Shown here piece by piece: positions 1-64,000 of a stretch of DNA of 64,000 nt (position 1 is its first letter; each line of letters starts with the position of its first letter). This stretch comes from Heterodontus francisci (lineage: Eukaryota): contig NC_090413.1 in the NCBI RefSeq assembly GCF_036365525.1, positions 22,875,869-22,939,868 on the forward strand, read 5' to 3'. The notes below the pieces were generated by a model, which had not been told where the DNA came from, ran no database searches, and worked only from the letters and a program-made list of their open reading frames with translations. The position numbers and the translations under genes are program-made.

Positions 1-259
1 TTGCTGTAGGAAAATCATTACCGATGTTTATATTTTCATTTATATAGCACCCTATTACATCAAATACAATGAATTCATTTTGAAATGGAATGATTCTTTT
101 GATGCAGCCAATCCAGGACAGAAGCATGACGCAAACAGTTAAATTGAGTTTTGGTGACACTATCGAAAAAAAATATTGGCCTGAAGCCAGAAAATACCTG
201 ATTAAGGGCAGAAATGCACTATTCAAGGCTACCCTCTCTAAATTAAGAAAGGAAATGAA

Positions 260-698
260 GCTCTTGTATTTATATACCACCGTACATATTGTCAGAATGT
301 CCCAAGGCATTTCACAACCAATGCATCACTTTTGAAGAGTAGCCACTGTTACGTAGACAAACACAGCAGCCAATTTGCTCACAGAAAGGCCCCCAAAGAA
401 AGCAAATGAATCAATGACCAGTTTTTGGCAGTGTCGGCTGAGGGTGGAATGTTGGTCAGGATTCCAGGAGAACGCCCCTCCTCTTCTTCAAATAGTGCCA
501 TGAAATCTCTTACATCCGCTTAAGGCAGATGGGGCCTTGGCTTAATGTCTCACCCGAAAGACATTACATCAGGCAATGCACCACTGCCCTAGTGACAGTA
601 AAGTGCCAGGTTGCATAATGTGCTGAAGCAGGCACTGAGGTTTGAACCCACAATGTGACTCAGGTAGGTGCTAGTGCTGCCAACTAAGCTAAGGTGAT
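260..698 (-). mobile_element. Deu-domain SINE (further partial copies ~2685-2870, 8480-8850, 59030-59130, 63300-63810)
   Basis: CAGCAGCCAATTTGCTCACAG...CCTCTTCTTCAAATAGTGCCATG...TTTGAACCCACAA, matches the 11720 copy. Confidence 0.7.
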
Positions 699-1279
699 AC
701 TACAAAAGGCAAGAACACAGCACCACAATGCAACATAGAGACCACCCTTTATAAATTATTTGCTAGATTAGTGCTGGAATCTTTTTGGAGGAGGAGAAAG
801 GAAATAAAACGTTTTCAAATTGCATTTCTCCACCTCATTCCCTTAGTGGTACCAGACCTTGCTCTGTAGTCCCACCTCTTTTCACAGCATGTCAAAGCAA
901 CATCATTACAAAACTTAATGACTACCACAAGGTACGGTAGGCTTACGGTTACGGCAATGGATTAACAACCTAAGGCGTTGAGTTCAAATTCCATCATAGT
1001 GTGAAACGGAATTCAATAAACGCAGCAGTTTGCAGGGTGAATGATCATGCACGATGCTAAACAGTTGACTCTTAATGACCTCAGGGCAAGTAGGGATCAG
1101 CAACAAATGCTGCTTTTCTAATATCGCTCACGTAAATTTAAAAACACATACACGCTACGAAAATAAAGCTTGCTTAAAATTAATGGTTTACCTGCCAAAA
1201 ACTGTCAATTAAACTTTAACCAGATCCAATAAATACTCACTTTCAGCAAGAAGCTGGTCAGAAGTAGGCATTGATCAAA

Positions 1280-1487
1280 GATAGTCATCGTGTCATAATT
1301 TGGCCCATTGAGTCCATGCCAGCTCTCTGTAGAGCAATCCAATCAGTCCCATTCCCCTGCTCGAGCCCGTAGTCCTGTAAGTTTATTTCCCTCAAGAGCC
1401 CATTCAATTTCCTTTTAAAATCATTGATCGTCTCTGCTTCCACCACCCTCGGAGGCAGCGAGTTTCAGGTCATTACCACCCACTGCA
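1280..1487 (-). mobile_element. CR1 LINE 3' fragment
   Basis: Resembles the CR1 3' UTR/C-terminus seen at 8091 and 54530. Confidence 0.65.
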
Positions 1488-1750
1488 TACACCAAATCAC
1501 AGAAGCAAGTGACATCCATTCTTCTTCACTTATGTTAAGTTTTATACCTCCACTACCCATTCTGCAAATTTATGAGTAGAATTTCTTCACTTCAGTTCTT
1601 TTGTGGGTCATATATCTTGTCCTGCTGCCACAGTTTAACTTGATGTATGTCCACCTTTACTGCACCATTAACAATTTTATGTACCTCTAAGGTTAGGTTG
1701 TTGTAAACAATGCATTTTTCCTAAAGCGACTGAAAGATTTTCAACCTTAC

Positions 1751-1881
1751 CTGCAGTAGCTGTGGGTTTTCTCTGCCCAGCTGCTGAAGTAGGGCTGGTA
1801 ACATTGATGGGTTCTGCTGAAGTACTTGCCTCATGTTCTGGAACTGGGGCAGGTCTCGGAGGAATTCCAGAGGATTCTCAA
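1751..1881 (-). CDS. RAD23A: RAD23A exon 7 (XPC-binding/STI1 domain); remaining exons lie before position 1
   Basis: ttag|(V)[43 protein letters not shown]|gtaagg; 131 nt. Confidence 0.94.
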
Positions 1882-3442
1882 CTAAGTTCAGCGGAGGGAA
1901 GAAAGAGGATTTTAAAAAAGTTTTTAAGTCAGGCAGCATTTCCAGACAACCAGCCTGCTGGCCCACAGAATGGTGAATACGTTGTCTGCACCAAACTGCT
2001 AGGTTCCTGAACTCATGTCACTGTGGGGAGTTGCCAAGCACAGACTAAGTACGAGAGGGCAGGAAGGAAGAGAACAAAACACAATTAACCTCCTCTTGGT
2101 GGCTGCTTTCAATTGGCAGAGGCTTACAATCTGGTCAAGCACAATCTTGGGTGTTGATGGCACTTGGAGGAAATGAAGAAATAAAGAGATTGAATTCTTT
2201 CAATTGTCATATTAATATCCTCAAGAGTTCTTAATGGAAATTTTATTTTACTCCCATTCCACTCCAGCCCTGCAGTAAAGTTATAGATGAGGCACATTAG
2301 ATATTAGGGAAGGTGACCTGCTGCAGCAAGAAATGTTGCGATATTGTGGTACTGGGGCAACAAATTACATGGTTAATTCCGAAATGCACAGATGTCATAC
2401 CAAGCCAGTGACTATTTCCAATCACAATGAAGAACAGAGCGGGAATACTATCTGATCTTTGCTCCCCTGAACTCAAGGGGGTCAGAAGCCAATGGCTAAT
2501 TCACTACAAATGAGAGATTGCACCGAGCACCTGTTTGTCAGTATAGCTCAGTTCCATAGTGGGCAGTGCGTTTACCACAGGACCATTGCAAGAGGGGCAC
2601 CAAAAAATATTTTACAGTCAGAGCTGTTTTATTAAATCATCCTCTGTTGTATTTATAAAATCAAGAATAATGTTCACATAGGAAGCAATAACTTGCATTT
2701 ATACAGTGCCTTTCACGATCTCAGGACATCTAAAAGTACTTTATAGCCAATTACATACTCTCATTGTAGTCATTTTTGTAATATAAGGAAATGCAGCAGC
2801 CAATTTTCACACAAGGGTCCCACTAACAGCAATGAATCAAATTACCAAATACTATGCTTTAGTGATGTTTGCTTTGGTGCCCTTGAGTTAGGGAAGGGGA
2901 AAAGAAGCTAGAGTTCCCATTCCTGATCCCTATCCACCACTTGGGAACAGGAGCCGACTCAGCAGTGATGCTCCCTGAGGCCAAAGAGTCTCTTGATATT
3001 CACTGCTGAGGCACCAGCTCAGAATCAACACTATCACGGAAGAAAGGAACATCTGCAGCAAATAAACAAATCTCAGCTAAGATACAAGTGGAATTCGTCA
3101 GGGACTTTTCCAGGATTCCAGCATCAATTACTATCCAGTAAACCCTGCTAAAAGTACATTTCTGGATATCAGATTTAGCTAACAGCCCCTGCAGTCAAAT
3201 AGCCCATGACCCTCAACATCTCAACTCATGCTTAAATAATGATCATACTAAGGGTCCACATCAACTATGGCAACTTACCCCAGCACCCATGGCACTGTAC
3301 TCTAGCAGGCGACACAGCATCAAGAAAGGATGGGGGACAAAACTGGAAAAGTTAGAACAAAAAGTCCTGACAACTGCAGCAAACACCCACAAATATTTCA
3401 TTATATGTAACCAAGATAAACAAACAGAAACTCTGTCATTTA

Positions 3443-3540
3443 AAAACAAAAAATGCAGGAAAATACTCAGCATGTCAGGCAGCATTTGTGGAAAGAGAAA
3501 CAGAGTTAACGTTTCAGGTCGATAGTTTTTCATCAGAAGT
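3443..3540 (-). mobile_element. Penelope terminal-repeat fragment (further copies ~21335-21430, 27160-27265, 45280-45510, 45895-45990, 59160-59325)
   Basis: ATACTCAGCATGTCAGGCAGCATTTGTGGAAAGAGAAACAGAGTTAACGTTTCAGGTC...TCATCAGAA, same motif as the 21691 and 41291 elements. Confidence 0.72.
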
Positions 3541-3575
3541 TACTTGTAAGCAATACAGTGCAAAGTGTCCCTTAC

Positions 3576-3660
3576 CTAGTGGTTCTGGGTTAGTTACTTG
3601 ACCAGATTCAAGACTATCTTGGGACACTGCACTCTCTTGCACTGAACTATCAGGTATACC
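3576..3660 (-). CDS. RAD23A: RAD23A exon 6
   Basis: tttacag|GIPDSSVQESAVSQDSLESGQVTNPEPL-G|gtaagg; 85 nt, phase 0-1; GIP follows UBA1 as in other RAD23 proteins. Confidence 0.88.
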
Positions 3661-4167
3661 CTGTAAACAAAAAAAAGAGAGGTTCAATGCAGCTCTGCCA
3701 GCAAGATCAAAAAAACTAATTTTACAACAGTATGATCTGGCATAAATGCTGCATTTTCCATCATTCCCTCTCCTACCTTCAGTTATTTCACTACACTAGC
3801 CCACATACCATTGCTAAAATGTCTGTACAAAAATACTGGCTATTGTTTAATAAAAAGCACTGCAAATGCAGGAAGAACTGCATACACTCTCGCATTATCA
3901 AGCAAAACATTACAGCTTAGACAAGGTCAATATAACACACACCCAAAGAGAAATCGCTTGGAGGTGGTATTTTGCATTTCATCATGTCTCTTACTCAGTG
4001 CCTTGTTTGCATGGACTAACTGTGCACATCTTTTTTCAGAAGATGGCATTTTAACTAACATCTTTTGCTCAGGGCAATGCCTCCTTATTACTTTGCCAGG
4101 AACAGTCAGATAAACTTGCAGCAAATGCTGTAAGCAGTGCCCATCCCCATCCACACACACACCTTAC

Positions 4168-4295
4168 CATCAGCAGGTACTCCACAGCTCTGTGCGGGTT
4201 ATTGAAGCTTGCCCTTAATGCTGCTACCACCTGCTCACGCTCATAACCCATCGATATGATTTCTGACAGCATGGTCTCATAAGCCATGTTCCTTG
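4168..4295 (-). CDS. RAD23A: RAD23A exon 5 (UBA1 domain)
   Basis: tccag|..[38 protein letters not shown]|gtaagg; 128 nt, phase 1-0. Confidence 0.95.
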
Positions 4296-4898
4296 CTGGA
4301 AAGAAGCAATAAAGCTACTAAATGCATTATAACATAAATACACTCGTGTGGAGTACTGATAATCACTTGCAAAATTACATCCTTCCATAGGGTCATCAAC
4401 ATCCACTATTAACAAAGGGCAACACAGCAATCAATGTTCAACGTGACACTTGTCAACTTCAGATTACAGATATAATAAACACATGCACTAGCAGAACTTC
4501 CATGGCGTTGCTCATGGTCCCCAAGTAAGAATAGAGGTGATACCAAACAGAGAGTGAGTTATCGAAAGTAGCTGCAACAGGAAGTGCAAACTATGGCACA
4601 GGACTTTTAATAGATTAGACATCTTATAAATAACTTGATACACAATTTATTGCCTGGCACTAAGATCAAACAGTGGTGAATATATACAGTTCCCTCATTA
4701 AAGTCCATGATTGTAGAATCCTACCATCTCTGTCCACCACTGGTTTACATTTACTCCGACTGTGGAGGATTTGGTACTAGCAAATCATAAGTTGTCAATA
4801 TAGTTTTTAATAATAGATATTTGTAGACTTAACTTTTTTTATTGGTCCTATCCTTCATGTTTATTTAAAAATAAAAGGAAAATTATGGATTTACTGAC

Positions 4899-5056
4899 CT
4901 GGTGTAGTGTTAGCACCATCATGGGGCAAGTCCTCAGGCGTGTCACTCTGCACACCTGGTTCTGAGATTAAATCAATCATTGATACTTGTTCAGGGTGCA
5001 GATCACTGACTGACAATGGGGAAGAGAGTATGTCACTCCCTGAAGAGGGCATTGAA
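4899..5056 (-). CDS. RAD23A: RAD23A exon 4 (linker, longer than in mammals)
   Basis: acag|...SMPSSGSDILSSPLSVSDLHPEQVSMIDLISEPGVQSDTPEDLPHDGANTTP-G|gtcagt; 158 nt, open, phase 2-1 bridges exons 3 and 5 exactly. Confidence 0.72.
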
Positions 5057-5194
5057 CTGTGAATACAAATTTAAGGAGGCATTTTTAACCAATAAATTAG
5101 TTACATGACATCATTCTGAAGCCTCCATGGCACTGGTACACGCTTACTTCAGATTCTAATGGCTACTAGTTGGCTCCCTCCATTGGCACCACCT

Positions 5195-5557
5195 TCAACA
5201 ATCACTCTCCCCACCACCGACGCACAGTGGCAGAAGTGTGTACAATTTGCAAGATGCACTGCAGCAACTCACCAAGGCTCCTTTGACAGCACCTTCCAAA
5301 CCCTCAACCTCTACCAACTAGAAGGACAAGGGTAGCAGATACATGGGAACACCACCATCTGCAAGTTCCCCTGCAAACCACACACCAGCCTGACTTGGAA
5401 CTATATTGCTGTTCCTTCACTATCACTGGGTCAAAATCCTGGAACTCCCTTCATCCCAAGGACTGCAGCTCACCACCACCTTCTTGAGGGCAATCAGGGA
5501 TGGGCAATAAACGCTGGCCTGGCCAGCGACACCCACATCCCATGAATGAATTTAAAA
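5195..5557 (+). mobile_element. LINE 3' end (CR1/L2 superclade, family not assigned); copies ~19270-19355, 29425-29640, 43380-43790, 49915-50105, 59560-59930, 62130-62240
   Basis: SL(P/H)H(R/Q)xTVAxVCTI(C/Y)KMH-type RT C-terminus and the shared 3' end GGGATGGGCAATAAAxGCTGGCC...CCCACATCCCATGAATGAA. Confidence 0.75.
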
Positions 5558-6213
5558 ACATTAAAAATCTGGCTCCCTTATCCTGATGGCAGAATCGCAG
5601 AGCCAGGTATTTGTGGGTTTACAATTTGGATGCTGGGATAAGGGAGCTCTCCCTCTTATTCCCTCCTCTTCTAAAGGCATTCACTGACGCTGGCCAGAGT
5701 TTCACAGTTGCTGGTTGCCTCCAGTTCCTCACCCAGTAGGCCATTCCTTACATTCAAGCCTAGACTGTGAGCATCAAAATGCTATTCTTCCTTGGAAGGC
5801 ATCACAGCTCAAGTTAATTTTATCCTTATTTGGCACTTTCTGGCAGTGGTTGTAGAATGGTGATCAGGAACTAGAAGCTTAGCTTACTTTATTGTTCACC
5901 TTCCTAGTCTAGGGCACTGAGAGTCCCCACTGCTACCAGTCTGAGATCAACTAAGGTGGCACAGCTGCAAACTTAACCGAGCAGCCTCCTAGTCTGCATG
6001 GTTCAGCAATGTATCAAGGAGTGAACTTCCCCACTGAGCAAGAAGGGGAGCTTCCCCGGAGACACTTAACAGCATAGCCACAAGTGCCCTTTCATCTTTC
6101 ATCAAGCCAAAGAGTCTTTTCTACGCCTTGGAAAAAACACATCACAGCACATTTGCTTTCTCCTCACAGGAAGCTGAGAGCCACTGGTTTGATCATGTGT
6201 TATCATCTTGTAC

Positions 6214-6353
6214 CTGGATATTGAAACAGAGCTGGTAATTGTCTGGATCTGGCTTCCATCATCCGCATTCTGCTTCTCTTCTTCTAGCTGTGACTGTGTG
6301 GCTGATGGCCCAACTGTAGATACAGATCCTGTTTCTGTGGAGGTGCCTTTAGG
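6214..6353 (-). CDS. RAD23A: RAD23A exon 3 (Ser/Thr-rich linker)
   Basis: tctgcag|PKGTSTETGSV...SSVSIS-AG|gtacaa; 140 nt, phase 0-2, as expected for RAD23 exon 3. Confidence 0.82.
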
Positions 6354-7134
6354 CTGCAGATTTTTTTTTAAAAGAAAAAGGTACATTCTTAACTCAGTCA
6401 CTGAGTTAATTAACAAATAGACATCCTGTTATAAAGTACAAAGAATACATCATTCCCCTATAACATAAAGTGAAATGAGATGGTGGGATGACTTCTGTGC
6501 TGTATTGACTCTATGTGTCCATGATGAGACGTGAATGAAAATTGGAGGAAAAATAAACAAAATGCAAATCCTAGTAAGAGATAAAACTCTCAGTCCCCAC
6601 TCTCAAACTCCATCTATCTGCATATATACAATACAAAGAAGACAGATTAGAGTGGGTTTCAAAGCAGTGACACATCAGAGGGTGAGAACACAGTGGGAAA
6701 CAGCACAAACTGCAAATGTTTACAGCAACATCTCAATTACTTTATGCGTTACAGATATTCAAACATCACCCAAACTAGAATACAAATGCAAACATCTTGT
6801 ATAGGGAGCCATTATGGGGTGAGGTGGGAAAATGATGATACATCTTTCATTGAGTGGTTCTGGGAATAACCGATGACTAGGAGGGTTGGGGGGTAACTAG
6901 CCAGGACACGAGCACAACCTCCCCTCCGTGGTCTCTTTATTGCCCAGATGAAGAAGTGGATGTCAACTCATTTTAAATAGCTCATATGAAAGGCAATGCC
7001 ACCATCCATGTAATGAATCCTTGAAAGTGGAAGATAATTGTGCAACAGCTCAACACCCCAGGAAATGTTGTAACCCATAAATCATCAGTACAGAAAAAGG
7101 GCTCCACTGCTAGAAACTCAAAAATATTGCACAC

Positions 7135-7293
7135 CTTTGTTACCATAACAACAACAAAATTCTTCTCATCGATCTTGTACTCCTTGAGCTGGACATCATT
7201 GTTTAGGATTTTTCCAGCATATATGAGTTTCTGACCAGCAACAGGGAAACCAGTACCCTTCTCTGCTTCAATACATTCTTTCAGTGCTTGCAC
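7135..7293 (-). CDS. RAD23A: RAD23A exon 2 (UBL domain)
   Basis: cag|[13 protein letters not shown]...[10 protein letters not shown]...[12 protein letters not shown]|gt; 159 nt, phase 0-0. Confidence 0.95.
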
Positions 7294-7312
7294 CTGTCAA
7301 ATAAAATTTTGT

Positions 7313-7384
7313 AAAGACAGTAATAACCAGTCAGACACTGACAACGTAAAAGACAGTAATAACCAGTCAGACACTGACAACGTA
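7313..7384. repeat. Perfect 36-bp tandem duplication next to the RAD23A exon 2 acceptor
   Basis: AAAGACAGTAATAACCAGTCAGACACTGACAACGTA x2 (7313-7348, 7349-7384). Confidence 0.95.
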
Positions 7385-8090
7385 TCATTGAGAATAATGA
7401 GAAGAGTGACCCTTCCAATCAAGAGCTCAACCTAAAAGTTTAACACCATAAACTTTGCAATTAACACCTCCTGACTGTCCACTTGATAATCTTTTTCATT
7501 TAAAAGATACACTTTTAGCAGTTTCCTTCTAATTTTCAGGTTTTAAGCACCGTGTAATGTTCTACAGAGCCAGACAGGTCAAATATTCCCAGCTTCAACT
7601 CCTGGTCTCTACCGAGTTAGCTAACACCAGTTCAGGAAATAATTTGAGAGCTCTACAAATGGCCTCCATGCCCATGGGCTGGGAAGCAAAACACCTAGGC
7701 CAGGGTTTCTAGTGCTGACTGCTAGCTCATGGGCAAGTAGAACAGGGTTGCTCATGTCACTGAAACCATAGCACAACAGGAATCAGTGGCTTCCAGAGAG
7801 TAAAGTGAAAAATACAGTTGGCCAAAATTTGTAGTATCTATATTACAAATAATCTAAAATATAATTTCAATTACATTATTGTTGGTGCCATCAGGGAGTT
7901 CAAATTGTACTATTGGCTAGTCTATAAACAGTAATTTAGAGAATACATTTTTAAACACTGCTGGCATATATTGTTAACACTGTTCAAGGTGACAACGCAC
8001 CTATTAACATTCAATATATTAGAACTAATGATACATGCAAGATATGAATTCTCCTGCACATCAATGAAAAACACAGGTAGAAAGGATAGA

Positions 8091-8452
8091 ACCATAGACA
8101 AATTACGGCACAGAAGGCGGCCATTCAGCCTGTTGTGCCGGTTACAGCACCTCAGGTGCATGTCCAGGTACCTTTTAAAAGAATTGAGGGTTTCTGCCTC
8201 TGGCAGCGAATTCCAGACACCCACCACCCTCTGAGTGAAAAAGTTTTTCCTCATGTCCCCTCTAATCCTTCTACCAATCACCTTAAACCTGTGCCCCTTG
8301 GTAATTGACCTCTCCGCTAGGGGAAACTGGTCCTTCCTATCTCCTCTATCTAGGCCCCTCATAATTTTGTACACCTCAATTAAGCCACCCCTCAGTCTCC
8401 TCTGTACTAAGGAAAACAACCCTAGCCTATCCAATCTTTCCTCATAGCTGCA
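8091..8452 (-). mobile_element. CR1 LINE 3' fragment
   Basis: SYEERLDRLGLFSLVQRRLRGGLIEVYKIM...FFTQRVVGVWNSLP. Confidence 0.9.
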
Positions 8453-10704
8453 AAACCACATCCTACCGCAAAGTATTAATACTCCCAAAGATTACAGGCA
8501 ATGTATTACTTCTGAAGTGTATTCACTGTTAAGTAGAAAATCGTGGCAGTCAATTTATGCACAGCAAGATTCCACAAACATCAAAGGTGGATGAGTCGTT
8601 AATCGCCAAAGGATAAATGCTGGCCAAATCGCTGGGTAAATCCGAGTCTTGCTTGAAAAATTGTCAAGGATCTTTTATATCCACCTGAACAGGCAGACAG
8701 GGCCTGAATTTAATGCTTCATGCGACTGCAGTTCTCCGGAGCAACGCAGCACTCAGTATCACAACCAAGTGTCAACCTAGATTATGTGGTCAAGTGGAGC
8801 TTGAGCCCACAATGTTCTGACTCTGAGGCCAGAGTGCAAATGCTGAGTCACACTAATGGCAGCAGTGGCACCAAAACACTTAAACAACTGTTGTTATGCG
8901 ATAAAGGTTACTACTCCAATAAAATATATTCTATACAGAGGGGGACGAGGTGTTGCCATGGATCAATTCTTCTGCAGATTTATCCTAATTATTCCTATTT
9001 AAGTACATATTTCTGCAGATTATTGGTTATTGTTAATGACCAAACATTAACTTTTATGGTTATGAACAGCTGCCCTTACAGCAGACAATGGTATTAATAT
9101 TCCTAAAGATTAATAATCTACAGCACACAAGCTGGAATCAATTTTCCAGCAATTTATTACTGACCCTAAAGCAGACATCAGACATTAATCCTTCCAAATT
9201 GCTGACTATAAGATACTTCCAGGTTTTGATACAACAAAGACTAGTAGTTATCACTTCCGGTATTACTTGGCAGTAAAGGGAGCAAGGAGTTGAACAATTC
9301 TCAGAGCTGGATGCAGACCAGACAGTTGAGAAGAAGATCTCTGCTGTCTGAAGTCCTGTATGAAATAAAAATAGGTTCTATGAATTTGGGTCATAATGGT
9401 ACTAAATTGGCAATCTCACTTGACAGGCTTGTACAAAAATTGAAAAAATGTCACAGTTGATGCAGAAAGTGGCATTCTTTTGAGGTTGGGCAGAGTTGAG
9501 GCTGATTTATTCTGCATCTAATCATTATGTACCGGACTGAAATGTGTTTGATGCTAACACCAAGAAAAGTGTTCCACTCCCCAACACTGTTTATCGTCAG
9601 CTTTTTCTTTTGCCTGGCCTGATGGGTGCAGAACCCCATCACCATTGCTTAAGAGCCTCCAAACAAAACTGCTGCAAAATGAACATAAGTAGAGTGTCTA
9701 TTAGACCCATATGAAGTGCACTGGGATAAACCCCATTTATCTATGCTCAAAAATTTTAGGACAAAAGGTCAGCAAGGGCTATTTAAAAGTGTGCATATGG
9801 GCAGTCCTGCAGTTTATCCAAGTAAATCAGCAGCACTGGGCACTAGTAAACGTCCCACAGCCCAGCTAGGACACTGTCCATTAAGATATTACTTTGCAAA
9901 GTGGTAAGTGGTAAGCCCCCAGTCAGGCACTGTCCTATCCAGGTTCCATTAATCCTCATACTGAAGAATCTTCAAAGCAAGTCACAGTCTACTCCTCTTA
10001 AATTTAGATAATTTGAATTTTTAGTACCAAATAAAACTTCATGTCATCAATAGAAATCCACCCTAGTAGAATTTTCGTTAATCTAATAGGGTGTGCACAC
10101 TTAAGACACCTCCCACTCACCTAAACTCAGATTAGCAACCAAGTTTTAGACTTCTAGGTATTCACAAAGGGACTTCTGGAATTTATCCAGCTAAAACCAG
10201 GATGCGCATAATAGAAAACTGGTAATTTTTGAGCTAAGACCATACCGCTTGTTAAGTGCGGGCAGGGCTACTCCACAAACCCAATTTTTCACCATAACAA
10301 AAGGACGCCACTCAATTGAGGCTTGACTGCATGTTAGAAACACCCATTCACTAAGTGCAGAGGCTGTCACTCCTCAGCTTGACAAGCGCTGGGCAACCAC
10401 ATAGATAAATTAACAGTAGATCCTGCTAGAGTAATCCGAAACTAATCTCTTCCACAATCCTATATCTTCCTCTACTACAATTCTCCCTGAGAATACAATG
10501 GTCTCTGCATCATCTATTCCTGTGATGAAGCATTCTACTCTTCAGCAATTCTCAGGGCAAAGAAATTTCTCCTAATCTCTCTCAAAACCGTTTGAAATTG
10601 ATAAGTCCTCATTGCTGTCTCCCCAAACTGAGAAAAAAAGGTAATTTCCCATCAAAAATATATCCTTTTAAAGGCTTCTGCCCCAATCGAAACAGTCTCA
10701 GGTT

Positions 10705-11160
10705 TCCCTTGGTAAGGTCGACTCGCCTGCAAGTCAGAAGGATGTGGATTCGAATCACACTCCAGAGACTCCAGTACAAAATCTAGGCTGAGATTCCAAT
10801 GCTACACAGTTGGAAGCACCATCTCTCGGATGAGACGTTAAATCGGGGCCCGCGTCTGTTATCTCATGAAAAAAAAACCACTGCCACTATTTTGAAGAGA
10901 AAGGAGAATTGTCCCAAGTGTCATGGGGTGGGGGTATCATCCATCCCTCAAAAAAAAAAATGATCCGGTCATTATCACATTGCTGTTGGTGGGATCTTGC
11001 TGTGCGCGATGGGAAATCACGTTTCCTACATTTCAACAGTGGCAACACTTCATTTTGTTTAATATAAGCTACTCCATTGGCTATAAAGGGACGTCCTGAG
11101 GCCAGGAAAGGGGGGGGGGGGAGCGAAGAGGCGCTATACAAATACAATTTTCTTTTTCTA
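10705..11160 (+). mobile_element. Deu-domain SINE (SacSINE1-like)
   Basis: tRNA-like head, GGTCATTATCACATTGCTGTTGGTGGGATCTTGCTGTGCG core, GCGCTATACAAATACAA tail. Confidence 0.72.
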
Positions 11161-11286
11161 ACTGCAGCTTCCCTCACCACCCCCAGGGGCCTGTGACTTC
11201 TAAAGTCCTGGAGCCAGCAGCTGGTGCCGAGCCAGTCCCTTATCCCCTCTTCCCCCGGCGGGCGGGGATGGGGAGGAGGAACTCAC

Positions 11287-11352
11287 CGTTAGCTCGGAGT
11301 CGATCTCGATTTTGAACGTCTGCTGCTGCAGCGTTTTCACGGTGATGAGCAT
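11287..11352 (-). CDS. RAD23A: UV excision repair protein RAD23 homolog A, exon 1 (start of UBL domain)
   Basis: ATG at 11352; MLITVKTLQQQTFKIEIDSELT then GTGAGT donor; 66 nt; CpG-rich context; A paralog assigned from synteny with CALR/FARSA and the [10 protein letters not shown] and ENPLEFLRD motifs. Confidence 0.93.
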
Positions 11353-11473
11353 GGTGATGGGGGTCGCCGTCTCTCTATCCCACCCCTCCCGGGGGCAATC
11401 CCTCGCCGCCGGCTAATCCCGCTGCCCTGTGGAATTTGCTGGAAATTTCCACCAGGCCGGACAGCCTCAGACC

Positions 11474-11563
11474 GCCGCCATCTTGACGCCAGAGCCGCGT
11501 CACGTGACACGAAGCGTCACCGCCGCGCCACGTGACACCTGCCCCCTTCGGGTGGTCACGTGG
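11474..11563 (-). promoter_or_regulatory. RAD23A CpG-island promoter: YY1 motif and three CACGTG E-boxes
   Basis: CAAGATGGCGGC (minus, 11474-11485); GTCACGTGAC 11499-11508; CCACGTGAC 11528-11536; GTCACGTGG 11555-11563. Confidence 0.7.
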
Positions 11564-11719
11564 TGTGTGTGCCCTACCCTCCAGGCCTTGGCAGCTTTTT
11601 CTAAGTGAATAGTCGCTGCTCCCTCACCAAACTGATGTACTTTTGTACAAATCTTTCATTTTTCCAGGCCTCACTATCTTTCCAATTGACTTATTTATAC
11701 TTTAAAAATGTACAACCAT

Positions 11720-12175
11720 AAAAGAAAGACTTGCATTTATATAGCGCTTTTCACCTCAGGGCATCCCAAAGTGCTTCACAACCAACGACGTACTTTTGTC
11801 ACTGCTGTGATGTAGGAAATGCGGCGGCTAATTTGTGCACAGCAAGCTCCCGCACATAGCATTGTGATAATGACCCGATAATCTGTTTTTGTGATGTTAA
11901 TTGAGGGAAAAATATTGGCCAGGGCACCAGGGTTAACGCCCCTGCTCTTCTTCGAAGTAGTGCCATGGAATCTTTCACATCCACCCCAGCCAGCAGAGGG
12001 GTCCCAGTTTAACACCTTATCTGAGAGATGATACCTCCAACAATGCAGCATTTCCTCTGTACCGCACTGGAGCATCAGTGTGGACTTTTGTGCTCAAGGC
12101 TGTGGAGCAGAACTTAACCCCACAAACTTCTAACGCAGAGGCAATAGGGCCATCCACTGAGGCACAGCTGATACC
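11720..12175 (-). mobile_element. Deu-domain SINE (SacSINE1/AmnSINE1-like)
   Basis: GACTTGCATTTATATAGCGC...GTAGGAAATGCGGCGGCTAATTTGTGCACAGCAAGCTCCC; recurs many times in the window. Confidence 0.75.
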
Positions 12176-13785
12176 ATAAGTTGACAACCAAATCTCATAT
12201 ATAAGTCTTCAAATGTTCAATGAAGTATTAATTCATCTCTGAAATAAGTCTCATGGTGCAAGTCAGTGCTGTTCAAGTCAAACTTTTTTTTTTCTCTATT
12301 TTTAATGACGACATATTCCTGAAGCTCCCCAGCATTGAGTGTGGAAAACGCCAAGTTCTGCCAAGTGCCTGATCACATAACATCCCAAAGCACTTTCACA
12401 ATGAACTACATATGAATTGAAGCAGTCTGCTCCATCCATTTATCAGTAGAAAATTCAGGGTAACTGCTCATAAAAATGGTAGCCACTCATTGAGATATGG
12501 AAGGCTTTGGAGTTCATGACACCAGGAAAATTTGCTAATCCAACAGATTTTGCCATCTGAATCCAAGCTGAGGGCTGCAGAAGCGTTAGGAGTGAGTTCT
12601 GATTATAAAAGTGATGTATTTTGCAAACACATTTGAACATGCATTTATTTGTAAGAATAACCTATCAAACTAGTTATACATTTAAACCAAGCTGAGTGAC
12701 TTCACTCTTAAATAAGCAACACTTGGGTTGCATTCATGCCTTTGCATCTCACTTTTCCAAACAAAAATTTGTATGCATGAAATATCCAGTATCCACAAAT
12801 AAAGCCATTGGTCAGAGTAAACTAGCACCAATACCAAAATGTGACATTGTTCTTAATCAACCACCAACCTTAGTATGTGCAAAACTTCTCCGCTTCAAAA
12901 GTTCCAATTGACATTGACACAACGAACAGAATCATTTTACTGTGTCAATATGCTACAATTCAGAGTGTTGACTTTGCATTGTGCAATCAGGCTCTGGCAA
13001 TGTTAACTCCAGTTATCAGTTGCATTTGTTTGTGCATCCACAATTTTATCTCCTCCTTCTGAAGCCTGGAGGATCCACAATGTGTCAGGCCCCTCAGGAC
13101 TATGGAGGACTTGTGTTGGGATTGACAATACTGCAGCCACCCTCCAGCATCTTACCCAAGGCATGGCTCTTTTAGCAAATGACTGTGCATCAGCATTCTC
13201 CAGAGCTTAGAAAAGGTCTTAAAACAGTAAATAAGCATCAATAATGTGTAGAATAGAAATCTTTAGTAGAAAAAGCTATTGACTTCTGGTAATTAGATTC
13301 AACATTCCAAAAGTATGGTCAAAGTTCATTTCCCACTTAGCAATATATTCTGAAAGTCACACACAAAAAATGCTGGTTTGGTAAATCAGTGACTAGGAGA
13401 CATAAATCGTAAAAAAACCTACCAAAAAAAATGAAGCGTTTTTTTTTAAATAAAGTGTTAGGACATAGGGGAATGCCTGACTAAGAACAGTGGTGGAAAC
13501 AGAACCTAAACTCAAAATATTTGAAAAAGATTTTGGATAGTAATGGGACCAAACAGGTTAACTACGAGAGCCAATTCGTCCCCTTCTGTGCTGTAAAATT
13601 CAGCACCTTTAAGAGAGGTGAGACAATGCATTGGGGGCATGATCTATCAGCAGAGATACCCAATCGGGTCAACTCTAGGAAGAGAAGACCAAAAGCGCAG
13701 CACAGCAAGTATAGAAAACTTAGCCATGAACCTTTCACGGAGCTCTGTGACCTTACTCTATACTCTCAAATGTCCCAGCTGTCGA

Positions 13786-15050
13786 ACGTAAGAAATAGGA
13801 GCAGGAGTAAGCCATTTGGCTCCCCTCAAGCCTGCTCTGCTATTCGATAAAATAGTGGTTGATCTAATTCAACTGTACATTCCTGCCCTATCCCCACTTC
13901 CACAGCTCCCAACCCACCCCCAAAAAGTCTTAAATATTCACACCCCATCCTGACTTGGAAACAATCCCCATTCCTCCTGTCACTGGATTGAAATACTGGA
14001 ACTCCCTCCCTAACAGGACTGTGGATGTACCTAGGCCACACAGACTGCAGCAGTTCAAGAAAGCAGATCACCAACACCTGCTCAAGAGCAAAATTAGGAG
14101 TGAGCAGTAATTGCTGACCTTGTAGGGGACGCTCACATCCCAAGAACAAATATAAAAAAATTAAAACTAGCTGACTTGAGCATCCATAGTCCTCTGGGAC
14201 AGAATTCCAAAAAAGATTCACAACTAAGCAAAGAATTTCATCTCAGTCCTAAATGGCTGACCCCTTATCCCAAGACCATGAACCCTACTTTTAGAACCCA
14301 CTTCTGCCCCCCCCCCACCCCAAGCACCTACTCTGTCAAGCCCCTTAAGAATTTTACACATTGCAAATGAGATCACCTTTCATTCTTCTAAATGCTAGGG
14401 AATATCAGCTCATTCCACTCAATCTCTCCACAGTACAATCCCCTATACCAAGAAGTCAATCTAGTGAAACTTAGCACCCCCTGCAAAGCAAGTATATCCT
14501 TCCTTAGGTAAAGAGACCAAAACTGCACACGATACTCTAGGTATGGCCTCACCAAGGCCCTATATAATTGCAGTAAAACTTCCTTACCCTTGTACACTGA
14601 TCTCTTTGTAATAAAGGCCAACATACAATTTGCTTTCCAAATTGCTCACTGCACCTGTGTGTCATGAGTACAAAGACACCTTGGTCCCTCTGAATACCAT
14701 GATTTTGCAAACGCATTTTTAAAAAAAATTTTGTACCAAAATGCATACTTCACCCTACATTAAAGAGGGAAAGAATGTGGCAGAGGTAATCTGTCTATAT
14801 CACTTTGCAGTCTTTGTATCCTCCTCACAGCTTACTTTCCCACCCAATGTTGTATTGCCTGTAAGCTTGTACACATTATATTCTGTCCACTTATCTGATT
14901 GATATAGATTGTAAACAGCTGAGGCCCCAGCACTGATCCCTGCAGTACCTCACTAGTTACAGCCTGGCAACCTGAAAATGAGCTGTTTACTCCTACTATT
15001 TTGTTAGCTATCCAAATGAATCCATGCTATTACCCCCAGTCCCATGAGCT
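13786..15050 (-). mobile_element. Degenerate CR1 LINE between CALR and RAD23A, with another LINE 3' end inserted at ~13935-14165
   Basis: LLQLYRALVRPYLEYRVQFWS; CR1 3' UTR motif AAATAGGAGCAGGAGTAAGCCATT. Confidence 0.85.
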
Positions 15051-15108
15051 GTTCCAAACCAAACATGAAAACAAAAATCTACACATACTCATTTCACTTC
15101 CATTGGTA

Positions 15109-15114
15109 TTTATT
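15109..15114 (-). terminator. Likely CALR polyadenylation signal
   Basis: AATAAA on minus, ~1.15 kb after the stop, followed by a GT/T-rich tract (TGTGTAGATTTTTGTTTTCATGTTTGG); marks the edge of repeat-free 3' UTR-like DNA. Confidence 0.65.
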
Positions 15115-16269
15115 GTAGAAATGTGATCAAACTTATTTCTGTATTGCACACAGAGAACTCAAGTTTTCCAAAAACACGGTCAATTAAATCACCAATTTAC
15201 AACATTTAAATAACGGATTAAAAATGACAAACTTTAGACTTGGTCTGTACAGAAATTTTAAGTCTCCTTTTGAATTTTGTTGGAAATAAAGAATAATTTC
15301 CCCCCTCCTCCTCTTGAAACCCCTATATAAAGAATGCAAAATACAAAGGCAAAAGTTGACCCTGGATTTGGAAAGAGTCAATAAACATCCATGTGTATAA
15401 CCAGTGCAGTCCTGCTAGACCTAATTGTTCTCTATTGGATAAAGGCAGCTGTAGAATTACACTTACAGTTGAAGCCTGTTAATGGGAAAACCCCAGATGG
15501 AAGTGAAATTGGTCAATTTAAAAATCAGATCATCCCCATTATATTAAATCCCATCACCAGAATTTAGTGGTTCTCAAAAAACCCTTCTAAAGCAGTGCTC
15601 CCTGGAAATTAACTGGCATCAACTGTAGAATCTCAGACACGCTTAAGTACACTGTTCAGGGTATTATGTTTATCTAGATAAGTAGACACATAGAACAAGC
15701 TAACCTAAACAGCATGGGAACCCAAGCCTGGAAATTACTGGCAGCAAGCATTACTGTATGAATGCTTATGGGGTTGTACCAAATTTTAACCGAGGGGTTG
15801 ACCCACTTGAAGTCAACGCCTCGGTTAAAACAGCAAAAAAAAGGGAAATTGACACAAGCCAGTTCATTGTGAACAATGCCCAGGTGATTTCCAGGATCAA
15901 TGTGGCTATTTCTTGTATCCAGTCAGGTTGATGTGTTTTGCACTCTGAACACAACAGTCTGAGTTCCACTATCAGGTTAGATCCCTCCCTCCCCAATATT
16001 ATGAAAGTGATATCTTTAGTGATCTGAATATATTTTAGTAATTGAAGTTTAGAATCTCAGTAGTCCCTTCCTCAGTGGATGAATTTTCAATGGGAATTAA
16101 ATTTCATCCCTTTCTCCCTGCCTCCAAAGACCCTAAGCCGCAGTTTTCTAATCTTTGTTCGAAACAACAAAATACATTCCATTAAGGGGTCCCAATTGCT
16201 TTGTGTAAAAAGGTTCTTCTCTGCACGTTGCCCTGCTGCCATTCATTCTCCCAACATTTATTACAATCT

Positions 16270-16464
16270 TTATAACTCATCCTTTGGAGCAGTATCTGTT
16301 CCATCGTCTTCCTCCTCCTCTTCCTCATCATCTTCTTTTTCTTCTTTCTCTTCATCCTCATCCTCTTCATCACCTTCAGCATCATCCTCTTTATCCTTTT
16401 CTTCCTCCTCTCGCTTCTTTCGCTCTTCTTCATCCTGTTGCTCCTTCATTTTCTTTTCTGGATC
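16270..16464 (-). CDS. CALR: Calreticulin exon 9 (acidic C domain, KDEL, stop)
   Basis: cag|DPEKKMKEQQDEEE...DTAPKDEL*; 195 nt; exon lengths sum to 1245 nt = 414 aa + stop. Confidence 0.97.
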   Translation of the reverse strand, partial: DPEKKMKEQQDEEERKKREEEEKDKEDDAEGDEEDEDEEKEEKEDDEEEEEEDDGTDTAPKDEL

Positions 16465-16756
16465 CTGAACAAAGACCATAAATCAACTTAGTCATTAGAG
16501 GTGGGGGTGACAAAAAAAAAAGGACTGCTCAAACACATTCAATAAATAGGCACTAGAATTGCAGAGAAGCATAAATAAATATCATTTGAAATGCTCCATG
16601 TGATGAAAAACACCAAGCATTCCAATTACAAATTTTGTCCCTAATAATGGAGTTTGTCTAGACCATTTTGATCGACATAATGGAGGGAGGGTGGGGGGGG
16701 GGGGGGGGGGGGGGCAATGGGAGAGAAGTACCAGTGATGGTGGCAGTGAAACTACA

Positions 16757-17250
16757 CACTAACTTCCAACGCCGAAGTCCTCAAAGCAGCCAGCATATAC
16801 ACCCTACTGAGCCAGCAGCACTCGAGATGGCTTCACCATGTGAGCCGCATGGAAGATGGCAGGATCCCCAAGGACGCATTGTACAGCGAGCTTGTCACTG
16901 CTATCAGACCCACCGGCCGTCCATGTCTCCGCTTTAAAGACATCTGCAAACGCGACATGAAGTCCTGTGACATTGATCACAAGTTGTGGGAGTCAGTTGC
17001 CAGAGCTGGTAGACAGCCATAAAGGCGGGGCTAAAGTGGCAAGTGGAAGAGACTTAGCAGTTGACAGGAAGAGAAGACAGAAGTGTAAGGAGAGAGCCAA
17101 CTCTAACAGCCCCGACAAACAATTTTATCTGCAGCGCCTGTGGAAGAGTCTGTCACTCTAGAATTAGACTTGAAAGTCACTCCAGGCGCTGCTCCACAAA
17201 CCACTGACCACCTCTAGGCACTTACCCATTGTCTCGAGACAAAGAAGAAA
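16757..17250 (+). mobile_element. RTE-clade LINE 3' fragment in CALR intron 8
   Basis: RWLHHVSRMEDGRIPKDALYSEL...RPTGRPCLRFKDICKRDMK, typical RTE/BovB-like C-terminus. Confidence 0.88.
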
Positions 17251-17828
17251 GTAGGATGGAATTACAAATGGCCAATTTTATTTCATTAAAAAGGGACATC
17301 AGCCCTACCTACAGTCATGACATTGCCAAATCTCACTAAGTTTTATGTGCAGAGGAATGTAAAGTCTTTCCAATTTGTTAGTTTAGAACATGTACACTAA
17401 AGTTTTGGTGATGTCCGCATAGGAAAAGCCAAGCTTTTCCCAAATCCCTAGCTTAATGCACAGAGTTATTCTTATGGGCTGTAAGACAAGACTGTCACTT
17501 CAGTGCACCTTTCACTGAATTTTTGGCAGTTGTGTCATGAACTGGCATTTACTAAGAGCCAGGTTGCAACAACCCTAAATTAACTCCATACAACCATTAC
17601 ACCCTCAGGATAGCATGGGTTTTCATTCTAGTCCCAGTCAGATTGGAACACAAGTCCCAGAAGGGAAAGGTCAACAGCATGTTAATGATTGCTCAAGGGC
17701 TGGAAAACAGGTTTCAAATTAGACTTCAAATTTTAATAATCCTGCTGCCATACTGCCTTCTGCAGCCAGCCTTTTTTTTTATAAAACAAATGATTCATCT
17801 TCCTGCGGAGGATGTGTTACACTCTTAC

Positions 17829-17921
17829 CTTAGTTGCTCCCCAGGTTTCCATTCCAACATTTTCAGCAAATTTTTCATCATCTGAGATCAGGAAGTTATC
17901 AAATATTGTCCCAGATTTAAC
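17829..17921 (-). CDS. CALR: Calreticulin exon 8
   Basis: cag|VKSGTIFDNFLISDDEKFAENVGMETWGATK|gtaaga; 93 nt. Confidence 0.97.
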
Positions 17922-18957
17922 CTGAAAAATTAAAGCAAACTACCACTCAAAAACTTGGTCACATCTGTACAAAAATATTCTAATGGAGGATACCTGCTCC
18001 ATAGAGATTACAAGCTTTGCAGGGGGAGGAAAAAGTAAAAAATTAAAAGGAAGGGCGTACTGCAAGATAGGTTAACTTACTCTCAGGTCTTTGGAGCAGG
18101 ATATAAAAATTCTATGTGCATCTAGCCCCTACAATGCTGGTTTCCAAAGGGAAGGAGAAGGAACTTACATGATGAGGGGGAAGATTACACAGTTGGCTCA
18201 CATTGGCTACAGTTGTTTCTCCTACTGCCAGTGAAAACAATGTACATAAAGAGAAACGATCAGAAATACTTAATGATCTCAGCACCTCTATTGTTTAGAC
18301 AGGATTTTTTGCTGCTTACATGGTTTAGCGCGTGAACGAACTATGGGAGAAATGGTTCAGACAAAATGTACAAGGCCATGCTAGACTTTTAAAAATAATC
18401 AATCAATCTCATTTGTGTTGAAATTTCCCCAATGATACTGCAGAGTATACAGGGATTAACACAAACTTATTTTTTTAAAAAAAACTATTAAAGCACGTGT
18501 GTGCAGAGTCAAATGGTTATTTCATCTGTGGCCTGACCAATAGTTCACTGCAGCCGAGGAGTGTCCAAACCTTGCCTTTATGGGTCACTTGGGTACTTAC
18601 TGTGAATCACTGCAGGTCAGAGATTAAAATTCACATTTCCATTAATTAGTATGTCTCGAGATGGATATATTTAAAAACTGTCGCCAATGAGGGAGAAGGA
18701 CCAATAATGGGAAGTTCCATGCCTCTAGGCTGCTGACTTCAAAACAAGATAAAATGGAACAATGGCAGAAATAAAAAAAAGATAGAAACCGCAGTTACAA
18801 GACTTTGCCAGCCATGAAGTGCATTGTAAGTAGTGATGCAGACAGACAGACACTCAGTTAGTGGTTTGAGAACCTAAAGAACAGAGGTTTTGAACAGGAA
18901 ATATTACCACAAAACCCCCCATTTAAGCTTTCTGCTAAAGTGAAAAGTTGTACTAAC

Positions 18958-19101
18958 CTGCCACAGATCTAGACCAATCACACCAATATCTTTGTAACTG
19001 TAAAGGCTGGAATCTGGTGTGTACTCAGGATTATCAATTTCAGGGTGAATCCATTTACCCTTGTAATCTGGATTATCAATTTGACGTGGTTTCCATTCAC
19101 C
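18958..19101 (-). CDS. CALR: Calreticulin exon 7
   Basis: tag|GEWKPRQIDNPDYKGKWIHPEIDNPEYTPDSSLYSYKDIGVIGLDLWQ|gttagt; 144 nt. Confidence 0.97.
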
Positions 19102-20260
19102 CTAGTGAAAAAAAATACATTAGATAGAATAATTATTAATTCTATGGTCTGACAATCTTGACAGGGATACTGACATTGTACCATCTTCCCTATTTTTGAG
19201 GTTCAGAAAAATATAATGAGTCTAAACAATACAAAATAAGAGACATAGAATGACAACTTTATTCAACATTTTCAATTGCCCTTAAGGGCAATTAGGGATG
19301 GGCAATAAATGCTGGCATAGCCAGCGATGCCCACATCCCATGAATGAATAAAAACAAGTACTAAGCCAGCTTTGATCTGCCACTGGGCCTGCAGAATTCA
19401 AATTGAGAAGGCCAATGACAAAATATCCATCACTGACTTTTGGTGATCCCCAGTCTTGTGCAGAGGAACATGGAGACTACCGTGGTATTTATACACAGCA
19501 GTACCAATTAAAAAACAGACAAAGGTGATCAAGCAAGTGCTGCTCAGTGAAGCCACAGTTACTTCATTTCAAAGTTGAGGTTATAAGGACCAAGGTCAAC
19601 CCAAAAAAAAAAAACTGGTAGAATGTACTTCAAATACAAGATAGCACAGCACCTCATGACTTCAGTGCCTTGAAGAATTTTGTGGCAAGCAGTTACTAAA
19701 GCAGATTTGATAAACAGGCAGTTGTCACACCAGTGTGAATATCAGAGCACTCGACACTACACATTAAGATTAGATTAAAGCAAGTAGTGTGAAAAATAGC
19801 CCCTTCAGAAGAGAAGCTCAGTGATCTTAAAAGCTATCAAAAATTGGGTATTAAAAGGATTGTCCAACAGGTACAGTCATTTACACTGTAAGCATGTTAA
19901 AAAAAATTGCATTTGTGGGTCATCCAATGTTAAAGGAAATATTGGCAGAGTGTACAACAGGCAGCTGATTTGCTTTTGCCCGTTTTCACCTGTGCTGCAA
20001 GTGAAACCAGCCTCAAAGTTTTTGGAAAACCCTCACCTACCCTGACAAAAAACAGATTTCAGCGCGTAATAGATTTCCACGTGTCCCTTATGAAAATGCA
20101 ATGCAGCAATGGATTACACTGCAACTCAGAACAATCGATACCAGAGTAGCACATCAGGTTCATTGAGGTTAACAGATATAATCTTGCTCTGGGTCAGGAA
20201 TTGTGACAATATCACTTAATATTTGTGCATAGATTATCTATAAAAAGACTCAACCATTAC

Positions 20261-20374
20261 TTTGTATTCACTATTCTGAATCATAGGTGGCTCCCATTCA
20301 CCATCCATCTCATCATCCCAGTCTTCGGGTTTCTTGGCGTCAGGGTCAGGGATGTGCTCAGGTTTCTCCCAGTC
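20261..20374 (-). CDS. CALR: Calreticulin exon 6 (P domain)
   Basis: cag|[38 protein letters not shown]|gtaatg; 114 nt. Confidence 0.97.
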
Positions 20375-20474
20375 CTGATGGGAAAGTAAATCAGATCTGC
20401 AGTTAAGCAAGCGAGACAGCATGGAAACTTTATCTAACTTTGCAGCATTTCCATTTCAGTAAAACTTCACTTAC

Positions 20475-20684
20475 GTCAGGTTTTTTATCCTCTGGATCAT
20501 CGATCTTTGCACGTTCATCCCAGTCTTCTGGTTTCTTAGCTTCTGGATCTTTGATTTTCTTTGGTGGAAGGAAGTCCCAGTCTTCTTCCAAACTTCCTGA
20601 TTCAACTTTTTGGTTGTCAATTTTCACCTCATAAGTGTTGTCTGGATGGACGATGAGGGTGTAGAGATGTGTAAATTCATCATC
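20475..20684 (-). CDS. CALR: Calreticulin exon 5
   Basis: cag|[12 protein letters not shown]...[36 protein letters not shown]|gtaagt; 210 nt. Confidence 0.97.
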
Positions 20685-21498
20685 CTGGTTTAAAAAAGAA
20701 AAAAATATGTTTAGAGCTGCTTCAACCAAGTTGGCCAAATGGTTGGCGCTGTTAGATTTCCAAAAGCCTTACTCTGCCTCAAGCATTTAGACTCCCTTCA
20801 TCCATTCTTCTGAAGACAAACCTCACCACCCAGATGTGATGAGAAAAGACAATGAAGCATTATTGACAGTGCCTTCGCAACAGAGACAAGCAGGTCAATG
20901 GTACTGGGTAGGTGTCACTGTTAATAGGGAAACGGAGTGCACAAAGATAAAATGTATACCATGATTAATCTTGATTCCATCACCAATGCCACTGCAACGT
21001 AGCCATTTACTATACAATTTACTTGCCCGTTCATTAAGCAAGTGTCCAAACCAATAGTTTTGGCCACAAGTGATCCCACAGGAGATCAATTAACGTACAC
21101 TATTCAAACAAAAAAAAAAATCAAATCAGAAATAGTCCCTGAACAAAAGGAGTTCACTCCATCTACTGACTCTTGAAAGCAGCTCCATAAGAGAAGCAAG
21201 AGTCATTGAAGTTGAAGCAGCATGGACTCAAGTGCAGGAATGGACTTACCAGACAGCATGTACAATATCTATACATTCATTACTGTATCTTAAATGTTAC
21301 TGCAACACAATGAATCCCAGCTTTAACTTTTCTCAATTCTGACGAGGGATCAACACCACAACATTAACCAAAGTTTCCCCCCACCCCCGCCAGATGCTAG
21401 CAGACTGCTCTGCATCTTTCAGCATCTGCTTTTAGGATATGGTTTAGTCAAAATGGCAGCTGTGGCTCCCAATACCAAAAGGCAAAGCAGTTACTCAC

Positions 21499-21593
21499 TT
21501 TGCAACGAATATCCTTGGAAATCAAGTGATTCTTCCCTTTGTAATTGAAAATGACATGGACTTTCTTGGTTCCTGGGCCACAAATGTCAGGAC
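21499..21593 (-). CDS. CALR: Calreticulin exon 4
   Basis: cag|(G)PDICGPGTKKVHVIFNYKGKNHLISKDIRCK|gtgagt; 95 nt. Confidence 0.97.
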
Positions 21594-21690
21594 CTGGAAT
21601 TATAAGAACAGCAAATAGAGTCATCCTCACTCACCACATCATTTCCCAATATCCTACAATGTTTGACAAAGCAGAGTTACATAATGGCTC

Positions 21691-23012
21691 AAAAACAAGA
21701 ATTGCTGGAGTCACTCAGCAGGTCTGGCAGCATCTGTGGAAAGAGAAGCAGAGTTAACGTTTCGGGTCAGTGACCCTTCTTCGGAACTGACAAATATTAG
21801 AAAAGTCACAGATTATAAGCAAGTGAGGTGGGGGTGGGGCAAGAGATAACAATGGAGAAGGTGCAGATTGGACCAGGCCACATAGCTGACCAAAAGGTCA
21901 TAGAGCAAAGGCAAACAATGTTAATGGTGTGTTGAAAGACAAAGCATTAGTACAGATTAGGTGTTAATACACTGAATATTGAACAGCAGCAAGTGCAAAC
22001 CTGAAAAAAAAACAGTGGGTAAGCAAATTGAACAAACTAAGATGAAATGAAATAAATGCAAAAAAAGATTGTAAAAAATGTAAAATAAGAATGTAAAAAA
22101 AAAAAGGGAAGAAAAAATAACTAAAAATGAAAGTAAAATGGGGGGCTGTCATGCTCTGAAATTATTGAACTCAATGTTCAGTCCGGCAGGCTGTAGTGTG
22201 CCTAATCGGTAGATGAGGTGCTGTTCCTCGAGCTTGCGTTGATGTTCACTGGAACACTGCAGCAATCCCAGGACAGAGATGTGAGCATGAGAGCAGGGGG
22301 GAGTGTTGAAATGGCAAGCAACCGGAAGCTCAGGGTGACCCTGAGCTTCCGGTTGCTTGCCATTTCAACACTCCCCCCTGCTCTCATCTCTGTCCTGGGA
22401 TTGCTGCAGTGTTCCAGTGAACATCAACGCAAGCTCGAGGAACAGCATCTCATCTACCGATTAGGCACACTACAGCCTGCCGGACTGAACATTGAGTTCA
22501 ATAATTTCAGAGCATGACAGCCCCCCATTTTACTTTCATTTTTAGTTATTTTTTTCTTCCCTTTTTTTTTTACATTCTTATTTTACATTTTTTACAATCT
22601 TTTTTTGCATTTATTTCATTTCATCTTAGTTTGTTCAATTTGCTTACCCACTGTTTTTTTCAGGTTTGCACTTGCTGCTGTTCAATATTCAGTGTATTAA
22701 CACCTAATCTGTACTAATGCTTTGTCTTTCAACACACCATTAACATATTGTTTGCCTTTGCTCCATGACCTTTTGGTCAGCTATGTGGCCTGGTCCAATC
22801 TGCACCTTCTCCTTTGTTATCTCTTGCCCCACCCCCACCTCACTTGTTTATAATCTGTGACTTTTCTAATATTTGTCAGTTCCGAAGAAGGGTCACTGAC
22901 CCGAAACATTAACTCTGCTTCTCTTTCCACAGATGCTGCCAGTCCTGCTGAGTGATTCCAGCAATTCTCGTTTTTGTTTCAGATTTCCAGCATCCACAGT
23001 ATTTTGTTTTTA
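21691..23012. mobile_element. Fold-back (palindromic) 5'-truncated Penelope-like retroelement in CALR intron 3
   Basis: Inverted arms 21691-22336 and 22338-22975 around a 1-nt centre; TSD TTACATAATGGCTC (21677-21690, 23013-23026); encodes GIY-YIG C-terminus SVLGLLQCSSEHQRKLEEQHLIYRLGTLQPAGLNIEF. Confidence 0.93.
21752..21788 (-). ncRNA. Minimal hammerhead motif variant (CCGAAGA core) on the CALR sense strand; mirror copy at 22878-22914 (+)
   Basis: AGUU CCGAAGA A GGGUC acu GACCC GAA ACGU U AACU. Confidence 0.6.
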
Positions 23013-23090
23013 TTACATAATGGCTCCCTCAGGCACTGGGAGTTGTTGCAGTGATTTTTATTTGGTTCCTTTTTGAAAAAAAAAAATTTT

Positions 23091-23129
23091 ATATATATAT
23101 ATATATACACACATACACACACACACACA
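23091..23129. repeat. (TA)n(CA)n microsatellite
   Basis: Direct reading. Confidence 0.95.
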
Positions 23130-23680
23130 GGTAGGTTATTTAAACAATTACTCAACTGCAGGACTGGGGTAAAATTGGAACTTTATTGATCTAGTACAAG
23201 TCCAGACAACCATGAAGGTTATAAGCATGAAGGTGTAACACCAACAACCATATCCTTTAGGAGCATACAATTAATTACACAAATTAACTCAAGGTACAAA
23301 CTATACATCCCACGGTTTACACAAATAGCAGACTGAGGCATGAAGTACACATATTTACGAAAGGACTGTGGTGGTTGGGTTCAATTCAATAATCACTCTC
23401 CCTCCATTAGGTTGGAAGTTCTTGGGCTCTATTCATACACAAAATGAGGAACAGATGCAATGGGGGGCGGGGGGGGGGGGGGGGGGGGGGGGGGGGAAGT
23501 GACACAGAACAATGACTGCACCATGGAACAATGGAAGATGGGTTAGCACCTTCAGCCTTTCATGTGCAGTGTTTCCAGTCTCATCCGAACTCCTGTGGGC
23601 AGAGGAGAGACCACGTGTTCCTAGGCTAGGGGAGGTGGAGGAAAATATAGGGTTCTATCTTTTTTTAAAAAAAAACTTAC

Positions 23681-23884
23681 CAAACATAATATTGTAGTTG
23701 GAGTCTCCGTGCATATCAGACTGATCAAGGGTCGATGGAAAGATCTTCACATATCCACCTCCGCAGTCGATGGTCTGCTCATGCTTGACTGTGAACTGGA
23801 CAACAAGGGTCTTTCCTTCATTGCTGAAGGATTCAAACTTTGCAGACATTGCATAGAATCTGGCATCCTCACTCGTCTGAAGTC
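23681..23884 (-). CDS. CALR: Calreticulin exon 3
   Basis: aag|(G)LQTSEDARFYA...KHEQTIDCGGGYVKIF...YNIMF-G|gtaag; 204 nt. Confidence 0.97.
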
Positions 23885-25426
23885 CTTGAATTGGGGAAAG
23901 AACGGAAGAAAAATCAGGTAGTTGGCACAATTGGTCTGTAAAACCTAAATTTTAAACCATCACAGTGACCAGCCAATAAATACCAATCACAGAGTTCCAA
24001 CACAGATGCAAGGTGCATTTATATTGCAGTACTGGTTTCAGGGAACCAGCTATACGAACCTCTCAACTTTTCTCTTCCAACATTCCTATTTCCACCCAAC
24101 AGTTAATCAGAAAGCAGGCAGTAGTGGAAGCAACAAGTCCAGCTATGACAAAGAGCCTGTGCTACTCTGAACAATAACAAGTTCGAGCAGATTTTATGGG
24201 ATTCCCAGAGAACCACATTTGCCATTATTAAGCATAAGCACTTAATGGCTTTCAGTCATCGATTATTATGTAATTACTATATGCATTTATTACAGGAGCA
24301 CAGCATCCACAATCCCAGAAGTATGTCAATTGTCCCAGTTCCAATGCATGAGAAAGGAAGATATTGGATTCTGATTAGACTGACTAACTTGAATTTCGCA
24401 CTGACGTTCAAGATTCCCCAAAGTGTACTACAGGTGGTCTGAATCAGCAACTGACTTTACAATGTGTTACAGTACTGCTGTCAGGAGCTCAAATCATGCG
24501 GAGGCTGTCCAGTATTCAGCTGACAGCAACTAATGATGAAGTATCATCAGTTCTGAGTCAGTGGGAAACCTCTTAGGAAGATGCATTCCTTCCGATGTAA
24601 ATAACCAAATCCCAAAAACAGACTACGTCACCCCACAGCAACTGTACTGCCTGCTCAGCTAGCCAGTGAGAAGCGGATAAGTGAAGACTTGGGCTCACAG
24701 TCTTTGAATGGAGAAAAGAAACTAAGGCAAGGCAGAAGTTCTACAGAAATTAGCAGCAAGAGCAACCATATCCAGATCTTACTGGCAGGCTAGTCACATG
24801 GCATTTAAAACCTTCAGGCTGGAGATACAGCTCAGGCAAATGCTTTTATGCACCAGTATACATATCAGAGTCACAAAATAGCCAAGGCACAATACTTCCA
24901 GACATTATGAACACCACACTAGAGCACATTGCAAGGCAATATCAAGGTTGATATGCCACAAGTCAGTCTTGTAGTGCAAGTCCATCTCAATCTTTTGATA
25001 CAATACTGTCTTGAAATGTATTCCAACCCTAACACTTAATGCAGAATTTTTCCATGGTCAGTTTTTCCCACAGCAACTGAACTATCCTTTCAGTCTTCTC
25101 TGCATGATCATGCAAGCTGTTAGTCCCAAACTATTATTAGAAGTCAGACCAATTAAACACAGGGAACAGTTGGATTTTTTTTTTGGATATTTCAATACTT
25201 TCCTCTTAAGAAATTAAAAGATCCAGAATGAGGAGGACCAATGGACATTTAGACAGTGGCAGAGGTCAACAGGCCAAAGTCATCCTACTTAGAGCTGAGA
25301 AAGAAAAGCTTGGCTGATGGAAGAGACAATATGGCTTCCTACAGAGAAAGACTAGATGGAAACATCCAGCAATACTTATGGCAGAAATGCAGTGATAATG
25401 TACGGAGCCCCCTTTTTACCACAACT

Positions 25427-25783
25427 GGCAGTGGCTCAGTGGTTAGCACTGCAGCCTCACAGCTCCAGCGACCTGGGTTCAATTCTGGGTACTGCCTGTG
25501 TGGAGTTTGCAAGTTCTCCCTCTGTCTGCGTGGGTTTCCTCCAGGTGCTCCGGTTTCCTCCCACATGCCAAAGACTTGCAGGTTGATGGGTTAATTGGCC
25601 ATTATAAATTGCCCCTAGTATAGGTAGGTGGTAGGGGAAATATAGGGACAGGTGGGAATGTGGTAGGAATATGGGATATATGGGATTAGTGTAGGATTAG
25701 TATAAATGGGTGGTTGATGGTCGGCACAGACTATGTGGGCCGAAGGGCCTGTTTCAGTGCTGTATCTCTAAACTAAACTAAAC
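25427..25783 (+). mobile_element. tRNA-derived V-SINE (HE1-like)
   Basis: A box TGGCTCAGTGG, B box GGTTCAATTC, V-domain TGTGTGGAGTTTGCAAGTTCTCCC, CR1-like tail, (TAAAC)n end. Confidence 0.9.
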
Positions 25784-25888
25784 AAGTCATGGCAAAGAGC
25801 ACAACATTCACCATTATTCAGAGTTTAAACCAAGGGGGGGGGGGGGGAAAAAAAAAAGAGGAAGGAAAGAGGGGAGAAATTTCCTTAC

Positions 25889-25990
25889 CTTTATCTTTTT
25901 CAGCATCACCGTAAAATTTGCCAGAGGTCAGCTTGAACTTTCCATAGTCGGATTTGTGCTTCGATTCAATCCATCGCTGTGTCCAGGCAT
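25889..25990 (-). CDS. CALR: Calreticulin exon 2
   Basis: cag|(D)AWTQRWIESKHKSDYGKFKLTSGKFYGDAEKDK-G|gtaag; 102 nt. Confidence 0.97.
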
Positions 25991-28078
25991 CTGTTGCACA
26001 ATAGAAAATATATCTACATTGTAAAATGTAAAAGAAAAGAGACCCTAAGCCAAAAGAAGATCCCTGCACAAGAATTTCTGATAGCTTCTCACTACAGTAA
26101 AATCAAGTAAAAGGGTTGTTATGCAGATTGAATCTATTGTCTGCCACCATTTTGTCAGGCCTCTAGGTGGCATCTCAATAGGACTTTTTTTTCCATTATA
26201 TAGCTAAACAGTTAAGTCAAGCCTACAACTGCACATTTATACTTAAAACAAAAAAGAGGGTAAATGGAATGAGACACTATATACCAACACCCAATGCACC
26301 AAGCTTTTATTTTACAGCAACTATTCCAAGTTAAATTTACTTTGTGCCATAATTTAAACAATTTGAGTGAACATTTAGACCAGATTAGAAACAAATAAAA
26401 AAAAGTACAGAATTGTGCAACTCGATTACAATAAAACAGTGTGAATTAACTATAAACTGTATAACCTCAATTAAGTGCAAAATTATCTGCTGATTGTGGG
26501 GATTCAAATAGCCAAGAGATTCCTCAATTACTAAAGTTCATCTAAATACTTGACCCATACAGACAAGGAAGATCCAATGCTTGCTGCTGACTCACAGCCT
26601 GGATACTGGTAGAGTTACAACAATGGCCCTCACGTCCCTGGGCTAGAGACATAAAAATCCACCTGAACTCCTGTTGCAATCATTACCCAGTGACTGCTAT
26701 TGAAGAGGCACAGGAGTGGATCTCACACCAGAACAGAAGCAGGCTCACCTGTGACACCTCATGTGACTAAAGAGTTTGCTGGGCCTCCCCGGTGAATAGT
26801 GGCTGCTTTGAGCAAGATTCCGACAAGGTGGCCAGCACCTGTGGAACAGTGCAACAAGGATTCAACAACCTCAAGAGCAGAGGCAGGGAAAGGCAACAGA
26901 GGCAAGGGGGAGCCACATCATTGCTTTTTTTTTTTCTGTACTGGAACAAAGGAAATGTGAACTTAAAAAAAAGCATACAGACAAGTGCTGAAAATGCACA
27001 GGACAGTTAGCGTCTGAGAGAGATTATAAAACAGAAAATTTTGCTTCTGTATAGAAAGATGAACACTCGAAAGGAGTTCTAGCAACCCAGTTAACAGGGT
27101 ATGAAGCCTAGGTGAATAATATTACCCCATTCATGTATATGGAAGTTAAAATAAAAAAGCAAATTCTGAAACTTAACAAAATGCTGGACATGCTCGGCAA
27201 GTCAAGTAGCATCGGTGGAGAGAAACAGTTAACATTTCAGCTCTGCCACCTTTCCTCAGAACCTGTTAAACATGGTTCCTGGTTCTCTATCTTAAAGCTT
27301 TGAATCCAAGCAGCAAGTTTCCAGTACTTGCTTAAAGCCACCTGCTGTCTTATGCAAGAAAGTCAGTTAGCAAGTGCAACCAAAAATTTAAAATAGGAGA
27401 AAATACATAATAGGATCATGTTTTGTTACATTGGTCCTATTTGTTGACTGAGAAATTAAAGCAGATGGAAGATCTTCAAAAGCTGGTATTCACCAGGACC
27501 AGCAAGCACACAGTAAGCGGCTACTTAAAATTGGCAACACTTCAAAGACCCAGGCAAGGCAGGGAGGTGGTGCTATATAAACTAAATCTGCTGTAAACCT
27601 GGCACATGCTTTAAGTGGAAGAGATTGTAATTTTGGCCTGATGTACAACAGAACACAATTGAGGGATTTCAGTCCTTTGAAAAGGCACTGCCTGTCTGCT
27701 GTGGCCATTAAGCAGCAAGTGATCTATGCACTTGATCGCTGATCTTTACTTCTGGATTATACTCCAGAGGTTAGCAAGAAGATTGATAACAGAACCAGAA
27801 CCCAAACTGTTGGAGCTAACATCTTCACAAACTGTAGCTTTTATTATTTTTTTTTTCTTAAACTGATTTTATACTGTTCTTTCAGATCAGATCCCAGGAC
27901 TCCAGTTTATCTGGTTAAAATGATGTTTGTAGTCTAATAGCCAACTCACAGATCCAGGTAAACTGGGTCTATAAGTCAGCTACCCACACAGGGAAAGCAA
28001 GAATCAGGAGCCGGCTTAAGACACTGGGCTGGCAGAATCAAAATTAGAAAAAAAAAAGTCCAACAGCAGCCATTTAAT

Positions 28079-28266
28079 AACAAAACCAGCAAATGCTGGA
28101 AACACTCAGGAGATCAGGCAGCTTCCCATCATCGGAACTGGAAGAAAGGTCATCAACCTGAAACATCAAATGTTTCTCTGTCCGCTGATGCTGTCTGACC
28201 TGCTGAGTATTTGAGCATTTTCTGCTCTTAATTTCAGATTTTCAACATCTGTAGTATTTCTTTTTA
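28079..28266. mobile_element. Degenerate mini fold-back Penelope terminal repeat
   Basis: AAATGCTGGAAACACTCAG..TCAGGCAGC arm and inverted GCTGTCTGACCTGCTGAGTATTTGAGCATTT arm, with hammerhead remnant GAAGAAAGGTCATCAACCTGAAAC. Confidence 0.7.
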
Positions 28267-30439
28267 GCTTTTGTTTAAGGTGAGCAGACTTGGGTATTTC
28301 AGCACCTAAGAAAAGACAGGCAGGTAACTGAAGCAGCTTTAATTCCAAGAGCACATACATCTGCAGTCCATTAAATTAACATCTAGCCACCAAAATGTGC
28401 ACAAACTCACCTTTCAATTGCACTTTCATAAGAATACCCAAGTGCTGGCTGTATCAATACATTTTTTTTTACTATAAAAGTTAAATCCATTTTTTAAATA
28501 TGCTGTTGTACGATTAAGCACAAGACTGTTCCTTGCCCTTATGACAAAGCTACACTACAGCAAAACACAACTGTATTAATTGATCAACTATACCCATAGC
28601 CTGTCCATTAGTCGGTCCTGGAACAAGTCGGAAATCCAGCAATATCAGCATTAAACGGTGCCGTGGAAGAAACAAATATCTGGAAATGACTGCCCTTTCT
28701 TGACTAGCCTGTGAAATAGATTATGATCATATCTTTCATTGGAAGGAGGAGTCTCAGTTCTGGCCTGACATTGCTGAACACTCAGGTAAGACATTCCTGC
28801 CTGGACAGAAGAGGAACACGAAAAGGCATCAGTTCACTCGCTCGTCCCGACATGAGCGATAGCTCCAGCGCCAGGATAGTTTGAGTACCCAGTTGAGACT
28901 GGGGAACCGGTTGCCCGTCAGTTCTGCAATGCAGGGTTAAGAAAGACAGAAAAAAAAAAAAAGAGCTTACAGGGAACTGGAATTTGAAGAATTCATTTCC
29001 TGAAGTGGTTTTTATCCTTGTAAACAGCACTTTGTTACTTCAGAAACTCCAGACTCACCTTAAACAAACATCCTTCATGCTGTTCCTCAACAAACTGGTC
29101 ACCCAAGCTACACCTTGGTTCACTTAATGTATGCAATATAATTAATGATCATGACCAGATATTTCATAGTACGTCTGATTGAGTTGAGATTTTTGGCTTC
29201 ACATTCACATCAAGTTATTCCAGACCATCAAATAAATTCTCCAAGTAATTCCCCCACTTTCCCACCTCCCAAGGTGCTTCCCTTGAACCATGCTACTTTT
29301 AGTACAGTTCATAGATCACTCTTAAATTATCCCTCAGGAGGGTGTATTCGCCTCCAGCTCTGGAACTTCCTCCACAAACCTCACCATCTTTTCGCATTTA
29401 AGATGCCTCTTAAAACCTTTTTATTTATTCATTCATGGGATGTGGGCATCGTTGGCTAGGACAACATCCATTGCCCATCCCTAATTGCCCGAGAAGGTGG
29501 AGTCCATGTGGGTTAGGTACACCCACAGTGCTGTTAGGAAGGGATTTTGAACCAGCAACCGTGAAGGAACGGCAATATAGTTCCAAGTCAGGATGGTGCG
29601 TGGCTCGGTGAGGAACTTCCGGGTGCTGGTGTTCCCTCTGACAAGAGTTTGGTCACTTGTCCTAACGCCACTATTTTTCACTCAGTATCATTATTTGGCA
29701 GATTATGTTTCTGTGAAAAGCCTTGGGATCTTTTACTACGATAAAGGTGTTTTATAAATACAACTGGTTGTCAGCATTGGAGAGGTGGATGACCCAAGTT
29801 CACCTTATCCCTATTCTCCCACCGACAACTGAGCCAAAGGCAGACAAACTCATTCTCCAAAACAAGGAAAGCAGCATGGGCATTAACACAAGGAATTCCA
29901 ATACTACAAAATTCCCAAAAAAAGATTTGTAGTTTACACAGAAATTGGAGGCAAGGCTCAGCAAAAACTAAAATGAGTTACAGCCATCCATGAAACTGGA
30001 TTCAGTTCCTTCTTGCTGCCAAGGGGATCTGTTCCCTACTTAGTTCAAGTCCCACAGCCACCCTGTATTTCACAACATGACAGTTTGCTTGTGCAACTTC
30101 ATATACTACGTGTCTTCAAACTTTTGGACAGGGGAAGCGGTGGGGGAGGAGGTTGAATAGGACAACCTACCTGAAATCTGATCCACTTTGCAGGAGTTTC
30201 TGAATAGTGGCTGATTTTCCACCTCCTTCAGGCCAAGGAGACCAAGATCAATTCCAGTACTCCTCAGTCACCCAGCTGAGATTAGCTAATTCAGCAAAGA
30301 TCAGGCCCTGGATCTGGGACCTTCTCAGTATCATACCTCATTCAGGACTGGTACATCAGAAACACTTGAAAGTTTCTATTTCCCCATAACCAAGTCAGAT
30401 CAGATAGCTGATGAGCAACAACTGTAACAAGTGAGTTGT

Positions 30440-30680
30440 TCTTACTTCTCAAAGGGTCGTTAGTCTGTGGAATTCTCTTCTCTAGGAAGTAGTGGAGGCT
30501 GAGTCATTGAATTTATTCAAGGCCGAGTTAGATAGATTTTCGATAGACAAGGGAGTCAAGGGTTATGGGGTCAGATAGGAAAGTGGGTTTGAGACCACAA
30601 CCAGATCAGTCATGATCTTATTGAATGGCAAAGCAGGCTCGAAGGGCCAAGTGGCCTACTCCTGCTCTCAAGTCCTATGT
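30440..30680 (+). mobile_element. CR1 LINE 3' fragment
   Basis: TTCTCAAAGGGTCGTTAGTCTGTGGAATTCTCT...GGCTCGAAGGGCCAAGTGGCCTACTCCTGCTC, as at 57780-58030. Confidence 0.8.
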
Positions 30681-30695
30681 TCCATTGACAACTTT

Positions 30696-31055
30696 GGGCA
30701 GCACAGTGGCGCAGTGGTTAGCACCGCAGCCTCACAGCACCAGCGACCCGGGTTCGATTCTGGGTACTGCCTCTGCGGAGTTTGCAAGTTCTCCCTGTGA
30801 CCGCGTGGGTATTCGCCGGGTGCTCCAGTTTCCTCCCACAGCCAAAGACTTGCAGGTTGATAGGTAAATTGGCCATTATAAATTGCCCCTAGTATAGGTA
30901 GGTGGTAAGGGAATTGAGGGAAGGTGGGGATGTAAGAGAGTAATGGGATTAATGTAGGATTAGTATAAATGGGTGGTTGATGGTCGGCAAAGACTCGGTG
31001 GGCCGAAGTGCCAGTTTCAGTGCTGTATCTCTAAATAAATAAATAAATAAATAAA
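30696..31055 (+). mobile_element. tRNA-derived V-SINE (HE1-like)
   Basis: GGGCAGCACAGTGGCGCAGTGGTTAGCACC...GGTTCGATTC...(TAAA)n. Confidence 0.92.
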
Positions 31056-32124
31056 CTGTTTAATATACAGGGGCTGGAAAACTTTGAACGATCTGTCACC
31101 CATACACATGCATTCATTTAGTAACTCATGACTTAACTATTGTGGAAACTACCACCCCATCCCCAGAAAGAAAGAACTTGCTTTGTTAGTCACTGAAATT
31201 GATGTAAAATACATGAAAGACAATAAAATATCTCATATTTATTAAGCACTTTGCAATTCCTTCTGACAAGCCTGAAGACTGGTACAAGTCAGCACATTAT
31301 ACAGTGACAGCAGTTATTGCAAATGAGAACCACACAAAGAAGTTTGTTTGCAAACAAGTGACTAATTTTTTTTTTTGCATTCTGGACTTTAAAAAAAACT
31401 TCAGATACAAAACTTACCCATTAGGAAGTTTTAATTGGATAGATAAATAGACATATACGCACCTGAAGGCTGAGAATCTCAAGTACTAAATAGCTAGTAA
31501 GGAAGTGATTCCACTCCATGCAGTTGGAGATTTAAGATTTAGTAAAATAGGAAACGTTTTAAAATTCCAGTTCTAAAGATCTCAAGGTTACCTTTCATAA
31601 AAAGCTCACAGCCTTTAAAGATGCAAGCACATTTTTAGTTTAAAAAAAATGTAATGCAACTACACACAAAAAAAAACAGATCAGGAGGGGGGAAAATGTC
31701 CATCACTAGCCACTAAATGCTAATATGAAGAATTAAAAAGCGAATTTTCAAAATTACATTTTATTGGAGTTTAAAATTATTTTAAATAAAAAGAAAGTGA
31801 AACAAAGAAAGTTTACTTACCTCCACCATTTTAGTTTCAATGGGAGCATTTACACCAAAAGTACAATTTTTACAAAAAGTTAAAAACCACTTTTTCCCCC
31901 CTTAATAGCTTCACTATTCCCTCCCCAACCCCCCCACACTTAAATTAAATCTGGATTGATCCAGAAATGCTGAATAATAATCATTTGCAATTTCAGGTAC
32001 ACACACATATTAAAACTACTGTTTTTAAAATCAAAAGCTGCAAATGTAACGATTAAGATATACTCTTTGGGGATTTTTAAAGCAGGGAAGGCCTCCTGCT
32101 TCCTTCCCCCCAACCTCAACTCAC

Positions 32125-32212
32125 CTCCATCAGAAAATTCCTCCTTAAAATAAACTGTGGGATCTGCAGCTGCCAAGGCAACGAGCAGGCAAAGCAACAA
32201 CCTAATTTTCAT
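32125..32212 (-). CDS. CALR: Calreticulin exon 1 (signal peptide)
   Basis: MKIRLLLCLLVALAAADPTVYFKEEFSDG-G|gtgagt; 88 nt. Confidence 0.96.
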
Positions 32213-32353
32213 CTTTTACTTGGGTGTAAATTATTACTTTGCCTTCCTAAATGACTTCGCTGACTTTTTTTGTTAATTGTAGGAAAAATACACCGACTGA
32301 AGCACGTTTGACACAACTGAAAGCACCAGGAATGAAGTAGCTCCCACTGATGC

Positions 32354-32660
32354 TTTATAAACGCACGTCAGTCAAACCTGAACCCCCGCTAGATCCCGCC
32401 CCCTCCGCTCTGCGTGCTGATTGGCCGCGCCTGGCACTGCGGGTGATTTCCCCTTTTCTGACTGGTCCCCGCCGCCGCCGCTCAAACGCCCCGTTCGGCC
32501 AGCACGCTAGGTTGCATGGCTGCCCAGATGGCTGAAGGTTATTGGCTGGGTGAAACGTCATGGCGACGGGCTCTGGCCAATGGGCAACGACCACATGTTC
32601 AGACGGTGGCAGGGCCGGCAGACCCGCCTCTTTTCCAGGCGTTCGCACCTGATTGGTCAG
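32354..32660 (-). promoter_or_regulatory. CALR promoter: TATA box, TGACGTG element, CCAAT boxes and ERSE-like elements
   Basis: TATAAA 32359-32354; TGACGTGC 32370-32363; CCAAT-N9-CCATC (minus 32545-32527); CCAAT-N9-CCACA (plus 32577-32595); further CCAAT boxes near 32420 and 32652; GC-rich. Confidence 0.8.
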
Positions 32661-33184
32661 TGTGCCTGTCAATCAGGTTAACTCACAAAGGGCTTTTTTT
32701 TTTAAACTTGCTGTAATTTGCAAAGCACCTTTAATGCAAGATACAATATACATATAATATTAAACAAGCTGGAAAGCCCAGCAAAGTAATTTTTGTACAT
32801 TTTCCAGCATATGGTTGGTTGGCATCCTTCCGTCAATGAAAGATGATGGACAATCATCTGTTTATAATCAATCAATTTATATTATATATATTATAAATAA
32901 TCCATTTAGGTAGGGTGTCTTCTCTTGGTGCACCTTTGCTGATGGTTGTGAAGGCCAATCTTTGAGAGGCATTTTTCCAGCATATTAGTATGCAATTTAA
33001 CAGGATACTGCTTTTTTTCCCCCAATATTCCGAAAGGTGCTGATTGATGTTGAGGTACAATTAAATGGTCACCGGCCGCTACCTCTTCAGGGCAGTCTCA
33101 TTCTCAAAGGTTCAGCCTAGACAGTAAAAGGTAGCAGTGAATGTGAGGCTAACACTTCAGTACTGAAGGAGTTCTGCATTGTTA

Positions 33185-34400
33185 CATAGGAACAGGAGTA
33201 GGCCATTCAGCCCCTCGAGCCTGTTCTGCTGCTATTCAATGATATGACTGATCTGCATCTTAACTCCAGCCACCTGCCTTGGCTCCACCTTCTTTTATAC
33301 CCGTGTCTAGCAAAATTCTATTGAACTCATAAGAACCTAAGAAATAGGAGCAGGACTTGAAGTCTGTTCTAATCAATGAGATCATTTCTTTTATTTTAGA
33401 GATACAGCACTGAAACAGGCCCTTCGGCCCACCGAGTCTGTGCCAACCATCAACCACCCATTTATACTAATCCTACATTAATCCCATATTCCTACCACAT
33501 CCCCATACAGACTAGGGGCAATTTACAATGGCCAATTTACCGATCAACTTGCAAGTCTTTGGCTGTGGGAGGAAACCTGAGCACCTGGCAAAAACCCACA
33601 CAGTCACAGGGAGAACTTGCAAACTCCGCACTGGCAGTACCCAGAATCGAACCCGGGTCGCTGGAGCTGTGAGGCTGCAATGCTAACCACTGCGCCACTG
33701 TGCCGCCCCCGACTGATCTTCTGCATCAACTCCACTCACCCACCCTATCCTAATATCACTTGATTCCCTTAGTGTCCAACTGTTTATCAATCTTAGTCTT
33801 GAATGTACTCAACGACTGAGCATCCACAGCCCATCTGAGTGAAGACATTTCTCCTTAATAACCAACCTCTTATTCTATGACCTCAAGTTCTAGACTTGCA
33901 GCCGTGGAAACAGACTCTCAGCATCGACCCTGTCAAGCTGTAAGAATTTTATATGTTTCAATGTGATCACTTCTCATTCTTCTAAACTCCAGAAACATAA
34001 ACTCTTTCTATTCAATCTCTTCTCAAAGGACAACTCTTGCATCCAAGAAATCAATCTAGCAAACCCTCATTGCACCCCTCTAAGGCAATATTTTAAATTA
34101 CCATTCGATCTAGCACCTGCCACATTTAGTGGGTGATACGTCCTTACACTTTTACCACCCATTGTGTGAAGAAGGGTTTCCTAACCTCTCTCTTGAATGG
34201 CCTGGCTCTCATTTTAATGTTATGTACCCCCTTGTTTTAGATACCCCTATCAGCAGATAAAGTTTCTATCCGCCCTATCAATTACTTTCAAAATCCTACA
34301 AAACTCAATCAAATCTCCCCTTAACCTGCAAGCCTTGTCCATGTAATCTCTCCTCATAATCTAACCATTGGAGCCCTGGTAACATTCTGGTGAATCTGTG
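33185..34400 (-). mobile_element. Cluster of nested CR1 3' fragments
   Basis: Repeated TAGGAACAGGAGTAGGCCATTCAGCCC-type tails and C-terminal ORF2 remnants. Confidence 0.75.
33389..33710 (-). mobile_element. tRNA-derived V-SINE (HE1-like)
   Basis: Reverse complement of the 30696 family. Confidence 0.9.
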
Positions 34401-34409
34401 CTGCGCGCA

Positions 34410-34500
34410 AATTCTGATGAAAGGTCACAGACCTGAAACATTAGCTCTCCACAGATGCTGCCTGGCCTGCTGAGTATTTCCAGTACTTTCTATTTTTACT
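34410..34500 (+). mobile_element. Penelope terminal-repeat fragment with hammerhead core
   Basis: CTGATGA A AGGTC aca GACCT GAAAC followed by CCACAGATGCTGCCTGGCCTGCTGAGTATTTCCAG. Confidence 0.75.
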
Positions 34501-35177
34501 ACAATTTAGTGGTCTTTGTGCAAGGACCCCTAAACATCTTTGGACCTCTTCTGATCCTAGCTTTTCACCGCTTAAAGGTTAGGATTGTGGTCTTTTGAAT
34601 GAGATGTCAGATATAACAACAACTTACAATTATATAGCGCCTTTAACATAGTGAGGTTTCCCAAGGCACTCCACAGGAGCGTTATCAGACATTTGGACAC
34701 ATTTTGATCCCTCTTTTTACCGTTTCCACTTTTCTGACTGAAGCTCTTCCATAACTTTCCATAATGACTCCTTTCACAGGCAGTGTACCCACAATTAGAG
34801 ACTGTGATAAGCTAAAGGTTGAAGTATATTTGCATTGTGTAATTCACTGATGACAGAGTGCCTCAAAATAATTATTCGCAGTTCAACGTATGTGTCCTGG
34901 GACAGCAGAGAAGGAATGATCCCAAAATGGAAGGTCGTTTCAAAGCAGTCATTCGTTTCCCATTAGGGGATAGCAAGCAGAGAAGTGCTAGAAGCAGCCC
35001 AAAGGATGGATATAAAAGAATCCCAAGACACTATTCGAAGAAGTGTTGGGGAGTTTAGCACTCAACTAATATTGTCGTAACAGATTAACTAGTCATGAAA
35101 GGCAATATAGAAATGCAAGACTTTTTTCTTAGTCCCATGTTGCTCACAGTGGATAGACTCGTGTGACATCTGAAACT

Positions 35178-35545
35178 TGGAATTTAGAAGTTTAAGGGGT
35201 GATTTGATCAAAGCTTTCAAGATATTAAGGGGAACAGATAGGGGATAGACAGATAGAGAGGAACTATTTCCACTGGTTGGGGAGTCTAGGACTAGGGAGG
35301 TGAAATTAGCAAACACTTCTACACACAGAGGGTGGTAGGAGTTTGGAACTCTCTTCCACAAACAGCAGTTGATGCTAGATCAATTGTTCATTTTAAATCT
35401 GAGATTGATAGATCTTTGTTAACCAAAGGTATTAAGGGATATGGGACAAAGGCTGTATATGGAATTTGATTGCAGATCAGCCATGATCTAACTGAATGGT
35501 GGAACAGGCTCGAGGGGCTGAATGGCCTCCTCCTGTTCCGATGAT
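35178..35545 (+). mobile_element. CR1 LINE 3' fragment
   Basis: TTTAGAAGTTTAAGGGGTGATTTGATCAAAGC...GGCTCGAGGGGCTGAATGGCCTCCTCCTGTTCC. Confidence 0.85.
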
Positions 35546-36409
35546 ATTTGAACTTTGCTGAGATATTGCATTTCAGGATCTGGAATCATCATTGGCAATT
35601 TCCTAACCAGCATTTAAACTCTACACAAATACAGGCAAAAGACTAATTGCCAGGCTTATCACTTCAACTTGCAAATTTTACACGCTAGGCTATTTGTTCT
35701 ATTTTGCATTGCACTTACAATATAATTGAGGAGACATTGCATTGAAACTTTGCCCGACCTTATCAGTGGATTTTTGAGAAGCTTTCTTATTGAATAGCTT
35801 TCTTGTTTCAGGAGACCTGTCACAGGCTCTTTACTGCTATGAAAATAGAAAATATAACCCTGAGGCTCATTTCTATATGAGTAGAATGGAAAAGCAGAGA
35901 GATTATAGAACCGTGGTTAGACCATATTTAGCGTACTGTGCATACTTCTGCTCTCCATGTTACAATGTAGAGGCACTGAAGAAGGTGCAAAAAAGATGAT
36001 ACCAGAACTTGAGGAGAGACCTGACAGGCTGGGGCTTCTTTTTCTCGAAAAGAATATGCTCTAATGGAGGTCTTTTACTCATGAAGGGGTAAATATCAAA
36101 TGTCACAATTTTGTCTAGAAGCACATGGAGCACTAGGTTTGCTGAGTGCCTCAGGTATAATGAGCAGGCAGCTTTAAAAAGCTTGCAGATCATATAACTG
36201 GACCAATGGGCTATGGGAAACCTGAGACTTATCCATTGGTGATCCATCAGAATCTTTTAAACCTACTCTCTGCACACAGCAGGGATCAGATGGTTGTAAT
36301 TATGCCACCAAATAAAAAGAAGAACGTTGCACTTCTCTGATGAGATTCTCTTTCCACCCTATAGACAGAGCCAACAGAGATACAAACTGCTCATATGATA
36401 TGTTTATGA

Positions 36410-37640
36410 TAAAGTCCTGTTCACCTAATATCCCTGTGCTCACTGAACTACATTGTCAACACCAGAAATTTAAATTTCTCATCCTTTTATTCAAATCCCT
36501 CTATGGCCTCGCTCCTCCCTATCATAGAGTTATACAGCACAGAAACAGGCCCTTCGGCCCATCGTGTCTGTGTCAGCCATCCAGCACCTAACTATTCTAA
36601 TTCCATATTCCAGCACTTGGCCCGTAGCTAAGAACTCTGTGTTCCTTCAATTCTGGTGTCTTTTACATCCCTGACTTCCCCCGCCCTCACCGTTAATGAC
36701 TGTGCCTTCGCTCGTCGAGGCTTTAAGCTTTGAAATTCCCTCCCTAAACCTCTCCACCTCTCTCTCCTCCCTTAAGATGCAACTTAAAACCCACATTTTT
36801 GACCAAGCTTTTCATTAGCTGTCCCAATATCTTATGTGGCTCAGTGTCAAACTTTTTGTTCGATTATACTCCTGTGAAGCGTCTTGGGACTTTTTACTAT
36901 GTTAAAGGCTCTATATTGATGGTATTTTGCTGTTTTTGTTAAGAGGTAATAAATAGACTGGCAATAATAGACTCAGATATAATATGTATCCATCACGCCA
37001 TCACTAAAATCACCTCTATAGCATTGCCCCATTCCATCCATGTCTCAGATATTCTGCTGCTGAAACCCTCGTCCATGCCTTTATTATCTATAGACTTGAC
37101 TAGCCAGCCTCCCACATTCTATCCTCAATAGAGTTGAGGTGAAACAAAACTCTGCATCCCATGTCCTAACTCGCACCAAGTCCCATTCACTCGCCAGCCT
37201 TGTGCTCACTGGCTTAGATTGGCTTCCGGTTAAGCAACGCCATAATTTAAAAATTCTCATTGTTGTTTTCAAATCCGTCCAATGGCCTTGCCCTCCCTAC
37301 CACTGTAATCTCCTCCATCCCCACAACCCTCCAAGATATCTGCACTCATCTAACTCTGGCCAGTTGTGCATCCCCGATTTTCATTGCTCCGCCATTGATG
37401 GCCATGATTTCAAATACCACCATGCGTCCTTGGACGTAAGCTCCGGAATTCCCCCCCAAAACTCTCTGCCTCGCTTTCTTCCCTTACAACATTCTTTAAA
37501 AACTACCTCTTTGACCAAGATTTTGGCCACCTGCCCTAATATCCCCTTGACTCAAATGTCAAATTTGGCTTTATAATGCTCCTGCAAAGTGTTTTGGCAC
37601 ATTTTATTATGCGAAGGCGCTATATAAATGCAAGTTGTTG
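36410..37640 (+). mobile_element. Two L2-like LINE 3' fragments
   Basis: KQNSASHVLTRTK...LDWLPVKQRHNLKILIVVFKS (L2 LHWLP motif); tails GAAGGCGCTATATAAATGCAAGTTGTTG shared with the Deu SINEs. Confidence 0.8.
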
Positions 37641-38199
37641 GTGGTTGAGGGCTGCCTTAAGAGATGGAATAACAGAACAATTATATGGGAAGAAAACAGA
37701 AAAATGAGAGATAGGGCTGAAGAGAATGAAGAGAAAGGACATGAGGGGAGAATAAACAGAGGAATGGAATATGAAGGGGTGATTAGCTATCAGCTTGTAG
37801 ACGTAGACAGCATCCAAGTGCGTAATTAAATATGTGACACTTTATTCTGAGTTTGCAGATCATTCCAACAATATTAAATTACCCTTCTTTGTCACAATTA
37901 ACGTTTTAATAAACGTCAAAGTGCAGTGTGCTTTTATTGAAACACCATCACAGAGCATTTTGCATGTGGTAACGAGCTGGTTGATATGTTAAATTGCTAT
38001 GCACAAAACTTGAAATACAAAATGCAAATACACGAAGGTTTGTTCACCTCGGAGACAAGTGTGTAATTGAGAGCCTTAAAATGAGACTGGCACGCAATTG
38101 ATGGAACAAACTAATTATGCACCTACATGACTCACTAGCCAATGAAATGTTGTTTAACCTGTCCTATTGGGGCTGGATTTAGGATGCTGGCAAGAGTAA

Positions 38200-38660
38200 T
38201 AATTAGGCCCCAGTGGGAATATTATTGCCAATTTTGGCTACTACACTGTAAAAAGGACGTCAAGGCCTTAGAGAGGGTGCAGAGATTTGCTAGTCTGGTA
38301 TCAGGGATTAAAGACTATAGTTACATAAAGAGATTGAAGTTGTTCTCCTTTGTGCAGAATAAGTTAAGGGGAGATTTGATAGAGAAGTGTTCAAAGTCAT
38401 GAAGCATTTTGATAGAGTAAATAAGGAGAAACTGTTTCCAGTCGCAGAAGGCTCAGTAACCAGAAGGTAATTGGCAAAAGAACCAAGAAGTGACATGAGG
38501 AAAACATTTTTTACGCAGCAAGTTGCTATGATCTGGGATGCACTATCTGAAAGGGTGGTGAGAACAGATCCAATCGTAATTTTAAAAAGGGAGTTGGATA
38601 AGTACTCCAGGGGGAAACATTTGCAGGATTGTGGGGAAAGATCGTGGAACTAATTGGATA
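38200..38660 (+). mobile_element. CR1 LINE fragment
   Basis: IRPQWEYYCQFW...KDVKALERVQR...LRGDLIE; MRKTFFTQQV. Confidence 0.85.
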
Positions 38661-38672
38661 ATTATTTTAAAG

Positions 38673-39295
38673 CGGTGGCTCTCTGAGTGTGGTCGGACCA
38701 CAGGCTGGTCCAAAATGCAAGTCACTGACGGTGCAACGTGACGGCCAAGGCCAGAACACAACCTGACCAGCTCCTGCATGTGCGGCACAAATCGTCATAA
38801 ACGCGAGCAACTCCAACGTAGTTTTATAAGCAAGATTTATCTTACTATTGATTTTGTTTGATTCATATAGATGTAAGGTAAGTGTTAGTTTCTCAAAAGG
38901 TTATTGTGAAGATTGTATAACATATTGGAATGTTTCAAATCAACATAAACAAATATTAATGTTTGCAATATGAAATCTCTGCTTTTGTTTCTGGCATAAA
39001 CATCTAAATTATTAATTCAACAAAAAATGCACATAGAGTTATTACATTTAATAGCGAAAAAGCAGCGCAATATTTATAGTTTCAATTAACATACGCATTA
39101 TAGCCAGTTGGATTGTATGGTATCACCTAGCGAGGAGTCCGGCCTTCTCTCCAATGGTTTCACCAGGAATTTTGACGGACATTTGGCTGCACGTATGGTC
39201 CAGGTATCCTGAACTTGCCGACGCAACTCTGAAGCACCTGCAATCATTCCCAACAACATATACCTGCCGGATCAGATTTTCAACATTTGCGCTCC
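38673..39295 (+). mobile_element. hAT (Charlie/Buster-like) DNA transposon relic
   Basis: 39181-39294 translates IWLHVWSRYPELADATLKHLQSFPTTYTCRIRFSTF (hAT dimerisation motif); 5' CGGTGGCTCTCTGAGTGTGGTC resembles Charlie termini. Confidence 0.72.
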
Positions 39296-39444
39296 GGTTA
39301 GCCTAACATGTGTCATTGGGAAAGTGCTAGAATCCATTATTAAGGAAATAGTAGCAGGCTATTAAGGAGATCATAACGCAATAATGCAGAGTGAAGATGG
39401 AAAAGGGAAATAGTGTTTGACAACTCTATTAGAGTTCTTTGAGG

Positions 39445-40122
39445 TAGAGCATGGCTACCCGAGCCGAACCTGACGGGACCCAAGGACATGTGTCGGGTTC
39501 GGGTTGGGTCGCTCTTTCAGGTCTGGCATTCGGGCTCGGCTCGGATCGGACACACTATCACCATCTCTGGTAAGTGGCTCCACTGTTAATGTACTTTTTG
39601 GACTAGAAAGGTTGTTTAGTTACAGTTTTTTTTAAGCTTGTGCAGATAAGTGACACAGTGGTGCAGTGGTTAGCACCGCAGCCTCACAGCTCCAGCGATC
39701 CGGGTTCAGTTCTGGGTACTGCCTGTGTGGAGTTTGCAAGTTCTCCCTGTGACCGCATGGGTTTTCGTCGGGTGCTCCGGTTTCCTCCCACAGCCAAAGA
39801 CTTGCAGGTGATAAGCAAATTGGCCATTGTAAATTGCTCCTAGTGTAGGTAGCTGGTAGGAGAATGGTGGGGATGTAGTAGGGAATATGGGATTAATATA
39901 GGATTAGTATAAATGGGTTGTTGTTGGTCAGCACAGACTTGGTGGGCTGAAGGGCCTGTTTCAGTGCTGTATCAATAAATAAATAACAAAGTGAAAAACA
40001 GAAGGTAGGTTAACTGATGGCTGAGTCGGGTCAGGTGTGGGAAAAAATTGAAAGGGCTCGCGTCGGATGTGGTTTTGTCAGGCTCGGGTCGGGTTTCATT
40101 TGCAGACCTGAGCCGGCCTTTA
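39445..40122. mobile_element. Non-autonomous hAT-type element (MITE) with 8-bp TSD, containing a SINE
   Basis: TSD CTTTGAGG (39437-39444, 40123-40130); imperfect TIR TAGAGCATGGCT / TAAAGGCCGGCT; many subterminal TCGGG(T)/(A)CCCGA motifs. Confidence 0.78.
39651..39986 (+). mobile_element. tRNA-derived V-SINE (HE1-like) nested in the MITE
   Basis: Same family as 30696; (TAAA)n tail. Confidence 0.9.
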
Positions 40123-41014
40123 CTTTGAGGATTTAAGGAGTAGGGTGGATAAAGGGGAACCAGTAGATGTGGGGTATTTGGATTTCCAAAAGGCATTCAA
40201 TGAGGTGCCACATAAATGGTTAATACACAAGACCTCAAGGTGTTGGGGGGAATATATTAGCATGGATAGAGAATTGGATAACTAGCAGGAAACAGAGTTG
40301 GGATAAATGGGGAATTTTCAGATTAGTAACTAGTGGAGTGCCAGAGATTAGTGCTGGGGTCGCAACTATTTACATCTATATTTATGACTTGGGCAAGGGG
40401 ACAGAGTGCATTGTAGCCAAATTTGCGGAGGATACAAAGATTGGTAGGAAAGCAAGTTGTGAGGAGGACACAAATCGTCTGCAAAGAGATATAGATAGGT
40501 TAAGTAAGTGAGTGGGCAAAAATTTGGCAGTTGTGGTATAATGCGGGAAGGAATAATGTACCAGGAAGAATAGAAAAGCAGATTATTTCCATGGAGAGAG
40601 ACTGGGAAGAGTTTGGGACTTTTAACTGCAAGGATACCTTTTCGATGAGAATACTCTGTAATGTATAGTGGGGCTTCAAGTGTGTTAATAAGTTCATGGG
40701 AAATACCTTTTTCTGTAATTTATTGTATAACCTACCTACTAAGTTCTGTTTCGCTGATATTGATTTTTAGTCTAGTTGTCATAGAACGTCTTAAAATGTG
40801 AAATCTTTTACTGTTCTGGGGAATTCATATCTCTTGCTTTAAAGTTAACAGTCTCAATTGAGGTCATAGCAATAAAAACAGAATTTAAAAAAATGCAGGG
40901 GATAAGAATGATTAAAAAAAGGTCTTACATTGAAGGAGTAATCTTGCAATGTTCCAGTCCCACCACAGTACCGCAATGGTAGCAAGCCCCAATTTCCTGA
41001 CCCATGTTCACTAG

Positions 41015-41265
41015 GAGTCTTTCTTTGGCCTCCTTGTCTTGAGAGACAATGGGTAAGCGCCTGGAGGTGGTCAGTGGTTTGTGAAGCAGCGCCTGGAGTG
41101 GCTATAAAGGCCAATTCTAGAGTGGCAGACTCTTCCACAGGTGCTGCAGATAAAACTGGTTGACAGGGCTGTTACGCAGTTGGCTCTCTCCTTGCGCTTC
41201 TAACTTTTTTTCCTGCCAACTGCTAAGTCTCTTCGACTCGCCACGCTTTAGCCCCGCCTTTATGG
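41015..41265 (-). mobile_element. RTE-clade LINE 3' end, same family as 16757-17250
   Basis: Reverse complement matches 17015-17250 (CCATAAAGGCGGGGCTAAAG...CCAGGCGCTGC...ACCCATTGTCTC). Confidence 0.85.
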
Positions 41266-41385
41266 AACCCTGTAAAACAATCTGTTAAATGTAAGCAAAA
41301 TGTTGCGATGCTAGAAATTTGAATAAAAGCGGTAAATGCTGGAAATACACAGCAGGTCAGGCAGCATCTGTGGAGAGAGGAACAG

Positions 41386-41422
41386 AGTTAACGTTTCAGG
41401 TTTGTGACCTTTCATCAGAACT
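41386..41422 (-). ncRNA. Minimal type I hammerhead ribozyme motif in a Penelope terminal repeat
   Basis: Minus strand AGUU CUGAUGA A AGGU cacaa ACCU GAA ACGU U AACU: intact core, stem I AGUU/AACU, stem II AGGU/ACCU, palindromic ACGU stem III. Confidence 0.72.
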
Positions 41423-42094
41423 GGCAAAGGTTAGAAATGCAATAGGCTTTGAGCAAGTGAAAGGGGAGGGGGGAAAAAGGAGGGAAGAACAACAAAGGGT
41501 GTGAAAGGGTGGAGGGCAGGGAGATTAAATGACAAAAGATTTCATAGTACAAAGCCAAAGGGAGTGGCAATGGCACCTTTCCATGCAAGCGCAGAAAATA
41601 CAGCAGCTGCCCTTTTACTTTCTCCCTTCTCACTATCCAGGGCCCCAAACACTCCTTCCGTGAAAAAGCAATCTACTTGTAGTTCTTTCAATTTAATATA
41701 CTGCATTCACTGCTCACAATGTGGTCTCCCATGCATTGGAGAGACTAAACATGGACTGGATGACCACTTTGCACAACACTTCCACTCAGTCTGCAAGCGC
41801 GACCCCGAGCTTCCCGTCACATGCCATTTCAATTCTCCACCTTGCTCCCACTCTGACCTCTCTGTCCTTGGCCTGCTACAGTGTTCCAATGAGGCTCAAC
41901 GCAAGCGTGAGAAACAGCATCTCACCTTTCGACTGGACACTTTACAGCCTTCAGGACTCAACATCGAGTTACAAAATTCTAGATTATAACTTATGCCCCC
42001 ATTTTTTTCTTTTCTCATGTTTTTATTTGCTGCTTTATTTCCCCCTCAATGGTTCTTAGTTACTTTGTATTTGCACCACATCCAGATACATCTT

Positions 42095-42422
42095 TTATTT
42101 ATTTAGAGATTTGGCACTGAAACAGGCCGTTAGGCCCACCGAGTCCGTGTCGACCATCAACCACCCATTTATACTAATTCTACATTAATCCCATATTCCT
42201 ACCACATCCCCTCAATTCCCCTACCACTTATCTACACGAGGGGCAATTTACAATGGCCAATTTACCTATCAACCTGCAAGTCTTTGGCTGTGGGAGGAAA
42301 CCAGAGCATGCGGCAGAAACCCACATGGTTACAGGCAGATATTGCAAACTCCACACAGGCAGTACCCAGAACTGAACCCGGGTCGCTGAAGCTATGAGGC
42401 TGCAGTGCTAACCACCACGCCA
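42095..42422 (-). mobile_element. tRNA-derived V-SINE (HE1-like) nested in the Penelope relic
   Basis: Reverse complement of the 30696 family. Confidence 0.9.
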
Positions 42423-42728
42423 TTTTCTTACTTGTCCTATTACCACTCCCTTTGGCTTTGTAACATGAAAACTTTTGCCATTTAATTTGTCCTCCCCTCC
42501 ACCATATCACAAACCTTCCCCTTTGTTCTTGCTCCCCTCCGTCCCCACTTGCTGAAAACCTATTACATTTCTAACTTTTAATAGTTCTGATCAAATATCA
42601 CGCAAATCTGAAATGTTAACTCTGTTCCTCTTACCTCCACATACTGCTGAGTGTTTCCAGCATTCTCTACTTTTATTTCAGATTTCCAGCAGCTGCAGCA
42701 TTTTGCCTTTGTGCAGGCGACCCTGTGA

Positions 42729-42934
42729 CACGTGATCTCGTTTACCCCCCCCCCCCCCATAAAAATTCAGATATTTTAAACGACGTGAAAATTTACAATG
42801 ATTTGAACTGTGAGTATGGAGGCGCCGTGAGCAGTGTTTATTTTCCGGTTGTTGATTTTTTTATGATGAAGGGGTTTGTAGGCCGGGTGAGGGGGCACGG
42901 GGTCAGGGGTCAATTTAACGCCGCAAGATGGCGG
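42729..42934 (+). promoter_or_regulatory. FARSA proximal promoter
   Basis: CACGTG 42729-42734; ETS-like TTCCGG at ~42843; YY1-like CAAGATGGCGG overlapping the start codon; CpG-rich. Confidence 0.55.
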
Positions 42935-43074
42935 AGCCGGCGCTGCTCGAGGAGTTACTGCTGTGGTTGCAGGAGGCGGAGAGAGGTGCCGACAGCGGTG
43001 AGCTGGCCACCCGCCTGGGCCTCGATCACCAGCTGGTGGTGGGGGCCGTCAAGAGCCTGCAGACACTGGGCGAC
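42928..43074 (+). CDS. FARSA: Phenylalanine--tRNA ligase alpha subunit, exon 1
   Basis: aagATGG; MAEPALLEELLLWLQEAERGADSGELATRLGLDHQLVVGAVKSLQTLGD|gtaagt; 147 nt. Confidence 0.95.
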
Positions 43075-43144
43075 GTAAGTGTGGCGGCTCGAAGGGGGAA
43101 ATAAATAAATAATTAAGGGTGCAGGGGAGCGCAGCTTATCATTA

Positions 43145-43290
43145 CCCAGCCCATCCAGACAGACGGCGGCCCGGCCCGTCGATCCAGACAGACGGACTGC
43201 GGCCGCAGCCGACCCATCCATCCATCCAGACAGACAGCGGGCCGGCCCATCCCGACTGGCTGACAGATAGTAGCCCAACCCAGACAAGCA
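43145..43290 (+). repeat. Degenerate GC-rich minisatellite in FARSA intron 1
   Basis: ATCCAGACAGAC(G/A)G recurs three times plus decayed copies. Confidence 0.7.
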
Positions 43291-44690
43291 TATGGGGGCC
43301 TCCCCTATCTAGTGTTTGATAGTATAATTCTGTACTGGAAATACAAGGAGGCGAATCGGGCCTTATTTTAATTCAATTCAGGCTGTGGGTGAATCTGGTA
43401 TTTATTACCTGTCCTCCATTTGTCCGCTTTGAGAATGCGGTGGTGAACTGCGGGAGTCTGTGGCGAAGGTGCCATCAGTGCGGTTGAGTAGATCTTTCCA
43501 GATTTTTGACCCAGAGATGATCAGCGGATCTGCCATGATCTCATTGAATGGTGGGACAGGCTCGAGGGGCTGAATGGCCTACTTCTGTTCCTATCTTCCT
43601 ATGTCCTATGATGAAGGAATGCCTGTTCATAGGTCCAGATTGGGATTGTATTTGTAATTTATAGGTGAATTGCAGGTGGTTGTGTTCCATGCACCCACTG
43701 CCCATGTTCTTCCTGGTGGTGGAGTCCGTGGGTTTGGGTTGTGCTGTTGAAGAAACCTTGTTGAGTTGCTGTAGTGCATTCTGCATGTGCACTTTTGGAT
43801 GAAACACTCACTGCTACTGTTCTAGACCAGAGTATTAGCTCACAATAACGTGATCCTATCATCACAGTTATCTAAATGCTAAGAAAGGAGTAGAACAAAG
43901 TGTATATTATGAATCTTTTACAAGCTATAAAGCTTAGGTCACTTGCACCATAATTTCTTGGGATTTTTGCGCTGTAAATGGGGCCCTGCGACATAGATGC
44001 ATTATAATGGTGCAGGTGTGCAGGAAATTTCATGCCATTGTTTATGTATCTGCCTATGTTATATTTTTATATCTGCATGCCTTCCTGTCATCATTTTTGT
44101 TAATTAAGTGATACTGGAAATTGCCAGAATAAGCGTGTCATGCTGCAGTTACACCTTACTGATGGAATAAGTGTTGTAGTTACTCCAAGGTGAACCACTG
44201 GAGATTTTCTCCACTTCCTTAATTACATGCACAGCATAGAAACAGTCCCTTCATCCCTTCTGATCTGTGCTGGTGTTTATGCTCCATATAAGGCTCCTCC
44301 CATCCCTCTTTATCTAATCCTATCAGCATAATTTTATTTTCTAGCTCCCCCTTAAATGCGGTCATGCTATTTGCCTCAAATATTCCTTGCTATGGGGCGT
44401 TCCACTTTCTCTGGATAACTCATAGGCTGAATTCATATTGGGTTATTCAACTACAGAGGGCATCACAGCACAGCCAACTGTGATCTTCCACAAACTGCAC
44501 ACATGCATACTCCGCAACAGGTTAGTGATGAAGGGCAGGGACCCTGCCGTGGTGGGATTTGATCTCGTATCTCCAGCTCATATATCCAGGCCTCTGGATT
44601 ACTAGTCCAGTCACATAACCACTGTGCTATCCTACTCATTAGCATTTTCCTGCTGAGCAAAGCTCGTGTTCTGATTTCTTCTTGCTGCAG

Positions 44691-44828
44691 GTGATTGAGG
44701 CAGAGCTGCGATCCAGCAAGCACTGGGAGTTGACTGACGAAGGGAAAGAGATTGTGGAACAAGGTAGTCATGAAGCACGAATCTACGATGCCATTCCACC
44801 GAACGGAATTACTCAGAGTGAGCTGATG
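44691..44828 (+). CDS. FARSA: FARSA exon 2
   Basis: cag|VIEAELRSSKHWELTDEGKEIVEQGSHEARIYDAIPPNGITQSELM|gtgagc; 138 nt. Confidence 0.96.
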
Positions 44829-45006
44829 GTGAGCATGTTGCAAAAGTTACTGTGCAGTTTAAGAAGTCTTGGGCCTCTCTTGTGTGACATCTGGTCAAGC
44901 TGTTTCCATTGTTGAACTTAAATCAGTAGCAAATGCAATTTAAAGGTATTATTTGCATGAGATTAAATGCTGCTTTCAAAAACTAACCATTTTTTCTTTT
45001 GCACAG

Positions 45007-45105
45007 AAACTCCCAAGTGGAAAAGTGGGATTCAATAAGGCCATGTCTAATAAGTGGATCCGCCTAGACAAGAGTGCTGAAGGGGGACCTCGGATCTACA
45101 AGGCT
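45007..45105 (+). CDS. FARSA: FARSA exon 3
   Basis: cag|[33 protein letters not shown]|gtaggt; 99 nt. Confidence 0.94.
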
Positions 45106-47233
45106 GTAGGTAGATGGGTTGATCCCTAACTCCCTGGTGTCTCTATAACTAACTTTTTGCCATATACCGTGTGCAGAGCTATCAGATTTAATCAGCTAAA
45201 GTCCTTTTGAAAATTGGATTTCCCCCCCCCCCCCCACCAACCCCCCAAACTCAAGGACTGTACTCTTTGAGGGTTAAAATCAAAAATTGTTAGCAATGTT
45301 CAGCAGGTCCATCAGCAAGAGAAAATAGACCAGACAGGTGAATGGTTTGGTTTTAGGTGGAGGTGTTTCTGAGGTGTCTACCTGACAATGACCTGTCTCT
45401 GTTTTATCTTTCCCACCTCCAAAATACCTCAAGTGCTGTCTGGCCTGCTCTGTGTTTCCACCAGTTTCTGTTCTCTTTCAAATTCTCGGCAGTTGCAGTT
45501 TTTCTTGTCTTTTATGTTCAGTGAATGAAAAGATTCTCCGCACAAAATATTCATACAGAGAATCTTTTCATTTGTTGGTATATCATTGTTTTCAAACCAC
45601 ATTTATAGAATACTTTTCTCTTATGCACATCATCCTCCCAGATTTCAGGGGATATTGAAGGGTGAGATTGAAAATTACCAGGAGTGCTGAAGCTATTTTT
45701 TTTTTGAATTGTTCGTATGTGCTTGCGCACATATTTATCACTTCAGCATTCATTATAAATTTTCGTCAAGTGAACTCTTTTGCAGGAGACTGCATTGTAT
45801 AAAGGCATAGGATTCGCCTATTGATGTCTTTGGACATGCCCTTGACAGCCACTGACAAGCAAAGGGGAGGATTTTTGAGTTTAGATGTTATAGATAAAGT
45901 AAAATGCTGCAGGTGCTGGAAGTCTGAAACAGCAAAGTTCTGGAAACACTCAGCAGGTCAGGCAGCATTGATGGAGAGAACTGATAAAAATGTTTTGGGT
46001 TTGCACTGAAGAACTGAGCGTAAGCGTTGTGATTGTTTAACCTAATGGCCCCCGAGCAGTTCCTTATTTCACATGGTTCAACTCTCTTTCATTGGTGTTG
46101 CGCCCGCCTCTGGGTCAGGCAGTTATGTGTTGGAACCTTGCACAGGACTTGAGTGCAGAATGTGAGCTGACTCTCCAGTGCATTACTGCGGGAATGCAGT
46201 TTTGTCAGAGTGACCATTCTTTGGATGAAATGTTGAACCCCAAGGTCCTATATGCCTTTTTAGGAAGACTGTGTGTGTGTATTCTGAAAAGAAGGCATCA
46301 CATTTCTTCATCCAAACCTAAAATCCTAAATCAATTTACAATAACTTAAGTGTTTTGAAAAGCATTACATACACAGAGAAATAGGTACTCTAAAATATCA
46401 GTGATGCTTATGTTGGTGCTGCATCATGTAACTGCAGATCAGTTGCAACACAGATAACTGAACCAAATAACTTGCCTGATTAACGTACATGTTTATTTTT
46501 GTCCTAATTCTAATTGTCAGCTCCTTTTTAATGCTGTGTCTCTTTTGATTCGTGTTTCATTGACACCGCCACAGCTCTTCAACACCATGTCCTGCTGAGC
46601 AGGCCAGTTCCTTTGCTGGCACTGCTCTACCTATCTTGAGAGAAGCATCAAGCCTTAGTTCAGTGCCTTCCCCCAATGGCACAGCTGAGATCAGGATCCT
46701 GTTCCACCAGTGCCAAGCTTGGCAAATGTTATTATGCAAGCCTGAATCCTGCCACGGTGTGCTTACCAGGCAGCAGATAATAAACGATAGGGCCATAAGT
46801 AGTGATTGTTCCAGAAATATGTTTTCTCTTTTTAAACTGTTTTTCATTGCAATCCTGAATGCTGATAGCTTATCCTCTCTGCCTCCCTTGTTCTCACTCT
46901 CATGCTCTCTCGCTCCCACCTGAAGTCTTCATACAGTCACATGTCTGCAGGTGTCACTGGATAAGTGATCACAAGTAGGAGCCCTGACTAGCTTTTATTT
47001 CTCTTCCCTTAACCTGGGGTGCTGAGTCCAATTGTAGTGGCCCTATTGCCACCTTACGATCAGCTAATTCAGCACAGATGCATGATTGAACCAGGGCTCT
47101 TAACAATTTGATTGTTCGCATCCAGTGCACTTAACAAGTTGATTATTGCTGATGTGTTATTTGCAGTCTGGCTCAAATCCACCCCCTTGTCTGATTTTAA
47201 CAGTGTTAGATCACAGAATGACAAATATAAGTA

Positions 47234-49312
47234 TAGAACATAGAACAGTACAGCGCAGTACAGGCCCTTCGGCCCACGATGTTGTGCCGAACCTTTAACC
47301 TACTCTAAGATCAAACTAACTACCTACCCTTCATTCTACTATCATCCATATACCTATCCAAGAGTCGCTTAAATGTCCCTAATGTATCTGCTTCTACTAC
47401 CACCGCTGGCACCGCATTCCACGCACCCACCACTCTCTGTGTAAAGAACCTACCTCTGACATCTCCCCGAAACCTTCCTCCAATCACCTTAAAATTATGC
47501 CCCCTGGTGATAGCCCTTTCCACCCTGGGAAAAAGTCTCTGGCTATCCACTCTATCTATGCCTCTCATCATCTTGTACCCTTCTATCAAGTCACCTCTCA
47601 TCCTTCTTCGCTCCAATGAGAAAAGCCCTAGCTCCCTCAATCTATCTTCGTAAGACATGCCCTCCAGTCCAGGCAGCATCCTGGTAAATCTCCTCTGCAC
47701 CCTCTCTCTAAAGCTTCCACATCCTTCCTATAATGAGGCAACCAGCACTGAACACAATATTCCAAGTGTGGTCGAACCAGGGCCTTATAGAGCTGCAGCA
47801 TAACCTCGCGGCTCTTAAACTCAATCCCCCTGTTAATGAAAGCCTTCTTAACAACCCTATCAACTTGGGTGGCAACTTTGAGTGATCTATGGACATGGAC
47901 CCCAAGATCCCTCTGTTCCTCCACACTACCAAGAATCCTGTCTTTAAGCCTGTATTCTGCATTCAAATTCGACCTTCCAAAATGAATCACTCCACACTTT
48001 TCCAGGTTGAACTCCATCTGCCACTTCTCAGCCCAGCTCTGCATCCTGTCAATGTCCCGTTGCAACCTACAACAGCCTTCCACACTATCCACAACTCCAG
48101 CAACCTTCGTGTCATCGGCAAACTTGCTAACCCAGCCTTCCACTTCCTCATCCAAGTCATTTGTAAAAATCACAAAGAGCAGAGGTCCCAGAACAGAACA
48201 CCACTGGTCACCGAGCTCCATGCTGAATACTTTCCATCTACTACCACCCTCTGTCTTCTATGGGCCAGCCAATTTTGTATCCAGACAGCCAACTTCCCCT
48301 GTATCCCATGCCTCCTCACTTTCTGAATGAGCCTACCATGGGGAACCTTATCAAACGCCTTGCTAAAATCCATATGCACCACATCCACTGCTCTTCCTTC
48401 ATCAATGTGTTTTGTCACATCTTCAAAGAATTCAATAAGGCTTGTGAGGCATGACCTGCCCCTCACAAAGCCATGCTGACTGTCTCTAATCAAACCATGC
48501 TTTTCCAAATAATCATAAATCCTGTCTCTCAGAATCCTCTCCAATAATTTGCCCACTACCGACATAAGACTGATTGGTCTATAATTCCCAGGGCTATCCC
48601 TATTCCCTTTCTTGAACAAGGGAACAACATTTGCCAACCTCCAATCATCCGGTACTACTCCACTGGACAGTGAGGACGCAAAGATCATCGCCAAAGGCGC
48701 AGCAATCTCTTCCCTCGCTTCCCGTAATATCCTTGGGTATATCCCGTCTGGCCCCGGGGACTTATCTGTCCTCACATCATTCAAAATTTCCAGCACATCC
48801 TCCCTCTTGACCTCAACCTGTTCGAGCATATCAGCCTGTTCCACGCTGTCCTCACAAACGACCAGGTCCCTCTCACTAGTGAATACTGAAGCAAAGTATT
48901 CATTTAGGACCTCCCCTACCTCCTCCGACTCCAGGCACAAGTTCCCTCCACTATCCCTGATCGGCCCTACCCTCACTCTGGCCATCTTCTTATTCCTCAC
49001 ATAAGTGTAGAACGCCTTGGGATTTTCCTTAATCCTACCCGCCAAGACTTTTTCATGTCCCCTTCTAGCTCTCCTAAGTCCATTCTTCAGTTCCTTCCTG
49101 GCTACCTTGTAACCCTCTAGAGCCCTGTCTGATCCTTGCTTCCTCAACCTTAAGTAAGCTTCCTTCTTCCCCTTGACTAGCTGTTCCACATCTCTTGTCA
49201 TCCAAGGTTCCTTCACCCTCCCATCCCTTCCTTGCCTCATCGGGACAAACCTATCCAGCAGTCGCAGCAAGTGCTCCCTAAACAACCTCCACATTTCTGT
49301 CGTGCATTTCCC
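47234..49312 (-). mobile_element. Relatively young 5'-truncated CR1-clade LINE (HER1-like) in FARSA intron 3
   Basis: 374-aa open frame with KSPGPDGI, NYRPISL, SQHGF, DFSKAFDKV; next frame FADDTK; (TGTTCTA)n 3' tail; a few small deletions break the frame. Confidence 0.95.
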
Positions 49313-50532
49313 TGTATGTGTAATTGTATTTATTATATTTCAAATGGAGAATTCCTGCATCTGGAAAGGTTAGTCTGGAATTGCAGTGTGCAAATAATAA
49401 AAGCATGAGCCTTTATGCAATTCCTTTGTCCAGTATTTTAATAGGTTAAAATAGGTTAATTCCTACATTAGAGGAATTGCACATGAATGTGTTAAGTGTT
49501 CGTATGCTAATATTCACCGTGTCATTTCAACACCTTTAATCCTCTAGACAGGATGAATGTAGAGAAATGCATTGGATGATTTCTTGCCTTCAGCACCTAG
49601 CTTGGTAAACTGTGCTTAAACCTGAAGCAAAGCTGATGAGATGTGAGATCTGCACTTTGGATTCCCAAGATGGTGAATTCCCCAACTTGCTCACTACCTG
49701 TGCCCTCTGGAGTGGAATTGAGTGGAGGGCAGACATTTTCTCCATCAGGTGGGGGGGGGGGAGGGTGCAGTCAGTGGCTGGCAATTCCTGGACCTCTGAG
49801 TCTTCTTAGCAAGTAGTTTAATCGTGAGCCTGGCAGCCAGTCATTTATTTACCATCTTGAGTAGGGCCAAGGAGTAACACACAAGTTCAAAAACAGATAG
49901 GTGAAGGGGCTTTTTAAAAATTCTTGCATGGGATGTGAGCATCGCTGGCAAGGCCAGCATTTGTTGCCCATCCATAATTGCCCTTGAGAAGGTGGTGTTG
50001 AGCTGCCTGCCCTTGAAGCACTGCAGTTCTTCTGATGTAGGTATGCCCACAGTGCTATTAGGAAGGGAGTTCCAGGTTTCTGACCCAGCGACAGTGAAGG
50101 AACAGCTTCAGTCCAGCAAAACCAGTTTTTCTGCATTGCAGCTTGGAATGAAAGAAAAAAGATTATTTAACTATCAAACGAACTCGTCCTGCAGTCTATA
50201 CACAATTACCTCAGTCAGGGCTTCTTTCCCCTTGCGCCCAACAGATCTGCATATTTACTTTTTAAGCCATATATGAATCTGTTCAATCTAGTAATGACTC
50301 CATTTCACATCTGCTGTTCATCCAGTTTCTTTTCAGAGATGTTAATTGACATGATGGTAACTTCGTTTTCTCTAATACCCTGTTCTAGTATTGAGTACCT
50401 CTGTGGTATGATTGCTTTGATCTTTTGAACTTTGTATTCTTATGAGATGAAACAAATTAAATGATTTGTTTTTTATTGTTGCCTGTTTTCCTAAGATCTA
50501 ACACTTGGGTATAATTTGTCGTCTTCTGATAG

Positions 50533-50651
50533 ACTGATTGTATTGAAGATGCTGTCAAAAACAAGTTGCTGCTGGTCCAGCAGAAGAAGGAGAGCAGCCT
50601 GGACGAGAAGGAGAAGAATGAAATGAAAAAGAGGAAGCTGCTCAGTGAGGT
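50533..50651 (+). CDS. FARSA: FARSA exon 4
   Basis: tag|TDCIEDAVKNKLLLVQQKKESSLDEKEKNEMKKRKLLSE-GT|gtaagt; 119 nt. Confidence 0.93.
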
Positions 50652-52714
50652 GTAAGTCTTCCAAGAGCTTTGCCTCCTTCTGTCTTTATTCTATTCATGT
50701 CCTTCCAGTATTGTGTTCGATCTCTCACCCCTACCCCCACCTCCCCCAACTTTTTTGTTTAAAATACCAACAAGCTATTTGACCATGATGTGAGCAAATG
50801 ATTCTCAGTCTGTCCAGCACCGAGAAGCAGCAACAACAGAGCTTGTCACAGTTGGGGGCGGACCTATGTAGAGCTCCATTTTTTTTTTCCCCCTGCCCCA
50901 AGCAGGTAAGGGTAAAGTTGGGAGGGAGGGTGCGGAAGCTGTACGGAGGAGTGGTGGTGAGGGACGTGTTAGAGTAGCTTAGTTGCAGTGATGTGCTGCT
51001 CTGAGGCCAGAGGAACTAATGAAAAAAATTGAGGGGCTCGCAATAGTGAAAGAAGCTGCAATTTCAAGTTCTTTTCTGTGGGTGTCAGTAGGTATTGTGT
51101 AGTTTTGCTGTGTTGTACCAACATCTGAGCAGCAGATGGCACATGCAGTCTCTCAGTAGTTGCTTTGCATGAACTAACATTTCTTCTGTTTTTTTTAAAT
51201 AAAAGACTAGACAATGCATTGCAGGCGGAAAATCTCTTTCAAAGAGATGGATGTAGGTGTGATGAGCTGGATGACCTCCTTCTGTGCTGTAAGATTCTAT
51301 GATGCAGTGAAATGTTATACTGTAGGGGAGGAAAATATCCACCAGTACATTTATTCGACTGCCCTGTATCAGAGCACAGAGGTTTTGGGTGCTCATTGAA
51401 ACAAAGCAGCAGACCCAATGTCTAACCACGCTGAAGCCAAGTGCAGTGAGGCTGCTTCCAGGCAGCCTTCATGCACTGGTCTGAGCCCACAGTGCCTACA
51501 GGTTTAAATGGCCTCTTCAATTACCTGTGAACTTTCAAAGCTTCATATGGGTTTTGTGAAAGTATACAGCTTTAGCACCCTCCCTCTCCATATTACCACT
51601 GACCTGCTGCTGGGGGGAATGGAGCTCTACACACACCCTCTCACATTTGAGCTCCCTTGCTGTTTCTCAGTGCCAGTGACACTGAGGTGAGTTCTTTAAC
51701 TTCGCCGGGACCTCTGTCTTATTTAAAACATAGTCATCCATCAATTTTACTTTGGGTATCTTTGTGTGCAGGGGTCATGTTAAATTCCAGAAAGCTTGTT
51801 ATGGAGCATATGTTTACTCAGTTTCACACTTATTATGCAGACTAAGAGGATTACAAACATGTAGCTCTTCACTCAAAACCCTCCACCAGTCTTAGTGAGT
51901 ATCTGCTTATAAGTGCTCAAATAAGACCCCAATTAACACCCTTCACCTGCATATAATCAAACCATTGACACACAATTAACAGATTAACAGGTCATGTTGC
52001 TCATGTCTCCTCAGGTGAATATTTGTTGGAAGTGTTCTTTCAGAATATTTTACTGTTTTTTGTGCCAATCCTCTGTTTCAAGCCTGTTTGAATCTTGTAT
52101 GGCTTTCCCCTCTTTTCGGGCTGCCCTAATCAACGTGGTACTGAGAATTTTGTACTGATGCGCTTAGCTAATATCCTTCGTTCCCAGTCTCTCTGCCCCT
52201 CTCACCATTTCTTTATCATATTTCTACACTTTCTTGTATTCATCCTAGTGAATCCCTCGTCCTTTCTCTCTGAAGGATTTGTACGTGCTGATTTTCCTCT
52301 ATCCTTTTAATTTGTTCATCTGTGAAGAGTCACATTTGCTGGTTTTTGGGACATGTGTTCAACATTATATACCTTTTTAAACAGTTCTGTCACTAGTGCT
52401 GAAAGCTATTTGAGGTTATGAATGAAGAGCATCACACAGTGAAGCAGTCTTCTGTGATTAATTTTTAATTATTGCTGGCCTTAGAAGCAACGCAAACATA
52501 TGAGTAAAGATGTTTTGTGTCAAACAGTTGGGCATCACTGCAACTCATTAAAAAGTAGAGCCCCAGCTGTACTAGTGACTGCATTTGTTTCTATAGTTCC
52601 CATACATGCACAGTGAGAACTTTTGCTCAGTCGTGTATGGTGATATGTGGCAAGCAGCAGCCAGAGACATCCCAAGACTCGGAAGGAAAGCAGAGATGCC
52701 AGTCAGACTGGACT

Positions 52715-53110
52715 GCTTTAGTGGTAGCACTTTTGCCTCTGAGTCACAAGGTTGTGGGTTCAAGTCCCACTCCAGTGACTTGAGCACAAACTTTAGACTG
52801 ACACTTGGAGTCTTGGAGGTGCTGTCTTTCGGATGAGCACCCTCTTGGGTGGAGGTTAAATATCACACAGCACTTTGTTTTTTTGCAGAGCGTGTGAGTT
52901 TTCCCTGCTATCCTGGCCAATATTAATCCTTCAATCAACATCACTAAAAGAGTAGATTATCTGGTCATTATCACATTGCTGTTTGTGGGAGCTTGCTGTG
53001 CATAAACTAGCTGTTGTATTTCCTGCATTGCCTGCACTTCAAAAGTACTTCATTGGCCGTAGAGCGCCGAGATGTCCTGAAGTCGTGAAACGCATTATAT
53101 AAATGCAAGT
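52715..53110 (+). mobile_element. Deu-domain SINE (SacSINE1-like)
   Basis: AGTGGTAGCAC...GGGTTCAAGTCCC head, same core and TATATAAATGCAAGT tail. Confidence 0.75.
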
Positions 53111-53305
53111 CCATTTGTTCTTCACACTGCTTCGGGAGGTAGCTTGCAGAATGGCATTGAGCAGAGGTCAAAAGGTCCTTTGCCTGCCTCTCGGCTTAGC
53201 TCATGCTATGGTGGAGTAACTGAAGGAAGGGTGAGGGTCAGGGAGAATAAGAGTAAATGAAAGTCACCTGTATTCATGTGACTATTTCACTCTGCTTTTC
53301 TGTAG

Positions 53306-53398
53306 GACTGTGAAGACCTACTGGATCACCAAAGGAAGCTCGTTCAGCACCACAGTGGTTAAACAGGATACTGAGCTTACCCCAGAGATGATAGCCAA
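53306..53398 (+). CDS. FARSA: FARSA exon 5
   Basis: tag|(V)[32 protein letters not shown]|gtaaga; 93 nt. Confidence 0.95.
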
Positions 53399-54263
53399 GT
53401 AAGATTTTGGAACTGGTCAAAACCGACAGAAGGACTTTACAGTAAATAAGTGTCCGAGGCATTGTGGCTTAAACAGAAACCTACCCTATTGAACACTTTC
53501 AGCTTGTGATGGGCCTGTGCCACGGGCTCACATATCATGAATATGGTAGCCTTGATGGGTAGGGCAGTGATGGACCATGCTGTGGAAAACTGTGGCACAG
53601 AGCATTCCCTTACCAGCCCGGCGGTTAATGAACAGGAGACCTAAACTAAGCAGTTACGCAACTTGCACTTATGACCAGCACTGGACCATTAGTTTGAGCT
53701 TAAGTAAGAGTGTTCTGTTTAGTTTTTCTTTCATCCTTTCCCGAGGAAGGCACTGTACTGACCCTTGCAGGAAACTGCTCCACGGGGGTTTGTTGGGTCT
53801 TCAGTACATGATCAAAGTGGCTGTTCACTGGGTGGTGAGTGTCAGCATGCCATTCGAGAACAAAAAGATCTCACAGTTGAGCCCAGTATTGTTTGTGCTC
53901 AATCTCCAGTCATGCACACTGCTCATAGCAGAGTCACCGGATGGTAATTGGGGAGCAGAAACCTTGTTTTTTTTTATTTGTTCCCCTCCTCTTAGTGCTG
54001 AATCCAATTATAATACTCCATCTGATAATCCAAGGAGATCACCCAGCATCACAAAATGGGCATTTGAGCTGGAGCTGTCCTGCTCTGAATGACTCTGTAC
54101 TACACCACATGGAACACTTAGAAATAGCAGCTGAATTTACAAGTCATGATGACTTGCCCTTAATGAAGTTGAGCCTACCCTCCTGATCAGCTCTCTGTGG
54201 GTGACTGTTGCTGAAAGCAGCACTGAGGTCTCTAAGATGCATCCATGTGAAATTTGTTCACAG

Positions 54264-54392
54264 TGGCTCGTGGCGAGAGAAGAAGTTCAAGCCGTACAAC
54301 TTTGACGCCATGGGCATAGTTCCAGAGTGTGGCCACCTGCATCCCTTGATGAAAGTCCGAACGCAATTCCGACAGATATTCCTGGAAATGGG
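54264..54392 (+). CDS. FARSA: FARSA exon 6
   Basis: cag|(N)[44 protein letters not shown]|gtaagt; 129 nt. Confidence 0.96.
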
Positions 54393-54529
54393 GTAAGTGA
54401 CATTTATTTTATTAAACATCTGAATTGATCCACGATTAACCACCTTCTCTGATTGCATTCCAAGTGCACTAGTTATTCAATTGTAATGAAGTATGAAGGA
54501 AGTTTATACTCATGGTCGGTGTTACAGTG

Positions 54530-55200
54530 ATGGTAGAATGATACAGCACGGAGTAGCTCATTTGTTCCATTTGAAAAAGCTATCCAATGAGTCTTGCTCT
54601 TCCCCATAATCCTGTAAATGTTTCCTTTTCAAATATTTATCCAATTCCCTTTTGAAAGTTATCATTGAATCTGCTTCCATTGTGTTTTCAGTCGGTGCAT
54701 TCCAGATCATAACTCACTGCATTTAAGCAAAAAATATTCTCCTCAGCTTGTCGCTGGTTCTTTTGTCTTAAATCTGTGTCCTCTGGTTACCAACTCTTCT
54801 ACCACTTGGAACTGTTTCTCCTTATTTACTCTATCAAAATCCTTCATGATTTGACCTCTGATAAATCTCCCCTTAACCTTCTTTGTGCTAAGGAGAATAA
54901 CTCCAGCTTCTTAAGTCTGTTCACATAACTGAAGTCCTGCATCCCTGGTACCATTCCAGTAAATCTCCTCCTCTGCAGCCTCTCGAAGGCCTTGACATGC
55001 TTCCTGAAGTGTGGTGTCCCCAGAATTGGACACAATCTTTCCATTTTGGGCTTAACCAGTAATTTATAAAGGTTTGGCATAACGTCCTTGCTTTTGTACA
55101 TTATGTCTCATTATAAAGCCAAGGTCCCCATATGCTTTGTTTTTAAACAGCCTTCAGAGCTTGTCCTGCCACCTTCAGAGATTTGTGTACATATACCCCT
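54530..55200 (-). mobile_element. CR1 LINE fragment
   Basis: KHVKAFERLQRRRFTGMVPGMQDFSYVNRLKKLELFSLAQRRLRGDL. Confidence 0.85.
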
Positions 55201-56140
55201 GGGTGTTCCTGCACACCCTTCAACATGGAACTTAGTTGCCCTTCTTTGTACTCACTCCCAGGCTGGGACTTTTGTCTTTTGCACCACCAGTGCACATTTT
55301 GTTGACTGTTTAAAGATGCTTTCTGCTAAACATCCCAGATCTCCCTGTGTCTTTTTTGCTTTTGTTGTCTTTCACTCTTCCACCTTTGTGATGTTGCATT
55401 TCTCCACATTAAACTACATCTTCCCCCAATCTTCAAACCTATCCAGTTCCCTCTGCAATGGTGCACTTGTACGTATGGCATCCCTCCCCTCTCCATTAAA
55501 TTGTGCATGCACCTTTGATGAAAGCACCTACTTACTGGCTTACTTTAAGCCCACAGTGAACTGACCCATCCAGGAAACTTGACAAAGGCTTTAGAAAGTC
55601 CCCATCTACATACTGGTAGTTGGCAGAAAGGGTGAAAAGTCATGACTAGTTGTATTAGACTGAAGCACCAAATGCAGAGATGTGGTATAAGTTCCATATT
55701 CCAAGCACTGTGGCCAACCTCCTTTCTACTATTCCTGTAATGCTTCGGGATCTTTCGGTTCACCTGAGCGGGCAGATGGGGCATCACATTAACATCTACC
55801 CCAAAAGCAATGGAGTACTCCATCTGTTTTAAGGGCTCAGGCGATCAGAACTGAAAAAGTGTGAGCACCTGAAATATTAACCTGCCGTTTCCATCCAGTA
55901 TTTTATTTTGGAAACATTTCCGGCCAGTTGAATGCAAGACATGCAGCCCTTGCTGGTTCACTCTTTTGAGGAGTAAAACAGTGTATCGTGTTGTTGAATC
56001 TCCGATCGCAGTTTCAGTTTTGTGAATACCAATACAGGGTGTCCCTGTGTTTTTATTAGAATGTCTCTTTTGACAGAGCACAGTGATGTGGAAGAAAACT
56101 TCCTGCTGTCCCTTGAGGTGAGGTTTATAAACACTTTTAA

Positions 56141-56320
<180 letters not shown>

Positions 56321-56594
56321 TAAAATGCCATCTTTTAAACCTGATGGCTCACTGGGTTGCATGATACAATACTGTGACAAACGTATTGGTTCTCAGCTCT
56401 GTGATCAGTTCATTGGTCTCCCCAGGTGGCACTGCTTGGTGCCAGTGACCCAGGGATGGGAAACAACAGCCAAGGATTCTCTACTGGTTGCTTTCAACTG
56501 GAAAGTGCATGCGACTGGGGTGAGGATGGGATTGGGCTCAACTGTTATCTCCATGGTCAAATAGTCTGTTGATAATCATTGGCTCTGCTCACAT

Positions 56595-58030
56595 GTTGGT
56601 AATATTCAAGAAAGGAGGGAGACAGAAAGCAGGAAACTGTAGGCCAGTTAGCCTAACATCTGTCATTGGGAAAATGTTAGAATCCATTATTAAGGAAGTA
56701 ATAGCAGAACGTTTAGAAAATAATGGAATCAGGCAGAGTCAACATGGTTTTATGAAAGGGAAATCATTTATTAGAGATCTTTTGAGGATTTAAGGAGCAG
56801 GGTGTATAAAGGGGAACCAGTAGATGTGGTGTATTTGGATTTCCAAAAGGCATTCGATGAGGTGCCACATAAATAGTTACGACACACGATAAGAGCTCCT
56901 GGTGTTGGGGGTAATATATTCGCATGGATAGAGGATTGGCTAACTAACAGAAAATAGAGAGTTGGGATTAATGGGGCATTTTCAAGTTGGCAAGCTGTAA
57001 CTAGTGGAGTGCCACAGGGGTCAGTGCTGGCCCTCAACTATTTACGATCTACATTAATGACTTGGACGAAGGGCCTGAGTGTATTGTAGCCAAATTTGCG
57101 GATGATACAAAGCTAGGTAGGAAAGCAAGTTGTGAGGAGGACACAAAGTGGCTGCAAAGAGATAAAGATAGGTTAAGTGAGTGGCCAAACGTTTGGCAGT
57201 TGGAGTATAATGTGGGAAAGTGTGAGGTTGTCCACATGGCAGGAAGAATAGAAAAGCAGAATATTATTTACATGGAGAGAGACTGCAGAATGCTGCGGTA
57301 CATAGGGATCTGGGTGTCCTTGTACAGGAATCACAAAAAGTTAGCATGCAGGTACAGCAAGTAATTAAGAAGGAAAATGGAATGTCTGCATTTATTACAA
57401 GGGGGACGGAGTATCAAAGTAAGGATGTCTTGTTACAACCGTAGAGGGCATTGGCAAGACTGCACCTAAGAGTACTATGTATAATTTTGTCACCTTACTT
57501 AAGGAGGGTTATACTTGCATTGGAAGCTGTTCAAAGAAGGTTCACTAGGTTGATTCTCTGGTTGTCTTATGGTGAAAGGTTGAGCAGGTTGGGCCTGTAC
57601 TCATTGGAGTTTAGAAGAATGAGAGGTGATCTTATTGAAACGTATAAGATCCTGAGGGGGCTTGACAGGATAGTTGCTGAGAGGATGTTTCCCCTGTTGG
57701 GGGAGTCTAGAACTAGGGGACACAGTTTCAAAATAAGGGGTTTCCCTTTTAAGATGGAGATGAGGAGGAATTTCTTCTCTCAGAGCGTTGTTAACCTTTG
57801 GAATTCTCTACCGCAGAGAGCACTGGGTCATTGAATATATTCAAAGCTGAGTTAGACAGATTTTTGATCTACAAGGGAGTGAAGGGTTATTAGTTGTGGG
57901 GGGGCGGGGGGCGCGCGTGGTGGGTGCAAGAAAGTGGAGTTAAGGCCACAATCAGATCAGCCATGATCTTATTGAATGATGGAGCAGGCTTGAGGGGCCG
58001 AATGGCCTACTCCTGCTCCTATTTCTTATG
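56595..58030 (+). mobile_element. Degenerate CR1-clade LINE 3' part
   Basis: NCRPVSLTSVIGK, QSQHGF, KFADDTK, EAVQRRFTR, RRMRGDLIETYKI fragments and CR1 3' UTR. Confidence 0.92.
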
Positions 58031-58823
58031 AGTTTTGACCTTTCTGCACTAGTGAAACCAAGGCTTCGGCTAAGAAGAGCAAAGGAGCAAAATTAGAATA
58101 GGGTTCAAGGGGGAAAGTATTTTTGGTAGCTATGGTTAGTCGGTTGATTTATTTTTATTTCGCATCCTCCCATGCATGTCACCCTCGCCCCCCCACCCCT
58201 ACCTCTTGCCAAAGGGATGACTGGCAACCTGTTCCCAAGCCTTTTTCCACTAATTTACAGCTAGGAGGCAGACAAGTGGCCTGGGGTTTCACTTTTTTGA
58301 AACTGCTGGTCCCGGTACTTGTTTGCTGTAGTGCATCGGTGCGCACATCTCTCCTGGTGGTACCCTAGGTCTTCTAGAAGGGAAACCCCTTCTAAATTTG
58401 TAACCCCACAACCTTGCCATATGTGTGTCAACATTCCTCCAGCTAAAGAACAGATTTTCTAGTTATTCATCTTATTGCTCTGTGTGGAACTAGTTCTACA
58501 TGTGCATGTGGAAATAGTTGCACTTTTGCTACCATATGCGACACTTTGAGAAGTTTGAGACATGCAGTAGTATGCTGGATAAATGTAAGTCTCCTTTAAT
58601 TGCTTGTTCCAACCCCATATTTTGCCGCCCTCTATATAGCATGCCCCTACCCCAGTTAGCCAATCTGCAGTGGTTTAATGGAGGAGTGATATGAACTACT
58701 ACTGCACAGGAGTCATTAGATGGTGCCAAGTTGTCTTCTATGGGATAGGCAATAATGAAAAGTTCCCTTTTTGAAATTTTGCTTATTAATTATCCCCTTA
58801 ATTTCCTTTTTAACTACTTCCAG

Positions 58824-58908
58824 AGCCAGCCATTGCAACAACCTTTCCAATGGATTACCTTGAAAGAGTAAAGAGAGTCCATTCAGAGGGAGGATATGGG
58901 TCCCAGGG
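58824..58908 (+). CDS. FARSA: FARSA exon 8
   Basis: cag|(E)[29 protein letters not shown]|gtaagt; 85 nt. Confidence 0.95.
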
Positions 58909-60065
58909 GTAAGTCTGCACTAATTACTTGTGTTAAGTTAAGAGTTGTATATTTTATTTGACTTTGTACAATATTGTGGAGCAACAATATGAAGAGCTTT
59001 TACATCTGGATTTGTATAATTGTCAACCAACACCACTGAAAACCAATTAGCTGGTCGTCATCACATTACTGTTTTGAGGGAGCTTGCTGTGTGCAAATTG
59101 CAATGGTGACTACACTTCAAAAGTGCTTTATTGTCAAATAAACACTTCTGAATGACCTGAGTCAGTCAGCGTCTGTGGAGAAGTGCATTTGCATTTCAGG
59201 AGCAGCCCTTTTACGGAACCGAATGTTGACTTGTTTGTTCTTTCCACAGATCAGACTGACCTGATGTGTGTGTTCAGCATGTTCTGTTTTAGCTTCGGAT
59301 TTCTGAAGTCTGCACTATTTTGCTTTAACTTCAAGGAATAGTGCAACTCATGCACCAGACTTAACAATTCCCTGGAGAGCGCACCAATTATAATGGTGTT
59401 GTAGCAAGTTAGACTTGGGGCACCGTTCTTCTGCTTCTACCATTTGCTGGCAAGTGCACCTTAAATCAGCCTCTCAGTTGGCTGATACTTGCGTTGCTTT
59501 TGTGGGGGCAGCGGGGATGGGAGGGAGAGGGAGAATTGGAAGGGAGGGAAGAATTTTTTTTAATGGGATGTGGGCATTGTGACAAGGCCAGCATTTATTG
59601 CCCATACCTAATCGACCATGAAAAGGTGGTGGTCAGCCGCCACCTTGAACTGCTGCAATCCATGTGGTGTAGGCACTATAACTGGAGGAAGTTCCAACAT
59701 TTTGACCCAGCGAGATTGAAGGAATAGCGATATACTTCCAAGTCAGGATGGTGTGTGACTTGAGGGGAATTTGCTGATGGTGGTGTTCCCATGCGTCTGC
59801 TGCCCTCGTTCTTCTAGGTGGTAGAGGTTGCGGGTTTGCAAGGTGCTGTCGAAGGAGCCTTGGCAAGTTGCTGGAGTGCATCTTGTAGATGGTACACACT
59901 GCAGCCACTGTGCACTGGTGGTGGAGGGACAGATAATGACTGGATCTTTTTAAAAGGGTTTCTTTTTCAAGTTGAAGAGGCGTGCCAAATATAAAGTTGT
60001 GCAAGAGTTGCACTCTTTTCAGTTCCTTGTGGCATCAGTAACTGTATGTGTGTATATGTATTCAG

Positions 60066-60165
60066 GTACAAATATGACTGGAAGATTGAAGAAGCACAGA
60101 AGAATATCTTGCGAACACACACAACAGCTGTCAGTGCACGGATGCTATACAAACTTGCCCAAAAG
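60066..60165 (+). CDS. FARSA: FARSA exon 9
   Basis: cag|(G)[33 protein letters not shown]|gtgagt; 100 nt. Confidence 0.96.
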
Positions 60166-61587
60166 GTGAGTTGATTTCCTCCCCCCCTCCCCCTGTTCGG
60201 GAATAATTTCACAGGTGGTAACAGTATCTAGTGCTTCATCCAAGTGGCTACTCTTCACGTGTAAGTCCTCCACCCATCCCTCTGTGCATGCAATTGATGG
60301 TCGTAATCAGGATGGAGAATCCTAGACCCACTTGATTTTCCCTCCCAGTCCCCAGAGTGCTAAACTGAATATTCCTCATGGCAAATGCAGCACAGGTCGA
60401 GTTCAAACCCATGGTATGTGCAGTTCAGCTACTCCGTACTTTATCCAGCTAAATTATCAGGACGACATCTGCACAAGCCTTTAATATGTTGGTATGTTTG
60501 TTGCAGCAGTCAAAGAACACACAGTATCCCTTAATCTTGGTAGTGTTCATAACGAAAGTATTAATGTTTCTACCACATGTTAAATGGATTTTTTAAAAGT
60601 TCTAATTGAGGATGGAAAGGGGGCAGCTCATATTAAGGGATATTTATGGTTGAGTGATCATTTAGGAATCATTTGTGGTGTAAGTGTGCAATATCTTAAA
60701 ATGGAGCACATTTTCTAAACTAAAATGGCTGAATGTTGTCTCCATAAAATGATGTGAAGTCTGTTGTCTCTTGCCTTTTGCTTTTTCCTCCCCAGTGCAA
60801 TATACAATACAAAATTGTGAGTATTGGAAGCTCTAAGTGTTGACTGACCTTTTAGGTTATTGCCCTGTAGCTAAGTAAGAGATAATCCTTCCACCAGTAA
60901 AGTGGGCAATTAGAAGCAGCTGCATAATCTCCCGCATGTGTTTAATGAAGAAAATATGAGGGCAGTTGGACTATAGGTGCTGTCGTGGTGTAACCTCAAG
61001 TCTTTGTTCACATACTGGGCTGTAAAATCTGGTGTGAAGATGCCAGCTATGCATCTGCAGCGCTCCCTGCCCGAGTAAGATTGTGACCAATACATTGGTC
61101 AGTCTGTATATAACAGAGCTCTGTTCACTACCTTCCAAATGCCTGTTAGATTTGTGTTGAGAGATTTGATAAGGTGAGGGCACTCAACAAACAGTAAAAG
61201 TGGAGATATAAGGATTCTTTCATATGGAGTGTAGTGGGGCATGGGTGTCACTGGCCTCTGACCTGGGGGTCTCATGGCTGCTGATTTTTGTGGGGAACTG
61301 GATTCTTGGACATGTGGATCTCCCTCTTAGCTACTGAGGTAGTGGAGTGTTGTGGCCTCCACTCAACTGCTGATAACCCTAACGTTAACTTGCTATGTGC
61401 ACTTGGGTAGGCCCTGAGAGAGGACCAGGTTAAATGGGTCTTTCTGGAGGTCAGCCATGGTTTTAAGGTGGGGGACGAGAAAGATGAAGCACAAAAAAAA
61501 AGTTACGAGGTACAACTTTATGCTTTGCTTGACACTCTCTTTCCTTTCCTGGCCAAACTACTCAGTACAATAACATTTTCTGTACAG

Positions 61588-61756
61588 GAAGTCTTCACAC
61601 CTGTGAAATATTTCTCCATTGACCGAGTCTTCCGTAATGAAACACTGGACGCCACTCACTTGGCAGAATTTCACCAGATTGAAGGGGTGGTAGCAGATTA
61701 CGATCTGACCCTGGGCGACTTGATGGGTGTTCTCCAGCAGTTCTTTAATAAGCTAG
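61588..61756 (+). CDS. FARSA: FARSA exon 10 (class II motif 2)
   Basis: cag|[38 protein letters not shown]...FFNKL-G|gtgaga; 169 nt. Confidence 0.97.
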
Positions 61757-62654
61757 GTGAGACCTTATCCATGAGCGGTTCTTCTCTCTTCCCTCCTGTG
61801 CTGACTTCAGTTAGGAAAATAATTGCTCCTGCCCAAGGTAATGAATTTTTTTTTTTTACTTATCTGTTTTTGTCTTCACTGCTGTTCCAGTGCTTAAAAT
61901 CCTTTTTGGAAGGAAGCTTGGGTGGATAACTATACAGACTGAAGTGAAGAAGTTAAATTTTAGCATCAGTAGAAATACATTGTTGTTGGATGCTTCAACT
62001 GGCCATGTTAATTCAACTCTCATGCCATTCAACTCAATAATGCCAATATTGTGTAACTCATCTCCCTCACTTCTATAATCCAATCCAAGTGTTGTGTCTC
62101 TGCTGATTCTTTTCATTATTTTAAAAAAGGTATTCATTCTCTGGATGTGCTGGTAAGGTTGGAATATATTGCACAATTCCCTAGTTGGAAGGTGGTCACG
62201 GGCTGCCTCCTTAAACCGCTGATAACAGTTTGATGCAACTGTGAATGGCTTGCTGGACCACTTCAGCAGGTAGTTGAGTTGACTACATTGGTGTGGGACT
62301 GAAGTCATATATACTGACTAAGGACAGCGAAGTTTCTTTCTCTAAAGAACATTGATGACCCAGCGTGTCACATGATCCCCCCCCCCCCCCACCCCTTACA
62401 GATTTTTTTTTAAAAGCTGAATTTAAATTTTCAAAATGCAAAGGTGGGATTTGAACTCACGTTCTCTGGATTAGTGGTCCAGGCCTCTGGATTGCTAGGT
62501 CCAGTAACATAACCACGATACTATATCTTGTCTTCTGTCCTACTTTTTCTAGGCCTCCTGTCAAAACTTCAGGTTTATTGATTAAAAAGTGTGCATTAGG
62601 TTTTTAATTTTTTTTAAAATGTGAAGTATTTCAGAGTCTTTCTCCTGTTGATAG

Positions 62655-62732
62655 GTATAACCAAACTGCGTTATAAACCTGCCTTCAACCCCTACACCGA
62701 GCCAAGTATGGAGATCTTCAGCTATCATGAAG
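62655..62732 (+). CDS. FARSA: FARSA exon 11; last exons lie beyond the window
   Basis: tag|(G)[26 protein letters not shown]|gtatga; 78 nt. Confidence 0.96.
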
Positions 62733-63448
62733 GTATGATTGAAATGAGGAATAGTTGTTAAGGCCTGATGTACATTGCGAGTGGTTCAAGGTTCATGCGG
62801 TGGTAATGCCTCGTCTAACCTGGGTGTACTCATTTTCTTTGATAACCCTTTTATGTGTCAAACAAGAGCCCCTGCTTTAGTGTAAATTTATTATAGTCTA
62901 TATGAAGCTTGCCCAGCTTGAATTAACATTTTTTTTTTGGTCTCCCTTCTTAAGGCAGTCACTTTTGCTGAGGTCAGGTTTCACGAGTGGCAGTCCCCCG
63001 TCAGCACCGAACTCCGATTCCTCATGTGGGATCCATGTGTAGGCAGGTTGTATGCCATGGGGGCGTCACCACTAAGGCTGACTTCCCTCATGCTCTCCCT
63101 CTCGCATTTCGCTGTCTTGCAGGAGTAGTCACTGAACAATAAGAAGCATACCCCTATCTCAGGAACACAGAACCCAATGTAGCACCCCTAGTGCTGCTTC
63201 AACTGAGATCCTTGGGGGAGAAGACAGTGGAATGAATGCTTTATGTTTCATGCAGTAACATCCCTCAGCATAAGCACAAAATTTACATGATCGATTGAAA
63301 GGAAAAAAGAATTTGCATTTATGTAGTGACTTAATAGGGCATTTCAAAACACTTCACAACCGATCAAATATTTTTGGTGTGCTGCCACTGTTGCTTGGCA
63401 ACCATTTTGCGCACAGCAAGAACCCATAAATAGAAAATGAATGAACAA

Positions 63449-63600
63449 AAACAGAAAATGCTGGAAATACTCAGCAGGTCAGGCGGCAAAAATTAACTCT
63501 CTTTCTCTCTCTCCACAGATGCTGCCTGACCTGCCGAGTATTTCCAGCACTTTGTTTTTGTTTCAGATTTCCAGCATCTGCAGTATTTTGCTTTTGTATT
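63449..63600. mobile_element. Mini fold-back Penelope terminal-repeat insertion inside a Deu-type SINE
   Basis: ~40-nt inverted arms; TSD AATGAATGAACAA at 63436-63448 and 63601-63613. Confidence 0.82.
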
Positions 63601-64000
63601 AATGAATGAACAACCCTTAATCTGTTTTTGATGGTTGAGGGAAGAATAGTGGCCAGACCACTGGGAGAGCTCCCCACTCTTCAAAAGATCCCATGGCACT
63701 TCTTGCATTCGCCTCAGCAGGCAGAAGAGGCCTTGGTGTCAGCCTAGATTACTTGCTCAAGTCTATAATGGGGCTTGAATGTACAGTCTTCTGACTCAGG
63801 AGGTGAGCGTGTTGTCGACAGGAAGATGATGCTTAGAAATGCTGCTGCACTCAAAAGATCAATGATTTTAATGTTATTTAACTTATTCAGTAACTTTTTA
63901 TTTTAATCCAAACTTGCATGACCTATTCAATGGCCATGTATGGTCCATGTACATGAGCTCCATATCATCTTAGTTGGTCACAAAACCCAAGCTGAAAGCA

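Follow-up and report, generated by a model that had tools for sequence, protein, structure and literature searches.

Typical insertions of Penelope-like elements (PLEs) carry an adjacent, inverted, 5'-truncated copy along with a 30-40-bp tail that often is present at one end only (Craig et al. 2021, PMC8557442). Rotifer Pen2a_Av, for example, displays an inverted pLTR, a 31-bp tail and a 9-bp TSD, and the ORF of rotifer PLEs starts within the pLTR plus tail (Arkhipova et al. 2013, PMC3846280). Tandem pLTRs are frequent among PLEs but not obligatory (PMC8557442, PMC3846280). A CCHH motif marks the endonucleases of canonical PLEs, with a CX2-5CxxC linker found in Neptune and Nematis and absent from Penelope and Poseidon (PMC8557442). 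Mechanistically, a purified PLE protein from the green anole cleaves both strands of its target, extends each of them, and initiates reverse transcription at two positions which bound the tail (Frangieh et al. 2024, PMC11167929). Metazoan PLEs also contain minimal hammerheads, including as opposite-strand pairs 100-700 bp apart, with hammerhead monomers being inactive (Cervera and de la Pena 2014, PMC4209133). As transcripts, lastly, such repeats can serve as ADAR substrates: lizard Penelope accounts for more than 40,000 edited sites, palindromic repeats need no partner to be edited, and editing is extensive in the elephant shark, with 200,171 sites in brain (Porath et al. 2017, PMC5625713).

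The insertion described here forms a palindrome of 1.3 kb in an intron of the calreticulin (CALR) gene of Heterodontus francisci, within the ‘window’, i.e., the whole 64,000-nt stretch of DNA that was analysed. It resembles canonical EN+ PLEs in its inverted, 5'-truncated copy, its one-sided tail, its TSD, and a putative ORF start that overlaps the 3' terminal repeat (PMC8557442, PMC3846280). It differs in holding neither a full-length copy nor a tandem pLTR, in having arms of about 640 bp around a 1-nt centre versus the 18-38-bp junction palindromes of those same sources, and in placing its axis within endonuclease-coding sequence versus the built-in pLTR palindrome of the canonical elements. 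Published PLE insertions normally combine an inverted copy with a one-sided tail and a TSD, and it is the missing spacer alone that is unusual. With respect to the origin of the inverted copies, the locus is a clean specimen: its spacer-less centre, one-sided tail, intact TSD and rare shared letter together narrow how such a copy could arise. No literature on the CALR locus or on shark PLE palindromes was found by a search which had most subscription journals outside of its scope.

The CALR-intron unit almost certainly belongs to a high-copy PLE family, of which it is a dead, head-to-head, 5'-truncated insertion. The fuller account, which is very probable, is that of a non-coding head-to-head PLE pair for which a single template and a single integration event are likely, and that now likely is a tolerated passenger.

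Anatomy and identity of the insertion

The host gene, on the minus strand, encodes calreticulin (Pfam PF00262, E 1.4e-22), and its exons are numbered here as in vertebrate CALR structure. Feature coordinates are collected in Table 1.

Table 1. Features of the CALR-intron insertion and its surroundings, in window positions
Feature	Position	Strand	Basis
CALR exon 4 (numbered as in vertebrate CALR), 95 nt	21499..21593	-	spliced to both neighbours in X5, X6
Host intron, 2087 nt with insertion, 751 nt without	21594..23680	-	splice sites
TSD, left copy, 14 bp	21677..21690		exact direct repeat; bridged by X2 contig 9 (20400-21732)
Left arm, 5'-truncated PLE copy without tail	21691..22336	-	global alignment; in CALR transcript sense
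Minimal type-I hammerhead, core CCGAAGA (U4-to-C), palindromic AACGTT for helix III	21752..21788	-	motif scan
C-terminal 61 aa of endonuclease domain, then stop (last His of CCHH, conserved E, N)	22152..22334	-	in frame
Symmetry axis, single G, native to sense (plus-strand) arm	22337..22337	+	family contigs beyond 22336
Right arm, 5'-truncated PLE copy, 8-nt frameshifting deletion near centre	22338..22975	+	global alignment
Right-arm minimal hammerhead, CpG-type change breaks AACGTT palindrome	22878..22914	+	motif scan and alignment
Possible element ORF start, ATG 22933, open to tail end	22933..23012	+	inferred
One-sided 37-nt tail, right arm end	22976..23012	+	global alignment
TSD, right copy, 14 bp	23013..23026		exact direct repeat

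Self-BLAST of the window returns a single long inverted match, 21690-22976, at 96.5% over 1301 columns. When 21691-22336 is aligned globally with the reverse-complemented 22338-23012, there are 8 substitutions in about 635 aligned positions, i.e., 1.3% (at 21697, 21710, 21723, 21758, 21819, 21853, 21902 and 22218), plus an 8-nt indel at approximately 22279-22286 and four short internal indels of 1-2 nt each, two of them in A-runs, one at the edge of an A-run, and one consisting of AT. Around the single G at 22337, pairing is perfect over the innermost 50 bp. The initial annotation had described just such arms, reverse-complementary around a single G with few substitutions and short indels, as well as a 37-nt tail on the right arm and a flanking 14-bp TSD, and had proposed a self-comparison as a check. 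That comparison agrees with the alignment, tail and TSD are found where they had been placed, and the identity of the whole as an inverted, 5'-truncated Penelope-like insertion is supported. There is no direct tandem (pseudo-LTR) in the unit, whose copy is truncated too far to show one.

Polarised against the family, the substitutions fall on both arms: about four on the left (21710, 21853, 21902 and 22218) and three or four on the right (21697, 21723, 21758 and probably 21819).

It had also been claimed that the centre encodes the C-terminus of a GIY-YIG endonuclease, which stands for the left arm, where the frame on the minus strand is intact, but does not for the right arm, which has lost 8 nt. 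The resulting 61-aa peptide matches seven proteins, of which the three that are named belong to rays and a shark. Its identity to the C-terminal end of whale-shark protein P0011 is 57% (E 2e-22), and P0011 itself displays RT-like motifs together with a GIY-YIG/CCHH domain preceded by a CX4CxxC linker. Pfam gives no match to the 61-aa peptide nor to the ORF at 41453. Among homologues it finds GIY-YIG on P0002 (E 0.008, below the gathering score) and PF00078 on P0015, with the RT itself lying outside of the truncated CALR-intron insertion. A CX4CxxC linker precedes GIY-YIG/CCHH in three of six newly fetched homologues (P0010-P0012), and a decayed version is present in the window copy at 41569. 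Because these homologues carry a linker that Penelope and Poseidon lack, the family probably is of the Neptune/Nematis type, a clade assignment made from relatives at about 57-72% identity. The insertion itself differs from those clades in that it is truncated downstream of the linker.

Four of 24 candidate sequencing runs were compared (X2, X5, X6 and X16), using the left flank plus left arm as the queried stretch and a likeness cut of 88%; the RNA status of X5 and X6 is a software-assigned guess. Of the DNA run X2, 56,993 contigs align to this stretch; depth reaches the millions across the arm versus 6.56 on the flank, figures which are not copy number. The family is abundant in RNA as well, with 4409 aligning contigs from X5. 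A 27-nt family motif had no matches in metagenome contigs and none in viral contigs.

Two other identities were considered and rejected. A MITE or foldback DNA transposon does not fit a 37-nt tail at one end only nor arms that hold both the end of an endonuclease ORF and a hammerhead. A microRNA precursor likewise does not fit: of 27 Rfam matches none reaches its gathering score, the best scoring 65 versus 67 bits, from pairing alone.

Recurrent internal deletions are seen across the family in DNA and RNA runs, with joints at 21956-22144/22148 and at 21786/21787-21918/22206, possibly indicating non-autonomous derivatives. A joint between opposite strands (21919/21967), seen in RNA run X5, suggests that a further inverted copy is transcribed. 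Separately, a predicted HHAT isoform of H. francisci (P0004) starts with about 57 residues of the endonuclease end of this element, which may be an exonised copy or an annotation artefact.

Formation of the head-to-head arms

A shuffle control upholds three further head-to-head copies in the window: 28082-28266 (spacer 61 nt), 41293-42706 (857 nt) and 63447-63597 (33 nt). Equal truncation of the two arms is not, that is, a rule of the family. A fourth candidate, 59136-59326, is not counted, having failed that control (26 versus a maximum of 34). The copy at 63436-63613 has the same construction as the CALR-intron unit in having a tail-less left arm, a tailed right arm (across its 33-nt spacer) and a TSD, here of 13 bp. 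No TSD was found at the 28k and 41k copies. The tail-less boundary is common to window copies at 3442, 28082, 34412 and 63447, and the same 37-nt tail is found on those at 28266, 41293, 42706, 45896, 59326 and 63597. Those at 3442 and 34412 are solo copies, whose ending at the tail-less boundary is what a true start site would predict.

More broadly, 3'-end fragments of the family include solo ends at 3442, 27162, 34412, 45434, 45896 and 59239. Where these can be aligned, they end at one boundary or the other, tail-less or tailed. The 41293-42706 copy is older, with arms 85% alike, tails at both ends and a decayed GIY-YIG/CCHH endonuclease, and has had a 340-bp repeat inserted later, at about 42091-42436. 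That repeat, which presumably is SINE-like, occurs five times (25429, 30702, 33390, 39654 and 42094) at 82-87% identity and in both orientations, making it another source of inverted pairs. Frameshifted LINE-like reverse-transcriptase ORFs lie at 47320-49339 on the minus strand.

In the CALR intron both arms are truncated within 1-2 nt of each other, with a 1-nt overlap at the centre. Native sequence beyond 22336 is present in family contigs (148 in X2 and 7 in X16). Both arms have T at 22028, where C makes up 99.5% of X2 family depth, and both have G at 22106, where the family is 93% A, though this second position borders an A-run and is less reliable. Given these nearly coincident end points and the rare letter common to both at 22028, a single template is the likely source of the two arms, as judged from their sequences. 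The shared letter could instead stem from arm-to-arm conversion following insertion. Position 21819 speaks against one template: there the left arm has G and the right arm an A, a letter seen at 35% of family depth in organism A and absent from the listings for B and C. The difference could reflect two templates or later conversion, with coincidence put, as a rough estimate, at about 5%.

The route that is favoured, at about even confidence, is one of dual priming, with both nicks being used on a single 5'-broken RNA. The element's endonuclease would nick the two target strands 14 nt apart, giving rise to the TSD, and each resulting 3' end would then prime reverse transcription at one or the other of two element start sites, 37 nt apart, with that choice leaving one arm tailed and the other tail-less. 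Both cDNA copies would run to the same broken 5' end of the one RNA, be joined there with an overlap of at most 1-2 nt, and subsequently diverge as ordinary DNA. Each arm is in fact antisense on the strand that is continuous with the 3' end of its flank.

This model is extrapolated from a Poseidon-clade enzyme, that of green anole PAc (PMC11167929). PAc is similar in having two ends separated by the tail and a hammerhead upstream, and its priming on both strands would fit the geometry seen here. It is different in belonging to another clade, the target here is not especially AT-rich at one of the nicks, and the putative starts here are U-rich tracts about 43 and 80 nt past the candidate ATG versus the AC-rich stem-loop, at approximately +111-118, of PAc.

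Rather unlikely, though the strongest contender, is a fold-back of cDNA, in which a tailed first cDNA self-primes at its 3' end, is copied back upon itself, and then is cut at the tail boundary and joined there. The inverted-junction palindromes of PLEs have been interpreted in print as products of self-priming (PMC3846280), which accounts at once for the zero spacer and for the shared private letters; the tailed arm, too, is the longer one here (by 1 nt) as well as at the 28k and 63k copies. The native axis sequence, however, gives only a 1-nt overlap (2 nt if the source was a variant) with a loop of 1-3 nt, and termination of the second arm would need to coincide exactly with an end which is also used by solo copies. 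Improbable by comparison with either dual priming or fold-back is a head-to-head meeting of two independent insertions, or of two RNAs, for which 21819 speaks as a family polymorphism but against which stand the single TSD around the pair, the ending of the arms within 1-2 nt of each other, and the presence of the rare 22028 letter in both.

That the palindrome is instead a fold-back chimera or assembly artefact is extremely improbable. The initial annotation had already held the TSD and the arm mismatches against it, and in addition the flanks are unique and collinear where a chimera would mirror them, exon order is kept, arm-specific changes fall on both sides, and other family copies have the same anatomy. 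A 2404-nt X2 DNA contig, furthermore, spans 20400-21732 and reaches 42 nt past the left junction, with a single difference elsewhere, even though this is the only junction bridged among the X2 contigs listed, which contain neither the centre nor the right junction, and X2 may be the assembly's own sample. At 21230 the X2 contig has G versus A in the window, an allele or an error.

Age and persistence

Subfamily letters carried by both arms, at 21812, 21864 and 21874, are common in organism A and less so in B and C. The alternative to the letter of the arms accounts, at 21812, for 48% in A versus more than 99% in B and C and, at 21864, for 23% in A versus 92% and 97% in B and C. Because the arms carry these A-frequent letters, the insertion probably postdates the splits of A from B and C, so far as family sequence can indicate. 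Coverage of X6 extends only to 21498, in the neighbouring intron, and X16 lacks flank coverage at the 88% cut, making both uninformative on an empty site.

If the rate of the epaulette shark is applied (7e-10 per site per generation, with an interval of 1.4-14.1e-10; PMC10587355), the 0.63% per arm would correspond to roughly 9 million generations (4-45 million), a crude value that uses another species' rate and ignores conversion. Relative dating by the divergence of the intron from organism B (6/199 versus 8/640, p 0.11) is not significant. Persistence of the palindrome is the one, mildly surprising point, because long, spacer-less palindromes with similar arms are the most recombinogenic (PMC7999016).

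Hairpin, hammerheads and the host transcript

Arm sequence begins 97 nt from the acceptor of exon 4, whose AG is at 21595-21594 and whose polypyrimidine tract lies outside of the hairpin arms; the exon upstream of the host intron ends at 23681. Folding of 21480-23120 (minus strand) predicts 630 arm-to-arm pairs, with uninterrupted runs of up to 100 bp. With these 630 predicted pairs, the hairpin in CALR pre-mRNA that the initial annotation had posited is physically plausible. The further suggestion there that CALR thereby becomes a noteworthy source of edited RNA or of siRNA is not supported, the layout being routine (three more in 64 kb) and the family already abundant in RNA.

What exists here is similar to published ADAR-substrate repeats, i.e., Harbinger in Xenopus and Penelope in lizard (Porath et al. 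2017, PMC5625713), in being a self-contained, near-perfect, transcribed duplex. By this analogy ADAR editing of the hairpin is likely, would be ordinary, and would come without an evolved function. On the plus strand, editing of this minus-strand transcript would show up as T>C. Such places number 3 in X5, 2 in X6 and 2 in the DNA run X2, a weak comparison given that contigs drop rare variants and the family swamps the locus; heavily edited reads, in addition, fall under the 88% cut and so are lost from the contig comparison. For siRNA production from a PLE hairpin no support was found in those parts of the literature that were covered, and such production from this hairpin is unsupported.

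A function for the hairpin, whether as a source of hyper-edited RNA or of anti-PLE siRNA or instead as a shield for exon 4, is quite doubtful. In its favour can be cited the predicted pairing and long runs, the editing of lizard Penelope, of partnerless palindromes and of elephant shark brain transcripts at 200,171 sites (all from PMC5625713), splice-like sites within the arms, and a palindrome which has lasted long enough for 8 substitutions. Standing against these are an absence of T>C excess in RNA contigs (3 versus 2 DNA places, a weak test), the routine making of such hairpins by the PLE family, a seemingly lineage-specific insertion from which conservation can offer no argument, and the consideration that editing alone is not a function.

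The preferred reading of the insertion is as what is likely a tolerated passenger in the CALR intron. Joins of exon 3 to 4 and of 4 to 5 are normal in RNA contigs of carrier sample X5 and of organism B (X6), and neither skipping of exon 4 nor use of splice-like sites within the arms is found among the RNA contig rows listed. A near-perfect palindrome of 640 bp can evidently persist in an abundant transcript, 97 nt from a splice acceptor, and leave splicing visibly undamaged. On the minus strand, splice-like sites consist of a donor-like site at 22647, in the first-transcribed arm, and of two acceptor-like sites in the second arm, at 22001 and 21734; the host sequence also has a donor-like site at 21634 (minus), only 41 nt from the true acceptor.

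As a single locus this matters little, being a standard by-product of Penelope-like transposition. A broader notion, itself unlikely, is that insertion head to head by default gives rise to many intronic hairpins which are a main ADAR substrate in cartilaginous fish and which mask their own splice signals. If so, then the first-transcribed, antisense arm would bury the acceptor-like sites of the sense arm as well as the hammerhead, such masking would let insertions persist near the exons of housekeeping genes, and spacer-less copies would be the footprints of one RNA that was reverse-transcribed twice, from two nicks.

A hammerhead motif in each arm is an addition to what had been annotated. 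The scan gives three matches in the window, all within the PLE family (the third, at 41422 on the minus strand, is in the older copy and has a canonical core), versus none in 10 Markov controls; Rfam hammerhead models give no match up to E 5. These motifs resemble the minimal hammerheads of PMC4209133 in their type-I core, palindromic and near-absent helix III, and occurrence as opposite-strand pairs. They differ from the examples there in having a CCGAAGA core in both arms and in lying about 1.1 kb apart. The U4-to-C change is at 21783 and 22883, with no common alternative letter among the rows listed, and may be a family trait. Each strand here holds one motif plus its complement, so a dimer cannot form in cis. 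Self-cleavage of CALR pre-mRNA was considered and is unlikely, there being a single motif, with a variant U4, whose complement is transcribed first, and with monomers described as inactive (PMC4209133). An 11-nt match of the left flank, at 21669, to the hammerhead region is a probable chance resemblance, equalled in 44 of 795 control windows (21 once low-complexity ones are removed).

Beyond the intron, the same window contains a ubiquitin-domain gene (6982-7296), calreticulin (16273-26102) and a phenylalanyl-tRNA-synthetase-domain gene (61411-61929), an order that would match RAD23A-CALR-FARSA of other vertebrates.
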